From an uncultured Myxococcales bacterium (lineage in GTDB: Bacteria; Myxococcota; Kuafuiibacteriia; Kuafuiibacteriales; Kuafuiibacteriaceae), in contig CAYZFR010000002.1 of assembly GCA_964477875.1 (NCBI GenBank), positions 1 to 52,115 of the forward strand: a DNA stretch of 52,115 nucleotides, given 5' to 3'. The notes under the pieces are model-generated. The model ran no database searches. It was given only the letters and a program-made list of their open reading frames with translations, and was not told the DNA's origin. This document shows positions 1-52,115 of this stretch, in pieces. Positions within the stretch are counted from its first letter, which is position 1, and each line of letters begins with the position of its first letter. The position numbers were made by a program, and so were the translations under genes.

Positions 1-1
1 G

Positions 2-148
2 GCAGGACATCCCGTCGGTGTCATTTCTCTCAGCGACGTCGCCCGTCAGACACCCAGCCTGTCCGAAGACGCCCCGGCGGCGAAGATCTTTGCCAAGACC
101 TACGCTGCCATCTGCCGCCGCAACGGACGCTCCCTCGCCCCAACCTGA
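2..148 (+). CDS. 3' end of a gene entering from the window edge (CBS-domain-like C-terminal tail)
   Basis: Frame 2 is open from the edge (..AGHPVGVISLSDVARQTPSLSEDAPAAKIFAKTYAAICRRNGRSLAPT) and ends at TGA 146-148. The GxPVGVIS(L)SDV string resembles the end of a CBS pair. Too short for a firm call. Confidence 0.3.
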   Translation, partial: AGHPVGVISLSDVARQTPSLSEDAPAAKIFAKTYAAICRRNGRSLAPT

Positions 149-192
149 TCCCCGGAAGTAGAGGTCCTGACGGAAACTGCCTCTTCAAGCTT

Positions 193-208
193 TGGCACGT
201 CCATTGCT
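193..208 (+). promoter_or_regulatory. Candidate sigma-54 (-24/-12) promoter TGGCAC-N5-TTGCT
   Basis: TGGCACgtccaTTGCT read directly at 193-208, matching the RpoN consensus TGGCAC-N5-TTGCW. It ends 13 nt before the ATG at 221, and no Shine-Dalgarno lies in between. Confidence 0.35.
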
Positions 209-220
209 AGCTCCTCTAGC

Positions 221-1105
221 ATGGACGTCAAAGCCTTCTACCATCCTCCGACCTTTACGCTGACCTATGTCGTGTCAAAGGGCCGCGATGCGGTCGTCAT
301 CGACCCTGTCCTCGACTTCGACCCGAACTCCGGAAATACGAACACGACCTCGGTCGAGGCGGTCCGGGAGTATCTGGAAACGAATGAACTCGAGATACGT
401 TTCATCCTGGAAACACATGCCCACGCCGACCACCTGAGCGGCTCGCAGTACCTGCGTGGCGTCACCGAGGCCCCGGTCGTCATCGGCCACCGGATTACCG
501 AGGTTCAGTCCGGCTTCAAGGACCTGCTGAGCCTCGACGAGGCCTTCCCTGTCGACGGCTCTCAGTTCGACCGCTTGGTTCGAGAAGGCGAGATCCTCAA
601 GGCCGGCGACCTGGAGATTCGGGTCCTCGAGACCCCCGGCCACACCCCGGCCTGCGTCAGCTACCTGATTGGTGACGCGGTCTTCACCGGCGACGCGCTG
701 TTCATGCCCGATTTCGGGACTGGGCGATGCGACTTCCCGAAAGGCTCCTCCGAAGCCCTCTACCACTCCATTCGGGACAAGCTCTACCGCCTGCCGGACA
801 CCACTCGGGTGTTCGTCGGCCATGATTACCAGCCCAACGGCCGAGCCCTGGCCTACGAGTCCACCATCGGAGAGTCAAAGGCCTATAATATCCAGCTCTC
901 GGCCGAGACGACGGAGAGCGTCTTCATCGAAATGCGGGACGGCCGAGACCGGGGGCTGCCGGCGCCCAAGCTCCTGTTCCAGAGCGTGCAGGTGAACATC
1001 GACGCCGGCCGCCTCCCGAAAGCGGATGCGCGAGGTCACCGCCAGCTGCGCATGCCAGTGAACCTGCTGCGTCCCGCCGACGAGGTCGGACGCCCCGTGG
1101 ACTGA
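221..1105 (+). CDS. MBL-fold metallo-hydrolase (glyoxalase II / persulfide dioxygenase-like)
   Basis: 294 aa. Has the THAHADH metal motif, later TPGHTP, a TGDALF/..GRCDF segment and GHDY. The C-terminal RDGRD..LPAPKLL..SVQVNI segment is typical of ETHE1/PDO-like members. The subfamily is a guess. Confidence 0.75.
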   Translation: MDVKAFYHPPTFTLTYVVSKGRDAVVIDPVLDFDPNSGNTNTTSVEAVREYLETNELEIRFILETHAHADHLSGSQYLRGVTEAPVVIGHRITEVQSGFKDLLSLDEAFPVDGSQFDRLVREGEILKAGDLEIRVLETPGHTPACVSYLIGDAVFTGDALFMPDFGTGRCDFPKGSSEALYHSIRDKLYRLPDTTRVFVGHDYQPNGRALAYESTIGESKAYNIQLSAETTESVFIEMRDGRDRGLPAPKLLFQSVQVNIDAGRLPKADARGHRQLRMPVNLLRPADEVGRPVD

Positions 1106-1389
1106 GGCCGAGCCGGCCCCAGGCCCCTCCGCCCCCGGACCGGGACGCCCATTCTCTGGCCCGCGTGGTCCCCTCCGGCTTTCTCGTAGACTCGGTTGTT
1201 CGAGTCAGGCCGCCACCGCGGCAGCATGACTGGATTTGAAATACGCTCGTCCTCAGCCCGCTGCTGGCCAAGCCCTTCGACGCGGAGCAGATGCGCTCCT
1301 TCTCAACTTGGTCGGAGCCTGAAGGCCACGAGGGCGGCGTACGGAGCGAGTTGCCCCGCGACTCCATTGGCTGCTACCTCGACTGCTGA

Positions 1390-2793
1390 ATGGGCCACGG
1401 CTTGATCCCAGCCCTGGCACTTCTGGCTTGGGTCCCGTTCACCTACTGGCTCCTCCAGAATCATCCGGTACCCAAGGCGGCTACCTATGCCCTCATGGGG
1501 GCCGCCCTGTTCCTGCCCAACCAGGTGGCCTTCGACCTTCCTCTCATTCCTCCACTGGACAAGGAGTCTCTCCCTCCCCTGGTGTTCCTGGTCTTCGCCC
1601 TCTTCCTATCACCGGCGGCGGTTCGCCGCGCCAAGCTGGGGACGGGTCCGGAGCTGCTGTTCCTTCTGGTTTTAATCGGGAGCATCGGAACCTGGTACTT
1701 CAACCGCAACGCGATCTACATCTCGGGCTGGCTCCAGTCCCACGTGTTGCCAGGGATGGGCCCTCGCGACACCCTCTTCATCGTAAATTCCAATCTCCTT
1801 CGCTTCATCCTGCCCTTCTGCGCCGCGCGAGTAGCAGTGCAGAGCGTCGCCGACTTTCGTTCCGTGATGCGTACGATCGTCATCCTGGGCCTGGTCTACG
1901 CGATCTTCGTACTGATCGAGGTTCGCATGAGCCCCCAGATCCACGCATGGGTGTACGGCTATCCGGGCCCCACCCAGAACTTCTCGCAAGCCATGAGGTG
2001 GGGTGGCTACCGCCCAAGCGTCTTTTTCCCCCACGGCCTCGGTCTGGCCATGTTCCTGCTCGCGGTTCTCCTCCTGCTGGCGGGCCTCTACAAGGCAAAG
2101 AAGCGCCTTTTTGGGATGTCCGTCCGCTGGTTCTTCTTCGGCTACTGCGTCATCCTGGTTCTCGAGAAGAGCACTGGGGCCATCGCTTACGCGGCTCTAT
2201 TTCTGCCGGTCCTGCTCTTTGCCCCTGTCATGCTCCAGCGCTGGTCCATCATCGCCGTGGCCGCCCTGGGGCTCGCCTACCCCGTGCTCATCGACGTGCT
2301 ACCCCGTCACGAGCTCGTCGATGCGATCACCGCGTACTCCCCGGAGAGGGCATCATCCCTCGCCTTCCGATTCGACAACGAAGACATTCTCGTCGAGCGA
2401 GCGAACAAAAAGTTTTGGGTAGGGTGGGGCAGTTTCGGCCGCAATCGCGTCTTCGATCCGGATACCGGGCTAGACGTGGCCGTTACCGACGGCGAATGGA
2501 TCATCCGGTTCGGTACTCAGGGGATGTTTGGCATGGCCACGGTGTTCCTACTCTTGATCGTGCCGGTCACTCAGCTCATGCGGCAGCTCAAGAGACACCG
2601 GCTCGGAAGAGAGCAGCATCTGATGCTCGGCGCAGCCATGTACATCGCGCTAGCATCCGCAGATCTCATCCTGAACGGATTACTCAGCTACTACATCCCG
2701 TTTTTCTTTGCCGGCTCCGTAGCCGGTCTCGCCCGACACCTGCGCGCCCTACCTCCCATTCGGGCAGGCAAACGGCACCGGGCTCAGTTGTAG
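1390..2793 (+). CDS. Polytopic membrane protein, O-antigen ligase/polymerase (Wzy_C)-like
   Basis: 467 aa with about 10-12 hydrophobic helices. A large loop (..ERANKKFWVGWGSFGRNRVF..TDGEWIIRFGTQGMFG..) resembles the Wzy_C periplasmic loop. Its 3' end overlaps the convergent cytochrome c gene by 10 nt. Confidence 0.45.
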   Translation: MGHGLIPALALLAWVPFTYWLLQNHPVPKAATYALMGAALFLPNQVAFDLPLIPPLDKESLPPLVFLVFALFLSPAAVRRAKLGTGPELLFLLVLIGSIGTWYFNRNAIYISGWLQSHVLPGMGPRDTLFIVNSNLLRFILPFCAARVAVQSVADFRSVMRTIVILGLVYAIFVLIEVRMSPQIHAWVYGYPGPTQNFSQAMRWGGYRPSVFFPHGLGLAMFLLAVLLLLAGLYKAKKRLFGMSVRWFFFGYCVILVLEKSTGAIAYAALFLPVLLFAPVMLQRWSIIAVAALGLAYPVLIDVLPRHELVDAITAYSPERASSLAFRFDNEDILVERANKKFWVGWGSFGRNRVFDPDTGLDVAVTDGEWIIRFGTQGMFGMATVFLLLIVPVTQLMRQLKRHRLGREQHLMLGAAMYIALASADLILNGLLSYYIPFFFAGSVAGLARHLRALPPIRAGKRHRAQL

Positions 2794-3347
2794 GTCTTCA
2801 CGTAGGCCATGATGTCCTGGAAGTCTTTGTCGGACATCGAGTCAGCGAAGTAGGGCATGACGGCCGGATAACCCCGAGCGATCTTTTTCTTGGAGTATAA
2901 GACCGACTCCTTGAAGTAACCGTCGTCGAAGGCCACGGCTTTTCCTCCCTCCAAGAGCGCCTGTTGGCCCCAGCGATTGTTCAGGTGCGGCCCGACCTTC
3001 CTCTGCCCGTTGAAACCGTGGCACCCGGCGCAGGCGTAGGTAATGTTGAAGTGACGCTCGCCTCGCTCGAGCTGAGTCATCTCCGACAGGTCGGTCTTCA
3101 GCTTCACGAGGGGCTTCAGCCCACCCTCTTTGGTCGCCACCATGGCGAGCGCCTTGTCGACGGGAATGCGGTACTTTTTGGTCTCTTCGACCTCGCCGTA
3201 GTCCGTCAGCATCTTGTGCTGTTGCTCGAGGTACGCTTCCTTGTCCGGGTATGGCTCGACCGGAAACAGGCTCACGTCCGGCACCCCGCACGCGACGATC
3301 GTGACCACAGTGGCCATGGAGAGGGTCTTGGATGGGAAGAGCTTCAT
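2784..3347 (-). CDS. Lipoprotein monohaem class-I cytochrome c, 7th gene of the ACIII operon
   Basis: One CAGCH haem motif plus a distal ..GYPAVMPYF.. Met. Resembles the cytochrome c domain of caa3 subunit II. Best start is the internal ATG at 3347 (MKLFPSKTLSMATVVTIVAC, lipobox IVAC) with AAGGA upstream. The track ORF extends to 3398. Confidence 0.7.
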   Translation of the reverse strand: MKLFPSKTLSMATVVTIVACGVPDVSLFPVEPYPDKEAYLEQQHKMLTDYGEVEETKKYRIPVDKALAMVATKEGGLKPLVKLKTDLSEMTQLERGERHFNITYACAGCHGFNGQRKVGPHLNNRWGQQALLEGGKAVAFDDGYFKESVLYSKKKIARGYPAVMPYFADSMSDKDFQDIMAYVKTYN

Positions 3348-3413
3348 CTCGAATCCTTTACAAACATCATGCCTCGGTCCCGCAGATTCGCAATCCAAAC
3401 GCGGCCGACCGCC

Positions 3414-4793
3414 TCAGTGGTTCTGAAAAGAAAGTGACTCCGGAAGCCGAGGGTCCTTGACCGGAACGAGATCCGCCCGTGCCGACACGAAAGCGAACGT
3501 CCCGAAGAACAGCGACACCACGCCAAACAAGCAAAGGACGTCGACGATGCTGAAGTGAGGGCTGGCATCCAAGATGGGCATCACCACGTAGTACAGATCG
3601 ACGTAGTGGATACCGAGCAGCCACACCGCACCCATGACCAGCGTGGTGGGGTTGCGCTTGATGCCTCGCGGCAAGAGGAAGAAGAAGGGAACGAAAAAGT
3701 GGCCGACCATCAAGGCCACGCCCACCTTCTCCCAGCCATTGATGCTCCGGTGGTAGTACCAGAGCGTCTCTTCGGGAATGTTCGCGTACCAAATCAGGAA
3801 GTACTGACTGAAGGCGATGTAGGTCCAGAAAACCGTGAAGCCGAAGAGGAGTTTGCCGATGTCATGGTAGTGCTCGGGGTTGATGATGCCCCGCACGTAG
3901 CCCGACCTCTGAAGCCCGATCGTCAACACCGCCAGACATCCGAAGATGGCGACCACGCAACCCGCGAAGTAGTACACCCCGAACATGGTCGAGAACCAGT
4001 GAGGGTCCATGGACTTCATCCAGTCGATGGCCGCGAAGGTAGTGGTGAAAGCGAACAAGATGACGCCCAGCGCAGAGAAGTTTTGCATCCGGCGGGTCAA
4101 ATCGTGCTCTCCACTATGGTCCTGACGGGTCGACGTCCGCCAGAAGAAAAACGCTAGAGCGCTCCATACCACCAGATAGAACACGGCTCGGAGCGTGAAG
4201 AAGCTTTCGTTCAGGTAGGGAGCCTTGTGGTCGAGGAGCGCGTCCTGACCCTCGAAATACCACCAATGGTAGTGGGTGCTGGACAGCCCAAAATAAACCG
4301 GGATGAACAGCAGCGCGAAGAGAGGGAGCGTCGCCATCACGTTCTCGGCGATGCGACGCACGACGACGCTCCAGCCGGCTCGAGCCAAGAACTGGATGAG
4401 GACGAAAAACAGGCCTCCGAGCGCCAGGCTGAGCCCGTACATGAAAGCCGTCAGATAAGAAAACGAGAAGCGCGTCAGCTCCGCATGGTGGCCTCCGTGG
4501 CCTTCGCCGCTCGGCTCGGCTCGATGGCCGCCCTCTTCTCCGTGTTCAGCTCCACCGTGCGCTGCAGCCCCGTGGTCGCCGTCAGCCTCGGCGTGCCCGT
4601 CGTCGGCCATCGCGACCGATTCGAAGCCGATCGAGGCATGCTCTTCGGCGCCGCCTTGTCCCAAGGCGAAGCCGAGAACCAGACACAGGATCCCCACACC
4701 CCAGAAGATGTATGGGTACTTGCGCCAGGGCGAATCGCTTTCGAAGCGCGTCTTGACGTCGGCGGGAATGGCCCGCAGTCGCTGATGACCCAT
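3414..4793 (-). CDS. actF: Alternative complex III subunit ActF (NrfD/PsrC-like quinol-binding membrane subunit 2)
   Basis: 459 aa polytopic protein, paralogous in style to ActC and sitting in the actABCDEF position. Carries a His/Gly/Glu-rich insert after TM1. Confidence 0.8.
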   Translation of the reverse strand: MGHQRLRAIPADVKTRFESDSPWRKYPYIFWGVGILCLVLGFALGQGGAEEHASIGFESVAMADDGHAEADGDHGAAAHGGAEHGEEGGHRAEPSGEGHGGHHAELTRFSFSYLTAFMYGLSLALGGLFFVLIQFLARAGWSVVVRRIAENVMATLPLFALLFIPVYFGLSSTHYHWWYFEGQDALLDHKAPYLNESFFTLRAVFYLVVWSALAFFFWRTSTRQDHSGEHDLTRRMQNFSALGVILFAFTTTFAAIDWMKSMDPHWFSTMFGVYYFAGCVVAIFGCLAVLTIGLQRSGYVRGIINPEHYHDIGKLLFGFTVFWTYIAFSQYFLIWYANIPEETLWYYHRSINGWEKVGVALMVGHFFVPFFFLLPRGIKRNPTTLVMGAVWLLGIHYVDLYYVVMPILDASPHFSIVDVLCLFGVVSLFFGTFAFVSARADLVPVKDPRLPESLSFQNH

Positions 4794-4796
4794 GAC

Positions 4797-5426
4797 TCAG
4801 TTCCAGCCTTTCTCTTTCGCGACGTCGTCGGGCACGGCGCTTCCGTCGGCGTAGGCCGCCCGCTGCAGCACGCGCACGTACGCCGCGATGGCCCAGCGGT
4901 CCCGCACTGGGATCTGGGCCCGATACGGCGGCATGTTGTTGTTCACACCATTCGTAATGACGTCGTAGAAGTGCCCGATGGGCATGGTCAGCAGGCGCTC
5001 GTTGTACAGCGCCGGCGGCTGAATGTTGCCACCTGAGTTCATGGACACCAAGCCCTTACCGGAGCCCGTCTTGGCGTGGCACGGCTGGCAGTAGATGTTG
5101 AAGCGCTCCTGTCCCCGGGCCAGGAACTCCTCGTTCAACTGCAACGGCTCCCCGTTCTCATCGACCTCCGGCAGGTCCTCGACCAGCTCCCCTTCGACCT
5201 TAGCGCGGTGAAGGTGGTCGTCGACCGTCAGCCCGCCGATTTTGACGGTACCTTCGACTGGCTTTCGATTCCCCATGGCCCCTGTGTATGGATTTTCTTC
5301 CTGCGGCTCGATCCGCTTCTGGAAGTCCATGTTCTGCTGGAGGTGGATCGGGGGTTCGGAAAACGTGCCGCCCTGGCACGCGGTGGCGAAAAGAGCCGCC
5401 ACCGTAATGAAACCTAGACTCTTCAT
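4797..5426 (-). CDS. actE: Alternative complex III subunit ActE (monohaem cytochrome c, probable lipoprotein)
   Basis: 209 aa. Signal peptide ends in ..FATAC. Single CQPCH motif. Position between actD and actF. Confidence 0.8.
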   Translation of the reverse strand: MKSLGFITVAALFATACQGGTFSEPPIHLQQNMDFQKRIEPQEENPYTGAMGNRKPVEGTVKIGGLTVDDHLHRAKVEGELVEDLPEVDENGEPLQLNEEFLARGQERFNIYCQPCHAKTGSGKGLVSMNSGGNIQPPALYNERLLTMPIGHFYDVITNGVNNNMPPYRAQIPVRDRWAIAAYVRVLQRAAYADGSAVPDDVAKEKGWN

Positions 5427-5428
5427 TT

Positions 5429-5958
5429 TCAGTCTTCCACCAGCTCGACGTGGCTAGCCCCCAACGACCTGAGAAACTCTGGAGTCTTCTCCGGGTCGAA
5501 CTGCGGGTCGTTGGCCTCGATCGAGATGAAGAACTTGTCGTCCGAGGCCGCCTTGAAGCGTTCGGACTCCAAGACGGGGTGATGCCAGCGTGGCAAGCGG
5601 TTCAAGAACAACATGCCCAAGACCGCCGACCCGGCCGAGAAAAGCACCATCACCTCGAAGGTGATCGGGATGAAGGCCTGCCAGGAAAAGAACGGCTTGG
5701 CTGCGATGATGATCGGGTAGTCGACGGCCGAGGTCCACCACTGGAGAAGCATTGCGCCTGACGCACCCGTGATGCCGCAGACGAACACGAAAAAAGGAAG
5801 ACGGGAGCGGGTCATGCCCATCGCGTCCTCCAGCCCATGGACCGGGAAAGGCGTGTGCGAATCCCACCTGGAGTACTTTGCGTCCCTGACCTTCTCACAG
5901 GCGTGGAAGATGGCGGGCGTGGTGTCGAACTGCGCCAGAACGCCAAAAGTCTTCTTAC

Positions 5959-5962
<4 letters not shown>
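5429..5962 (-). CDS. actD: Alternative complex III subunit ActD (DUF3341-like)
   Basis: 177 aa. Soluble N-terminal part, two central helices and the ..[10 protein letters not shown].. tail are typical of ActD. 4-nt overlap with actC. Confidence 0.75.
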
Positions 5963-7361
<1,399 letters not shown>

Positions 7362-7365
<4 letters not shown>

Positions 7366-10307
7366 CCGTTGGCCAACTCGGGGTTGGGATTGGTCAGCTT
7401 GGCGAGATACGTCGTCCGTGGGCGAATGTTGAGCTCGGCCAAAACGGCGTAGTTTCGGGGGTCCTTCTTCTTTTTGGCCACCTTCGTGTCCGGGTTGGCC
7501 ATGTCACCGAAGACGATGGCCCCCGTCGGGCAGGCCTGCTGGCAGGCAGTGACGATGGCGCCGTCCTTGATGTCGATGTCTCCTCCGCCAAACACCTTCT
7601 GGTGGATGCGGGCCTTCTGGATGCGCTGCGTGCAGTACGTGCACTTCTCCATCACGCCTCGGTAGCGCACGGTGACGTCCGGATTGCGCTGCATGGTGAT
7701 GCCCATCCCGTAGTCCTCGTCGTTGCGCACCGTGTAATGGAAGAAGTTGAAGCGCCGCACCTTGTAAGGGCAGTTGTTGGCGCAGTACCGAGTGCCGATG
7801 CAGCGGTTGTAGGCCATGTCGTTCAGGCCCTCGGGGCTGTGGGCCGAGGCACCGACCGGACACACGTTCTCGCAGGGCGCCGTCTCACACTGGCCGCAAG
7901 GCATGGGCTGGTACTTGACCTCGACCTCGCTCTCCGACTGCTCGAAGTATCGATCCACCCGGATCCAGTGCATTTCGCGTCCCTTGAGCACGTCGCTCTT
8001 GCCGACCCAAGGGATGTTGTTTTCTGCCTGGCAGGCGATGGTGCACGCGTTGCAGCCGGTGCACTGGTTGAGGTCGATGGTCATGGCCCACTGGTGCTTC
8101 CAGTCCTTGGCCCAAGGAAGGACGGGCTCTTCCCAGAGGAGCGACTCGATGTGCTCCTCCTTCATCACCTCGAACTTCTGAACGAAGTTTTCGTCTTCAG
8201 TGAAGTCGGTCTGGGTCGTACTCCGAACCAAGGGGCGGTCATGGAGTCCAGCTTCGATCTGGGCGCAGGCCAGCCGATAGCTTCCGCTGGCCCGGCTCAC
8301 CGAAGCTCCGCCGACGAAAGCGGCGCCGTCCACCGGACGGAGCCCGCTCACGTCGAAGCCGCTTCCAGCAAACTTGCCGTCGTCCGAGCGGCCGTAGCCG
8401 ATCGGGAGGACGACCACGTCATCCGCCGTGCCGGGTTGGATCCAGACCGGGAGCTCGAGGCTCTGGCCATCGACCGAAACCGACACCATCTGCTCGTTCT
8501 TTACGCCGAGCTTCTTGGCCGTCTTCGGTCCGAGGATGGCTGCGTTGTCCCAGGTCAGCTTGGTAATCGGATCCGGAAGCTCCTGCAGCCAGGGGCTGTT
8601 GGCGAAGCGGCCGTCCATCACCTTCAAGTCGCGGATGAAGACCAGCTCGGTGCCCTTCCCGGCCGCCTTCGGATAGGCAGCGACGAGACCGCTCGCGGTC
8701 AGCTCGAAGCCTTTCCGCTTCACCGGGTGCGAGTCGACGATCCCGTCGTGCAGCCAAACGGCCCAGGTCTTTTCGAAGTCGCCGTCGACGTGGGCCTTGT
8801 AAGTGGCCTTGACCTGCTCATAGCCGCTGGCGCCCTGTCCGAGAATCGCGGTCAGGATCTCGATGGGAGAAGCGGACTCGTGCAGCGGCGCGATGAGCGG
8901 CTGCTGTACGGACACGGTCCCATCTCGGGCCTGGAGGTCTCCCCAAGCCTCCAGATAGTGGCTCCTGGGCACGTGGAGCTTGGCGAGGCGCCCCGTCTCG
9001 TTCCGGAAAAGTCCCAGATGCAGGACCTGAGCCTTGCCCATCGCGTCGCCGAAGCCGGGCAGTTCGTGGGCTGGGTTGCCGCCCAGTACGACGACGTACT
9101 CGTGCTCGCCGCCCTTCATGGCCTCCACCAGATCGGCGGCCGATGACAGCTCGAGCCCGCTACGCTCGATCCACACCGCGATGCCGCCCTGTCGGGCAGG
9201 CATGGCCGCCGGCTGACCCTCGGCCTCGCCTTCCGACTCGGGGCGCGCAGGCGCAGCGCCGTAGGCCCCGAGCGCGCCGTTGATCAGATGCCCCAGGGCG
9301 TGGACCGCCGGCGGCTGCCGCTCGCCGACCACGACCAGCCCTCTGCCCTTGGCGGCCGCAAGATCCGCGGCAAGGGCCTTCACGAAGGCATCTCCGGCGT
9401 AGGCTTCGGCACCGGCCAGCTTGGGCAGATCGAAGCCTGCGGCGGCCAATCGAGCCGCCACGGCGGCCAAGACGCCGGGGACCTCGGAGGCCTTCACGGC
9501 CTTGCGATGGTCGGCGTTGGAGCCGGTCAAAGAGACGTGGGCTTCCGTCACGTAGAGCCGGTTCTTCTCTTTGGCGTCGGGATCCCGACCCTCGGCGAAA
9601 ATCCTGGAGAAGGCGACGGTGTCGCCTTCGGTCGCCATCGGATCGGCGTCGAAGACGGCCATGACCGCCGGTGCCGAGGCTATCGCCATGCTGGCGCCAG
9701 TGATGCCGGCCATGGCGGCACCGGCCCGGGCGTTCGCCTCTCCGAGGCCGTCATGTGCGTACAGCTTGGCGCCCGGCATCTCCGTCGCCAGCTGGCCGAG
9801 GAGGCGCTCCATGGTGGGCGAGGGCGTGTCGTCGATCAGCACCGCGAGGCCTCTCCCGCCCGCGTCCCGAGCCGTCTTGCCCATCGCCCGAATCGCGTCC
9901 ATGGCCGCCTTGGGCTCGACAGAGGCCCCGTCCAGGAAAGCGGTCCGGCTGCGATCCGGGTCGTAGAGCTCCAGCACCGAGGCCTGAGCCCAGGGCGGGG
10001 TCCCGCCTCGGCTCAGCGGATGGTTCGGGTTGCCGTCGACCTTCGTCGGCCGTCCGTCGTTAGAGCGCACGTTCAGCCCCAAAACGGAGCCGCCCAAGGC
10101 CACGGCGGTCGCGTAGTATTCAGGCCTGCCGGGCACTCGATCCTCGGGTCGCCGCCCGAAGGGCAGGATCTTCTCGTAGGGCTTGCGAATGCAGGCCGCG
10201 GTGTTGAGCGAAGCCATCGTAGCGCCCATCGCCGACAGAAAGGTTCGGCGGCTGGGGCTCTTGGGCTTGGCCATCATGCTCTCGTTTTTCGTGGTCATCG
10301 GTGGCAC
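7362..10307 (-). CDS. actB: Alternative complex III subunit ActB (molybdopterin-oxidoreductase-like domain fused to 4-cluster FeS domain)
   Basis: 981 aa. Tat signal [12 protein letters not shown]-terminal Cys clusters [44 protein letters not shown] and CTYCTQR..ACQQACP. Confidence 0.9.
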
Positions 10308-10951
10308 CCTGAGCAGTTCTGAGGAGGCTGGAGTTGGTTGCGGATTCGGTGAGGGTCAGAGGCCCAGTCGTATTTGGCGGCCTCTGGCGAGTCCTCCCAG
10401 CCCATTGTCGTGATCTCCGAATAGGGCCGCAGGTTCGGCTCCGGGTTACGGTGACAGCGGAGGCACCATCCCATGGAGAGCGGTGAGTGGAGGGCCACCT
10501 TCTCCATCTGGTCGATCCGCCCGTGACAGGTTTCGCAGCCCAGGCCGGCGGTCACGTGCACGTTGTGCGCGAAGTACGAGTAGTCGGGAAGCTGATGCAC
10601 CTTGATCCACGGGATCGGCTCTCCCGTCTCGTAGGACTCCCGGACCAGAGCCAGCTTCTCACTGTTCTTCTTCACGTAGGCGTGACAGTTCATGCACGTC
10701 TCCGCGGGCGGAATGGCTGCGTAGGCGGCCCGATCCACGGTGTTGTGGCAGTACCGGCAGTCGATGCCGAGTTTCCCAGCGTGGAGCTTGTGGCTGTAGG
10801 CCACCGGCTGCGTCGGCATGTAGCCGACGTCCGTGAAGTACGGGGAGAACCAATACAGCATGCCGAAAACGACCCCGACCCCGATGATCGGGACCGAGAC
10901 GGCGACGATGGTTGGGATTTTATTCGTCCACCTAGGGAAGGTATGACTCAC
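10295..10951 (-). CDS. actA: Alternative complex III subunit ActA (pentahaem cytochrome c, N-terminal TM anchor)
   Basis: Five CxxCH motifs (CRYCH, CMNCH, CETCH, CLRCH, CSGCH). I prefer the GTG start at 10951 (VSHTFPRWTNKIP + TM helix, GAAGGG upstream). Alternative starts are ATG 11023 and TTG 11035 (the track ORF). Confidence 0.85.
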   Translation of the reverse strand: MSHTFPRWTNKIPTIVAVSVPIIGVGVVFGMLYWFSPYFTDVGYMPTQPVAYSHKLHAGKLGIDCRYCHNTVDRAAYAAIPPAETCMNCHAYVKKNSEKLALVRESYETGEPIPWIKVHQLPDYSYFAHNVHVTAGLGCETCHGRIDQMEKVALHSPLSMGWCLRCHRNPEPNLRPYSEITTMGWEDSPEAAKYDWASDPHRIRNQLQPPQNCSGCHR

Positions 10952-11202
10952 GTTGTGACCCTTCTCGCTTGAATGGAGCCAGGGGGGCTCCGCCCAAAGC
11001 GTCGCGAAGCTAGCACCGGGCATCGAACCCTGCAAGCCGATGAGGACCTAGGAAATTTCGCACGGAATGCCGCGATCGCGCCCTGATGGGCACGATTCGA
11101 ACGCCTTGTCTCTGAACGGTCCCCGAGGCCGGAACTGGCCTCGAAGAGCCCGTATCCGCCCATGGGCGCACAACCTTCGACCACGGCGTCTGGTCCGGAC
11201 GC

Positions 11203-11235
11203 AAAAAGGGGCGAGGCCGCGGTCGACCTCGCCCC
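11203..11235 (-). terminator. Rho-independent terminator downstream of pufC
   Basis: Minus strand reads GGGGCGAGG-tcgaccgcgg-CCTCGCCCC followed by TTTTTGC. A 9-bp GC-rich stem plus a T5 run, about 35 nt after the pufC stop. Confidence 0.6.
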
Positions 11236-11269
11236 CGGAAAGAGAACGAATGACCGGCCGAAGGGGTAC

Positions 11270-12436
11270 TCAGTTGGGGACCGCGCCCTCCCCCTCGCCG
11301 TCCTCGGCTGCCGCCTCCTCGGCCTCCAGCGCCGCCGCCGCCGCTGCCTCGGCCTTCTGCTTCTTGCGATACTCGTCCGCGTACTCGGCGTAGTAATCGG
11401 GCGCCGACAGCGAAGGGTAGTGCTCGAGCATGTTGTAGCCAAGCAAGGGCTGGTAGGCCCCCTGGTGGCAGGTATAGCAGTTGGCCTTGGGTGCATCCCC
11501 CGTCGGTCCCAACCGGTAGTCCGGGTAACGCTCGACGAGCGGCGCGGTGTACTCCCCGTTCACGCTCCGAAGCATCCGGATCGCGTACCAGGCCTTGGCC
11601 CGGCTGGGCGGGCTCTGGTTCCACATCGCCATCGCCCGACTGTTGTGACAATAAGTGCAGTTCACGCCGAGTGCGTTCGAGAAGTGCATCATCAGACCAT
11701 AGGTCCACTCCGTCTGCTTGATCGAAGACGCATTCCCGGTCGGCAACGGCATGTCACCGATGACGCGAATGTTGTGGTCGTCGAGCAAGTAGGTCTCGAA
11801 GACGTTCCCTGGCAACGAGGCATAGCCGACCGCTTCTTCCGACCGGTTCTGATGCGCACGGCCGCCGGCACCGCGGCTCTCCATCTCGTGTGGCGCCTCC
11901 TTGTACCAAACGTAGGAGGGGACCGGCTGCCCCCGATGGCAGGTGTAGCAAGTGGCCCCCACGTTGCCGACGTGGCTCTTCCACTCGGCGTTGATGTGCT
12001 GGGTCATCTGAATCATCCGCCGCGCGACGTGCTTCGTATATTTCCCGTCCGAGGCCAGGTTGTTGGCGTAGTGGCAGTAGTTACAGCCGACCTCGCTCTC
12101 GGGCCCCTCTTTGGGCGCCACCCACTGGGTTATGGCGAGCATCAGCCGGGTGAACTGACCGGTCGACAGGTCTCCGAGGACCTGCACGTTCTGGTAGGCC
12201 TCCGATGCGCGAGGACCATCTGGGTTCGCGGCCGCGATCGGCTCGGGGTACTCGTTGTTGGCCGCTTCGACCTCGGCCAGGGTCTCCTCGTTGACGACGA
12301 CCTCCATCGCCGCTCCGTCGGGGCCGATCTGGACCACGCTCGTCGGGGGCGCCTGGAAGTTCCAGATCAGCACCGTCACCACGACGGCGACCGCCCCTCC
12401 GAGGAGGACGTAGAACTCTTTCATCGACAGCTTCAT
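11270..12436 (-). CDS. pufC: Photosynthetic reaction-centre tetrahaem cytochrome c subunit
   Basis: 388 aa. Four CxxCH motifs (CNYCH, CYTCH, CTYCH, CYTCH). N-terminal uncleaved-type TM helix. ATGA overlap with the pufM stop. Ala/Glu-rich C-terminal tail. Confidence 0.9.
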
Positions 12437-13407
12437 TGCGGCACCTCAGTCAGCCCGGGGTCGGGGAGCACGGGATAGACGGTCGGATACTCGATGGCGA
12501 AGCCGTGCTTGACCGCCCACAGGTACCAGTTGTCGACCACCGTGCCAGTCATGAGGATCCCAATCCCGCCGGTCAGGGTCGTCAAGACGGCGAACCACCA
12601 AGCCCATCGATGAATGGACTCGAAGGTCGCGTTGAAGCCCATGCACCAGCGCCAGAACAGAGCCGAGCGTTCGGCTGCCGTCCCAGGATCCGTAATCTGA
12701 CCAATCTCTCGCTCACCGCCCAGGTGTCCGAGCGCCAGCACGGTCGCTCCGTGCATCGCGAACAGCAACGTGGAGCCGTAGAGAAAGACGATCGAGAGAG
12801 CGTGGAAGGGGTTGTAGAACAAGTTTCCGTAGCGAAGGGAGAAGGCCGCCGTCCAGTCCAGGTGGGGGAAGATGCCGAAAGGCACCGCCTCGCCCCAAGA
12901 GCCCATGGCGATGGGCCGAAAGAAACCGAGGACCAGGTAGAGCCAGATCGCGGACAAGAAAGCCCACGACACGTCGGTTCCCATTCCCAACGCCTTCGCT
13001 CGACGATACGTCCGCACCCACCAAAGGATGATGGAGGCGGTGAGAAAGAACCCGGCTATCAACCACCATCCCCCCGCGTTCATGGGAGGAAAAGCGAGTC
13101 CATTCGAAGGCGCAGGCGGCTCGAGGGCCAGCCAGGGGAGCTGGCGCACGAACTCGATCGGGTCCCAGTTCACCGATGCCCACATGTTGAGCCCAATGAT
13201 CTCGAACGCGATCAAGAAGCAGACCGCCGACGTGAGCCCGAACCAGCCCAGATAGACCTGGCCGATTTGCGCGCTCCCGATTCGTCCGAAAAGGTGACTC
13301 AGCTTCTTGATGCGCCAGCGGGGAAAGAGGCCCTCCTCGATGGGGACCGTGTCCGATGGTCCTTTCACCTGAAGTTGGGTGAATATGTTCTGGTATTCCC
13401 TCATCAT
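12433..13407 (-). CDS. pufM: Reaction-centre M subunit
   Basis: 324 aa. Starts ..[14 protein letters not shown].. and contains ..[33 protein letters not shown].. . Confidence 0.95.
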
Positions 13408-13411
13408 TGTC

Positions 13412-14236
13412 TCAACTCCAAATCGGCAGCTCGAGCCACCAGACCCACCACTCGGGCCACCCGCGTGTCCAAAGTGGACCGCTGATGATGATGCAGATGG
13501 CGCTCCAGACGCCCGCGTTCAACGCAAGGAACAAGCCCAAGCGATGGATTCCGACCGCGCCAATCGAATAGCCGATGAAGTCACGGAAAAAGTTGTCTTC
13601 ATGCTCGGCACTTCGAACCGTTTCGCCCTTCTGAGGGTTGACCGTGGACAGGATCAAGCCTCCATGCAGGGCCAAGGCGAAGGTGGTCGTGAAGAAAAAG
13701 CTGACCGCGATCATGTGGGCCGGATTGTAGTGAAAGTGTAGGTACTGGTAGCCGACGTTCGACACCCAGTCCAAGTGGGGAAAGATCCCGTAGGGGAAGC
13801 CGTGTCCCCAAGCGCCCAGCAGCAAAGGCCGAAAAATGACCAGTGTGACGTAGGCAAAGATTGCCGTCCCGAACGCGAAGGAGATGTGGTAGCCCATGCC
13901 GAGCTTCCTCGCGATCTCCGCCTGACGTAAAGCCCAGGACACAAAAGCGCCCGTGGCGCAGATGGTAACTAGCTGCCAGATACCACCCTCCTCGAGCGGA
14001 GCGAAGCCCAGGCCGTATTTGAGGGGCGGAGGTTCGACGTTCAGAATCCAGGGATTCCAAGTGGGTCCCATCGAACCGTCCCAAATGATCAAAGCCGTAC
14101 CGAGAACGGTAAAGAAGATTGTCGTGACGCCAAAGAAACCGACGTAGAACGGGCCGACCCAAAAATCGAATAGGTCACCCCCGATCAACGTCCCTCCTCG
14201 GACGCGGTATTTTTTTTCGAAGCTCAGCAAGGCCAT
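13412..14236 (-). CDS. pufL: Reaction-centre L subunit
   Basis: Starts [36 protein letters not shown] and contains ..[30 protein letters not shown] at 14236 has GAGGAG upstream. The track ORF begins 2 codons earlier at a TTG. Confidence 0.95.
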
Positions 14237-14267
14237 GACCAAGGTCTCCTCATCAGAAGCGGAGGGA

Positions 14268-14288
14268 CGAGCGCACGAGGTGCGCTCG
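14268..14288 (-). promoter_or_regulatory. Intercistronic pufA-pufL RNA stem-loop
   Basis: CGAGCGCAC-gag-GTGCGCTCG, a 9-bp perfect inverted repeat with no following U-run, in the 66-nt pufA-pufL spacer. Analogous in position to the Rhodobacter pufBA mRNA-stabilising hairpin. Confidence 0.5.
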
Positions 14289-14302
14289 CCCCACCCATCT
14301 TT

Positions 14303-14500
14303 TCAGCGATAGCCGGTCGGCAGGCCACTATTGTGGCCTGCCGCGGTCGCACCCGACTCCATTCCCGCCGGCTGGTCGAGCCAGTTGTACCTGTCGGTAC
14401 TGAGCAGCAGGAAGTGAATCGAAAATGCCAGGATCCCCAAAAAGGTGAACAAGCCGACAATGGCCTGGCGTGGGTCAAAAACCATCCAAATTTTCCACAT
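14303..14500 (-). CDS. pufA: Light-harvesting 1 alpha polypeptide
   Basis: 65 aa: MWKIWMVFDPRQAIVGLFTFLGILAFSIHFLLLSTDRYNWL + 24-aa tail. BChl-ligand His sits in AFSIHF. ATG at 14498-14500 with GGAG 10 nt upstream. The 116-aa track ORF is an N-terminal over-extension. Confidence 0.85.
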   Translation of the reverse strand: MWKIWMVFDPRQAIVGLFTFLGILAFSIHFLLLSTDRYNWLDQPAGMESGATAAGHNSGLPTGYR

Positions 14501-14514
14501 GATATGCAGTCTCC

Positions 14515-14730
14515 TTATGTGAGGATGTTGGCGACCGAGGACATGACCTCGGCCCCTTCCAACATCGCTCGTTCTGCGGGTCGAATCCACGGACGCCATG
14601 CGAACATCAGCGCGTGGGCGAGGATGGCAAAGGCCAGATAGACGCCAAACCACGTCGTAAAGTATCCGTGCAGCTCCTTGGCCTCCGCTTCCGTTAGGCC
14701 CGATTGGGCAAATAGTCCTTTTTCACTCAT
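14515..14730 (-). CDS. pufB: Light-harvesting 1 beta polypeptide
   Basis: 71 aa: ..AEAKELHGYFTTWFGVYLAFAILAHALMFAWRPW + 23-aa tail. Canonical beta-chain His and WRPW motif. Confidence 0.85.
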   Translation of the reverse strand: MSEKGLFAQSGLTEAEAKELHGYFTTWFGVYLAFAILAHALMFAWRPWIRPAERAMLEGAEVMSSVANILT

Positions 14731-14752
14731 TTTTTCTTCAACCTCTCGGCGC

Positions 14753-14830
14753 CCCGCATCTCTTGATGCGGGCTTGAGTCGCGGGCTGTCGCCCGTCGAC
14801 GTTTTCCTGAGCCCGAACGAAATCGGGCTC
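14753..14830 (-). promoter_or_regulatory. Cluster of RNA stem-loops in the pufQ-like/pufB spacer (5' region of pufB)
   Basis: Inverted repeats read directly: CCCGCATC-tctt-GATGCGGG (14753-14772), CGGGC-tgtc-GCCCG (14782-14795) and GAGCCCGA-acgaaa-TCGGGCTC (14809-14830). Confidence 0.4.
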
Positions 14831-14835
14831 CTGCC

Positions 14836-15051
14836 TCACGCCATGAAGACGAAGGCCAGGACGTTGTGAACATGTGCATGGGCTTCATCGAGCACGGTCG
14901 CCCTCGTGGTCCCGCGCCGACGGGGCACGAAGCGTGAGAGCGCAACCATCGGCAGGGCCACGAAGAGCCCGAAGGCATAATACATCCGGTACTGACGCTC
15001 GTCAGAAATCCTTCGTGTTCGTGTCGTTGCTACACTCGTGTCGTACATCAT
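14836..15051 (-). CDS. pufQ: PufQ-like small membrane protein
   Basis: 71 aa. ATGA-coupled to the bchZ stop and located between bchZ and pufB, as pufQ is in Rhodobacter. Basic N-terminus then one TM helix ([19 protein letters not shown]). The call rests on position and architecture. Confidence 0.5.
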
Positions 15052-16517
15052 TGCTTCTCCATGATGGGTCTAACTGACCCTCCTCGGGTGGCGCGAACCA
15101 CCTCGAGAACTTGATTCGAGACTCGCTCGTCACCGCGACGGCGAGCCTCTTGTTCGATCGCGTCTCGCCAGCTCTTGGCTGCCGAGATGCGCGTGAGGAC
15201 AGGTTCCTGCTCCAGCATCGCGTCGAGCGCACGTCGTGCTTCTTCGTCCCAGGGGAGCGAATTCGCCTTGGCCGGTGTCGCCTCGACCCGGTCCAGCTCG
15301 GTGGAGAGCGGGAGGATGTTGAAAAGCGCATCGAAGAGCGCGTTGCAGACCTCCTGCAGGAGATAGGTGGCTCCGGCGTAGCCCATGAAGGGTGTGCCGG
15401 TGTGCCGGCGGATGGCGGTCCCAGGGAAGGAAGCCGGGATGTAGACCGACTTCGCGCCGGTCTCCGCCATGTACATCCGCTCGTTGTAGGAGCCGAACAC
15501 GATCAACGGAGGCTTGCTCTGGACGGCCTCCCGAATCGCCTCGTTGTCTGGCTTCACCCCTGCGCTGCGACCGAAGGCGAAGTGGCACGGCATCCCGAGC
15601 TCGTCTTCGAGGAAATGACGGAGCCCGCGGCTGTAGGTCTCGTTGGCCGAGACCCCGAAGCTGGCGGTGCCAAAGAAGTCCTGGGTGACCGAGCGCCACA
15701 AATCCCACACCGGCTTGATCGTGGTGTGCTTCTCTTTCTCGATGAAGGGCGCCGGGTCGAGGCCGATGGCCTCCCCGAGCTTCTCCAAGAATGCCGTGGT
15801 GCTGTGGAGTCCGATCGGTGCCTGGAAAAAGGGACGGTCCAGCTCTTCGCACAGAAGCCTCCCGTATTCGCGGTACATGCAGACGTTCGCATCAGCGTTC
15901 ACGAGCTTCGGGAGATCCTCCAGATGCGCACCGAGCGGGAACACCATGTTCACCTCCGCCCCAATGCCTTCGATGAGCCGGCGGATCTCTGCGAGGTCGG
16001 ACCAGGTGTTGAAGTAGCCGTAGGCGGGTCCGATGATGTTGACCCGCGGCTTTGCTCCTTCGGGTTGCTTCGCTCGACGGGGCATCTTGCCGTTCTTCGC
16101 TCCGTACTGCGACCACAGCCAAAACAGCGCCCGGTCGGCGCTCTGCCACTGGTCCTCGTCGATCGTTCGAGGCAGGAAACGTTGGATGCCGGTGCCTTCC
16201 GGCGTGACACCGCCGCCGATCATCTCAGCGATGGACCCGGTCACGACGACGCTCGGCAGCGAGGAGTCCAGCACTTCGTGGGCGCGGCGCATCGAGTCTT
16301 CGGTCCCTTTTTGACCGAGCTCTTCTTCGGCGAGGCCCGTTACGACGATCGGCAGCTCGTGGGGTGGAAGGCCGTCGGTGTAGTGGAGGACCGACGTGAC
16401 GGGGAGGTTCTCGCAGCCAACCGGCCCGTCGATGATGACCTGTAGACCCTTCACCGCCGAGAACACGTACACGGCGCCCCAGTAGCCACCTGCACGGTCG
16501 TGATCCATTACGAGCAC
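15048..16517 (-). CDS. bchZ: Chlorophyllide a reductase subunit Z
   Basis: 489 aa: [48 protein letters not shown].. . Position after bchY. Confidence 0.9.
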
Positions 16518-18019
16518 TTGGTCGCCTCCTTTCCTGAGACGGGCTTGGCCTTTTGAAGCTTCGCCAGGTGCTTCTTTCGGAAACCAGGTCGATCTTCCGG
16601 CACATCTTCCCAGACGCCAGCTGCATGCTCGCTCCCGACGCCTTCAAAGAAGGCGCGCATGGTCGACATCCGCTCCTTGTTCGATAGGGCGGTGCTCAGG
16701 ACGCTCGCTACCGAACCGGCACCCGCAGCGCCCATCAAGGGACGGGCCGAGATGAGATTCGTGAAGTAGAGAGCCGGAGAGCCCTGCTCCTTGGCCTTCT
16801 GTACGACGGGCGTCGTACCGACGACGAGCTCGGGTTCGAACTCCGCCATGGCTGCCAGGTCCTGCTCGAGAGAAGCGCGGTACTGTACGCGAACGCCCCT
16901 CCCTTCCAACCACTGGCAGTCGGCCTCGGACCACTCGGTGCGCGGGCACGCCGTCCCCACGTAGCGGAGGTCGGCGCCGCTTTCGACGAGCAGTCGTCCG
17001 ACGATGAGCTCCGAACCTTCATAGCCCGACAGCGTGATGCGTCCTTTGATCGGGGCCGCGGCCAGAGCCTCCTCGACGGCAGGAAGTGCAGCGTCGTGGG
17101 CTTTCGCTAGCTGGGCTGAAGAGGCCCCGACCTGCTCGGAGAGAGCGCGAAGCCACTCCGCCGTTCCCTCCCGACCGACAGGCGCGGAGCCGAACACGGG
17201 GCGCCCAGCGGCCTGGAACTCCCGGACGGTGGCGGTGTAGAACGGATGGATGGCCGCGACGACTTGGCTGTCGAGGGCCGCGTACTGCTCACGCCATTCT
17301 CGGGTCGGGACGACCGGACCCGCCGCGAGTCCCAGGGGCTCGACCAGGCGGCCGATCGTCACCGGGTCGACGGGGAACATTTCACCCAAGAGCGCGACGG
17401 TCGGCACCTCCCGCACGCCCTCCCGGGGCGTAGCCACCGGGCCTTGTTCGGCTTCGGAGCGGGCGTAAGCCAGCATCGCGCCGGAGAGGATGTCTTTGGC
17501 CTCGGCGTGGGTTGGGACGCCGAATCCAGGGACGTCGATCCCGATGATGCGAACGCCGTTGATCTCTTTGGGCAGAAGCCGCAGCGGAACGCCCGAGGCC
17601 GTGGGCACACACAGGTTGGTGATGACCACTGCATCGTAGCGGTCGGGGTCCGCCACCTTGAAGACGGCTTCTCGAATGTCTTCGAAGAGCTTGCCGGTCA
17701 CGAGCGTCTCGGAATCGAAAGGCACGTAACCCACCGTACGACGTGCGCCGTAGAAGTGAGAGGTGAAGGTCAGCCCGTACACGCAGCACGCGGAGCCTGA
17801 CAGAATCGTGGCCGTTCTCCGCATCCGAAGCCCGACCCGCAACGAACCAAAAGCCGGGCACATGCTCTGCGGTTGGTCATGCGGACCCATCGGATAGTCT
17901 TCGGCATAGCGCGCGAGCACCTCGCTCTGACCCGCGTTCTCAGCCGCCTGACGCAGGCGCTCCTTGCCGCCGTGGCAGCCGCCGTCCTCGACGATCGGTA
18001 GTGACGATTCGGTACTCAT
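16508..18019 (-). CDS. bchY: Chlorophyllide a reductase subunit Y
   Basis: 503 aa. NifD/BchN-like with ..[41 protein letters not shown].. . ATGA overlap with bchX. Confidence 0.9.
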
Positions 18020-19017
18020 ACGTTGTCGTAGATGACCTCGAGGGAAGGTCGCTTCTTGGCCTGAGGACCCTGCAGGTCCTCGACGGTTGCGGGTTCTAGG
18101 ACGACGTCCCGTCCGACGGCGTCGCCATCGAAGAGGCCGAGCAGGCCGTCCTGATCGAGAGGGTTCGGGTGGCGGGGCTGGGACCCGGCCACGTTATCGG
18201 CCAGCTCTTGGAAGAGCGGCCCCCAGGGCCCCCCTGGACTGCCGACGATCTGGTAGTTGGCGCTCTTGCGACGAATGTCGTCGTCGGCGGGTATCGCGGC
18301 CAGAACCGGGATCCCCACCGCCTCCGAAAAGGCATTCGCTTCTCCGGAGCCGTCGTCCTTGTTCACAACCATGCCGGCCACGCCGACGTTTCCGCCCAAC
18401 TTTCGGAAATACTGGGTTGCGGAACAAACGTTGTTGGCGACGTACAAGGACTGGAGGTCATTGCTCGCGACGACGATGACCTTCTGGCACATGTCGCGAG
18501 CAATCGGCAGACCGAAACCGCCACAAACCACGTCTCCCAGGAAGTCGAGCAGCACGAAGTCGAAGTCCCAGTCGTGAAAGCCGAGTTTCTCCAGAGTCTC
18601 GAAGCCGTGGATGATGCCCCTGCCGCCGCAGCCGCGACCGACCTCGGGCCCCCCGAGCTCCATCGCGAAGACACCACCTCGCTTGAAACAAACATCACCG
18701 ATCTCGACCGGCTTCCCCTCTGCCTTCTTCTTGCCGGAGGTCTCGAGGATGGTCGGACAGGCTCGGCCACCGAAGAGCAGCGACGTCGTGTCGCTCTTCG
18801 GATCGCAGCCGATGAGAAGGACCTTCTTACCGAGCTGGGCCATCATGTAGGACAGGTTCGATAGGGTGAAGCTCTTGCCGATGCCACCCTTGCCATAGAT
18901 GGCGATGATCTCGGTCTTCTTCGTGGTTTGGGAGGGCGAAGGGACTTCGACCGGCGTCGAGGCCTCTGTCCGCAAGTCCTCTTTCATCTTTTCAAAGGGG
19001 TCAATCGTAGTGCTCAT
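18016..19017 (-). CDS. bchX: Chlorophyllide a reductase iron protein subunit X
   Basis: NifH-like P-loop [12 protein letters not shown] and cluster Cys motifs. I prefer the ATG at 19017 (ATGA overlap with the bchC stop). The track ORF starts at 19029. Confidence 0.9.
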   Translation of the reverse strand: MSTTIDPFEKMKEDLRTEASTPVEVPSPSQTTKKTEIIAIYGKGGIGKSFTLSNLSYMMAQLGKKVLLIGCDPKSDTTSLLFGGRACPTILETSGKKKAEGKPVEIGDVCFKRGGVFAMELGGPEVGRGCGGRGIIHGFETLEKLGFHDWDFDFVLLDFLGDVVCGGFGLPIARDMCQKVIVVASNDLQSLYVANNVCSATQYFRKLGGNVGVAGMVVNKDDGSGEANAFSEAVGIPVLAAIPADDDIRRKSANYQIVGSPGGPWGPLFQELADNVAGSQPRHPNPLDQDGLLGLFDGDAVGRDVVLEPATVEDLQGPQAKKRPSLEVIYDNV

Positions 19018-19958
19018 GTGGTTCTCCAATCCAACAGCATTTTCAGGCAGGTCGGGTCGCCGAACGCGGTCCGGTAGGCCGCGGAGGCTTCCGGCACGGT
19101 GGCGCGATGGGTGATGAGGCCGTCGAGGTCCAGGCGACCATCTTTCAGCGCTTCCATCACTTCAGGGAGATCGTCTGGCCGCCACTCGGCGGCGATCCGA
19201 AGCTCGATCTCCTTCATGAAGGCGGCCGGAAAGGCGAAGCTGGTCCGGGGCCCGTAGAAGCCCGCGAGGACGATACGTCCACGTGGCGCGAGAAGAGGAA
19301 CGAGCTCGTCGACGATACCGTCGTATCCGCTGACGTCGATGACCGTCCCGACCGGACCGCTCAGACCGGCTCCTGGTTCGACGGTCTCGTAGCCGCGAGC
19401 GCCTTCGCGACGAACGGGGTTCTTCTCCCAGACCACCGGTTGTCCGCCCTGCGCAACCGTCCACCGGGCAACCAGTCGGCCAAGCACGCCGTGCCCGATC
19501 ACGAGGTCAGGCAATCGCTCGGCCCGAACCACGGCGTGTCGCGCAGTGGCCGCGAGAGCGAGCAGGGTTCCTTGCTCAGCGAGCGATTCATCGAGTGGAA
19601 TGACCCGTTCACGGTCCACCACCAGGTGGGAGGCGGCGCCGCCGAACAGCCCACGCACCCCCTCGAACCCCTTGGAACCGGGAACGAAAACCCGCTCACC
19701 GACCTTACGATCCCCTGAGCCTTGGACGATCCGCCCCACGGACTCGTAGCCCGGAACCAGCGGGTAACCCATCCCTGGGAAAGCGGGCATCGTGCCCGTC
19801 CACAGCAGGCGCTCCGTGCCGGTGCTGATCCCGCTCCACTCGACCGAAACCACGACGTCCTGTTCGGCCGGCTCAACGAGCTCTACGCGGCGGACGGCGA
19901 GCCTCTCAGGCTCTTCGATGACAACGGCCAGGGCGTCCATCTCTGAGGTGTAAGTCAT
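19014..19958 (-). CDS. bchC: Bacteriochlorophyllide a dehydrogenase (3-hydroxyethyl oxidation)
   Basis: 314 aa Zn-ADH fold: ..VEWSGISTGTERLLWTGTMPAFPGMGYPLVPGYESVGRIV.. . Position ahead of bchXYZ. Confidence 0.85.
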   Translation of the reverse strand: MTYTSEMDALAVVIEEPERLAVRRVELVEPAEQDVVVSVEWSGISTGTERLLWTGTMPAFPGMGYPLVPGYESVGRIVQGSGDRKVGERVFVPGSKGFEGVRGLFGGAASHLVVDRERVIPLDESLAEQGTLLALAATARHAVVRAERLPDLVIGHGVLGRLVARWTVAQGGQPVVWEKNPVRREGARGYETVEPGAGLSGPVGTVIDVSGYDGIVDELVPLLAPRGRIVLAGFYGPRTSFAFPAAFMKEIELRIAAEWRPDDLPEVMEALKDGRLDLDGLITHRATVPEASAAYRTAFGDPTCLKMLLDWRTT

Positions 19959-19974
19959 ATCGACCAGAGCTGAG

Positions 19975-19992
19975 TGTCAAGCATGCTTAACA
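19975..19992. promoter_or_regulatory. PpsR/CrtJ-type operator TGT-N12-ACA upstream of bchC
   Basis: TGTCAAGCATGCTTAACA, a near-perfect 18-bp palindrome 17 nt upstream of the bchC start codon. A degenerate second copy, TGTccatcttcagggACG, lies at 20000-20017, 7 bp away. Confidence 0.65.
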
Positions 19993-20008
19993 GATTTCCT
20001 GTCCATCT

Positions 20009-21136
20009 TCAGGGACGCTCAGCACGCACGAGTTGCGTGAGCATCGGTCGTCTGGTCCGGACCGAGCGGACCTGTTGGAATCCCGCGCCCTTAAGGGCGC
20101 GGATTATTTCTCGGCGGGTGCGCGGACGCCCCTGCCCCATGGCCAGCAGGTAGCAGCCAAAATACGCCGCGCCCACGCGTGGGTGACCGGGTGCGTCTTT
20201 CATCGGCTCTGCCACCACCAATCGACTTCGCGGCGCCATTTGGGCGTAGGCGTGGGCGAGGAGTCGATCCAGAGCCGGATCGTCGTGGTCGTGAAGGACG
20301 CGCACGAGAGAAACGACTTCGGCCGATGGCCACCGGTCTCGGAACATGTCTCCTCCCGTCGCCTCGAAGTCCGGATGCGCGCTCAGGCGAGCGCGCGCCA
20401 TGGCAGCAACGGCCGGCAAGTCGAGAAGCCGCAGGTCGAGCTCCGGCACCCGCCGGCCGAGCGCCTGCAGAAAGGCGCCGTCCCCACCCCCGACGTCGAG
20501 CCAGCTTCGAGCTCGAAGAGGCCCGAGCGCGTCGAGCACGTCCTCGGCGATCAATGCCTGAGTCTCGGCCATCAAGTTCGAGTATGGAGCCACCGCTTCC
20601 ATGGACAGTGCGTCCGGGTTGGCGGAGCACGCATAGCCCCAGTAGCGACGAAGCTCGGTGTCGGGGGAGGGATCGCGTAGCAGCGCCACCGGATCCCGGA
20701 GGTCTCGGTACAGCAACTCGTGGTGCTGCAGCATGGAGGCAACGCTGGGGTTGCCGAGCAAGGGCGAACCAAGAACGCCAAGACCCCAGCGATCTTTGCC
20801 GCGTCGCTCCAGCAGCCGGAGCGCAACGCAGGCGTCGAGCAAGACCCGCATCCGCGCTGGGGGCAAGTCTACTTGCTCTGCGAGTTCTTTTGTCTCCAGC
20901 GGTCCTTCAGCGAGGCGAGCGAAGAGCTCGAGCCTGCTCGCCGCCACCAAGATCTGCGAGTAGACGAAGCCGGCGCAGAGGTCGAAGAGCGCCGTCGACC
21001 GTCGTCGAGCGACGAATCGCATGAGCCAAGAGCCGGCTGCCCAGCGCTGAAATCGGGGGTTGGAAAAGAAGCGATCGCGAAGATGCGCGAGGCGATCGTA
21101 GAGGGTGCCGCCGCGAAAGCGCGCCGGAACCGTCAA
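20009..21136 (-). CDS. crtF: Carotenoid O-methyltransferase (demethylspheroidene/hydroxyneurosporene type)
   Basis: C-terminal class-I SAM methyltransferase (LDVGGGDGAF) with an N-terminal dimerisation/HTH-like part. There is no ATG after the crtE stop. TTG at 21136 gives a TTGA overlap with the crtE stop and about 375 aa. The Arg-rich 134-aa extension in the track ORF overlaps crtE and is rejected. Confidence 0.8.
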   Translation of the reverse strand: MTVPARFRGGTLYDRLAHLRDRFFSNPRFQRWAAGSWLMRFVARRRSTALFDLCAGFVYSQILVAASRLELFARLAEGPLETKELAEQVDLPPARMRVLLDACVALRLLERRGKDRWGLGVLGSPLLGNPSVASMLQHHELLYRDLRDPVALLRDPSPDTELRRYWGYACSANPDALSMEAVAPYSNLMAETQALIAEDVLDALGPLRARSWLDVGGGDGAFLQALGRRVPELDLRLLDLPAVAAMARARLSAHPDFEATGGDMFRDRWPSAEVVSLVRVLHDHDDPALDRLLAHAYAQMAPRSRLVVAEPMKDAPGHPRVGAAYFGCYLLAMGQGRPRTRREIIRALKGAGFQQVRSVRTRRPMLTQLVRAERP

Positions 21137-21993
21137 GCCGCGCTCGGAGCCACCGTCGCCAGCTCGAGACGCTTTGCCTGCCGGCGGACCAGACTCTGAA
21201 GCTCCACTCGCCCTGCACAGAGCGGAATCGCGTCCATCGCTTCCGAAAGAAGCTCTCTGAGTCGATTCGCCGCGCCGTCGACGCCGAGGCTGCCTACGGC
21301 ACTGGGCCGATCCAAGATGCTGTCCCGCCTGGAGGTCTTGCCGTGCTGCAGGTCGGGCGCGAGGTCTCGAAGGTCGTCTGCTACCTGGTAGGCCTCGCCA
21401 ATCTTGTCGCCGAGCGGACGCCAGGCGCTCGCCGGCTCGCCGGCCGAGATGGCTCCACACTCGGTCGCGGCGCGAAACAGCGCGCCCGTTTTTGCACGGT
21501 GATAAGTTCGTAAGGGCGGGCTCGGCTCGCTCTCCCAAGCCTGCCCCGCCACCAGACCGGCGGGAGCTCCGGCCGCATCGTGAAGAACGGAGAGGACTCC
21601 CATGGCGCCGGGCCGTGAGCCGGACGCGATGACGACGCCAAAGGCCCCGACGATCAGAGCGTCGCCGGCCAAGACGGCGAGGGGTTCACCGAATGCCCGA
21701 TGAACCGAAGCCCGATCTCGGCGAAGGTCCGCGTCGTCGAAACAGGGGAGATCGTCGTGCACCAAGGAAGCGCAGTGGAGCATTTCGATTCCCGCCGCGG
21801 CCGCTCGGGCCAACTCCCCATCGAAGCGCCCGCACGCCGATGACACGGCCAAGCAGAGCTGCGGTCTTACCCGAGCCCCACCCGGGAAGACCGCGTGCCG
21901 AACGGCTGCTCCCAACAAGGGCGGCGAGCCCGCCGAACCGAAGGTCCGCAGCGCCGCCTCGAGCGCTGATTCGATGGTCGTCTGGGCGTCCAC
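21133..21993 (-). CDS. crtE: Geranylgeranyl diphosphate synthase
   Basis: 286 aa with a GTG start. Polyprenyl synthase motifs LVHDDLPCFDDADLRR and YQVADDLRD. Confidence 0.8.
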   Translation of the reverse strand: MDAQTTIESALEAALRTFGSAGSPPLLGAAVRHAVFPGGARVRPQLCLAVSSACGRFDGELARAAAAGIEMLHCASLVHDDLPCFDDADLRRDRASVHRAFGEPLAVLAGDALIVGAFGVVIASGSRPGAMGVLSVLHDAAGAPAGLVAGQAWESEPSPPLRTYHRAKTGALFRAATECGAISAGEPASAWRPLGDKIGEAYQVADDLRDLAPDLQHGKTSRRDSILDRPSAVGSLGVDGAANRLRELLSEAMDAIPLCAGRVELQSLVRRQAKRLELATVAPSAA

Positions 21994-22012
21994 AAGACAG
22001 GGCTATCGCTTA

Positions 22013-22056
22013 TGTCAGACAAACTCAACAGCCTGGAGTGTAGATTTTATCAGACA
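22013..22056. promoter_or_regulatory. Tandem PpsR/CrtJ-type operators (2 x TGT-N12-ACA, 8-bp spacer) upstream of crtE
   Basis: TGTcagacaaactcaACA (22013-22030) and TGTagattttatcagACA (22039-22056) are both perfect, separated by 8 bp. They lie in the 56-nt bchO-crtE spacer, and the second overlaps the bchO stop. Confidence 0.65.
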
Positions 22057-22868
22057 GTCTCAGCCCAACGCCGAGCCTCGCGGAGCCAGGCCACGGCTCG
22101 GGCGGGATTTTCCTCGTGGGCCAGGTGACCGGCGCCGCGCCAACGCTCCAATCGGGCTTTGGGTAAGCGCTCAGCAACGAAGGCCGACTCGTGGGGCGGG
22201 ACGGTTTTGTCGTTTCCTGCGGCCACCAGGAAGGTTGGCGTCGTGATCTCGGGGAGCACGGTCACAAGCGGTCTCAGGTCCCAGTGGGCCATCATGTTCA
22301 GGGCGCCGGCGACATGTCTGGGCTGGGTCAGAAGCCGGCGATAGGCTTCTATCCCGTCGTCGTCGAGGATGGACCCGGTCCGTCGGACCAGGCGACGGAC
22401 GCCCTTCTCGGTCACCAAGCAGCGAGCAACGAACGCTGGAACGCCCATCCTCGAGAGGCAGCGCGCGACCGAGCTCCAAAACAGCGGCCCCCAGCGCCCC
22501 CTGAACGGCAGAAAAGCTCCATTGAGGCCCACCACGACGTCCGGCGCGAGAACCCCAGCAGCGACCATCTGCAGCGAGATGGCGGCGCCCGCCGAGTGAC
22601 CGACCACGACCCTGGGCTCGAATTCGAGCGCCGCCAGCAGCGCGCCCAGCCCGGCCGCCACCGCCGGCAGACTCGGCGCCGGGCTCGGGCCGCTCCGGCC
22701 GTGACCCGGAAGATCGACGGCGATGACCTCATGAGCCTGGGCGAGCTCTGGGAGCATCCCGGACCAGGAATGGGCCGAAGCCCCCGTTCCGTGCACCAAG
22801 AGCAGGGCCGGCCCTTTACCCCGGCGCTCGACGTACCAGTCGACGCCCCCGGCTTCGACCAGGCTCAT
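22050..22868 (-). CDS. bchO: Mg-chelatase-associated alpha/beta hydrolase
   Basis: 272 aa. Contains LLLVHGTGASAHSW and a GHSAG nucleophile elbow. Position after bchD with a 4-nt overlap. Confidence 0.8.
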   Translation of the reverse strand: MSLVEAGGVDWYVERRGKGPALLLVHGTGASAHSWSGMLPELAQAHEVIAVDLPGHGRSGPSPAPSLPAVAAGLGALLAALEFEPRVVVGHSAGAAISLQMVAAGVLAPDVVVGLNGAFLPFRGRWGPLFWSSVARCLSRMGVPAFVARCLVTEKGVRRLVRRTGSILDDDGIEAYRRLLTQPRHVAGALNMMAHWDLRPLVTVLPEITTPTFLVAAGNDKTVPPHESAFVAERLPKARLERWRGAGHLAHEENPARAVAWLREARRWAETV

Positions 22869-24598
22869 GCCCTGACGTCACCGACGGCGGAGGCGATGGC
22901 ATCGGCGTCGAGCCGGGGTAGGAAGATGAGGCGGGCGCCGCAGGCTTCGGCGAGCCGCCGCGCGTCCTCCCTCGGCCGGGGTGAGGTGTCTATCAAGAGC
23001 GCGGGAATGTCTTCGACCCGCAGACCTTCGCCCTGCCGATGTGCGTCCTCCCGAGCTGCAGCGCGGTCTCGCCGGCCGTCGAGTGCGACGTTTGCTCTCG
23101 CGTCGGTCATCAAGACGACCAGAGGCATTCGCCCCCGCCGCCGGGCTTCAGCGGCCAGCTCCCGGGCCAGTCGGAGCGCATCTGCGAGAGGCGTGGGGCC
23201 TCCGCCCGCCAGGCCCGAAAGCTCGCGCTTGGCTCGAGTCAGGGAACGCGTCGGCGGGAGCACCAGCCGGGCAGCATCCCCACGAAAGGCGACGAGGGCG
23301 ACCTGGTCTCGACGCACGTAGCAATCGGCAAGAACACGCTCTACGGCTCCCTTGGCCTCGGCGAGGCGCTGGAGGGCCGAGGATCCGGAAGCGTCGACGA
23401 GGAAGATCGTCAGGGTCTCCGAGCGTTGCTGCCGCCGCTGCACCATGAGGTCTTCGAGACGGAGCTTCGGACCACAGCCCTCCTTTCGCCCGCGAAGCTC
23501 CTGCCAAGGGGCGGCCGTTCGGAGCGTCGCCACCACGTCGACCCTTCGGCCCGGTCCGGGCCGACCGGGCCGAGAGCTGAGTCGGCGCCCTCGACCCCCA
23601 CCCTGAATCTCGGCGCCCTTCTTTCCAGCGCTGCGACCTCGGGTCCGGGCGTTGAGCTCCTCCAAGAGCCCCTGCGGGAGATTCGACTGCAGAATTTCCG
23701 TCAGGACCTCGGCCTCGTCGGCGCTTGGCTTCGGTGGCTCTTGCTCCGGATCGGACTCGGGCGACTCCTCCGAGTCTGCCGTCTGAGGTTCGGGCGGGGT
23801 CTCCGGCTCGGGGGGAGACTCCTGGTTTTCGTCCTGCGCTTCGTCCTGCTCTTCCGGGGCCTCGGGCGCGGGCACTCGCGTCGCGCGAGGGATCAAGACG
23901 ACCCGCAGCGCGAAAGCGAAGTCGGACGCGCACGCCAGCCCCCGCCCATCCAGTGCGGCGCTGGCTTTGGCGACGCGGGCAGCCATCATCGGCGCTCGAA
24001 GCGAGGCGATCCCGAAGGCTTCAGCGGCCTGGCAGCACATCCGGATGAGGTCGGCCTCCAATCCGTCTTCCCCAGGAAGCGGCTCCAGCTCCGCCTCCAC
24101 ATCCGCAACGGCCAGACCCTCGAGATCCACCCGCATCGAGAGGCGCTCGACCAGATTCTCGGAGACGCCCTCCTCCCCCTCTGCGCTCTCGTCGAAGGCC
24201 AGAACCCCCAGCCGCGCCGGTGAACGGAGACTTGCCCCCTCCCGCTCGGTCGCGACCACTCCGTCGTCGAGGACGGCGCACATGTGGCCCACCAGTTCGG
24301 GGGTCATGCGCTCCGCCATTGGGATCTCGAGCACGCGCCCATCCGACTCGGCGAGAAAGCCTCGCTGAGAGACCGGCTTCCCGCTGCGGAGGGTCGCTTC
24401 GAGATCGAGCCCACCGAGCAAGCGGTCGTCCTCGATGTGGAGAGGCATCCGCCGCGCCGGCTCCGAGAGGCGCGCCCCCATCCACGCCCGCCAACGACTT
24501 CGGACCGGTCCCACACGAGCTCGAACCAACACGCCGAGCCGGGGCTGCTCGGCGAAGATCGCCGCCGCTCGAAGCGCATCCTGCCAAGTCGAAATCAC
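22865..24598 (-). CDS. bchD: Mg-chelatase subunit D
   Basis: 577 aa. Degenerate AAA+ N-domain, acidic/Pro-rich linker, and C-terminal vWA domain with MIDAS DASGS. Confidence 0.9.
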   Translation of the reverse strand: MISTWQDALRAAAIFAEQPRLGVLVRARVGPVRSRWRAWMGARLSEPARRMPLHIEDDRLLGGLDLEATLRSGKPVSQRGFLAESDGRVLEIPMAERMTPELVGHMCAVLDDGVVATEREGASLRSPARLGVLAFDESAEGEEGVSENLVERLSMRVDLEGLAVADVEAELEPLPGEDGLEADLIRMCCQAAEAFGIASLRAPMMAARVAKASAALDGRGLACASDFAFALRVVLIPRATRVPAPEAPEEQDEAQDENQESPPEPETPPEPQTADSEESPESDPEQEPPKPSADEAEVLTEILQSNLPQGLLEELNARTRGRSAGKKGAEIQGGGRGRRLSSRPGRPGPGRRVDVVATLRTAAPWQELRGRKEGCGPKLRLEDLMVQRRQQRSETLTIFLVDASGSSALQRLAEAKGAVERVLADCYVRRDQVALVAFRGDAARLVLPPTRSLTRAKRELSGLAGGGPTPLADALRLARELAAEARRRGRMPLVVLMTDARANVALDGRRDRAAAREDAHRQGEGLRVEDIPALLIDTSPRPREDARRLAEACGARLIFLPRLDADAIASAVGDVRA

Positions 24599-25620
24599 GC
24601 GCCGAGAACCTCGCCTACCGCCCGGTCGACTCGAGCCGAAGATCCACCCTCATCCAGGGGATCTCGGCGCAGCCGATGTCGCAGCGCCGAGGGCGCAACG
24701 CGCTTGAGATGATCGATCGTCGCGGTCTGGCTCGACTCCAAAGCGGCCAGGGCTCGAGCCGCGCGGACCAGGGTCAGCTCTCCGCGGAGCCCGTCCGTTC
24801 CCAGCGCGACGCACAGCTCAGCCGCAGAACGAAGCAGCTCCGGCGGTGTCGCGACTTGCTGCAGCCGTCCCCGCGCGCTCCCGAGCTGGTCGCGCAGCCC
24901 CGCCTCGCCTTCAGCCCATGTGCTCAGGAAGCCCTCCGAGTCGGCGTCGAAGGCGTCGCGCCGGCGAATGACTTCCACCCTTTCATCGATGTCGCTCGGC
25001 GTGCGGACCTCGACCGACAGACCGAAGCGATCCAGAAGCTGGGGCCGAAGCTCGCCCTCTTCGGGATTGCCGCTCCCGATGAGCACGAAGCGGGCAGGGT
25101 GGCGTACGCTCAGCCCTTCCCGCTCCACCAGATTCTCGCCCGAAGCCGCAACATCGAGCAGCAGGTCGACGATGTGGTCCTCGAGCAGGTTGACCTCATC
25201 GATATAAAGGAAGCCGCGATGGGCTCTGGCAAGCAGCCCAGGCTGAAAGGCGCGGGTGCCGCTGGTAAGGGCTCTCTCCAGATCGAGGGCGCCGACGACG
25301 CGGTCCTCGGTGGCGCCAAGGGGCAAGTCGACCACAGGCACCGGCGCCGTCTCGGCCTCGAACTCGTCACTGTCATGGAGCGGGCAGGCGGAAGGGCACA
25401 CACGCGCCTTGTTCTCGGGAGCGCAGTGGAAGGGACAGCCCGAAACTTGCTGCATCGGAGGTAAGAGGGCGGCCAGGGCACGGATCGCGGTCGATTTGCC
25501 GGTCCCGCGGTCCCCGAACAGCAGCACCCCCCCGATGCCGGGGTCGACAGCCGCCATCCGCAGGGCTTGCTTCATCTCCGACTGCGCGACGATGGCCGAG
25601 AAAGGGTAAGGAATTCGCAC
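24595..25620 (-). CDS. bchI: Mg-chelatase ATPase subunit I
   Basis: 341 aa. Starts YPFSAIVAQSEMKQAL, has Walker A GDRGTGKST and the ..GFLYIDEVNLLEDHIVD.. segment. Confidence 0.95.
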   Translation of the reverse strand: MRIPYPFSAIVAQSEMKQALRMAAVDPGIGGVLLFGDRGTGKSTAIRALAALLPPMQQVSGCPFHCAPENKARVCPSACPLHDSDEFEAETAPVPVVDLPLGATEDRVVGALDLERALTSGTRAFQPGLLARAHRGFLYIDEVNLLEDHIVDLLLDVAASGENLVEREGLSVRHPARFVLIGSGNPEEGELRPQLLDRFGLSVEVRTPSDIDERVEVIRRRDAFDADSEGFLSTWAEGEAGLRDQLGSARGRLQQVATPPELLRSAAELCVALGTDGLRGELTLVRAARALAALESSQTATIDHLKRVAPSALRHRLRRDPLDEGGSSARVDRAVGEVLGA

Positions 25621-25629
25621 GGCGGCATG

Positions 25630-26568
25630 TCAACCGAAGCGGGCTGACTTGCGCAACGCCTCATGGCCACCGTCGATGAAAGCTTCGAGCTCCGCCGCGA
25701 ACCGGGGCTGGTCGTAGTGGACCAGCGCCCCGGCGTCATAGGCCTGCACCTGCCAATTATCCTGGCCCTCAGCCCACTGCACTTCCGAATAGTCCGAGAA
25801 GTCGCCTTTGGTGCCATGGGCGAGAAAGACTGGACAGGACAGACGTTCGTAAACGGCGCGAATGTCCTTTGAGAAGAGCTTTCCCGACAGGAAGGCGTAC
25901 GGCGCGTGCTGGGCGCCCGCCTGCCGCGCCGACAACCAATCGTACTCGACCATCTCCTCGGGCACGTCCTTGGAGCCAAAGGTTCGGCGGAGAAAGTAGC
26001 GAATGGAGGCCTTCGACGTAAGCAGGTCGAAGATGCCGCGGCTCCAGAGACCGACCGAGAAGAACGCCTCGAAGCCCGGCAGCTCTCGCGTCGAGCCGGG
26101 CTCAATGAGCTTCTCGGCGCCCTTGGAGAAGCCGGTCGGCGTAATGAGGCAAAGGCTCTCCACATCGCGCGCTCGGTCGGATGCCGCACGAGCCGCGAAC
26201 TCGGCGGAGAGGGACAGGGCGACTACGTGGGTGGGGCGTCCAATCTTCGAAAGGGCGGTGTGGATCGCCTCGGTGAACAAAGCTACGTCATAGCGCCGCT
26301 TCGGCTTCGCCGAGTGTCCGAAGCCGGGAAGATCGACGGCCCAGATCTCATGACGAGGCACCAGAGCCTCGAAGAGCGGCTTCATCTCGATGCTGGAGGC
26401 GGCCGCGTTCACGCTGTGGACGAGCAGGACGGCAGGGCCGCTCCCGGCTCGGTAGCAGGCCAGCGCGGGGTCGACATCGTCCCACCATTCGATGGGCGCC
26501 TCGACGGCTGGGGGAAGAGGCGGAGCCATGGGGCACCCTGCCTCGTTTCCGAAGCAGGGGCCAGGCAC
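25630..26568 (-). CDS. Second alpha/beta-fold hydrolase, operonic with bchIDO
   Basis: 312 aa. Contains LLVHSVNAAASS and an ALSLSA nucleophile elbow, with downstream Asp/His candidates (HGTKGDF, LVHYDQP). Ends 9 nt before bchI. Confidence 0.65.
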   Translation of the reverse strand: MPGPCFGNEAGCPMAPPLPPAVEAPIEWWDDVDPALACYRAGSGPAVLLVHSVNAAASSIEMKPLFEALVPRHEIWAVDLPGFGHSAKPKRRYDVALFTEAIHTALSKIGRPTHVVALSLSAEFAARAASDRARDVESLCLITPTGFSKGAEKLIEPGSTRELPGFEAFFSVGLWSRGIFDLLTSKASIRYFLRRTFGSKDVPEEMVEYDWLSARQAGAQHAPYAFLSGKLFSKDIRAVYERLSCPVFLAHGTKGDFSDYSEVQWAEGQDNWQVQAYDAGALVHYDQPRFAAELEAFIDGGHEALRKSARFG

Positions 26569-26583
26569 TCGACCGAGACGGAC

Positions 26584-27054
26584 TCAGCCCTGCATGGGCG
26601 CGTAGCTCAAGCAGTAGCCGTTCGGGTTGACGGGTCCGCTGAACAGCTTGCATCCACCGCAAGCCGACCCGCCCTTGGGCTTGATGTACTGTGCGCAATT
26701 CTTACAGTATTTGCCCTCGTTCGGCGACTTGGCCACGTACTGCAGCGTCTTGCGCATCGACTTCGACTGGTCGTCGACCTTCGACTGGTCACAAGCGATC
26801 TCGCCGCTCTTGCTGTCCTTCTTCTCGGTGTCCGCGGCCGCGGTCTCCGCAGGCTGTGAGCCCGGCTTCTTCTCGGGCATCTTCTCTTTGGACTTTGCCT
26901 CCGCCTTCTCGGTGGCTTCTTTTTTGGCGGCCGGACCGCCGCCGCCGCCCTCGGTGCACGCTAGGAGACTAGGGGCCGCGACGAGGCCGGCGCCCAAAAT
27001 TTGGAGCGTTTGACGTCGTGAGATGATCGGGGTGATGGAGTTGTGGTCGTTCAT
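26584..27054 (-). CDS. High-potential iron-sulfur protein (HiPIP) with Tat signal, lipobox and long flexible linker
   Basis: 156 aa. Twin-arginine SRRQTL, lipobox SLLAC (Cys33), Lys/Glu/Ala/Pro-rich linker (about aa 34-95). HiPIP core is YCKNCAQY..GGCKLFSGPVNPNGYCLSYAP, matching the CxxC..GC.LF.G.VN.NGWC.SW pattern. Confidence 0.8.
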   Translation of the reverse strand: MNDHNSITPIISRRQTLQILGAGLVAAPSLLACTEGGGGGPAAKKEATEKAEAKSKEKMPEKKPGSQPAETAAADTEKKDSKSGEIACDQSKVDDQSKSMRKTLQYVAKSPNEGKYCKNCAQYIKPKGGSACGGCKLFSGPVNPNGYCLSYAPMQG

Positions 27055-27063
27055 GCTTCCTCC

Positions 27064-27083
27064 GCTGTGCTCGCTAGCACAGC
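27064..27083 (-). promoter_or_regulatory. Inverted repeat / RNA hairpin abutting the HiPIP ribosome-binding site
   Basis: GCTGTGCT-cgct-AGCACAGC, an 8-bp stem containing TGT-N10-ACA. On the minus strand GGAGGAAGC-ATG follows directly. Confidence 0.35.
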
Positions 27084-27104
27084 AGAGACGCCCGCGACAC
27101 TACT

Positions 27105-27371
27105 TCAAGCCGTTTTTTTCGTTCGTACTCTGCTTCGCAGATCGAAGAGGTGTGCTGGAAGCGAAAGGGTCAAGAAGAGGGCCGAAAAGCGCCAGTCCCA
27201 CCCAGCGAGGGCGCTCCGCAGCGCCAACATCAGGAAGGCCCCTGCTGCGAGGTTCATGACGGCGGCTCGCCCCTGGGGCCCTGGCCACAGCCACAGAAGT
27301 CCCACCGCCTCCAAGAACACCAGGACCAGGATCGCGTCGATGGCTCGCCCGCTCGCGACCCAATCTGCCAT
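27105..27371 (-). CDS. Small hypothetical membrane protein (3 predicted TM helices)
   Basis: 88 aa. Starts 3 nt after the MFS::bchP stop. Hydrophobic segments ILVLVFLEAVGLLWLW, VMNLAAGAFLMLAL and FSALFLTLSL. No family recognised. Confidence 0.45.
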   Translation of the reverse strand: MADWVASGRAIDAILVLVFLEAVGLLWLWPGPQGRAAVMNLAAGAFLMLALRSALAGWDWRFSALFLTLSLPAHLFDLRSRVRTKKTA

Positions 27372-27374
27372 GCG

Positions 27375-29885
27375 TCAGGCGCGAGCCAGGCCTAGCAAAT
27401 GGGCGACGTCCTTGAAGAAGATCCGCGCGTGAGCGGCCGGTCGCGCTCGGACCAGCTCCTTGTTCATGTAGGCCTCCCAGGTCAGCTTCTGAACGTCGGG
27501 ATCATCGCAAATGCGCACGAAGCGCTCTCGACGCGCGTCGCTGCAGTACCAGAACCACTGCATCATCCCGAGGATCCAGAAAACCTGCCCGTGGGCACGC
27601 ATGAAGCGCTGTCGAGCGCGGCCGAGCGCGCGGGCGTCGCCGGTCTGGAGAAAAGCGACCCCGGCTTCGGCAGCCACCTCGCCCCCGACCATCGCGTAGT
27701 AGATGCCTTCGCCGGAGGACGGAGCAACCACACCTGCCGCGTCGCCGGCGAGAACGACGTTTCGACCGTCGTCCCAACGGCGCCGGGGCTGCATCGGGAT
27801 CGGCGCTCCCTCGCGTCGGACCGTCTTCGCGTCGGCTAGGCCAGACGCAGCCCGGAGCTCGGCGGCCGAGCCGCGGAGGCTGAAGCCTTTGTTGGCGCTG
27901 CCCGTCCCAACGCTGGCCGTCGCCCCGTGCGGAAAGACCCATCCGTAGAAGTCGGGGGATATCTGACCGCGGTAGATGACGTCACATCGGTCACCTTGAT
28001 AGTCGGCGTCCCCCCCGACGGGGGCCTCCACGATCTCGTGGTAGGCGAAGACGCAAGGCGGCTCCGTTCCCGGCAGGGCTTGCTTGGCAACCGCCGACAG
28101 CGCCCCGTCCGCGCCGACGAGAAGCCTAGCGCGGGCGGACTGCCGAGCACCCCCATCCTCTCTCCACTGCACCCGCACTTCACCGCCGGGTAGGGTCTCC
28201 ATTCGCTCGTACCGGCCAACGACGCGCTCGGCGCCGTTCTCCGCGGCGCGGACACGGAGAAACTCGTCGAAGACGCCCCGGTCGACCATACCCACGAAGC
28301 CCCCTTCGATGGGCATGTTCACTCGCTTGTCGGATGGAGAAATGATCCGAGCCGAAGAGATGCGTGCGCACAGCAAGTGCCCCGGGATCTCGAAGTCGCG
28401 GATCGCTCGAGGCGGAATCGCCCCCCCGCAAGGCTTGATGCGTCCGCCTCTATCCAAGAGCATTACGCGATGGCCGGCCGTAGCGAGGCGCTGCGCAGCA
28501 GTCGCGCCGGCTGGCCCCCCGCCGACGACGATGGCGTCCCAGCGCTCCTCGGGATGAGAGGAGGCGACGATGGTCTCGTTCTCCTCATGGTGGGCGGTCG
28601 GCTTCGCCGCCGCCGGAAGCCGGGTCATCCGCGCCGCCCAAACGGCGGCGACGACGAACAGGCCGGCCTCAGCCACGAAGACCACGCCGTAGGAAAACTC
28701 GGCCGAGCCTTGGATGGTACGGGTTACGTCAAAGCCGACCGTTCCCAGGAAGGCACCGACCGCGACCGCGATCGACTGCGCGCCCCCCCAAAGACCCATC
28801 CGAATGCCCTCGCGGCCCGAGGCGCCCTCCCCCGCCAGCGCCATCATCCAACCGATGGCCCCGACCGCGAAGACGCCGTTGAAGAGACCGAGCATGAAGA
28901 CGTGGGCCCGCAGGGGCCAGTCCGCCGCCATCTGGGCGCCGATGGGCAGCGTAGCTAGGGCGAGCCCAGAGCTGATGCAACCGAGGATGGTCCACATCTC
29001 CAGCTTGCCGAAGCGCTTTCCGAGGAGGGCAACGAGGAGCATCCCGCTCAGAGCGCCCCCGTTCTGCATGCTGGTCAGCCCAGTAGACTCGCCAGGGCTG
29101 AAGCCGAAGATCGCTCCCGCGAAGGGCTCCAAGATGAGGTCCTGAGTGCTGTAGGCCAGCATCGAGAGGAGGATGAAGACGGTGAAGGCTCGCGCGCGAG
29201 GCTCGTCCCAGATGGTCCGGAAGGCCTCCCCGAAGCTGCCGCGAGACTCGGCAGGCGCGGCGCCGTCGCTGGCGGTGCTTGCGCTGCTCTCGACGCCCCA
29301 CATCGCGACCAAGGTCACCAAAAAAGCGCTCAGCGAAACGACTGCCGTCACTCCAACGAGCCGGCTCATCGAGAAGGGGTCGAGGTTCGCGCTCGCGAAC
29401 AGCGTCGTGAGAATGAAGCCTGCGATCATCATCATCCAGACCAGCGACGCAGCGGGCGCCCGTCGCTCGGGCACCACCTCTCTCGCGAGCATCGCGAGGA
29501 GGGTCGTGCCCGCGGCGCCGACACCGAGACCAATGAGCGCGAAGGCCAGCGTCGCGACAGCGATCCCGAGCCACCAGCGCTCGGCCATGAGGGCTGTCCC
29601 CGCCGCCGCCATCACTCCGCCGACCGCCAACAACGCCACCCCTCCGATTATCCACGGTGTCCGTCGTTTGCCTCCGTCGGACGCGTGTCCCCAGTGTGGA
29701 CGTGACAACTGCACGGCGTGGTGCAGGCCGACCAGCAAGCCAGCCAGCATCGCCGGGGCGGCGAGCTCTACGACCATCACCCGATTCAGGGTGGAGGTCA
29801 TCAAGACCACGACGGAGCCGAGGGCGGCCTGCACCAGCCCCAGCCGAAAGATTCCGAACCAACTCAAACCATTCATTTTAAGCAC
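27375..29885 (-). CDS. bchP: Fusion protein: PucC/LhaA-family (BCD/MFS-like) membrane protein + geranylgeranyl-bacteriochlorophyll reductase BchP
   Basis: 836 aa uninterrupted. Residues 1 to about 420 are 12-TM PucC-like (..FRLGLVQAALGSVVVLMTSTLNRVMVVEL..). The linker is about aa 421-448. Residues 449-836 are BchP (WDAIVVGGGPAGATAAQRLATAGHRVMLLDRGGRIKPCGGAIPPRAI..). Confidence 0.8.
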   Translation of the reverse strand: MLKMNGLSWFGIFRLGLVQAALGSVVVLMTSTLNRVMVVELAAPAMLAGLLVGLHHAVQLSRPHWGHASDGGKRRTPWIIGGVALLAVGGVMAAAGTALMAERWWLGIAVATLAFALIGLGVGAAGTTLLAMLAREVVPERRAPAASLVWMMMIAGFILTTLFASANLDPFSMSRLVGVTAVVSLSAFLVTLVAMWGVESSASTASDGAAPAESRGSFGEAFRTIWDEPRARAFTVFILLSMLAYSTQDLILEPFAGAIFGFSPGESTGLTSMQNGGALSGMLLVALLGKRFGKLEMWTILGCISSGLALATLPIGAQMAADWPLRAHVFMLGLFNGVFAVGAIGWMMALAGEGASGREGIRMGLWGGAQSIAVAVGAFLGTVGFDVTRTIQGSAEFSYGVVFVAEAGLFVVAAVWAARMTRLPAAAKPTAHHEENETIVASSHPEERWDAIVVGGGPAGATAAQRLATAGHRVMLLDRGGRIKPCGGAIPPRAIRDFEIPGHLLCARISSARIISPSDKRVNMPIEGGFVGMVDRGVFDEFLRVRAAENGAERVVGRYERMETLPGGEVRVQWREDGGARQSARARLLVGADGALSAVAKQALPGTEPPCVFAYHEIVEAPVGGDADYQGDRCDVIYRGQISPDFYGWVFPHGATASVGTGSANKGFSLRGSAAELRAASGLADAKTVRREGAPIPMQPRRRWDDGRNVVLAGDAAGVVAPSSGEGIYYAMVGGEVAAEAGVAFLQTGDARALGRARQRFMRAHGQVFWILGMMQWFWYCSDARRERFVRICDDPDVQKLTWEAYMNKELVRARPAAHARIFFKDVAHLLGLARA

Positions 29886-30957
29886 CCACCAGAGTCCGCA
29901 CCGCGTGGGCGCCGACCATCATTCCAGAAACAAAGAGCGTAGTTCCAGTCGCGTTGTACCAAGCTGCACGCTCCTTCGGCTTGGCAACCAGTCGTCCCAT
30001 GAGCGCGAACTGGGTGAGGAGGAGCCCAGCCACCGCCGCCGCGTGGATCGGACGGCCCCAAAGCAAGAGCAGGCCGACCACGACCGCCTGAGGAGCCGCC
30101 ATCACGACGCAAGCCAACCGAACGGCTCCCTTCGTTCCGAGTTGGACGGGGATCGTCCGAACGTTCATCGCTCGGTCTCCCTCCAACGCTTTGAAGTCGT
30201 TGAGGATCATGATGCCGTGGGCGCCCAAGCTGTACAGGCCGGCAAGCGCCAGGATCGGGCCCGGCGGCAGCCGCCCGAGCAGAACGCCGGCGCCGGTGAA
30301 CCACGGAAGCCCTTCGTAGCAGAGGCCGACGGCCGCGTTTCCGAACCATCCGTTTCCTTTCAAACGAAAGGGGGGAGCGCTGTACGCCCACGCCAAGGCC
30401 AATCCAACGATGGTGGCGGCAAGAATCCACACCCCCAAGACGCCCGCCAGCACGAGCGCGGCCCCCGTGCCGGCGAGGGCCAAGCCGAACCCCCAGCGTC
30501 CCGGGACCCGGCCGGATGGGATGGGCCGGCCCGGCTCATTGATCTCGTCGACGTGACGGTCGTACCAGTCGTTGACGACCTGACTGGTCCCGCACACGAG
30601 GGGGCCGGCTAGAACGATGGCACCGATCACGAGGGCGATGTTGTCGAGCACTGGCCGCCCCGACGACACCACTCCGCAAGCCAGCGCCCACATGGGTGCG
30701 AACCACGTGATCGGCTTGAACAGCTGAACGACCGCGAGGGGCTGCGGCCAAGAGCGGGGTGGGCGAGGGACGGCTTCGCCAGAGGCGTCCTGATGAGCGG
30801 ACTTGCTCGGCTGGGTAGGCTGGCTTTTCGTGGAAGCTTGCGGCGAAGAGGGAGCCGCTTGGTCGCCAGCAGCCGAGAGGCGGAGCCGTCCGGAGGGTTC
30901 CGCGGAAGGACCGCCAGCCAGACGGGTAAAGACGTTTTTCAGCACACCCCTAGTCAT
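29878..30957 (-). CDS. bchG: Bacteriochlorophyll synthase (UbiA-family prenyltransferase)
   Basis: ..LFKPITWFAPMWALACGVVSSG.. and NDWYDRHVDEINEPGRPIPSGRV. ATG at 30957 forms an ATGA overlap with the ppsR stop, leaving a low-complexity N-terminal leader of about 60 aa. The track ORF over-extends to 31089. Confidence 0.85.
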   Translation of the reverse strand: MTRGVLKNVFTRLAGGPSAEPSGRLRLSAAGDQAAPSSPQASTKSQPTQPSKSAHQDASGEAVPRPPRSWPQPLAVVQLFKPITWFAPMWALACGVVSSGRPVLDNIALVIGAIVLAGPLVCGTSQVVNDWYDRHVDEINEPGRPIPSGRVPGRWGFGLALAGTGAALVLAGVLGVWILAATIVGLALAWAYSAPPFRLKGNGWFGNAAVGLCYEGLPWFTGAGVLLGRLPPGPILALAGLYSLGAHGIMILNDFKALEGDRAMNVRTIPVQLGTKGAVRLACVVMAAPQAVVVGLLLLWGRPIHAAAVAGLLLTQFALMGRLVAKPKERAAWYNATGTTLFVSGMMVGAHAVRTLVGA

Positions 30958-32393
30958 TCGTTCGCTCCGTCCAGGTCGCCGAGGCCATGGCGTCGCAGCT
31001 TGGCGTAGAGGCTTTGGCGGGACAGCCCGAGCACCTGGGCCGCGTTGGCTCGATTGTCCCGACTCACCTCGAGCGCCGCCTCGATGCACAACCGCTCGAT
31101 CACGTCGGTGGTCTCTCGCACAATCTCCTTGAGCGGCACCCGCCCGACGAGCCCCGTGAGCTGCTCGACGCTTCGGGGCAATGTGGGTACGTCCCGCTCC
31201 ATCGCGAGCCGAGAAGCGACCGGCCTCAGCATGAATCCGTAGCAGCGCTCGTCGCCGTTCATGGCAGCCACACCGGAGACCTCGACCTCCTCCACGGATC
31301 CGAACTGACCTCGGATCACGGTGGCGAAGTTGCGGACCGAACCGTGCTCTTTGAGCGTCGCCATCAGAATGTTCAGGTCGGAGCCCCCTTCCCGGCCCAA
31401 CCAGGTGTCGATGGGCTCCCGCCGCACCTGCTCGTCGGTTGCCAGTTGGACGAGGTCGAGAAAGGTTCCATTCAGCGTCAGAACTCGACGCTGAAGGTCG
31501 ACCACCACGAAGGCGTCGGGGAGGCGTTGGACGACCTCGAGGAGCTTCGAGGTCACGGACGCCGTCTGGGGTTTGGGGGCGTCCTCGGTGGACGAGAGGC
31601 GCACCAAGAAGAGCGAGACGTTGTCCTGCCGGAACAAGGAGACGGACAAAAAGACCTCTCGACCCTCCCCCGCGAGGCGGGCGTGGGTGTCTTCTGCCCA
31701 GCCCGTCACCCGAACTGCAGCCAGCTGTTGCTGGACGGCCGGCCAGGTGACCTCGGCGAACAAACTCTCCAGACTCTTGCCCGCGATGCGCCGGGGAGTC
31801 TCTTCGAGGAGGCTGCCTGCGGCCGGATTGGCCTCGGCGATCTTCAAGTTGGACGCGTCCACGATGAGCACCGCCTCGGAGGCGATCTGAAAAAGCAGGC
31901 GATAGCGCGTCTCGGCATGGCGCAGCCTCGCGTACTCGCGCTCCATCGATTGCTGAGCGCCGACCAGTTGCTGCTGAAGCCGGGACATCTCGCTGAGGTC
32001 GCGCCCCAGAGCGAGGATGCGACCCTCGTGTCCAAGCGAAAGGGCCGTGTAGCGGATCGGGAGATCTCGTCCTGGCCCCAGGCGATGATTTATCTCCCGG
32101 GCGCGGACCGGAGTCCCCTCCTCGACCTCTTGTAGGAGCGCCCGGACCTTTTCTTTGGAGTCGGGTGCGACCGTGTCTTCGAAGCTGTGGCCGACCCAGC
32201 CCCGTTGGGCCAGGACCGGTCCTTGGGTACTTCGAGCCATCAAGTCCCGGATCTGACCCTCGTGGTCGACGACCAGGGCGACGTCGGAGGCAGCCGCGAT
32301 GAGCTGGGTAGCGAAGCTGGTGTCGATCGACCCCAACGACTCCTCAGGAGAACCGAACAACAGCGCGCTCTCGCTCGATCCCGAGGTCCCCAT
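30954..32393 (-). CDS. ppsR: Photosynthesis gene repressor PpsR/CrtJ (PAS domains + C-terminal Fis-type HTH)
   Basis: About 479 aa from ATG 32393 (AGGAGA upstream). Has PAS-like repeats and the C-terminal HTH NRANAAQVLGLSRQSLYAKLRRHGL. The track ORF N-extension overlaps ppaA and is rejected. Confidence 0.85.
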   Translation of the reverse strand: MGTSGSSESALLFGSPEESLGSIDTSFATQLIAAASDVALVVDHEGQIRDLMARSTQGPVLAQRGWVGHSFEDTVAPDSKEKVRALLQEVEEGTPVRAREINHRLGPGRDLPIRYTALSLGHEGRILALGRDLSEMSRLQQQLVGAQQSMEREYARLRHAETRYRLLFQIASEAVLIVDASNLKIAEANPAAGSLLEETPRRIAGKSLESLFAEVTWPAVQQQLAAVRVTGWAEDTHARLAGEGREVFLSVSLFRQDNVSLFLVRLSSTEDAPKPQTASVTSKLLEVVQRLPDAFVVVDLQRRVLTLNGTFLDLVQLATDEQVRREPIDTWLGREGGSDLNILMATLKEHGSVRNFATVIRGQFGSVEEVEVSGVAAMNGDERCYGFMLRPVASRLAMERDVPTLPRSVEQLTGLVGRVPLKEIVRETTDVIERLCIEAALEVSRDNRANAAQVLGLSRQSLYAKLRRHGLGDLDGANE

Positions 32394-32407
32394 CTTCTCC
32401 TGGTTCT

Positions 32408-33319
32408 TCAGTCCTCCAGCAGCGCGTGCTGGAGGAAAAGGACGGCACTTCGAGCGTCGGCGAGAGGCACAGCGGCCCCCGCCTGGTGAGCTCGCTCGGG
32501 CCGCTCGTTGATGCAGGCACCGCCGATCATCACGATGATGTCGGGGTTCATTGAGGCTTTCTGCACCTCTTCGATGACGGGCTTGAGCTTGAAGAAGACC
32601 TCGTCGGACGCGACGCTGAAGCCGATGGCCGCCGTCCATTCCGAGCGGACACGCTCGATCAAGACGTTGTCGGGGTCGACGCGCGTCGTCGACCAGCCGG
32701 CCCGGGCCAGGCACTCCTCGAGCATTTGAAGTCCGAAGGTGTGCTGGTCTTCGGGTGCACTGCACAGAAGCACGACCCGCCCTCCAGCCGTGAACTCGAA
32801 CTCGGAATTGCAACGAGCGCCGAGCTCGCGGGCCATGCTCTGCAGCTGAGACAAGGCCAGGGTGACCTCCGCGAAAGAGCAGCGATCATCAGACCATAGC
32901 TGCCCCATGTGCCGAGCGGCTGGCGCCATGAGATCCAGGAAGAGCTGCTCCAGGGTCATCCCTTCAGTCTGGAGAGCGCGGAGAAAAGCGCGCCCAGTGT
33001 CCAGACCGTGGACCAGGAGCAAGCGCGCAAGCTCGCTGACATCTTCGTCACCCGGGCCCTCGCATGGGGCATTGTCCGCATCCGGACGGCCGTCGAGCAG
33101 TCCATGAGCAAGCATCAAGCGTGGAATAATCTCCCCCTCTATCGTGCGGACCAGCTGCTGCGACTCGCTCTCCATCAGCCGATCGGCCGGGATTTGCCGT
33201 CCCCGTTTCTGCTCCGATGTGGTCGCGGTCCCCACGGTGCTCTTCATCAGGAGTGTCATCTGTTCTCTCTCAGAACCCTTCTGGCCCATGGCCGGGAACG
33301 AAGCACGACCGACAGTCAT
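32408..33319 (-). CDS. ppaA: Cobalamin-binding PpsR antirepressor (PpaA/AerR-like)
   Basis: 303 aa. B12-binding signature EDQHTFGL (DxHxxG) followed by ..MIGGACI.. . Position directly upstream of ppsR and divergent from bchF. The start codon is uncertain. Confidence 0.7.
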   Translation of the reverse strand: MTVGRASFPAMGQKGSEREQMTLLMKSTVGTATTSEQKRGRQIPADRLMESESQQLVRTIEGEIIPRLMLAHGLLDGRPDADNAPCEGPGDEDVSELARLLLVHGLDTGRAFLRALQTEGMTLEQLFLDLMAPAARHMGQLWSDDRCSFAEVTLALSQLQSMARELGARCNSEFEFTAGGRVVLLCSAPEDQHTFGLQMLEECLARAGWSTTRVDPDNVLIERVRSEWTAAIGFSVASDEVFFKLKPVIEEVQKASMNPDIIVMIGGACINERPERAHQAGAAVPLADARSAVLFLQHALLED

Positions 33320-33382
33320 CCATCAACGCACCCGACAAACTGGTTCGTACCTCCCTTCGCTCGCGCTGTAAAGAGCGACTGA

Positions 33383-33400
33383 CGTCTAGCATGCTTGACA
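33383..33400. promoter_or_regulatory. Degenerate PpsR-type operator in the ppaA/bchF divergent promoter region
   Basis: CGTCTAGCATGCTTGACA. It shares the exact 13-mer AGCATGCTTGACA with the reverse complement of the bchC operator. It overlaps a TGT-N12-ACG element at 33367-33384. Confidence 0.4.
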
Positions 33401-33425
33401 CTTCGATCGTGGCTTCCTAGCTTAG

Positions 33426-35216
<1,791 letters not shown>

Positions 35217-35217
35217 A

Positions 35218-36721
35218 ATGCAACTTGCAGTATGGACCTACGAAGGCCCACCGCACGTCGGCGCGATGCGCGTCGCCACCGGAATGAGCGGGGTGCACTA
35301 CGTGCTTCATGCGCCCCAGGGCGACACTTACGCCGACCTCTTGTTCACGATGATCGAGCGCCGTCGCCAGCGCCCCCCCGTGTCCTACACGACGTTCCAA
35401 GCCCGCGACCTCGGCTCAGACACTGCCGAGCTGTTCAAGAACACTGCCCGCCAGGCTTACGAGAGATTCCATCCGAGAGCTCTGCTCGTCGGCGCGTCCT
35501 GCACCGCCGAGCTGATTCAGGACGATCCGGCTGGGATCGGTCAGGCCCTCGGTCTCGACATCCCGGTGGTTCCGCTCGAGCTCCCCTCGTATCAAAAGAA
35601 GGAAAACTGGGGCGCGGCGGAGACGTTCTACCAGCTGGTTCGCGCTTTCGTTCCCCGGGAGACGAAAGCGAGCCCGACCGAAGGTCCGAGCTGCAACATC
35701 TTGGGCCCCACCGGCCTCGGCTTTCGTCACCGAGACGACGTCACCGAAGTTGGCCGGATTCTGGAGCGACTCGGTGTTGCCGTGAACGTAGTGGCGCCGA
35801 TGGGTGCCTCGCCAGAAGACCTGCAGCGACTTCACGCCGCCCACTTCAACGTCGTCCTGTACCCTGAGACCGCGCACCAAGCGGCACGCCACCTCGAGCG
35901 GACGCTCGGGCAGCCTTCGACCCAGGTCGTTCCGATCGGACATGGCGCGACCTGTGACTTCATTCGTGAGGTCGCAGGATTGGCCAAGGTCGACCCCAGC
36001 CCCGCGCTCGAGGCACCCGAAGCCCGAGCCCCTTGGTATGCGCGTTCGGTCGACTCGAACTACCTCACCGACAAGCGTGTGTTCATTTTCGGCGACGCGA
36101 CCCACGCAATGGCCGCCGCCCGAATCGCGAAAGAGGAGCTCGGTTTCGAGGTGGTCGGCCTCGGAAGCTACGAGCGCACTTTCGCCCGGGAACTCCGGAA
36201 GCTGGCCAAGGATATGTTCGGCCTGGAGGCGCTCGTGACCGATGACCACCTCGAAGTCGAAGAACGAGTGCGGGAGCTCCAGCCGGAACTCGTGCTCGGG
36301 ACTCAGATGGAGCGCCACATCGCAAAGCGCCTCGCCATTCCGTGCGCTGTGATATCGGCTCCCGTCCATGTTCAGGACCATCCGGCGAGATACGCCCCGC
36401 AGATGGGCTTCGAAGGAGCCAACGTCATCTTCGACACATGGGTCCATCCGCTGATGATGGGCCTCGAGGAACACCTCCTCGGGATGTTCAGAGAAGACTT
36501 CGAATTCGCGGACGGCGCGGTTCCTTCTCACCTTCGCGATGGCGCCGCCACCGCGGACACTCCGCGCGAGAGCAGCGCGGAAGCAGAGCTCGAGTGGGCG
36601 ACGGAAGCCGAAGCCGAGCTCAAGAAGATTCCTTTCTTCGTGCGGGGGAAGGCCCGCCGAAACACCGAGCGCTTCGCCCGAGAGCAGGGGATCGCGCTCA
36701 TCACACGGGAGACGCTTTACG

Positions 36722-36747
<26 letters not shown>
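35218..36747 (+). CDS. bchB: Dark-operative protochlorophyllide reductase subunit B
   Basis: 509 aa: [48 protein letters not shown].. . Confidence 0.9.
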
Positions 36748-41309
<4,562 letters not shown>

Positions 41310-41310
<1 letters not shown>

Positions 41311-42011
41311 TGGACAGCCTGAGCTACCAGCAGAGTCGAAGCCGGCTGGAGGCCTACTTCGACCGAACCGCGGCCGACGCCTGGGCCCAGCTCACCTCGG
41401 ATCGACCGGTGAGCTGGATCCGCCGTACGGTCCGGGCCGGCCGCAAGGAGATGGCAGAGGGGATCATGGCGATGCTGCCCGAAGACCTCTCTGGCCAGCG
41501 CCTGCTCGATGCCGGGTGCGGAACCGGCATCCTATCCGTTGCCGCCGCCCAGCGCGGCGCTGACGTGGTGGCCATCGACCTGTCCCCTACCCTGGTGGAG
41601 CTCGCGCGGGAGCGCGTCCCGGCCCAGCTCGGTAGCGGCAGCATCGACTTTCGGGTCGGCGACATGATCGATCCCGAGCTCGGAGACTTCGACACGGTGG
41701 TAGCGATGGACTCGCTGATCCACTACTGCGCCCCGGACATCACGGCGATGGTGGAGCGCCTGGCGGCCCGGGCCCGGCGCCAGGTCGTCTTCACCTACGC
41801 GCCTCGGACGCCGCTTCTGGCCGTGATGCACTGGGTAGGCGGCTTTTTTCCCAGGTCGGACCGGGCGCCTTTCATCCAGCCCATCTCGCAGCGGAAGCTG
41901 AGCGGCGCCCTCCGCGCCTCCCCCCTCCTCGAGGGTTGGCAGCTCGGGCGCAGCATCCACGTTGGCCGGGGCTTCTACACATCTCGCGCCCAGGAACTCG
42001 TTCGCGCATGA
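41310..42011 (+). CDS. bchM: Mg-protoporphyrin IX O-methyltransferase
   Basis: 233 aa. SAM motif LLDAGCGTGILS. N-terminal ..LEAYFDRTAADAWAQLTSD.. . Confidence 0.9.
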
Positions 42012-43438
42012 AGGCCCTTCGCACGCAGTGGATCAAGACTCTGCGGCGAGTCGGTCCCACGTTCCTCCCCTTCGCCGACGCTGCCTCTCCCGAGCTTCCC
42101 CTGGGGCGACTGCTGCGCCTGTCGCTGTTTCAGGTCTCGGTCGGCATGGCAGTGGTGCTCCTGAACGGGACGCTCAACCGAGTGATGATCATCGAGATGG
42201 GGATCCCGGCCTGGCTGGTAGCGACCATGGTGTCGCTGCCCCTGCTGTTCGCGCCCTTCCGGGCCCTGGTCGGCTTCAAGTCCGACCACCATCGATCGGC
42301 CATCGGCTGGCGTCGCGTGCCCTACATTTGGATGGGCGCCACCATTCAGTTCGGCGGCCTGGCCATCATGCCCTTCGCCCTTCACGTCTTGTCTGGCGAC
42401 GCGGTGGCAGCGCCGCCCTTCGCGGGGGAGATCGGCGCCGCCCTCGCCTTCCTCTGCGTCGGGATCGGTCTTCACACCACCCAGACGGCGGGTCTCGCCC
42501 TCGCCACCGACCTCGCGACCGAAGAGACCAGGCCCCGAGTCGTCGCCCTCCTCTACGTCATGCTGCTGATCGGCATGGTGGGGAGCGCGCTCACGTTCGG
42601 CGTTCTCCTGGCGGACTTCGGCCGGGTCCGCCTCATCCAGGTCATCCAAGGCGCTGGCATCCTGACCCTCGGTCTGAACCTGGTGGCTCTGTGGAAGCAG
42701 GAGGCTCGGCGTCCCAACCTCGACCGGACCAAGGTTCAGCCGAGATTTCACCAGTCTTGGCAGCGCTTCTTGGCCGGCGGCCAAGCGAGCCGACTCCTGG
42801 TCGTGATAGGATTGGGTACGGCCGCCTTCAGCATGCAGGACATCTTGTTGGAGCCCTACGGAGGCGAAGTTCTGGACCTCTCGGTCGCCGCCACCACCGC
42901 CCTCACCGCGCTGCTCGCCGGCGGCAGCCTGGCCGGCTTCGCGTGGGCGGCCCGCTCTCTGTCGCAAGGCAAGAGCGCGTACATGCTGGCCGCGTGGGGC
43001 TCGTTGATCGGGATCGCGGCCTTCAGCGCCATCACTTTCGCCGCCCCGCTTCACTCGGTCATGCTGTTCCGCGTTGGAACCGTCTTCATCGGAATGGGTG
43101 GCGGCCTGTTCGCGGTCGGCACCCTCACCGCGGCGATGGGCCTGGCCGAAGACGACGGCGCCGGCCTCGCCCTCGGCGCATGGGGCGCCGTCCAGGCCAC
43201 GGCCGCGGGAGTGGGCATCGCGTTCGGCGGCCTCGTCCGCGACCTCGTCACGAGCTACGCCGAAGCGGGCGCCCTCGGTCCGGCGCTGACCGGCCCAGTA
43301 GCGGGCTACACCTTCGTTTACCACATCGAGATTGGCTTGCTGTTCGTCGCACTCGCGGCGCTCGGACCCATGGTCCGGCAGCAGCCGAGCGGGGCAGGAG
43401 CCCGCAGAAAGTTTGGTCTGGCCGAGATGCCAGGCTGA
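42008..43438 (+). CDS. lhaA: LH1 assembly factor LhaA (PucC/BCD family)
   Basis: About 476 aa from ATG 42008 (ATGA overlap with bchM). Contains ..LLRLSLFQVSVGMAVVLLNGTLNRVMIIEMG.. with 12 TM helices. Position between bchM and puhA. Confidence 0.8.
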   Translation: MKALRTQWIKTLRRVGPTFLPFADAASPELPLGRLLRLSLFQVSVGMAVVLLNGTLNRVMIIEMGIPAWLVATMVSLPLLFAPFRALVGFKSDHHRSAIGWRRVPYIWMGATIQFGGLAIMPFALHVLSGDAVAAPPFAGEIGAALAFLCVGIGLHTTQTAGLALATDLATEETRPRVVALLYVMLLIGMVGSALTFGVLLADFGRVRLIQVIQGAGILTLGLNLVALWKQEARRPNLDRTKVQPRFHQSWQRFLAGGQASRLLVVIGLGTAAFSMQDILLEPYGGEVLDLSVAATTALTALLAGGSLAGFAWAARSLSQGKSAYMLAAWGSLIGIAAFSAITFAAPLHSVMLFRVGTVFIGMGGGLFAVGTLTAAMGLAEDDGAGLALGAWGAVQATAAGVGIAFGGLVRDLVTSYAEAGALGPALTGPVAGYTFVYHIEIGLLFVALAALGPMVRQQPSGAGARRKFGLAEMPG

Positions 43439-43455
43439 GGAGCCTCAGAACAATC

Positions 43456-44220
43456 ATGGATGCTGCAATCACCGGTTACGTGGACATCGCTCAGATCGTC
43501 CTCTACATCTTCTGGATCTTTTTCTTCGGGCTCGTCTGGTACATTCGCCGGACCGATCGCCGAGAAGGCTACCCCGTCGAGTACGAGGCGCGAGAGGCCT
43601 ACGGCTCGACCGGCTTCTTCTGGATGGCCAAGCCAATGGAGTACGTACTGCCCCACGGCCACGGCTCCTACTTCGCGCCCAACGACAAACGCGACGACCG
43701 TCCCATCGCAGCCGAGCCGGTCGCCAAGACCCCCGGCGCCCCCCTCGAGCCCACCGGTGATCCGATGGTCGACGGGGTCGGCCCCGCCTCCTATGTGGAC
43801 AGAGACGAGCGCCCCGAGCTGACCCGAGAGGGCGACTTGCTGATCGTCCCCATGCGCGTCGCCACCGACTACGAAATCTTCAAGCCCTCGAAGGACGTGC
43901 GAGGCTTCGACGTCCTCGCCAACGACAAAAAGAAGGTCGGTACCGTCAAGGACATCTGGGTCGACCGAGCAGACCAGATGGTTCGCTACCTCGAAGTCGA
44001 GCTCGAAGGGGGCGCCGGTTCCCGGCTCATCCCGATGTTCTCGGCCGTGGTCAGAGAGGATTGCGTGACCGTCGCTTCGCTCAAGTCCGAGCACTTTCCG
44101 AAGATCCCGACTCTCTCCAACCCCGACCAAGTGGGGGTGCGGGAGGAAGACCAGATCATGGCGTTCTACGCCGGTGGTCGGATGTACGCGACGACGTACG
44201 GATACGGACCGCTGGTATGA
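43456..44220 (+). CDS. puhA: Reaction-centre H subunit
   Basis: 254 aa. N-terminal TM helix (IAQIVLYIFWIFFFGLVWYI), a PRC-barrel-like C-domain and ..IVPMRVATDY.. . It is the in-frame tail of a spurious 752-aa track ORF. Confidence 0.9.
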   Translation: MDAAITGYVDIAQIVLYIFWIFFFGLVWYIRRTDRREGYPVEYEAREAYGSTGFFWMAKPMEYVLPHGHGSYFAPNDKRDDRPIAAEPVAKTPGAPLEPTGDPMVDGVGPASYVDRDERPELTREGDLLIVPMRVATDYEIFKPSKDVRGFDVLANDKKKVGTVKDIWVDRADQMVRYLEVELEGGAGSRLIPMFSAVVREDCVTVASLKSEHFPKIPTLSNPDQVGVREEDQIMAFYAGGRMYATTYGYGPLV

Positions 44221-44891
44221 GCGAGCTGGACTTCGAGCCCGTCCGCGGCCTGCCCCAGCAGCTTCCCGAGGGAGAGAGGGTCCTGTGGCAGGGGGAGCCC
44301 AACGGTCGCGCCTTGGCCCGACGGGTGTTTCACGCCCGAAAGGTGGCGATTTACTTCGGAGTTTTGGTGGTGGCGCGCCTCGGCTTCGGGATCCAGGAGG
44401 GCCTCGGCTCGGCGCTGGGTTCGGCCGCCTTTGTCGGTGGGCTCGGGCTGATGTGCGTCGGGATCCTCGCTTTGATGGCGCGACTCCACGTCCGTACGAC
44501 GGTCTACACCCTCACCAACCGGCGAATCGTCATTCGCTACGGCATCGCCTTTCCCATGACGGTGAACGTGCCCTTCACCCAGGTTCGCAACGCCTCTGTG
44601 AAGCTGCTCGAGGACGGGACGGCGGAGATCCCGCTGGAGCCCATCGAGCCCCCGCCGATCGGGGTGCTCTTTTTATGGCCCCATTGCCGGCCCTGGCACT
44701 GGAAGCGTCCTCAGCCCATGCTCCGCTGCCTCCCCAACGGGGCCCAGGTGGTCGAGAAGCTTCGGGCGGCCCTCCAGGACCATGCCGAAGCTGACGCGCC
44801 CCAGGCCGCCGCAGCCCCGGCCAAGGCTCGACCGACCCCGACCGCGGAGGCCGTGCCGCAGAGGACCCGCGGGCAAGAGGCCCCGGCGTGA
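44217..44891 (+). CDS. puhB: Photosynthetic complex assembly protein PuhB
   Basis: About 224 aa from ATG 44217 (ATGA overlap with puhA). Contains ..LPEGERVLWQGEPN.. , two TM helices and a YTLTNRRIVIRYGIA (bPH-like) segment. Confidence 0.75.
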   Translation: MSELDFEPVRGLPQQLPEGERVLWQGEPNGRALARRVFHARKVAIYFGVLVVARLGFGIQEGLGSALGSAAFVGGLGLMCVGILALMARLHVRTTVYTLTNRRIVIRYGIAFPMTVNVPFTQVRNASVKLLEDGTAEIPLEPIEPPPIGVLFLWPHCRPWHWKRPQPMLRCLPNGAQVVEKLRAALQDHAEADAPQAAAAPAKARPTPTAEAVPQRTRGQEAPA

Positions 44892-45355
44892 CCGGCCATC
44901 ACCACGACCATGTCCAGGTCCCGCGCTGGGTCCTGATCGTGACCGGTGTGCTCATCGTGGTGACCTTTGCCTTCGCCATCTTCTCTCGCACCACGGGCTA
45001 TGGGCGCACCGAGATGCCGGAGGCCAAGGTCGTGGAGAAGCGCAGCCTGCTCTTCGAGCGCACCCCAGGGGACGTCATCGAAGTGCGCGATCACGCCACC
45101 GGCAATGTCCTCGCCAGCGCCCAGCCAGGCGAAGAGGGCTTCCTGCGCGGCTTGCTCAGGGCACTGGACCGCGGTCGCAAGCTGGAGTCCATGCCGCTCG
45201 ACGCGCCCTACGACCTGATCCGCTGGTCGGACGGGCGACTGTCTCTGTACGATCCGACGATCGACGGGACGATCGAGCTCGACGTCTTCGGAAAAGACAA
45301 CGTGGCTCTATTCGTGCGCCTCCTGGATGCACCGATCAGGCACGCAAGAGGATGA
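44888..45355 (+). CDS. puhC: Photosynthetic complex assembly protein PuhC
   Basis: 155 aa. GTGA overlap with puhB. Single TM helix then a soluble domain (..DAPYDLIRWSDGRLSLYDPTIDGTIEL..). Confidence 0.75.
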   Translation: MTGHHHDHVQVPRWVLIVTGVLIVVTFAFAIFSRTTGYGRTEMPEAKVVEKRSLLFERTPGDVIEVRDHATGNVLASAQPGEEGFLRGLLRALDRGRKLESMPLDAPYDLIRWSDGRLSLYDPTIDGTIELDVFGKDNVALFVRLLDAPIRHARG

Positions 45356-45648
45356 ACATGATACCAAAGCGACGGATTACCACCGACTGCACGGTCCGGA
45401 TCGACCACACCTTCGAGAATCTGGGGGCCCACGTCGACCTCAACGGACTTCAGGCCGAGCCGGGCGACGAAATCCTGGTACACGGACCACCGCCGTGCCC
45501 GCCCTACGGGCAGACGGTGACGACGCGCTGTCGCGCCACCCTCATTCGGGCGTGGCCGTGGGAGCGCCTATGGAGCCGTCTGACCGGCAACCTCGAAGCG
45601 ATGGAGCTGCTCGACGTGAGCTTCACCGACGAACAACTAAGGAGCTGA
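45352..45648 (+). CDS. Small conserved-position ORF between puhC and acsF (hypothetical)
   Basis: 98 aa. ATGA overlap with the puhC stop. The acsF RBS (AAGGAG) lies in its 3' end. It occupies the small-ORF slot seen before acsF in other PGCs. Confidence 0.5.
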   Translation: MNMIPKRRITTDCTVRIDHTFENLGAHVDLNGLQAEPGDEILVHGPPPCPPYGQTVTTRCRATLIRAWPWERLWSRLTGNLEAMELLDVSFTDEQLRS

Positions 45649-45653
45649 ACATC

Positions 45654-46706
45654 ATGAGCGCAGAAAGCATCAACCAGACCACCCGCTTGGCCCAGCAGAC
45701 CACAACGCTGAGCCCACGTTTCTACACCACCGACTTCGACGCCCTGGATCGCATCGACGTCACCCCGGTGCGCGCCGAGTGGGACGCCCTCATCGAGGAG
45801 CTCGAGAACGATCCGAACCGCAATCACTTCAAGCGAGGCGACAAATGGGACCTCGATCTGTCGCGCATCGACGGCAAGCTGAGAGAAGAGTTCCTGGACT
45901 TTCTGGTCAGCTCCCTGACCGCCGAGTTCTCGGGATGCGTCCTCTACGCCGAGATGCGAAAGCGGGGCACCAACAAGGAGATTTGTCGGCTCTTCGGCTG
46001 CATGAGCCGGGACGAGTCACGCCACGCCGGCTTCATCAACGATGCGCTGCGGGACTTCGGCGTCGAGGTCGACCTCGCCTTCTTGACCAAGAAGAAGAAG
46101 TACACCTTCTTCTCGCCCAAGTTCATCTTCTACGCGACCTACCTGTCGGAGAAGATCGGCTACGCCCGCTACATCACGATCTTCCGCCACCTAGAGAAGC
46201 ATCCGGAGCTTCGGTTCCATCCGCTCTTCAAGTGGTTCGAGCAGTGGTGCAACGACGAGTTCAAGCACGGGGAGGCCTTCGCCCTGTTGATGCGAGCCAA
46301 CCCGAAGCTGCTCTCAGGCCTGAACCGGCTCTGGATCCGCTTCTTCCAGCTCGCCGTCTTCGCCACCATGTTCGTGCGGGATCACAATCGCCCCGCCTTC
46401 CACCAGGCGCTGAACCTGGACCCGACCGAGTATGGGCTGGAGGTCTTCCGAAAGACGGTGAACATCTCTCGCCAGGTCTTCCCGATCCTACTCGACGTGG
46501 AGTCCGAAGGCTTCAAGGCCGACCTCATGCGCATGGTTGCCATCTCGGAGGGTATTCAAGCCGCGAAAAAGACCGGCGGCGTGGTGGGATTCGCCAAGAC
46601 GGCGTGGCTTCGGGCCAAAGCGGTCTGGACCTTTGGCCGCATGTATCTGCGACGCCCGGTGATCAACGAGCTCCCGGCGCGCAGCCGCCTGCAGCCCTCC
46701 TACTGA
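45654..46706 (+). CDS. acsF: Aerobic Mg-protoporphyrin IX monomethyl ester oxidative cyclase
   Basis: 350 aa from ATG 45654. Contains ..LSPRFYTTDFDALDRIDV.. and di-iron carboxylate motifs (..EFSGCVLYAE.., ..SRDESRHAGF.., ..NDEFKHGEAF..). Confidence 0.9.
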   Translation: MSAESINQTTRLAQQTTTLSPRFYTTDFDALDRIDVTPVRAEWDALIEELENDPNRNHFKRGDKWDLDLSRIDGKLREEFLDFLVSSLTAEFSGCVLYAEMRKRGTNKEICRLFGCMSRDESRHAGFINDALRDFGVEVDLAFLTKKKKYTFFSPKFIFYATYLSEKIGYARYITIFRHLEKHPELRFHPLFKWFEQWCNDEFKHGEAFALLMRANPKLLSGLNRLWIRFFQLAVFATMFVRDHNRPAFHQALNLDPTEYGLEVFRKTVNISRQVFPILLDVESEGFKADLMRMVAISEGIQAAKKTGGVVGFAKTAWLRAKAVWTFGRMYLRRPVINELPARSRLQPSY

Positions 46707-46722
46707 AAGAGGACACTTTCGC

Positions 46723-47487
46723 ATGACCCCAGTCCTCGCCATCGGCTTCTGTGTGTTCGTCTGGTGGTTCGGCACCGGGGCGCTGCTGTGGGCCCAGCAC
46801 CGGCGCCAAGCGGGCTTAGTCCTGGGCGTCATGACCGCGGTGGCGATGGCCTCGGTCCTGGGGCTGGTGTGGACCGTCCACGACCCGAGCCCGAGGGGGG
46901 CCTACATGGCCTTCTGTTCAGCCATCGGGGTGTGGGCCTGGCACGAGCTCCTGTTTCTGAAGGGGTGGCTGACCGGCCCGCGCCGCGAGCCCTGCCCCGC
47001 TCGAGCGTCGGGTTGGCGTCGCTTTCGATTCGCCTTGGAGGTGGTGCTCCACCACGAGCTGGCCCTGGCGGCCACTGTGCTCGCATTGGTCGCTGGGACC
47101 TGGGGCGCTCCCAACCAGGTCGGGGTGGCCAGCTTCGTGGTCCTCTGGGTCATGCGACTCAGCGCCAAGCTGAACGTCTTTCTGGGGGTCCGGAACCTGG
47201 CCGTCGACTTCCTCCCCGACGAGCTCGATTACATCCCCAGCTACTTCCGCCAAGCCCCCATGAACCCCTTGATGCCGTGGTCGCTGCTCCTCGGGAGCTT
47301 GGCCCTGAGCTGGTTCACCGGCCTGGCGACCACCCGGACCGGGTTCGAGGCCGTGGGCGCGACCCTGGTCGGGACCTTGCTGGGCTTGGCGCTCCTCGAG
47401 CACCTGTTCCTGGTCCTCCCGGTTCCCGACGCGATCTTGTGGCGCTGGCTGATAAGGCGCCCCAAGCAGGCGCAGGGCGAAGTCTGA
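46723..47487 (+). CDS. puhE: Photosynthetic complex assembly protein PuhE
   Basis: 254 aa with about 7 TM helices. Position after acsF. Contains ..WWFGTGALLW.. and ..VLWVMRLSAKLNVFLGVRN.. . Confidence 0.8.
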   Translation: MTPVLAIGFCVFVWWFGTGALLWAQHRRQAGLVLGVMTAVAMASVLGLVWTVHDPSPRGAYMAFCSAIGVWAWHELLFLKGWLTGPRREPCPARASGWRRFRFALEVVLHHELALAATVLALVAGTWGAPNQVGVASFVVLWVMRLSAKLNVFLGVRNLAVDFLPDELDYIPSYFRQAPMNPLMPWSLLLGSLALSWFTGLATTRTGFEAVGATLVGTLLGLALLEHLFLVLPVPDAILWRWLIRRPKQAQGEV

Positions 47488-47544
47488 AGGGAACTTCGCG
47501 CTGCGGCGTCCCTCCGCGGGCCCCTTCTTCCTACGCGGCTACGG

Positions 47545-47820
47545 TCAGCGACCGTCGAAGACAACCCGGCGCTGGCGCTCGAGCAGGTCGATCAAGGCCT
47601 CGCGCGTCTCGGGGACCGGAACGGGCTCTAGCTCGGCTGGCTGGATGACCTGAACCACTCGGCTGTCTCCGGCCGGCAAGGGCGTGCTGGCCGCCAAACC
47701 TGCCACCCGTGGCGCCGAAGTCTCACCTCCGAGCATCATCGCCACCTGTGCGAGGAAGAACAGCAAGGTCGCGAACGCCGGTGACAGAAACCAGACGCGG
47801 GACGGACGCACTCCCGACAT
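47545..47820 (-). CDS. Hypothetical protein with N-terminal hydrophobic anchor
   Basis: 91 aa. High third-position GC consistent with coding. N-terminal helix FLSPAFATLLFFLAQVAMML. No family recognised. Confidence 0.35.
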   Translation of the reverse strand: MSGVRPSRVWFLSPAFATLLFFLAQVAMMLGGETSAPRVAGLAASTPLPAGDSRVVQVIQPAELEPVPVPETREALIDLLERQRRVVFDGR

Positions 47821-48045
47821 GCCGGCGTAATCTAGAGCACGAAATTCGTAGGTGCCAAGGGCGGAAACGCCCCACCGGAGCCATTTTCGACATCTTCGTG
47901 ACGCAGCGCGCCGTCAATTTCCGAACGCCGGATCCCCATCGCGGAATACACGTCGAGTGGGCGGGGGGAGGAGATCGGACAATGGTTGCCGGGGGTAAGG
48001 CCGGCTAACTTCGTGAGCCCCGGAGGTAGGCCGGAAAACGGACGC

Positions 48046-49983
48046 TCAGCTGTTGTTGAGGGCCTGGTCCACGAGGGTTTTGAACTTGCTGTAGGGCTGG
48101 GCCCCGGAGACGAGCTGGCCGTTGATGAACGTGGCCGGGGTCCCGCGGACGCCGACCTTTTGCCCCTCGGCCATGTCTCGAGCGACCCACTTGGCGAGGG
48201 TCGGATCGTCGAGGTCCTTCTTGAACTTCGACACGTTGAGGCCGAGCTCCTTGGCGTAGCCCACGAGGTCGTCCCGCTTCAGGGACTTTTGGTTGTCGAA
48301 CAACAGCTCGTGCATCTCCCAGAACTTGCCCTGCCGATGAGCGGCCAAGCTTGCGATGGCGGCCGGCTTGGCGTCCTCGTGGAAGGACAGCGGGAAGTGC
48401 TTGAAGGCGACTACGACCTTCTTTCCGTATTCCTCCTGCAGCTTCTCGATGCTGGGGTTGACGCGGCTGCAGAAGGGGCACTGAAAATCCGAGTACATCA
48501 CGACCTTCACCGGCGCCTTTGGGTCGCCTTGAACCGGGGCTTTGCCGATCTCGATGTCGACCGGCTTGCTCGGCGCCGGGGGCGCCTTGGCCTGGGGTGA
48601 GGGCGCTTCGGCCAGGACCTTCTCGTAGACGTTGGATCGGCTGGCGCCGCTCTTCATCAGCTTTTTGGCCAGGGCGAGCTCCTCGTCGATGACGGCCTTG
48701 ACCCTTGGATAGGGCTGCGCGCCTCGAATCGGGGTGCCGTTCACGAACAGCGTCGGGGTGCCACGGGCGCCGTATTTGCGCGCATCGGCCTGGTCTTTCT
48801 CGATGACCTTGGCGATGGCGGGGGCCGCCATGTCCTTCTCGAAGCGGTCGAGGTCGAGACCGACCTGCTTCGCATAGCCCTTGAGCTGGTCTTCGCTGAG
48901 CGCTCGCTGGTTCTGAAAAAGCACGTCGTGCATCTCCCAGAACTTGCCCTGCTCGTGGGCCGCGAGGGCCGCCTTGGCAGCGGGCAGGGCCTGCTTGTGG
49001 AAAGACAGGGGCTGGTTCCGGAAGCGGACCTGAAGGTCGTCACCATACTCCTTCAGGGCGCGATCCAGGCTCGGATTGACGCGAGAGCAGTAGGGGCACT
49101 GAAAGTCCGAGAACTCGACGATGGTCACGAGGGGCTTCTCTCCGCCTTTCGCGGGGGTGCCATCGACCAGCGCCACCTTCTGGCGGGTATCCGGCGGAGC
49201 CTTTCGACGCTTCTGAGCCTCGGGCTTGGGGGCGGGGGTGGTCCGCCCATCGGCGATGAGGGCGGCGTAGACCTCGTCCTCGTCGGTCCCCTCGGACACC
49301 AGGGCCTTGGCCGCCGCCAGGCGCTCGTCGATGACCTTCTTGAAGGCATTGAAGGGCTGGGCCCCGGACAGCTTGACGCCGTTGATGAAGAAGGCCGGAG
49401 TGCCGCCGGCGCCGATCTGTCGGGCGAGCTTCTGGTCTTGGGCGATGGCCTTCTTGCCGGCCCCGGACTCGATGAAGGTGTGGACCTTGCCCATGTCGAG
49501 CCCGAGGGACTTGGCGTAGCCCTCCAGGTCGTCCTTCTTCAGCTGCTTCTGGTTGGCGAAGACCTTGTCGTGCATCTTCCAGAACTTGCCCTGCTCGCCG
49601 GCCGCGAGGACGTACTCCGAGGCGAGCGGAGCGTCTTTATGGAAGGGCAGCGGGTTGTGCTTGAAGACGAAGCGGACGTCGTCGCCGTAGGTCTTCTGGA
49701 TCTGGGTAAGGGTCGGGTTGACCCGGTTGCAGAACGGGCACTGGAAGTCCGAAAACTCGACGATGGTCACCAGGGCGTCCTTGGGACCCTTCCGGTGGCT
49801 GTTGCCGAGAGGGACCTTGTAGACCTCCGCGTCCGAATCGCCTTTCTCGGCGGTCGGGCCGTCGGCGACGGGGGGGCGCTTACCCGCTTGCTGGGAGTCT
49901 TGGGCGTCTCGGACCGCGTATCCGACAGCGCCACCGATGGCGCCCACGACCAAAAATCCGACGATGGTTGCTCCATTTTTCAT
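48046..49983 (-). CDS. Membrane-anchored protein with three tandem DsbA-like thioredoxin domains
   Basis: 645 aa. N-terminal TM helix. Three repeats of ..VTIVEFSDFQCP[FY]C[NS]RVNP..QGKFW[KE]MH..G(T)P..F(I/V)NG..SGAQP.. with CxxC at aa 82-85, 296-299 and 502-505. Confidence 0.8.
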   Translation of the reverse strand: MKNGATIVGFLVVGAIGGAVGYAVRDAQDSQQAGKRPPVADGPTAEKGDSDAEVYKVPLGNSHRKGPKDALVTIVEFSDFQCPFCNRVNPTLTQIQKTYGDDVRFVFKHNPLPFHKDAPLASEYVLAAGEQGKFWKMHDKVFANQKQLKKDDLEGYAKSLGLDMGKVHTFIESGAGKKAIAQDQKLARQIGAGGTPAFFINGVKLSGAQPFNAFKKVIDERLAAAKALVSEGTDEDEVYAALIADGRTTPAPKPEAQKRRKAPPDTRQKVALVDGTPAKGGEKPLVTIVEFSDFQCPYCSRVNPSLDRALKEYGDDLQVRFRNQPLSFHKQALPAAKAALAAHEQGKFWEMHDVLFQNQRALSEDQLKGYAKQVGLDLDRFEKDMAAPAIAKVIEKDQADARKYGARGTPTLFVNGTPIRGAQPYPRVKAVIDEELALAKKLMKSGASRSNVYEKVLAEAPSPQAKAPPAPSKPVDIEIGKAPVQGDPKAPVKVVMYSDFQCPFCSRVNPSIEKLQEEYGKKVVVAFKHFPLSFHEDAKPAAIASLAAHRQGKFWEMHELLFDNQKSLKRDDLVGYAKELGLNVSKFKKDLDDPTLAKWVARDMAEGQKVGVRGTPATFINGQLVSGAQPYSKFKTLVDQALNNS

Positions 49984-50145
49984 GCTGCTTGGCTCCTGAG
50001 TGGAGGGCCGCCGGTACGGCCACTATCGACATCCCGTAACACATGTCGCCTCGACCATGTTTCGATTTGGGTGAGTTTGACGGCCTAGGCGTTGTGCCTA
50101 AGCTCCCTCGCGACCCCGGCAAAGGGGCAGATAGGAAGGGCTCGC

Positions 50146-52065
50146 ATGGGAAAGAAAGTCATCGGAATCGACCTGGGAACGACCAACTCCGTCGTCTCCA
50201 TCATGGAAGGCGGAGAGACAAAGGTCCTGGTCAACGAGGAGGGTCACCGAACCACCCCCTCCGTCGTGGCATGGACCGAAAAGGGTGAAACCCTAGTCGG
50301 CCAAACCGCAAGGCGGCAGGCCATCACCAATGCTGAGAACACCGTCTACTCGGTGAAGCGCTTCATGGGGATGAAGTTCGATGACGTCCAGGAGGAGGCC
50401 AAGCGCGTCCCCTACCAGGTCGCCAAGTCGGACAACGGAGACGCCCACGTCACCATCCGGGGCAAGGGCTATTCACCGCCGGAGGTCTCCGCCAAGGTGC
50501 TGCAGAAGCTCAAGCGGGCCGCCGAGTCCCAGCTGGGCGAGGAGGTGACGGAGGCCGTCATCACCGTCCCCGCCTACTTCAACGATTCCCAGCGCCAAGC
50601 GACCAAGGACGCCGGCCGCATCGCCGGCCTCAACGTCCAGCGGATCATCAACGAGCCGACCGCGGCTGCCCTCGCCTACGGCCTCGACCGAAAGAACAAC
50701 GAGATCATCGCCGTATACGACTTCGGCGGCGGGACCTTCGACATCTCCATCCTCGAGGTCGGCGACGGTGTGGTCGAGGTCATCTCGACCAACGGCGACA
50801 CCCACCTCGGCGGCGACGACTTCGACGCCGTCATCATGAAGTGGCTGACCGACGAGTTCCGGAAGGACACGGGCATCGACATCTCCAACGACAAGATGGT
50901 GATGCAGCGTCTCAAGGACGCGGCGGAGAAGGCCAAGATCGAGCTCTCGAGCGCCTTCGAGACCGAGGTCAACCTTCCCTTCCTCACCGCCGACGCCAGC
51001 GGTCCGAAGCACATGCAGCTCAAACTGTCCCGAGCCAAGTTCGAGGCCCTGGTCGGTGAGCTGGTCTCGCGGTCCTTCCAATCGGTGAAGAAGGCCCTCG
51101 ACGACGCCAAGAAATCGCCGCGAGAGATCGACGAGATCGTCCTCGTCGGTGGTTCGACCCGAATCCCCCTCATCCAGGAAGAGGTGAAGAAGTTCTTCGG
51201 CAAAGAGCCCAACCGCTCGGTCAATCCGGACGAGGTGGTCGCCATGGGCGCCGCCATTCAGGGTGGCGTCCTGACGGGCGAAGCGAAGGACATCGTCCTC
51301 CTCGACGTCACCCCCCTCTCTCTCGGCATCGAGACTCTGGGCGGCGTCTTCACGCCCCTCATCCCGCGGAACACGACCATCCCCACGACGAAATCGGAGG
51401 TTTTCTCCACCGCGCAGGACAATCAGCCCCAGGTCGAGGTCCACGTCATGCAGGGCGAGCGGAAAATGGCGAACGACAACAAGACCCTCGGAAAGTTCGT
51501 CCTCAGCGGGATCCCACCGGCGCCTCGGGGCGTGCCCCAGATCGAGGTGACGTTCGACATCGACGCCAACGGCATCGTGAAGGTCTCGGCGAAGGACAAG
51601 GCCACGAACCAGGAGCAGTCGATCCGCATCGAAGCCCAGTCGGGGCTGAGCGAAGACGAGATCAACCGCATGGTCGAGGAGGCCCAGGCCAACGAAAAGG
51701 CCGACGAAGAGCGGCGTGAGCTCGTCGAGCGCAAGAACCGCCTGGACCAGCTCGTCTACCAGGTCGAAAAGACCATGAACGAGTCCAAGGACAAGCTCCC
51801 CGTCGAGCTCGGCCAGGAGGTCTCGACCGCGGTCGAAGAGGCCCGGGAAGCGCTCAAAAAGGAGGAGCCCACGGCATGGGACGCCGCGGAGGAGAAGCTC
51901 AAGGCGGCCTCGCAGAAAATGGCCGAGCACCTCTACAAGTCGACCAGCGAGGCCGGCGGGCCTCCCGAGGGCGGTGGTCCCTCCGCCGGTGGGGGCGACG
52001 GCGGCGAGGAGTCCAAGAAGAAGGACGACGACGTCATCGACGCCGACTGGTCCGAGGCCAACTAG
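50146..52065 (+). CDS. dnaK: Molecular chaperone DnaK (Hsp70)
   Basis: 639 aa from ATG 50146: [15 protein letters not shown].., ..DLGGGTFD-type segment ([13 protein letters not shown]), ..[10 protein letters not shown].. . The 18 upstream codons of the track ORF are rejected. Confidence 0.95.
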
Positions 52066-52115
52066 TGCCCTGAGTCAGCAAAACCTTGAAGAAGTCCGGC
52101 CGCCCTTCGCCCGAT

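Follow-up and report, generated by a model that had tools for sequence, protein, structure and literature searches.

The source of the DNA analysed here (52,115 nucleotides, in the following called the window) is an uncultured, phototrophic bacterium of the phylum Myxococcota, and its photosynthesis gene cluster (PGC) has a Ca. Kuafubacteriaceae-type gene layout. A purple-type reaction centre is encoded, with L, M and H subunits, a membrane-anchored tetrahaem PufC, and LH1. According to a sequence-only reading of the window, pufBALMC occupies 14730 to 11270 on the minus strand, and actABCDEF and a gene for a lipoprotein monohaem cytochrome c come next in the same orientation (10951 to 2784). 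All of these genes were found, and each matched its proposed coordinates exactly or within a few codons (Table 1). PufC contains four CxxCH motifs, and its N-terminal transmembrane anchor is a helix formed by residues 7-25. An 84-aa ORF at 14224-14478 was rejected as pufA in favour of the gene given in the table, which has the LHC match.

The act genes constitute a complete Rhodothermus-type Alternative Complex III (ACIII) operon, whose subunits are all present and intact and have their best structural matches in the R. marinus complex (6F0K). The five CxxCH motifs attributed to ActA could be counted in the sequence, and ActB, which belongs to the 978-aa cluster P0001, has both the expected Tat signal (SRRTFL) and four Cys groups (C749/752/755/759, C804/807/812/816, C836/842/846, and C889/892/922/926). 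The actA start was placed at the GTG at 10951, in agreement with the JGI gene call and the alignment of relatives; the TTG at 11035, which opens the longest ORF, was rejected as it represents the -35 hexamer of a promoter-like site. Both predicted NrfD-like subunits are there: ActC is recognised by Pfam, and ActF, for which the Pfam search gave no match, by the ActF chains of 6F0K, 8K9E, 6LOD, and 6BTM. ActD and the monohaem ActE were equally identified. The likely start of the seventh gene is M18, and its product has the lipobox and the single haem motif that had been claimed for it, with the cytochrome c domain of a caa3 CoxII as best PDB match (1W2L, 2e-13). The tethered HiPIP noted further inside the PGC was also recovered with its Tat motif, lipobox, and HiPIP domain (best PDB match 3H31, 1.6e-14), the latter two being separated by a Lys/Glu/Ala-rich linker of about 60 aa.

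Table 1. Genes and predicted signals of the puf-act region and the HiPIP gene in the window.
Feature	Position	Strand	Evidence
pufB, LH1 beta polypeptide	14515..14730	-	NCBIfam pufB_517_ASD 1.6e-15; one transmembrane helix
pufA, LH1 alpha polypeptide	14303..14500	-	Pfam LHC 1.5e-14; agrees with 65-aa L001 gene call
pufL, reaction-centre L subunit	13412..14242	-	Pfam Photo_RC 8.7e-96
pufM, reaction-centre M subunit	12433..13407	-	Pfam Photo_RC 1.7e-101
pufC, tetrahaem reaction-centre cytochrome	11270..12436	-	CytoC_RC 3.8e-131; NCBIfam PufC 4.3e-132
Predicted intrinsic terminator	11207..11236	-	34 nt after pufC stop; 13-bp stem, 10 G-C pairs
act promoter-like site	11007..11035	-	TTGCAG, 17-nt spacer with extended TG, TAGCTT
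actA, pentahaem cytochrome c	10295..10951	-	Five CxxCH, one transmembrane helix; 6F0K chain A 9.1e-71
actB, Tat-exported molybdopterin-like and Fe-S subunit	7362..10298	-	6F0K chain B 1.2e-228
actC, NrfD-like quinol-interacting membrane subunit	5959..7365	-	Pfam NrfD 3.2e-25; 6F0K chain C 8.2e-198, residues 19-458
actD	5429..5962	-	Pfam PF11821 ActD 1.6e-68; two transmembrane helices
actE, monohaem lipoprotein cytochrome c	4797..5426	-	One CxxCH; lipobox ATAC; 6F0K chain E 1.6e-41
actF, second NrfD-like membrane subunit	3414..4793	-	6F0K ActF chain 3.8e-88; eight predicted transmembrane helices
Seventh gene, membrane-tethered lipoprotein monohaem cytochrome c	2784..3347	-	Pfam Cytochrom_C 9e-09; lipobox IVAC; CAGCH
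Tat-exported lipid-tethered HiPIP, inside PGC	26584..27054	-	Pfam HIPIP 1.1e-06; SRRQTL; lipobox LLAC

Because the window is a metagenomic contig, and because outside the clade the nearest relatives of puf are proteobacterial while those of act are labelled as Myxococcota, the puf/act junction might be suspected to be a chimera of assembly or binning. We give this practically no credence. The same junction is present on separate JGI (L001) and ENA (L002) contigs, each with an identical PufC, and the gene order recurs in NCBI MAGs and in JGI, ENA, and Logan assemblies, at no fewer than 11 divergent loci, some of which are on contigs of 259-598 kb. The PGC of Ca. Photomyxococcus marinus has been reported on a contig of 416 kb. 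In addition, puf and act have diverged in parallel, as the pairwise identities of PufLM and ActBC co-vary (Mantel r=0.92, p=2e-4, n=8 loci). Since the junction recurs in independent assemblies it is genuine, and a chimeric origin is effectively refuted already.

Neighbour-joining groups the PGC-linked ActB proteins (P0001-P0018) in a single clade, with a bootstrap of 100/100. These proteins comprise 943-979 aa compared to about 1000 aa or more in other matches. Directly upstream of act lies pufC in all nine ActB cluster representatives with upstream sequence, and also in L006 and L014. The PGC-linked act loci are without cox and SCO1. In the sister clusters, P0019 and P0020, and in P0022, the outgroup, the arrangement is SCO1-act or SCO1-act-SCO1-coxII/I/III/IV. 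No act genes were found at 73 other PufC loci, and no puf or bch genes at 80 distant ActB loci. The pufC-actA adjacency, for which the earlier reading had suggested a survey, is thus clade-wide in PGC-linked Myxococcota loci and absent from the surveyed proteobacterial PGC loci. On this comparison of sequences, the puf-act linkage is a single-origin trait that is conserved throughout the clade of phototrophic Myxococcota and co-diversifies with puf. A single ancestral event followed by vertical descent could in principle account for all of this conserved linkage. Accordingly, the adjacency might be just a historical accident, in which the puf end of the PGC landed beside a housekeeping respiratory act operon and was kept there by descent with no special link to photosynthesis; cyclic electron flow may then use a bc1-type complex encoded elsewhere. 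We regard this as rather unlikely. The single ActB clade does fit it, as it points to a single origin of the linkage, but the linkage persists across lineages sharing just 55-60% ActB and 56-62% PufC identity, although the genes flanking the joined block differ in every subclade.

The spacer between pufC and actA, estimated before at about 235-320 nt, has a length of 234 nt if counted to the start of the ORF, or of 318 nt if counted to the GTG. The predicted terminator (4-nt loop, T5 tail, folding energy -27.2 kcal/mol) is the best terminator-like site across 2500-15500, and L003 has a corresponding hairpin, there with a T9 tail. The promoter-like site precedes the start of actA by 83-91 nt. 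Its columns CTTGCA and GGTGCTA..T are invariant in the alignment of the window with L003, L004, L005, and L083, in which the other spacer positions are unconserved, and the same architecture is found at the non-PGC sister locus L087. The PpsR palindrome TGT-N12-ACA is present at 19975, 22013, and 22039 but absent from the pufC-actA spacer. In the window act forms the edge of the PGC, with an unknown ORF and a metallo-beta-lactamase gene to its left. Judged by these signals, transcription of act in the window most likely starts at a promoter of its own that predates the linkage and lies downstream of a puf terminator, perhaps with some read-through from puf. The coupling would therefore be one of co-location and co-inheritance and not of operon fusion. 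The proposal that the quinol oxidase has been recruited into the PGC holds only in this sense: the edge position, the terminator, the own promoter motif, and the missing PpsR box do not support co-regulation or operon recruitment for the window. The same four features are also in favour of a historical accident, the more so as the promoter-like motif is common to the non-PGC locus and the strong terminator to both the window and L003.

A different arrangement is seen in Ca. Photomyxococcus marinus (L084), where the gap between pufC and actA has been tightened to 21 nt and a tethered HiPIP gene comes after act, with crt and lhaA-bchP genes beyond it. Thus, act is embedded among photosynthesis genes in this species but located at the PGC edge in the window, and the HiPIP takes the place of the cytochrome c after actF. 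This speaks against an accident. By its gene arrangement, L084 is the only relative with an apparent operon fusion of act with puf.

A cytochrome c gene directly 3' of actF is shared by the window, L003, L004, L005, L007, L083, L085, L088, and L171, and the lipobox is kept in all seven homologues read. Among distant act loci, 37 could be read far enough downstream, and in all of these a similar domain sits within CoxII, about 2 kb after actF, whereas it is a free-standing lipoprotein in the PGC-linked clade. The protein is a candidate acceptor from ACIII and donor to PufC. Its closest relatives that do not stand alone are CoxIV-cytochrome c fusions (52-57% identity), and therefore the carrier could feed an oxidase instead of or besides the reaction centre. 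This kinship with oxidase-attached domains would suit an accidental adjacency, but at the linked loci the SCO1/cox neighbours of the sister lineages are gone and stand-alone tethered carriers are found in their stead. The HiPIP is a candidate for a second carrier between ACIII and PufC. Its homologues directly follow pufC in L009, L031, and L046 and actF in L084, and tethered HiPIP genes adjoin pufC in other Myxococcota PGCs, positions that would fit a loop from ACIII via a carrier to PufC.

It could also be possible that the ACIII linked to the PGC is a paralogue dedicated to photosynthesis and that a second, respiratory act-sco-cox cluster is encoded elsewhere in the genome, similar to Chloroflexus, which has two act operons, one phototrophic and one respiratory. 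This is a sharper version of our main explanation. The distinct clade of shorter ActB proteins, the missing cox and SCO1 genes, and the dedicated carriers attached to the linked locus are all consistent with it. However, P0019 and P0020 could equally represent orthologues from non-phototrophic relatives, and the retained older promoter motif is expected of an unduplicated housekeeping operon. We consider a dedicated paralogue unlikely.

As noted earlier, a petABC-like gene is missing from the window: a six-frame motif scan revealed neither Rieske boxes nor a PEWY motif, and the annotated ORFs include no cytochrome b or cytochrome c1. The metabolic scheme of another Kuafubacteriaceae MAG contains complexes I, II, IV, and V but not III (PMC12343361), which is a weak hint in support of an ACIII loop. 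We found no discussion of the puf-act linkage in the searchable papers on these organisms. Precedents are available in the literature. ACIII was discovered in R. marinus as a quinol:cytochrome c/HiPIP oxidoreductase, it serves cyclic electron flow in Chloroflexus and Roseiflexus, and in Roseiflexus the reaction centre receives electrons from ACIII through cytochrome c551, a lipoprotein (PMC10873879). According to work cited in PMC10873879, HiPIP donates to the tetrahaem reaction centre in Rubrivivax and Thermochromatium.

Taken together, we think it probable that puf and act were joined in an ancestor, have been co-inherited, and cooperate through tethered carriers. In the ancestor of the clade, the PGC would have been connected at its puf end to the act transcription unit of the host, a unit that has SCO1 and caa3 cox genes on its flanks in sister lineages. 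The locus would then have lost its cox partner, the position after actF would have been taken by a tethered cytochrome c standing alone, or by a tethered HiPIP in one lineage, and the joined block would have been inherited together since. Light would drive quinone reduction at the reaction centre, the quinol would be oxidised at ActC, and the electrons would pass through the Fe-S clusters of ActB to the haems of ActA and ActE at the periplasmic face, and from there via the lipid-tethered cytochrome c and/or HiPIP to PufC and the photo-oxidised special pair, with ACIII contributing to the proton gradient. Most likely, it is ACIII that re-oxidises the reaction-centre quinol and returns the electrons via tethered cytochrome c or HiPIP to PufC. 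Given that puf adjoins a complete ACIII operon and tethered carriers, the loop in these Myxococcota is probably closed by ACIII and not by the usual cytochrome bc1.

In the window, the photosynthesis gene cluster (PGC) begins with puf (or act) and ends with puhE at 47487. It is of the purple type, with pufBALMC and puhA accompanied by bch, crt, acsF, lhaA and ppsR genes in canonical blocks (bchCXYZ-orf-pufBALMC; crtF, crtE, bchO, bchD, bchI; alpha/beta-hydrolase, HiPIP, an 88-aa ORF and a PucC-like/BchP ORF; bchG, ppsR and a B12-binding regulator; bchFNBHLM-lhaA-puhA-puhB-puhC-acsF-puhE). A mechanically called 84-aa ORF at 14224-14478 was rejected as pufA, which is the gene at 14303-14500. The loci with the nearest PufC proteins are all labelled Myxococcota or Myxococcales, and the PufC of one of them, L003, is 87% identical. 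Another of them, L005 of the MAG LLY-WYZ-16_1, belongs to Ca. Kuafubacteriaceae, and the bchG/lhaA-like/bchP arrangement, which is specific to this family according to Li et al. 2023 (PMC10576062), is present in the window.

Several other ORFs of the window deserve mention. A 71-aa ORF without Pfam match (14836-15051, minus) is located between bchZ and pufB, which is the pufQ position of Rhodobacter-type PGCs, and is found with 41-81% identity in five related loci (L003, L004, L006, L007, L083). In the 836-aa ORF at 27375-29885 (minus), residues 32-421 make up a PucC/LhaA-like MFS domain, and a BchP-like FAD geranylgeranyl reductase domain begins near residue 450. Because an 831-aa gene call in L084, the locus of Ca. 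Photomyxococcus marinus, also contains both domains, the fusion may be genuine. The window has another lhaA as a gene of its own at 41936-43438 (PUCC 9e-141). Just past puhE, the PGC is flanked by the gene of a 645-aa protein that contains three DsbA/thioredoxin domains in tandem (48046-49983, minus), and then by dnaK (50092-52065, plus). Rfam and tRNA scans across the window gave no matches.

Features of the puf-act region, tethered carriers and related elements in the window and in compared loci
Sequence	Feature	Positions	Strand	Remarks
window	seventh cytochrome c	2784-3347	minus	one CxxCH (CAGCH); lipobox IVAC; ~70-aa linker
window	actF	3414-4793	minus	no Pfam match
window	actE	4797-5426	minus	
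window	actD	5429-5962	minus	PF11821 1.6e-68
window	actC	5959-7365	minus	NrfD 3e-25
window	actB	7362-10298	minus	
window	actA	10295-10951	minus	start GTG at 10951
window	pufC	11270-12436	minus	family match 3.8e-131; N-terminal transmembrane helix
window	pufM	12433-13407	minus	family match in the ~1e-96 to 1e-101 range shared with PufL
window	pufL	13412-14242	minus	family match in the ~1e-96 to 1e-101 range shared with PufM
window	pufA	14303-14500	minus	
window	pufB	14515-14730	minus	
window	HiPIP	26584-27054	minus	Tat motif; lipobox; ~60-residue linker; best match 3H31
window	ppsR	30954-32813		
L009	tethered HiPIP	11046-11483		
L031	tethered HiPIP	10917-11564		
L046	tethered HiPIP	11006-11503		
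L084	tethered HiPIP	13965-14366		
L169	CoxIV-cytochrome c fusion (P0134)	223-921		COX4_pro and cytochrome c domains
L170	CoxIV-cytochrome c fusion (P0135)	54-752		COX4_pro and cytochrome c domains
L007	second-subclade upstream motif	~11320-11372		
L014	second-subclade upstream motif	~11350-11398		
L088	second-subclade upstream motif	~6515-6565		

The Alternative Complex III (ACIII) next to the reaction-centre (RC) genes is complete and intact. The actA-B-C-D-E-F genes follow each other on the minus strand from 10951 to 3414, and the subunits match the corresponding chains of the structures 6F0K, 6LOD, 8K9E, and 6BTM. The Rhodothermus marinus complex (6F0K) is the best match for ActB (1.2e-228), ActC (8.2e-198), ActF (3.8e-88), ActA (9.1e-71), and ActE (1.6e-41), followed by the Roseiflexus, Chloroflexus, and Flavobacterium structures in an order that differs between the subunits. 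ActA is a pentahaem protein anchored in the membrane, with five CxxCH motifs and residues 42-60 as its transmembrane helix. ActE, a lipoprotein with the lipobox ATAC, is monohaem and contains a single CxxCH. In ActB, there are a Tat motif (SRRTFL), a weak Molydop_binding match, Fer4 domains, and groups of four, four, three, and four Cys residues, corresponding to one 3-Cys and three 4-Cys clusters. ActC and ActF form the NrfD-like membrane pair, with 8-10 predicted transmembrane helices. The sequence-only reading had described pufBALMC followed on the same strand by actABCDEF and a seventh cytochrome c, and all these genes were recovered with unambiguous family matches. The haem, Tat, and Cys motifs that it had listed for ActA, ActB, and ActE were verified, and its two NrfD-like subunits and ActD could be assigned, ActC and ActD through their Pfam families and ActF through 6F0K.

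In the ActF of the window, the first and second predicted transmembrane helices are separated by a low-complexity insert rich in His, Gly, Glu, Asp, and Ala (residues ~46-104; ~4480-4660, minus). The insert is absent from the solved ActF chains, to which most alignments begin near residue 105, and the corresponding stretch of L003 gave no tblastn match to the ActF of the window.

A misassembly joining puf and act had been considered as an alternative at the outset. However, PufC sequences identical to that of the window are found on two independent contigs (JGI sample 3300012009 and an ENA microbial-mat assembly), in both of which puf leads into actA-actB, and divergent loci of NCBI MAGs, JGI, ENA, and Logan repeat the same order, in part on contigs of 259-598 kb. 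The junction, a spacer of 318 nt between pufC and the GTG of actA, is thus not an artefact.

The pufC-actA synteny survey that had been proposed along with the sequence-only reading was run on the 80 genome loci with the highest similarity to the PufC of the window. In six of these, all from Myxococcota, act comes immediately after pufC. Act genes are absent from 73 of the 80, which are mostly from Proteobacteria but also include other Myxococcota PGC types. L010 from Piscinibacter sp. MQ-18 was rejected as a further case of ACIII next to pufC: at 15552-17538, about 5 kb downstream of pufC, it encodes a Fer4 protein and a neighbouring ORF without Pfam match that has weak tblastn similarity (26%) to ActC, and ActA, ActD, ActE, and ActF are absent.

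Approached from ActB, the same group is delimited by a gap in similarity. The full-length protein clusters P0001-P0018 (943-979 aa) have at least 54% identity while all others have at most 51%, and most of the matches beyond P0021 reach about 1000 aa or more. In the neighbour-joining tree, P0001-P0018 group as one clade (bootstrap 100/100), and pufC is directly upstream in all nine cluster representatives for which upstream sequence is available, as it is in L006 and L014. The sister clusters P0019 and P0020 have SCO1-actABCDEF without puf, and the next relative, P0022, has the full respiratory arrangement SCO1-actABCDEF-orf-SCO1-coxII-coxI-coxIII-coxIV. In the supplement of Li et al. 2023 (PMC10576062), act genes followed by sco and coxB are likewise found on contig 42 of the MAG LLY-WYZ-3_1. 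More distant ActB loci were collected by a metagenome search with the clade ActB alignment, in which the matches listed have 38-45% identity; because its peptide patterns are common to all ActB, this set served only as a negative control. Among the matches listed, none of 80 distant loci (0.99 Mb) contained puf or bch genes. Within the clade, the pairwise identities of PufLM and ActBC are strongly correlated (Spearman 0.85; Mantel r=0.92, p=2e-4), indicating that puf and act have shared their divergence ever since they were joined, once. The genes outside the puf-act block vary in every subclade. The puf-act adjacency is therefore a conserved, single-origin trait of a Myxococcota clade.

Whether the complex has been recruited into the PGC, as had been proposed, is a different matter. 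In the window, act is at the edge of the PGC and has separate transcription signals. A hairpin with a 13-bp G+C-rich stem and a T5 tail (11236-11207) starts 34 nt past the pufC stop and is the top terminator-like site of the region. It has an equivalent in L003; since post-pufC terminators are strong only in these two loci and weaker or missing in the others, they are not clade-wide. The sole conserved island in the otherwise unconserved spacer, CTTGCA, 17 nt, and GGTGCTAnnnT, is shared without change by five loci and precedes the actA start by 83-91 nt. This promoter-like motif was recognised by cross-species alignment only, the generic promoter scan having missed it because its -10 hexamer has three of six consensus positions. 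A similar architecture is found before actA of L087, a non-PGC sister locus of the SCO1-act type, and the motif thus probably predates the linkage to puf. In a second subclade, made up of L007, L014, and L088, another conserved upstream motif is found, composed of CTTGATT, about 20 nt, and CGAA(G/T)GTCC (CTTGATT ... CGAAGGTCC), which ends only about 10 nt before the actA GTG, so that the leader might be very short or absent.

The TGT-N12-ACA palindrome of PpsR/CrtJ was not found in the pufC-actA spacer (11036-11269) or near act. Such palindromes are present at 19975-19992, 22013-22030, and 22039-22056, in the bchC/crtF and crtE/bchO intergenic regions, the latter two closely paired; this is a weak PpsR test as the six window-wide occurrences are not above the chance expectation of 3.7. 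Given the terminator and the promoter-like motif, act in the window is probably a separate transcription unit, perhaps with read-through from puf. Its left neighbours beyond the seventh cytochrome c gene, an unknown ORF and a metallo-beta-lactamase, also place it at the edge of the PGC and not inside. A 467-aa ORF without Pfam or NCBIfam match (1390-2793, plus) converges on the seventh cytochrome c gene with a 10-nt 3' overlap and is kept at the same position, with 58% identity, in L003 only. The locus L084, which shares an identical HiPIP with Ca. Photomyxococcus marinus E2-BRE-13, is arranged differently. Only 21 nt separate pufC from actA. After actF, a small membrane ORF and a tethered HiPIP take the place of the cytochrome c, and crtB, crtI, crtE, and lhaA-bchP come next, so that act is embedded in the PGC there. 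For the window, however, recruitment into the PGC overstates a side-by-side arrangement.

The seventh cytochrome c and the HiPIP share the layout of tethered carriers, with a lipoprotein or anchor signal, a linker, and a single redox domain, and a putative role in electron transfer. Both carriers, PufC, and the cofactor domains of ActA, ActB, and ActE have signals for the periplasmic face. All seven homologues of the seventh cytochrome c have the lipobox. Its best structural match is 1W2L, the cytochrome c domain of the R. marinus caa3 CoxII; there is also a weak match to 6XKW, and the tethered carriers resemble cytochrome cy. In all 37 distant act loci with enough downstream sequence, among the matches listed, a homologous domain is part of CoxII about 2 kb after actF, which suggests that the clade has replaced an oxidase-borne acceptor domain by a free-standing tethered one. 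The nearest relatives that do not stand alone are CoxIV-cytochrome c fusions with 52-57% identity, and the seventh cytochrome c may accordingly have a respiratory role. The genes of these fusions in L169 and L170 are found on short contigs beside a porin-like gene.

The HiPIP had been noted as tethered, and it is indeed predicted to be exported by the Tat pathway and held by a lipid anchor; its best match, 3H31, is presumably the R. marinus HiPIP. Tat motif, lipobox, and linker are retained in L009, L031, L046, and L084, and the linkers of the Myxococcota PGC HiPIPs are long and composed of Ala, Pro, Lys, and Glu. The gene directly follows pufC in another Myxococcota PGC type (L009, L031, L046) and lies after actF in L084. 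Otherwise, tethered HiPIPs are nearly absent from the 80 PufC loci, with one weak match in L042. The 88-aa predicted small membrane ORF between the HiPIP and the bchP-containing ORF (27105-27371, minus) has no Pfam family. Homologues are found in L084 (13669-13995), L009, L031, L046, and a few proteobacterial PGC loci (L038, L063, L064). It was rejected as a partner of the HiPIP because it trails bchP in several PGCs including proteobacterial ones, and is probably a bchP-linked PGC gene.

The adjacency is functionally suggestive. In the proposed cycle, the quinol from the RC would be oxidised at ActC, and the electrons would pass through the ActB Fe-S clusters to the haems of ActA and ActE. 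From ACIII, the tethered cytochrome c and/or the HiPIP would deliver them to PufC and the photo-oxidised special pair. In Rhodothermus, electrons flow from ACIII to HiPIP or cytochrome c, and the photosynthetic ACIIIs of Chloroflexus and Roseiflexus (8K9E, 6LOD) use auracyanin or lipoprotein cytochrome c551 as carrier, the latter passing electrons to the RC in Roseiflexus (PMC10873879). The R. marinus chain of ACIII, HiPIP, and caa3 oxidase is among the closest known systems; the Act subunits, the HiPIP, and the seventh cytochrome c of the window match its components best. The differences are that act of the window adjoins an RC operon instead of an oxidase, that the cytochrome c domain forms a lipoprotein of its own and is no part of CoxII, and that the HiPIP is lipid-tethered by a long linker.

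The Chloroflexus and Roseiflexus systems share with the proposal that ACIII closes cyclic flow around a type-II RC with tetrahaem cytochrome. Roseiflexus additionally has a lipoprotein monohaem cytochrome c as shuttle and, like PufC of the window, an N-terminal transmembrane helix in its RC cytochrome. However, these RCs are without the H subunit, whereas the window has a purple-type RC (L/M/H/C) within a classical PGC and no auracyanin gene. To our knowledge, cyclic flow through ACIII has been described only for Chloroflexota, with their H-less RCs, and we know of no Chloroflexus or Roseiflexus genome with act adjacent to puf. Chloroflexus photosynthesis genes are described as scattered and unclustered in PMC9316378.

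The purple bacteria Rubrivivax, Thermochromatium, and Rhodobacter resemble the window in the type of RC and LH1, in the PGC architecture (bchCXYZ-pufBALMC, bchFNBHLM-lhaA-puhA, ppsR), and in a HiPIP as probable donor to tetrahaem PufC. Their cyclic flow uses cytochrome bc1 and then HiPIP, cytochrome c2, or cytochrome cy to reach the RC, and the pet/fbc operon is, as far as we know, not linked to the PGC. In the window, in contrast, the quinol oxidase beside the RC is ACIII and not bc1. For Rubrivivax and Thermochromatium, HiPIP as donor to the tetrahaem RC is cited in PMC10873879. The respiratory SCO1-actABCDEF-orf-SCO1-coxII(caa3)-coxI-III-IV clusters of Myxococcota (L086; LLY-WYZ-3_1) have homologous act genes in the same order, but the upstream SCO1 is exchanged for pufBALMC in the puf-act loci, and the downstream SCO1 and cox genes for the stand-alone tethered cytochrome c or HiPIP. 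A precedent for a PGC-encoded quinol-oxidising complex is given by Heliobacillus mobilis, whose PGC includes cytochrome bc (pet) genes; that case differs in its type-I RC, its bc-type complex, and its host, which belongs to the Firmicutes.

That the window has no petABC-like gene, as had been stated, agrees with the search for Rieske and cytochrome b (PEWY) signatures, which gave none in any frame of the 52 kb and no such Pfam matches. The metabolic scheme of another Kuafubacteriaceae MAG (PMC12343361) names complexes I, II, IV, and V and not III, a weak hint that bc1 was absent from the findings for that MAG, and the searched portion of the supplement of PMC10576062, which concerns a different MAG, contains no petB, K00412, or complex III. 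The further proposal is tentative, and we hold it with slightly more doubt than confidence. The clade would be the first with a purple-type L/M/H/tetrahaem RC whose cyclic flow runs entirely without cytochrome bc1, and the puf-act-carrier block would be a self-contained, co-inherited module that combines RC, LH1, and ACIII with a lipid-tethered cytochrome c or HiPIP. Through these carriers, RC and ACIII might be kept in a short-range, supercomplex-like circuit, and ACIII would have been adapted or duplicated from the respiratory act-cox cluster of the host after arrival of a proteobacterial-type PGC.

No discussion of the linkage of puf and act was found in the literature searched, which covered ACIII in combination with Myxococcota, with phototrophs, or with aerobic anoxygenic phototrophs. 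Li et al. 2023 (PMC10576062), the founding paper on phototrophic Myxococcota, mentions neither ACIII, bc1, or complex III nor cytochromes, and the paper naming Ca. Photomyxococcus marinus draws the act genes and the HiPIP as unnumbered flanking genes marked 'x', uncommented. All parts, the purple-type RC, ACIII, HiPIP, and tethered cytochrome c, are of known kinds; new, within the literature searched, is their conserved physical linkage. For this uncultured group it offers a concrete hypothesis, electron flow from ACIII through a tethered cytochrome c or HiPIP to PufC, which is open to testing since a non-axenic culture containing one clade member exists (PMC13043013). If ACIII is the quinol oxidase of this RC, a proteobacterial-type photosystem has been plugged into a different respiratory backbone of its host. 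This would have implications for the spread of phototrophy between phyla and for the host components that a transferred PGC requires.

Follow-up and report, generated by a model that had tools for sequence, protein, structure and literature searches.

The protein encoded by the HiPIP gene described here belongs, judged by its alignments, with the HiPIP of Rhodothermus marinus, as it has both the four cluster cysteines and an additional Cys pair. The gene lies within a photosynthesis gene cluster (PGC) of an uncultured, probably myxobacterial phototroph, and this cluster also encodes alternative complex III (ACIII) and the tetrahaem reaction-centre cytochrome PufC. We favor, with moderate confidence, a model in which this HiPIP is exported by the Tat pathway, tethered to the membrane by a lipid on a long linker, and carries electrons from ACIII to PufC. 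Published accounts usually present HiPIPs as soluble proteins, and no description of a lipid-anchored HiPIP, or of a membrane-bound, anchored or otherwise tethered one, was found in the literature searched. The relevant features of the window, i.e. the whole 52,115-nt stretch of DNA that was analyzed, are collected in Table 1.

Table 1. Features of the window relevant to the HiPIP gene, with the predicted precursor elements and the evidence for each
Feature	Position	Strand	Evidence or remarks
HiPIP precursor gene	26584..27054	(-)	156 codons + stop; ORF list, Pfam, PDB match, homologues
Signal peptide (predicted), residues 1-32	26959..27054	(-)	h-region LQILGAGLVAAPSLLA; motif and hydropathy computed
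Twin-arginine motif, S12-R-R-Q-T-L-Q18	27001-27021	(-)	RR invariant in 21/21 homologues
Lipobox, L30-L-A-C33	26956..26967	(-)	predicted LspA (signal peptidase II) cleavage before Cys33
Linker, residues 34-87 (54 residues), low complexity	26794..26955	(-)	composition, pLDDT, orthologue comparison
HiPIP core, residues 88-156	26587..26793	(-)	alignments to 3h31, 1isu and 1eyt; core AlphaFold2 model; Foldseek
Intercistronic spacer, 50 nt	27055..27104	(-)	GGAGGA RBS 27057-27062; 13-bp hairpin 27059-27088 pairing with the RBS
Small membrane protein ORF, 88 aa, conserved	27105..27371	(-)	motif FLTLSLPAHLFDL; between bchP and the HiPIP gene
PucC/LhaA-like MFS::BchP fusion, 836 aa	27375..29885	(-)	Pfam PUCC 296 bits; TIGR02023 BchP-ChlP 476.5 bits
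Alpha/beta hydrolase (BchO-like), bchI, bchD, BchO-like hydrolase (bchO)	22050..26568	(-)	Pfam; downstream, co-directional
pufL, pufM, pufC	11270..14242	(-)	Pfam Photo_RC and CytoC_RC 437.5 bits; translation
actABCDEF (ACIII)	3414..11035	(-)	Pfam ActD 230 bits, NrfD, Fer4, multihaem domains
Monohaem cytochrome c, Sec-type lipoprotein signal (MKLF...TIVAC|G, CAGCH)	2784..3347	(-)	Pfam Cytochrom_C 36.9 bits

Family, ligands and fold of the HiPIP core

The open reading frame starts with ATG behind a Shine-Dalgarno sequence (GGAGGA) and is found on the minus strand at exactly the coordinates given in the first-pass annotation of this DNA, all of whose quoted strings occur in the 156-aa translation, MNDHNSITPIISRRQTLQILGAGLVAAPSLLACTEGGGGGPAAKKEATEKAEAKSKEKMPEKKPGSQPAETAAADTEKKDSKSGEIACDQSKVDDQSKSMRKTLQYVAKSPNEGKYCKNCAQYIKPKGGSACGGCKLFSGPVNPNGYCLSYAPMQG. 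From its N-terminus, the precursor comprises the twin-arginine signal SRRQTLQ, the lipobox LLAC with Cys33, a 54-residue linker and a 69-residue HiPIP core, with cysteines at positions 33, 88, 117, 120, 132, 135 and 148. Its relatives are almost exclusively encoded in Myxococcota MAGs; 20 homologues were obtained at E <= 1e-3 from a set of 5.8 billion proteins and 1421 homologue clusters from a set of 1.84 billion representatives. Residues R13, R14, C88, C117, C120, C132, C135 and C148 are invariant across a 21-sequence alignment of the family.

The Pfam profile HIPIP (PF01355) matches residues 107-152 at E 1.1e-6, its score of 29.2 bits exceeding the gathering cut-off of 22, a precomputed match to the same profile is present on 18 of the 20 homologues, and a phmmer search against the PDB aligned residues 87-152 with 3h31, the HiPIP of R. 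marinus, at E 1.6e-14. On the basis of the Pfam score, the PDB match and the homologue counts, the family match is judged not to be a chance effect. The putative cluster ligands C117, C120, C135 and C148 all align with the equivalent cysteines of 3h31, 1isu and 1eyt, none of the four being missing; in 1eyt, the HiPIP of Tch. tepidum, they correspond to cysteines 43, 46, 61 and 75, which we take to be the cluster ligands of that protein. An AlphaFold2 model of the core alone (pLDDT 87.4, pTM 0.68) was compared with the PDB by Foldseek, and the top 17 matches were all HiPIPs, the best being 3h31 (TM 0.85/0.83, rmsd 1.9 A); a full-length model based on the 21 sequences had a mean pLDDT of 51.6 and no usable core. 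The compact HiPIP core that the first-pass annotation had recognized by eye is thereby borne out in family membership, ligands and fold.

Two further cysteines characterize the core: C88, at its N-terminus, and C132, three residues ahead of the third ligand (CGGC), align with two additional cysteines of 3h31 and are both kept in nearly all of the best 165 subfamily representatives. The pair in 3h31 presumably forms a disulfide, and C88/C132 are predicted to do the same, as in the R. marinus HiPIP. Furthermore, Y123 and L137 correspond in the alignment to F48 and L63 of the Tch. tepidum HiPIP, residues that have been proposed as a bridge to haem-1 of the tetrahaem cytochrome (PMC7889895).

Two other identities were considered and rejected, namely Iro (NCBIfam NF041615, 27.4 bits) and PioC (6xyv, matched only at E 0.05). 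It is these weak similarities that would speak for an input carrier of the PioC or Iro kind, supplying the reaction centre with electrons taken from outside, for instance from Fe(II), with no ACIII cycle; we regard such a role as highly improbable, given that the Iro score is far under the cut-off of 100, that the window showed neither pioAB-like or cyc2-like genes nor any others for oxidation of this kind, and that the adjacent quinol oxidase is ACIII.

Signal peptide, lipobox and linker

The twin-arginine motif is present by pattern (S/T-R-R-x-F-L-K-like, ahead of a mildly hydrophobic h-region), as the first reading of the sequence had it, and conforms to a family consensus of [ST]RRxALQV[IL]G in the 21-sequence alignment. 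Tat-signal profile HMMs of Pfam and NCBIfam gave no significant match on the N-terminal 46 residues, and orthologues match Tat-signal-containing models weakly (E 0.01-0.02). LLAC was located at residue 30 by a simple lipobox regular expression; as the lipobox criterion, [LVI][ASTVI][GAS]C closing the h-region was used, with the Cys within residues 15-35. We also take residues 23-33 to agree, by manual check, with the PROSITE lipoprotein pattern, the Cys falling within positions 15-35. The lipobox Cys is conserved in 17 of the 21 aligned homologues, and the four exceptions, from which the linker is missing as well, show an AxA-type signal-peptidase I site in place of the Cys. Among 150 classifiable representatives of the R. 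marinus-type subfamily, 128 (85 %) are of the lipobox type, making Tat signal plus lipobox the majority state. The oddity of the window HiPIP, as far as these sequences go, is its long linker and photosynthetic context, both of which are unusual, and not the lipobox itself; the earlier suggestion that a normally soluble carrier had been tethered here was overstated, because the lipobox is already the norm in the subfamily.

If the match at Cys33 were fortuitous, the protein would be either an ordinary soluble periplasmic HiPIP, released by signal peptidase I and bearing a long N-terminal tail, or one held by an uncleaved, Rieske-like Tat anchor. The lipobox call rests on pattern rules, the N-terminus gives a weak match to the PetC TM anchor (E 0.6), and soluble-type relatives exist even in PGCs, where a single such clade (L033, L047) departs from the lipobox found in all other copies examined. 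The absence of lipidation nevertheless appears unlikely: the Cys that closes the h-region is conserved amid varying neighbours and is lost only together with the linker, most of the classifiable representatives retain it, and a stable transmembrane anchor would be expected to exceed the 16 residues, Pro included, of the h-region.

The linker, which includes 11 K, 10 A, 9 E, 7 G, 4 P, 4 T and 4 S and has a net charge of 0, reaches a pLDDT of only ~40 in the full-length model and shares 2-31 % identity with the linkers of orthologues, whose lengths range from 10 to 91 residues, compared with 55-94 % identity for the core. The first-pass annotation was right in calling it low-complexity and flexible, as it is predicted to be disordered and varies in both sequence and length, and slightly wrong about its size, 54 residues and not ~60. 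This length corresponds to the 90th percentile of the subfamily. All copies that share the gene layout of the window have linkers of 41-91 aa, and relatives in a second arrangement, layout B, have linkers of only 19-24 aa, with a contour length of 7-9 nm.

A long disordered segment behind a lipidated Cys may also be read as a sorting or spacing element of an outer-membrane lipoprotein, in which case the HiPIP would have a redox task in the outer envelope or would reach down to inner-membrane complexes. As reported in a preprint, about half of the outer-membrane lipoproteins of E. coli have an N-terminal disordered linker. Inner-membrane lipoproteins of M. xanthus carry Lys at position +2 in 8 of 12 cases; the window HiPIP has Thr after Cys33 and so no clear sorting signal under this rule, and across the HiPIP family most copies have G, K, S, T or Q at +2. 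Against an outer-membrane location, which we consider quite doubtful, stand the presence of +2 Lys in several layout-B relatives, the length of the linker, which at 54 aa (<=20 nm contour) would be marginal for crossing the periplasm, and the fact that the plausible partners, ACIII, PufC and oxidases, are all inner-membrane complexes.

Gene neighborhoods inside and outside photosynthesis gene clusters

The HiPIP gene is separated from its neighbours in the window by gaps of 50 nt and 15 nt and forms, together with ACIII and pufC, one co-directional gene string. Its placement between bchP and bchIDO, as first described, is correct in outline and incomplete in detail: upstream, in the same orientation, lie a PucC::BchP fusion, the BchP part of which is a geranylgeranyl reductase, and the ORF for the 88-aa membrane protein, and downstream an extra BchO-like alpha/beta hydrolase gene (25630-26568) begins 15 nt past the HiPIP stop codon. 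The downstream order hydrolase-bchI-bchD-bchO recurs in L001-L005, L009, L041, L042 and L044. By tblastn, the 88-aa ORF was detected right after bchP at no fewer than 17 related loci, as well as in other PGCs, and it has been called as a gene of 88-103 aa in L042, L044, L126 and L127. The hairpin in the spacer ahead of the HiPIP gene has a predicted RNA fold of -29.7 kcal/mol (z = -2.9), and its core palindrome is conserved in L042, a relative with 83 % identity. A sequence scan around the HiPIP gene revealed no sigma-70-like promoter or terminator on the coding strand. PpsR-type TGT-N12-ACA sites, whose total count is not above chance, are absent upstream of the HiPIP gene and occur only before bchC and crtE.

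Beyond the window, the HiPIP gene was found within a PGC at 17 of 34 genome loci and on the metagenome contigs L001-3, L041-44, L047 and L125-127, including every metagenome contig examined that has the window layout. The PGC-linked genes occur in three different layouts. In layout B, the HiPIP gene follows pufC within ~500 nt at 9 of 11 loci, and at one locus it abuts ACIII. On contig L126, the order is HiPIP-bchE-bchJ-hydrolase-bchI-bchD. The embedding in the PGC noted by the first-pass annotation is therefore real and conserved, and its remark that this is not a classical PGC slot was too strong, in view of several precedents. In Roseateles depolymerans, hip is located in the PGC and co-regulated with the puf genes, and the gene of the iso-3 HiPIP of Halorhodospira halophila lies in the PGC next to bchE, near bchI and bchJ; the PGC-encoded HiPIPs of both organisms act as, or have been proposed as, reaction-centre donors. 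In addition, a metagenome scan anchored on BchP retrieved four Rhodoferax-type soluble HiPIP genes directly beside bchP, although BchP identity of 59-69 % does not separate phyla, so that the scan gives no frequency of the HiPIP-PGC linkage for Myxococcota.

The distribution of the family also bears on a purely respiratory role. In that case the tethered HiPIP would pass electrons from ACIII on to a terminal oxidase, as in R. marinus, and gene-order history, not a part in reducing the reaction centre, would account for its location in the PGC. About half of the genome loci of the family, e.g. L018, L022, L038 and L039, have no PGC genes in the available flanks, and hence the family is not dedicated to photosynthesis; moreover, among solved structures the nearest is that of the R. 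marinus HiPIP, a respiratory protein, and lipobox cytochromes c are available as other donors to the reaction centre. The neighborhoods of non-PGC copies (L018, L022, L038-40), however, contain neither a respiratory complex nor any other informative partner, and no oxidase gene was found beside the copies examined, apart from a COX2-like gene inside one PGC. The linkage to the PGC persists through three rearrangements, with the HiPIP gene repeatedly placed right after pufC, and respiratory and photosynthetic roles are compatible with each other. An exclusively respiratory function appears improbable.

Electron transfer model and relation to known carriers

The acceptor proposed for the window HiPIP, PufC, is a tetrahaem reaction-centre cytochrome of 388 aa with an N-terminal TM helix, and the ACIII operon directly follows its gene; the same pufLMC-actA-F string is found in L006. 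Two other candidate carriers are encoded nearby. ActE is a monohaem cytochrome c with a lipobox (FATAC), and a further lipobox cytochrome c is encoded downstream of actF (2784..3347), with one homologue within the PGC of L009. Judged by their sequences, both could be rival or parallel tethered carriers and could do the job assigned here to HiPIP.

Transfer of electrons from ACIII through a tethered HiPIP to PufC is plausible and may be outlined as follows. By analogy with the established behavior of HiPIPs, the protein would fold and take up its [4Fe-4S] cluster in the cytoplasm and would then be exported by the Tat system through the SRRQTLQ motif observed in the precursor. At the conserved lipobox, Cys33 would be diacylglycerylated and the signal peptide cut off by signal peptidase II after Ala32, leaving the 69-residue redox domain suspended by the 54-residue disordered linker on the periplasmic side of the cytoplasmic membrane. 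The HiPIP would return electrons from ACIII, via PufC, to the photo-oxidised reaction centre, and in the dark it would probably also feed a terminal oxidase, a function known from the R. marinus protein. Movement of the tethered carrier would be confined to two dimensions beside its partners. With a contour length of ~20 nm and a relaxed end-to-end distance of ~5 nm, the linker should be long enough for the domain to arrive at haem-1, the distal haem of a tetrahaem PufC; in Tch. tepidum this site is >70 A from the special pair. This rationale of reach is not general, since the layout-B linkers of 19-24 aa would barely reach a haem-1 lying ~7 nm up.

The R. marinus HiPIP is the closest known counterpart, with 40 % identity in the core, the same six-Cys pattern and a pairing with ACIII like that proposed for the window protein. 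It is the acceptor of ACIII and feeds a terminal oxidase, and the literature consulted regards it as a carrier that is periplasmic or soluble; unlike the source of the window, R. marinus is a non-phototroph and has no PGC. A protein search with the 3h31 sequence returned three relatives of 57-63 % identity, the R. marinus precursor itself not being among the matches. The closest of the 3h31 relatives retrieved (P0166, P0167) have a Tat signal and a lipobox too, but in relatives of 3h31 the core begins only ~8 residues past the lipobox Cys, compared with 54 in the window HiPIP.

The soluble HiPIPs of purple bacteria (Tch. tepidum, Alc. vinosum, Rvi. gelatinosus, Rfx. fermentans), which donate electrons to the tetrahaem reaction-centre cytochrome, share with the window protein the fold, the ligands, a Tat-type RR signal, the bridging Leu63/Phe48 positions (L137/Y123 in the window) and the PufC-type acceptor that is proposed for it. 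They differ in having a signal peptidase I site and in lacking the lipobox, the linker and the extra Cys pair, and against a core profile of the window family purple-type soluble HiPIPs score only 24-27 bits, whereas a myxobacterial copy scores 86. Copies of the Roseateles-like and Rhodoferax-like kinds next to bchP are likewise soluble. The iso-3 HiPIP of Hlr. halophila binds the cytochrome subunit through a long extension at its C-terminus, and resembles the window HiPIP in that an added disordered segment would keep the carrier at the reaction centre; the hold is, however, a C-terminal extension, as opposed to the N-terminal lipid and linker predicted here.

Membrane-tethered carriers of other folds provide the nearest parallels in mode of action. 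In Roseiflexus, auracyanin and cytochrome c551 are tethered to the membrane and connect ACIII with a reaction centre that has a tetrahaem cytochrome, and each combines a membrane anchor, a Gly-rich or low-complexity linker and a small swinging redox domain. Their folds (cupredoxin and cytochrome c) are unrelated to that of HiPIP, their export is by the Sec route, and their linkers are much shorter, with 6 residues in c551 and ~12 in auracyanin as compared with 54. Cytochrome cy of Rhodobacter is likewise a membrane-tethered periplasmic carrier between a quinol oxidase and the reaction centre. The likeness of the window HiPIP to all three is, by the comparison drawn here, a functional analogy and not family membership.

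As to how such a protein came to lie beside bchP, a tentative scenario, which we hold to be possible and rather unlikely, is replacement in the same slot. After the PGC had entered, or been inherited by, the Myxococcota, a donor-type soluble HiPIP of the Rhodoferax kind, encoded beside bchP and the 88-aa ORF, would have been replaced by the lipoprotein HiPIP of the host, whose linker would then have lengthened to 41-91 residues, bringing both ACIII and the distal PufC haem within reach. Such a history would have produced an obligately membrane-confined cyclic chain of ACIII, HiPIP and reaction centre with no freely diffusing periplasmic carrier, the latter because ActE and the additional cytochrome c are lipobox proteins as well.

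Phototrophic Myxococcota are represented by metagenomes only, and the paper describing them makes no mention of HiPIP, cytochrome, ACIII or an alternative complex. The HiPIP, together with ACIII encoded after pufC, offers a concrete and testable proposal for the whole cyclic electron-transfer chain of these organisms. More broadly, lipid anchoring is predicted for a large subfamily of HiPIPs, to which close relatives of the well-studied R. marinus protein belong. A natural tethered HiPIP, if confirmed, would provide a system in which the effect of tether length on the kinetics of an electron shuttle could be studied and compared with cytochrome cy and auracyanin, and would illustrate how a photosynthesis cluster obtained by horizontal transfer is fitted to the periplasmic carriers that the host already has.

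Identity and anatomy of the HiPIP

The first-pass annotation's description of the HiPIP ORF is confirmed: an ATG start is preceded by GGAGGA, and every string quoted from the 156 residues is present, with cysteines at positions 33, 88, 117, 120, 132, 135 and 148. Its family assignment also held, the ORF scoring 29.2 bits against Pfam HIPIP (cut-off 22). An Iro or PioC identity was rejected, the protein qualifying under neither model. Among solved structures, 3h31, the HiPIP of Rhodothermus marinus, is the closest relative (E 1.6e-14, residues 87-152), followed by 1isu, 1eyt, 3hip and 1hip. In alignments to these PDB relatives, C117, C120, C135 and C148 coincide with the cluster ligands of solved HiPIPs, Cys43, 46, 61 and 75 in Tch. 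tepidum (1eyt). C88 and C132 match two additional cysteines of 3h31 that lack counterparts in classical HiPIPs and reportedly form a disulfide in the R. marinus protein; on this account and by homology, a C88-C132 disulfide is predicted. The prediction for the HiPIP core is one periplasmic disulfide; a protein with three DsbA-like thioredoxin domains is encoded at the edge of the cluster. Y123 and L137 align with Phe48 and Leu63 of the Tch. tepidum HiPIP, residues discussed as electron-tunnelling bridges to haem-1 in the LH1-RC:HiPIP co-crystal (PMC7889895). The full-length AlphaFold2 model is poor (pLDDT 51.6, about 40 in the linker), whereas the core alone reaches 87.4 and, in a Foldseek search of the PDB, retrieves HiPIPs as all 17 best matches, led by 3h31 (TM 0.85, rmsd 1.9 A).

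Features of the window and of related loci (L-handles, numbered in their own coordinates)
Feature	Position	Description
DsbA-like protein	48046-49983 (-)	645 aa
PucC::BchP	27375-29885 (-)	836 aa, single ORF; PucC/LhaA-like MFS and geranylgeranyl reductase
orf88	27105-27371 (-)	88 aa; motif FLTLSLPAHLFDL
Hairpin	27059-27088 (-)	13 bp; UCUCUGCUGUGCU-AGCG-AGCACAGCGGAGG
HiPIP gene	26584-27054 (-)	156 aa
n-region and Tat motif	residues 1-18	S12-RRQTLQ
h-region	residues 17-32	16 residues; mean hydropathy 1.76
Lipobox	residues 30-33	L-L-A-C33
Linker	residues 34-87	54 residues; K11 A10 E9 G7 P4 T4 S4; net charge 0
HiPIP core	residues 88-156	69 residues; net charge +6
HiPIP-adjacent alpha/beta hydrolase	25630-26568 (-)	
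Second alpha/beta hydrolase	22050-22868 (-)	
PpsR-type palindromes	19975-19992, 22013-22030, 22039-22056	TGT-N12-ACA; one just upstream of bchC, two in tandem upstream of crtE
PufC	11270-12436 (-)	
pufC and actABCDEF	3414-12436 (-)	same string in L006, 10785-19260
ActE	4797-5426	lipobox FATAC/QGG
Monohaem cytochrome c	2784-3347 (-)	signal MKLFPSKTLSMATVVTIVAC/G (TIVAC/G); haem motif CAGCH
Soluble-type HiPIP, L033	10001-10348	
Soluble-type HiPIP, L047	7490-7735 (-)	

Position of the gene within photosynthesis gene clusters

The gene belongs to one co-directional minus-strand string comprising ppsR, bchG, pucC::bchP, orf88, HiPIP, an alpha/beta hydrolase, bchI, bchD, a bchO-like gene, crtE, crtF, bchC, bchXYZ, (pufBA), pufL, pufM, pufC, actA-F and a lipobox cytochrome c. 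Gaps of 50 nt and 15 nt separate it from orf88 and the hydrolase, and co-transcription with the bch genes is likely because a scan of the HiPIP coding strand returned no promoter or terminator match. Among Myxococcota, a bchG-lhaA-bchP operon is found only in Ca. Kuafubacteriaceae (Li et al. 2023); the window has this arrangement as a PucC::BchP fusion and so probably derives from this family or one closely related to it. The fusion is also called as an 830-aa gene in L042, and tblastn matches across both halves suggest it in about ten metagenome loci (e.g. L057, L080, L085, L100); most relatives have two genes.

The ATG of the hydrophobic orf88 overlaps the bchP stop codon. It is conserved behind bchP in most of the myxobacterial PGC loci, and many other PGCs have a homologue there with 33-47 % identity; no Pfam family is recorded for it in related contigs. 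The hairpin that follows pairs with the HiPIP Shine-Dalgarno. Its 76-nt region folds at -29.7 kcal/mol (z -2.9), and its palindromic core, TGTGCT-AGCG-AGCACA (TGT-N10-ACA), is kept in L042, a relative with 83 % identity; possible roles of the hairpin are translation control, mRNA stabilisation or regulator binding. No PpsR-type palindrome precedes the HiPIP gene, and the window's total of 6 is not above chance. The two hydrolase genes flank bchI-bchD. The HiPIP-adjacent one, only distantly BchO-like (TIGR03056, 28 bits vs a cut-off of 172), occupies the same slot in layout-A relatives and in L069, a locus of the Rhodoferax type.

The proposed survey of other PGCs, in which PGC and ACIII proteins of the window were run by tblastn against all collected loci and further homologues were looked up, placed the HiPIP gene inside the cluster in three layouts.

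Layouts of HiPIP genes within PGCs
Layout	Gene order	Loci
A	bchG-pucC-bchP-orf88-HiPIP-(bchE, bchJ)-hydrolase-bchIDO	window, L001-5, L009, L041, L042, L044, L125-127; L007, L008 partial
B	pufL-M-C then HiPIP, convergent with orf88-bchP-bchG	L012, L013, L017, L021, L025, L026, L030, L032-34, L036, L047
C	bchP-orf88-HiPIP, convergent with actF-A-pufC-M	L006

The immediate follower of pufC across genomes is thus either HiPIP or ACIII, and the adjacency of HiPIP to orf88 survives an inversion. The photosynthetic association of the gene is strong. The slot beside bchP, thought non-classical in the first-pass annotation, is not new, since four Rhodoferax-type soluble HiPIP genes directly adjoin bchP in a BchP-anchored metagenome scan, one of them in the order bchP-orf88-HiPIP-hydrolase; PGC HiPIPs are also known from Roseateles, whose hip is regulated together with puf genes, and from Halorhodospira, whose iso-3 gene adjoins bchE, bchI and bchJ.

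Relatives number 20 in a 5.8-billion-protein set and 1421 clusters (E <= 1e-3) in a 1.84-billion representative set, the best named one being from Myxococcales LLY-WYZ-16_1 (47 %). When GTDB species were scanned with one genome each, representatives that do not include the window's own species, 34 loci emerged, 31 of them labelled Myxococcota, a group within it or, in older naming, Deltaproteobacteria; the exceptions are one Rubricoccaceae and two from a single MAG labelled Pseudomonadota. Of the 34 loci, 17 lie inside a PGC; in the other half, PGC genes are absent from the examined flanks and the neighbours are uninformative. The HiPIP family predates its use in photosynthesis.

The predicted tether

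The low-complexity linker is present as claimed, at 54 rather than about 60 residues, one Ile and one Met being its only hydrophobic residues. All 21 aligned sequences have the RR pair and 17 of them the lipobox Cys; the other four (proteins P0013, P0015, P0017 and P0018) also lack the linker and have AxA-like signal peptidase I sites. Tat profile HMMs gave no significant match at the N-terminus; from the motifs, Tat export and lipidation are plausible. The HiPIP may also be retained in the inner membrane, although most inner-membrane lipoproteins of M. xanthus carry +2 Lys and this residue is Thr in the window HiPIP; it is Lys in several layout-B copies.

The idea of a normally soluble carrier that became tethered was right about lipobox and linker, but the lipobox is common, occurring in 128 of 150 classifiable subfamily representatives (median linker 25 residues; 54 is the 90th percentile). 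The nearest retrievable relatives of 3h31 also combine Tat motif and lipobox, with about 8 linker residues. The tabulated PGC-linked loci are lipobox-type except L033, and L047 has another soluble-type copy, from the clade of L033. In this clade, labelled Myxococcaceae, a HiPIP whose signal ends ...ARA/EA, with neither lipobox nor linker, directly follows pufC, so PGC linkage does not require tethering. Near-identical soluble-type copies lie outside any PGC (L018, L024, L027, L031).

Identity to the window HiPIP is 55-94 % in the core and, excluding the two closest relatives, 2-31 % in the linker, whose length varies: 41-91 residues in layout A (31-33 in L007 and L008), and in layout B either 55-56, or 19-24 with a Pro/Ala-rich C-terminal tail of 13-32 residues. 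Such tails (L012, L026, L032, L034, L035, L036; e.g. ...APKGAPPAAAGVSPPPPVPGTVPAKGG) recall the C-terminal extension by which Halorhodospira iso-3 HiPIP is held on the reaction-centre cytochrome subunit. A simple estimate from a polymer scaling law puts the ends of a relaxed 54-residue chain about 5 nm apart, against a contour length of about 20 nm. The chain from HiPIP to special pair in Tch. tepidum spans > 70 A (PMC7889895); long linkers would therefore easily reach haem-1, and those of 19-24 residues only near full extension.

Electron-transfer partners and relation to known systems

Gene linkage, together with the known R. marinus ACIII and purple-bacterial HiPIPs, makes the proposed path plausible, in which electrons would pass from ACIII through the tethered HiPIP to PufC, the tetrahaem reaction-centre cytochrome. 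The actABCDEF genes begin 234 nt past pufC in the same orientation, which makes the quinol oxidase a physical part of the cluster's puf end. Rival carriers may be ActE and the cytochrome c encoded 66 nt downstream of actF, both with lipoboxes; the window's small periplasmic redox proteins, three in number, thus all seem to be lipid-anchored. PufC, which lacks a lipobox, retains a transmembrane helix at its N-terminus. Its C-terminal tail is acidic and rich in Ala and Glu, and the HiPIP core is basic, so electrostatic steering is possible.

Membrane-tethered carriers with flexible linkers but other folds, auracyanin and cytochrome c551, act between ACIII and the tetrahaem reaction centre in Roseiflexus. 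No description of a lipid-anchored HiPIP was found in the literature searched, and the words HiPIP, cytochrome, ACIII and alternative complex are absent from the paper on phototrophic Myxococcota. Overall, the anatomy and photosynthetic association in the initial interpretation are strong, and its framing by an unusual slot and a normally soluble carrier is corrected. The window HiPIP would be a variation on two kinds already described, HiPIPs that donate to the reaction centre and periplasmic carriers held by a tether, and it gives clear experimental handles.

Follow-up and report, generated by a model that had tools for sequence, protein, structure and literature searches.

In Rhodobacter-type PGCs, bchG and bchP, which encode terminal enzymes of bacteriochlorophyll (BChl) synthesis, are separated by a gene known as orf428 or orf427, whose product is called Bch2 or annotated as a 'BCD family MFS transporter'. 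To our knowledge, no function has been assigned to this PUCC-family gene between bchG and bchP. LhaA and PucC of Rhodobacter sphaeroides/capsulatus belong to the same family (PF03209) and are light-harvesting (LH) assembly factors, a role in which Bch2 is not known to take part. In plant thylakoids, LIL3 reportedly anchors geranylgeranyl reductase (CHLP). A ChlG–HliD–Ycf39–YidC complex of Synechocystis is cited in PMC4949548. In LhaA pull-downs, BchG and BchP were among ~90 co-isolated proteins (PMC4949548). The gene order bchG–bch2–bchP has also been given for Ca. Kuafubacteriaceae, a group of Myxococcota (PMC10576062).

Here we analysed a 52,115-nt stretch of DNA from an uncultured Myxococcales bacterium (hereafter, the window), in which the products of bch2 and bchP are encoded as one polypeptide. 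The locus has the same gene order and the same two proteins as the split Rhodobacter-type arrangement, but the stop/start junction and the separate BchP start are missing. Its PUCC domain, unlike LhaA and PucC, sits in the bchG–bchP operon and not beside puh or puc genes. With LIL3–CHLP and the ChlG complex it shares a logic in which a membrane protein holds the reductase or the synthase of terminal chlorophyll synthesis at the membrane. The anchors, however, are unrelated: they are one- or two-helix LHC-like proteins bound non-covalently in those systems and a covalently attached 12-TM MFS domain in the window.

The fused gene and its neighbours

The features discussed below are as follows.

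27375–29885, minus strand: fused gene bch2(pucC-like)::bchP, identified from the ORF list and sequence, Pfam/NCBIfam domain matches and the identical database protein P0001
28626–29885, minus strand: PUCC/BCD-family MFS domain (residues 1–420), predicted 12 TM with N-in/C-in topology, from PF03209, hydropathy, AF2 and identity to the ORFs intervening between bchG and bchP
28542–28625, minus strand: linker (residues 421–448), disordered and variable in length and sequence, from the AF2 coil, the divergence of relatives and alignment A1
27375–28541, minus strand: BchP geranylgeranyl reductase domain (residues 449–836), from TIGR02023, alignment A1, Foldseek and a PDB sequence match
29878–30957, minus strand: bchG, bacteriochlorophyll synthase, the next gene upstream, 359 aa (NF005742 ChlG/BchG, 388 bits; TIGR01476, 308 bits; PF01040 UbiA)
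27105–27371, minus strand: orf88, small hydrophobic protein 3 nt after the fusion, no Pfam match, conserved after bchP in related clusters
41936–43438, plus strand: canonical lhaA as a gene of its own, with a PUCC-family product, located between bchM and the puh genes (PF03209, E 9e-141)

The fused ORF comprises 836 uninterrupted codons, running from GTG at 29885 to the TGA stop at 27377–27375. The ORF list and the sequence thus uphold the original prediction of a single 836-aa frame with no stop, and they add the strand, which it had not given, as minus. An alternative start, ATG at 29876, would yield a protein of 833 aa and is the one used by the database copy P0001 (833 aa) and by the orthologue in assembly L081. 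An 8-nt overlap with bchG had also been proposed; it holds for the GTG start only, whereas the ATG start leaves a 1-nt spacer (TAA-A-ATG). As judged from the sequence, bchG and the fused gene are tightly coupled whichever start is used. The TAA stop of bchG keeps the two apart, and the window contains no BchG fusion. The likely start of bchG itself, read from the ORF translation and guided by the 4-nt ppsR/bchG overlap in L081, is ATG 30957, which overlaps the ppsR stop as ATGA; the longest ORF reaches 31089. On the downstream side, tblastn found orf88 at 38–83% identity in six other loci (L081, L062, L168, L050, L040 and L169). The fused copy is the only bchP in the window.

The fused protein consists of a 12-TM PUCC domain (residues 32–421), a disordered linker of ~27 residues and a complete BchP (residues 450–831), in this order. 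AF2 modelled the whole chain with a mean pLDDT of 90.3 and a disordered linker; the pTM was 0.66, and pLDDT and pTM alone are silent on any docking or interface between PUCC and BchP.

Identity of the two domains

The N-terminal domain matched Pfam PUCC (PF03209) over residues 32–421 (296 bits; cutoff 21), covering profile positions 1–397 of 401. Within residues 10–418, hydropathy predicted 12 TM segments, and AF2 placed helices of high pLDDT across residues 9–420. Lys and Arg residues numbered 17 in the even loops versus 5 in the odd loops, which by the positive-inside rule predicts that both termini are cytoplasmic. This N-in/C-in prediction agrees with the PhoA-fusion topology of 12 TM and two cytoplasmic termini that PMC4949548 reports for LhaA and PucC.

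The comparison with other members of the family separates the fused domain from LhaA. It is 52–62% identical to the ORFs intervening between bchG and bchP, a range given for Proteobacteria and for 146 loci and 10 plasmids; the BchP domain is 60–70% identical to its split proteobacterial orthologues, and one source calls a homologue of the fused PUCC domain 'light harvesting pigment MFS transporter Bch2'. By contrast, its identity to the LhaA of the window is 29%, and since lhaA is present there as a separate gene, the fused domain must be a different paralogue. By this sequence comparison it is the orthologue of orf428/orf427/Bch2, a third PUCC paralogue, and not LhaA. The original prediction had described a PucC/LhaA-like 12-TM protein equivalent to the orphan ORF between bchG and bchP; the family, the predicted 12 TM segments and the orf428/Bch2 type stand. 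In a database of 5.8 billion proteins, the closest unfused PUCC protein was 62% identical, versus 82–87% for the fused relatives. The domain-only homology searches served solely to find the nearest unfused relatives, and targets far longer than the query appear to have been dropped from them (P0001 and P0002 were absent).

The C-terminal domain is a full BchP from its GGGPAG motif onward, as had been predicted. NCBIfam TIGR02023 (BchP-ChlP) matched it end to end (residues 450–831, profile positions 2–387 of 388; 476.5 bits, cutoff 343.3). The FAD motif GGGPAG (455–460) and the motifs KPCGGAIPP (484–492), PDFYGWVFPH (644–653) and GDAAGVVAP (714–722) are invariant or nearly so in alignment A1, and two of them are also present in the longer conserved forms RIKPCGGAIPP and SPDFYGWVFPH. 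Foldseek matched the domain best to 3oz2 (target-normalised TM-score 0.79) and also to the Sulfolobus GGR structures 3atq and 4opt (0.71 for 3atq), and a PDB sequence search retrieved 3oz2 with an E value of 3e-18. The domain therefore shares its fold with the archaeal geranylgeranyl reductases (Ta0516, 3oz2; Sulfolobus GGR, 3atq), although these are only ~20% identical in sequence, stand alone without a membrane domain and act on archaeal lipid substrates.

Authenticity of the junction

Genes that are really separate would appear fused if a sequencing or assembly error had removed the stop or shifted the frame by a substitution or an indel. One mutation is enough for this, and error-prone long-read contigs do yield some database 'fusions' (L083, L084 and L169; bchN is split on L169, the '2.5x' contig that carries P0005). 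However, the neighbours of the fused gene in the window are all intact, which argues against an error-prone assembly, and the same fusion occurs in two independent assemblies, L081 (JGI metagenome 3300023202) and L082 (NCBI Myxococcota MAG GCA_039027555.1). They are 79–88% identical to the fused ORF of the window, with 71–83% nucleotide identity, the frame is open in all three, and the three share the synteny aerR-ppsR-bchG-fusion-orf88-HiPIP-hydrolase-bchI-bchD. A fourth relative, L168, is likewise fused and comes from a clean short-read assembly; altogether, the junction was confirmed in DNA in the window, L081, L082, L168 and L085.

The frame was kept across a linker that has diverged strongly. 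Among the window, L081 and L082, it is 23–39% identical, versus 80–94% for the flanking domains, and the L082 linker carries an in-frame 6-nt indel. Codon differences between the window and L081 (replacement/synonymous) number 53/144 in PucC and 24/154 in BchP versus 17/6 in the linker, a pattern which indicates that both domains are under purifying selection and that the linker is free to vary. The linker lies exactly where it had been predicted, at nt 28542–28625 (residues 421–448), and AF2 renders it as coil with pLDDT below 50 at residues 431–437; it derives from the C-terminal tail of PucC and the N-terminus of BchP. In the window, no in-frame ATG, GTG or TTG occurs from residue 420 to the GGGPAG motif, and the junction has no leftover Shine-Dalgarno sequence from which a separate bchP could be translated. 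The possibility of a 1-nt indel, raised with the original prediction, is thereby excluded even without raw reads, by three divergent assemblies in frame and a BchP that lacks its own start. On this comparative evidence the fusion is real and an artefact is effectively refuted, its residual probability being very slight.

A fused gene might still give rise to two proteins if the chain were cut in the disordered linker after translation, releasing separate Bch2 and BchP at a 1:1 ratio. Disordered segments are typically open to proteases, and the linker, with ~27 residues of predicted disorder, pLDDT values below 50 and no conserved sequence, would be such a segment. Alignment A1 reveals no conserved cleavage motif in the linker, and we consider such processing improbable.

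The reading that we favour, with a probability of about 0.8, is a genuine, heritable fusion in which the stop/start junction between the coupled genes bch2 and bchP was lost, giving one polypeptide that tethers BchP at the cytoplasmic face of the membrane. The loss would have occurred between translationally coupled neighbours. The 12-TM Bch2 domain would end in the cytoplasm, and the flexible tether of ~27 residues would hold the complete FAD-dependent reductase at the membrane surface. There, BchP could act on BChl a fresh from the membrane enzyme BchG, encoded just upstream, and reduce its geranylgeranyl tail. The fusion would be the sole route to BchP in this Myxococcota-like lineage, which would impose 1:1 stoichiometry and membrane co-localisation on Bch2 and BchP.

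Recurrence of the fusion and its bearing on Bch2

The search for the same fusion in related genomes, suggested with the original prediction, succeeded beyond L081, L082 and L168: public data contain ~45 fused clusters overall, including RefSeq Sphingomonas isolates, as compared with at least 7,900 unfused clusters. Fused entries with the same PUCC–linker–BchP organisation, 53–57% identical to the window protein over the full length, include those of Sphingomonas sp. BK481 (WP_311725472.1), Sphingomonas sp. T1 (WP_328799508.1, 848 aa) and Tagaea sp. CACIAM 22H2 (MBC8790743.1, 852 aa), as well as Azospirillum/Tagaea MAG proteins (843 aa). At 50% identity, all fused proteins fall under one or two representatives (P0003 and P0047), so that level gives no family count. 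The split state prevails in all samples: the fusion was found in none of 75 adjacent pairs from GTDB and none of 71 from metagenomes, both counted among the matches listed, which include no close relatives of the window, and in none of 10 finished plasmids, all of which are split. These 146 adjacent pairs came from scans with generic BchP motifs and are usable only as samples of the split state. Pairs in the same frame were in excess (50 of the 75 and 52 of the 71, respectively), most likely because of a ranking bias of tblastn.

A tree of the fused clusters implies at least 16 changes between fused and split states and contains several multi-member clades. It places the Sphingomonas, Tagaea and Azospirillum fusions, which belong to other phyla or classes, as events independent of that in the window. 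The Tagaea/Azospirillum fused clade comprises dozens of contigs and has no close unfused relatives, and the tree suggests that two or more clades have the fusion fixed. In Sphingomonas, fused and split forms coexist within one cluster at 90% identity, and the fusion there results from the loss of 2 nt in a (GC)n tract and retains the BchP ATG as an internal Met, whereas the window lineage keeps no trace of a separate start. As the sequences stand, the fusion arose many times independently and yet is rare.

Fusions that involve BchG are a separate matter. Among the fused proteins examined, we found no reliable single ORF with both UbiA and PUCC. The apparent BchG–PucC fusion P0088 (L084) lies on a '2x' long-read contig, ctg32424_2x, next to a truncated bchP of 320 aa, and probably reflects an error. 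P0006 (L083), with its BchG-like N-terminal extension, was rejected, its locus having fragmented genes and a BchI–BchD 'fusion', and so were P0199, P0186 and P0239 (BchG–PucC or triple fusions), as artefacts or fragments that stem from long-read assemblies of low coverage.

These data bear on a further possibility, namely that the fusion is real but a neutral accident of the operon and says nothing about a Bch2–BchP interaction, Bch2 being just the product of the upstream gene. The two genes nearly always lie side by side and are coupled in translation, separated by 3 nt or overlapping as ATGA, so fusion can be a one-step accident, and the Sphingomonas polymorphism together with the 2-nt slip in a GC repeat suggests that it may be selectively neutral. 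The rarity and scatter of the at least 16 events, the unconstrained linker and the want of a robust BchG fusion fit this account as well. In addition, any inner-membrane protein with a cytoplasmic C-terminus might tolerate a tethered BchP. On the other hand, in two or more clades that lack close unfused relatives, the fusion has stayed fixed despite considerable divergence. The adjacency and coupling of bchG–bch2–bchP are conserved across Proteobacteria, Gemmatimonadota and some Myxococcota (also in PMC10576062); this conservation speaks for a link in function whether or not the genes are fused. Pull-downs of the paralogue LhaA, moreover, contained BchG and BchP (PMC4949548). We regard a neutral accident as a serious possibility, though one that we would not bet on at even odds.

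Returning to the favoured reading, a genuine fusion that tethers BchP to the membrane, we infer that Bch2 was already associated with BchP (and BchG) and that the tether helps or imitates this association; it is equally possible that the tether is just tolerated, because the substrate of BchP lies in the membrane anyway. A tether next to Bch2 fits an assembly for terminal BChl synthesis, which is compatibility with a specific complex rather than proof of one. The original prediction had gone further in treating the fusion as a Rosetta stone that argues for physical partnership with the terminal enzymes. In the formal sense the term applies, since the genes are split in most genomes, fused in some and fused independently in many lineages; the specific partnership is not established by this. 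Likewise, of the proposal that the fusion anchors BchP at the membrane beside BchG, the cytoplasmic side of the membrane and the position directly after bchG stand, but proximity to BchG does not come from the fusion: with the sole BchG–PucC candidate, P0088, probably an error, it rests on gene order and the LhaA pull-downs (PMC4949548). In several phototrophs, other Myxococcota included, the same scans and PMC10576062 give bchP without an adjacent pucC-like gene, so BchP is not universally dependent on Bch2.

More tentatively still, Bch2/orf428 could serve purple-type phototrophs in general as the membrane protein dedicated to receiving or scaffolding BchP, a functional analogue of LIL3 within a BchG–Bch2–BchP 'tail-finishing' module. 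Such a module would take geranylgeranyl-BChl a from the synthase, present it to the reductase and hand phytylated BChl a onward.

In our literature search, which was narrow and may have missed other wording, no paper describing a bchP–pucC fusion was found. In the databases, these fused proteins of ~840 aa are labelled 'geranylgeranyl reductase' or 'geranylgeranyl diphosphate reductase' alone, which hides the membrane domain. Fusions of adjacent genes are weak evidence of binding, and this one hints at side-by-side work without proving it. Nevertheless, the at least 16 state changes, the fused-only clades and the predicted cytoplasmic face turn it into a concrete hypothesis, namely that Bch2 localises or scaffolds the tail reduction of BChl, for which Sphingomonas offers natural fused strains (Sphingomonas sp. 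BK481 or T1) to set against split ones (S. aerolata or UV9). If the scaffold reading is true, the recurrent fusions would be covalent snapshots of a complex, and a conserved PGC gene would gain a function.

Architecture and authenticity of the Bch2–BchP protein

The minus-strand frame running from 29885 to 27375 is an uninterrupted ORF of 836 codons when counted from a GTG. Residues 32–421 match Pfam PUCC (PF03209; 296 bits, threshold 21), and residues 450–831 match NCBIfam TIGR02023, the BchP-ChlP geranylgeranyl reductase family, from end to end (476.5 bits, threshold 343.3). Hydropathy analysis placed 12 transmembrane segments within residues 10–418. The loops of the PUCC domain carry 17 Lys and Arg residues when even-numbered and 5 when odd-numbered, a bias that indicates a predicted N-in/C-in topology, in agreement with the PhoA-fusion topologies of LhaA and PucC as quoted in PMC4949548. 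In an AlphaFold2 model of the fused chain (input alignment of 93 sequences, mean pLDDT 90.3), the membrane domain is helical (helices 9–420), the linker is a coil with pLDDT below 50 at residues 431–437, and a Rossmann-type flavoenzyme domain starts at residue 448. The linker placed at nt 28542–28625 by the original prediction maps exactly to residues 421–448. The best structural matches of the BchP domain are archaeal geranylgeranyl reductases, namely 3oz2 (target-normalised TM-score 0.79), followed by 3atq and 4opt, and 3oz2 was also matched at the sequence level. Within this domain, the FAD-binding GGGPAG and three motifs typical of the family (KPCGGAIPP, PDFYGWVFPH, and GDAAGVVAP) fall in alignment columns that are invariant or almost so. 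The database copy (833 aa) and the orthologue in L081, a JGI metagenome locus, use an ATG at 29876 as the start; the 8-nt overlap with bchG that had been proposed exists only with the GTG start, and with the ATG it is replaced by a 1-nt spacer (TAA-A-ATG).

The fusion in the window is genuine. The closest relatives, L081 (metagenome 3300023202) and L082 (NCBI MAG GCA_039027555.1, labelled Myxococcota), are 88 and 79% identical, respectively, and both have the synteny and the single ORF of the window. L168, a fourth clean short-read relative with 62% identity and matching upstream synteny, is also fused, and the open frame in all four bears out the predicted in-frame fusion lacking a stop codon. 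In a codon alignment of the window, L081, and L082, the identity is 82–89% in the PUCC domain and 80–94% in the BchP domain, with many synonymous differences. The window and L081 differ by 144 synonymous and 53 replacement codons in the PUCC domain and by 154 and 24 in the BchP domain. Identity in the linker is only 23–39% among the three sequences (6 synonymous and 17 replacement differences between the window and L081), and the L082 copy differs there by a 6-nt indel that preserves the frame. These differences show that both domains are under purifying selection, while the linker is constrained only to frame. The window has one bchP copy, and its sequence contains no in-frame ATG, GTG, or TTG from residue 420 to the GGGPAG motif, so that the conserved BchP can be made only as part of the fusion. 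Genes neighbouring the fusion are intact, unlike those in the suspect long-read loci described below. In a collection of 5.8 billion proteins, the nearest unfused PUCC protein is 62% identical, compared with 82–87% for the fused relatives, and judging from these sequences the fusion appears to be fixed within the lineage of the window.

The photosynthesis gene cluster around the fusion

The window holds a complete photosynthesis gene cluster (PGC), with the following features.

Features of the PGC
Minus strand: ACIII/Qrc-like complex, pufC, pufM, pufL, bchZ, bchY, bchX, bchC
Minus strand: crtF-like, crtE, bchO, bchD, bchI, second alpha/beta-hydrolase
Minus strand: HiPIP, orf88, fusion, bchG, ppsR, B12-binding aerR-like gene
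Plus strand: bchFNBHLM, lhaA, puh genes, acsF, puhE
3414–11035, minus: Alternative-Complex-III (ACIII)/Qrc-like gene set, adjoining pufC
20009–21538, minus: longest ORF of the crtF-like methyltransferase, 509 aa
21133–21993, minus: longest ORF of crtE
22050–22868 and 25630–26568, minus: alpha/beta-hydrolase genes flanking bchI-bchD
26584–27054, minus: HiPIP
27105–27371, minus: orf88
29878–31089, minus: longest ORF of bchG, 403 aa
41936–43438: canonical lhaA, separate from the fusion (PUCC, E 9e-141)

The fused PUCC domain shares just 29% identity with the LhaA of the window, against 52–62% with the ORFs between bchG and bchP in Proteobacteria. The fused domain is thus the third paralogue, called orf428, orf427, Bch2, or 'BCD family MFS transporter', and its proposed equivalence to the ORF between bchG and bchP holds.

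The small hydrophobic orf88 has no Pfam hit, starts 3 nt past the fusion stop, and has homologues (38–83% identity) near bchP in six related loci (L081, L062, L168, L050, L040, and L169); a conserved but so far unrecognised part of the PGC in this Myxococcota-like group may be encoded here. The HiPIP gene belongs to the PGC, follows the fusion and orf88 directly on the downstream side, and is conserved in L081, L062, L168, and L169. Its translation would comprise a twin-arginine-type signal sequence, a long Lys/Glu/Ala-rich spacer, and a 4Fe-4S domain (PF01355 at residues 107–152), and the protein probably donates electrons to the reaction centre. The ACIII/Qrc-like set includes a multihaem cytochrome (QrcA-like), a DsrP/NrfD-like membrane subunit, a cytochrome c, and a 981-aa protein with molybdopterin-like and FeS domains (QrcB+QrcC-like), which suggests that ACIII, not bc1, is the cyclic electron-transfer partner; ActD and a cytochrome also adjoin the PGC of L168. 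One of the two hydrolases, which are arranged identically in L081, is a clear BchO (TIGR03056, 268 bits), and the other (312 aa) lies upstream of bchI. The longest bchG ORF shares 135 nt with the 3' end of ppsR. Translation probably starts at the ATG at 30957, where bchG and the ppsR stop overlap as ATGA; the product would then be 359 aa long and retain a Ser/Pro/Ala-rich low-complexity N-terminal extension of about 57 residues that is absent in the 302-aa orthologues of L081 and L082. The longest crtF-like and crtE ORFs overlap by about 400 nt; the former matches its family only from residue 196, and the true crtF start probably lies much further downstream.

Distribution and origin of fused genes

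Fused loci are rare: in three independent samples, none was found among 75 adjacent pairs in GTDB species representatives or 71 in metagenome contigs, among the matches listed, or among 10 finished plasmid-borne clusters, all 10 of which are annotated 'BCD family MFS transporter | geranylgeranyl diphosphate reductase'. At 90% identity, the unfused family forms 7,900 clusters or more, so that fused forms are well under 1% of it. The search for the same fusion in related genomes, proposed with the original prediction, returned L081, L082, and L168 and, database-wide, about 45 clusters of 800–900 aa with both domains (53–62% identity), under names such as Nevskia, Azospirillum, and Tagaea. The clusters named for the latter two genera contain numerous independent fused proteins, which come from dozens of contigs in NCBI, JGI, ENA, and Logan. 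Two isolates in culture, Sphingomonas sp. BK481 (WP_311725472.1) and Sphingomonas sp. T1 (WP_328799508.1), encode a fused protein of 848 aa, and relatives with at least 90% identity (S. aerolata, UV9, and Leaf226) have a separate 394-aa BchP.

The concatenated PUCC and BchP regions of 40 fused proteins and of 71 split pairs were used for a neighbour-joining tree. Its sampling was uneven, with fused proteins taken from the whole protein database and split pairs from 71 GTDB species, and clade purity was checked for two clades. Fused proteins formed six or more clades of several members each, besides singletons, with split relatives lying between them, and Fitch parsimony required at least 16 changes with split as the root state. 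In the largest fused clade, Tagaea/Azospirillum, PUCC identity is 62–81%, against at most 63% to the nearest unfused PUCC, and the fusion looks fixed there too.

In split genomes, pucC and bchP are packed for translational coupling, usually with a 3-nt gap when in the same frame and otherwise with an ATGA/GTGA overlap, the Shine-Dalgarno sequence lying inside the pucC 3' end. A single stop codon parts same-frame genes in many genomes (loci L001–L049 and L065; L088–L137); in the GTDB set these stops are TGA (22), TAA (15), and TAG (13), and often just one codon lies between the stop and the bchP ATG. That same-frame pairs seem over-represented is probably due to the way tblastn ranks its matches. 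The fusion event is directly visible in Sphingomonas. The split allele has an ATGA overlap, and the fused allele (92% nucleotide identity) is 2 nt shorter in a (GC)n tract, CGCGCGCGCGCGCGG, about 12 nt upstream of that overlap; through this deletion pucC enters the bchP frame, and the BchP ATG remains as an internal methionine. The junctions lie at about 4360–4400 in the fused locus L085 and at about 2975–3004 in the split loci L086 and L087. Since such tracts are slippage-prone, populations might switch between the fused and the split state.

Fusions in L083 (protein P0006), L084 (P0088), and L169 (P0005) are untrustworthy, as these contigs are long-read assemblies of low coverage in which the neighbouring genes are fragmented or oddly fused. 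A BchI–BchD ORF in L083 (8497–11379, 960 aa) and a BchG–PucC ORF in L084 (975–3254, 759 aa) adjoin fragmented genes and most likely result from frameshift errors. The latter protein, P0088, is the sole BchG–PUCC case, and no reliable BchG fusion was found; other odd architectures in the database are fragments. Fusion mining from long-read metagenome contigs, of which L083 and L084 are examples, thus needs caution.

Implications for the role of Bch2

The predicted polypeptide consists of a 12-TM domain with a cytoplasmic end, a flexible tether of about 27 residues, and an intact BchP, which the tether would fix beside Bch2 at a 1:1 ratio. In plant thylakoids, LIL3 anchors geranylgeranyl reductase; the anchoring is comparable, but non-covalent in plants and covalent in the fusion. 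BchP is NADPH- and FAD-dependent and reduces the geranylgeranyl tail on BChl a or on free GGPP, and BchG is the membrane enzyme that makes the BChl a that BchP reduces (PMC7242693). The cytoplasmic membrane face is the right location for BchP. The repeated survival and fixation of fusions in some clades suggests that unfused Bch2 and BchP already share a membrane neighbourhood, which would also hold BchG, YidC, YajC, and LhaA/PucC paralogues; FLAG-LhaA captured BchP and co-migrated with BchG (Mothersole et al., PMC4949548).

Alternatively, the fusion might be essentially neutral and carry no specific information on binding, which we regard as possible, if somewhat doubtful. Adjacent coupled genes fuse easily, fused forms are rare, one species-level group is polymorphic for the fused and split states, and the linker is free of constraint. 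BchP might tolerate as its anchor any protein of the inner membrane whose C-terminus is cytoplasmic. Moreover, no pucC-like gene adjoins bchP in 5 of 80 GTDB loci and 9 of 80 metagenome loci among the matches listed, so Bch2 is not universally required for BchP; the GTDB cases include other Myxococcota (Polyangiaceae and Nannocystaceae), in line with PMC10576062. The Rosetta-stone argument of the original prediction accordingly stands in that the fusion is real, recurrent, and apparently fixed in some clades, but as evidence of a physical complex an easy, rare, and polymorphic event is weak. The stronger reading of a shared neighbourhood, that Bch2 is a dedicated BchP/BchG scaffold, we consider unlikely.

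The components and gene order are long known, and fused proteins are already in RefSeq/GenBank as 'geranylgeranyl reductase'. The fusion is not mentioned in the literature found on bchP/pucC fusion or in PMC10576062, and a description under other wording is possible. Although not very surprising to a specialist, the fusion is useful as a lead to the role of bch2, an uncharacterised PGC gene.
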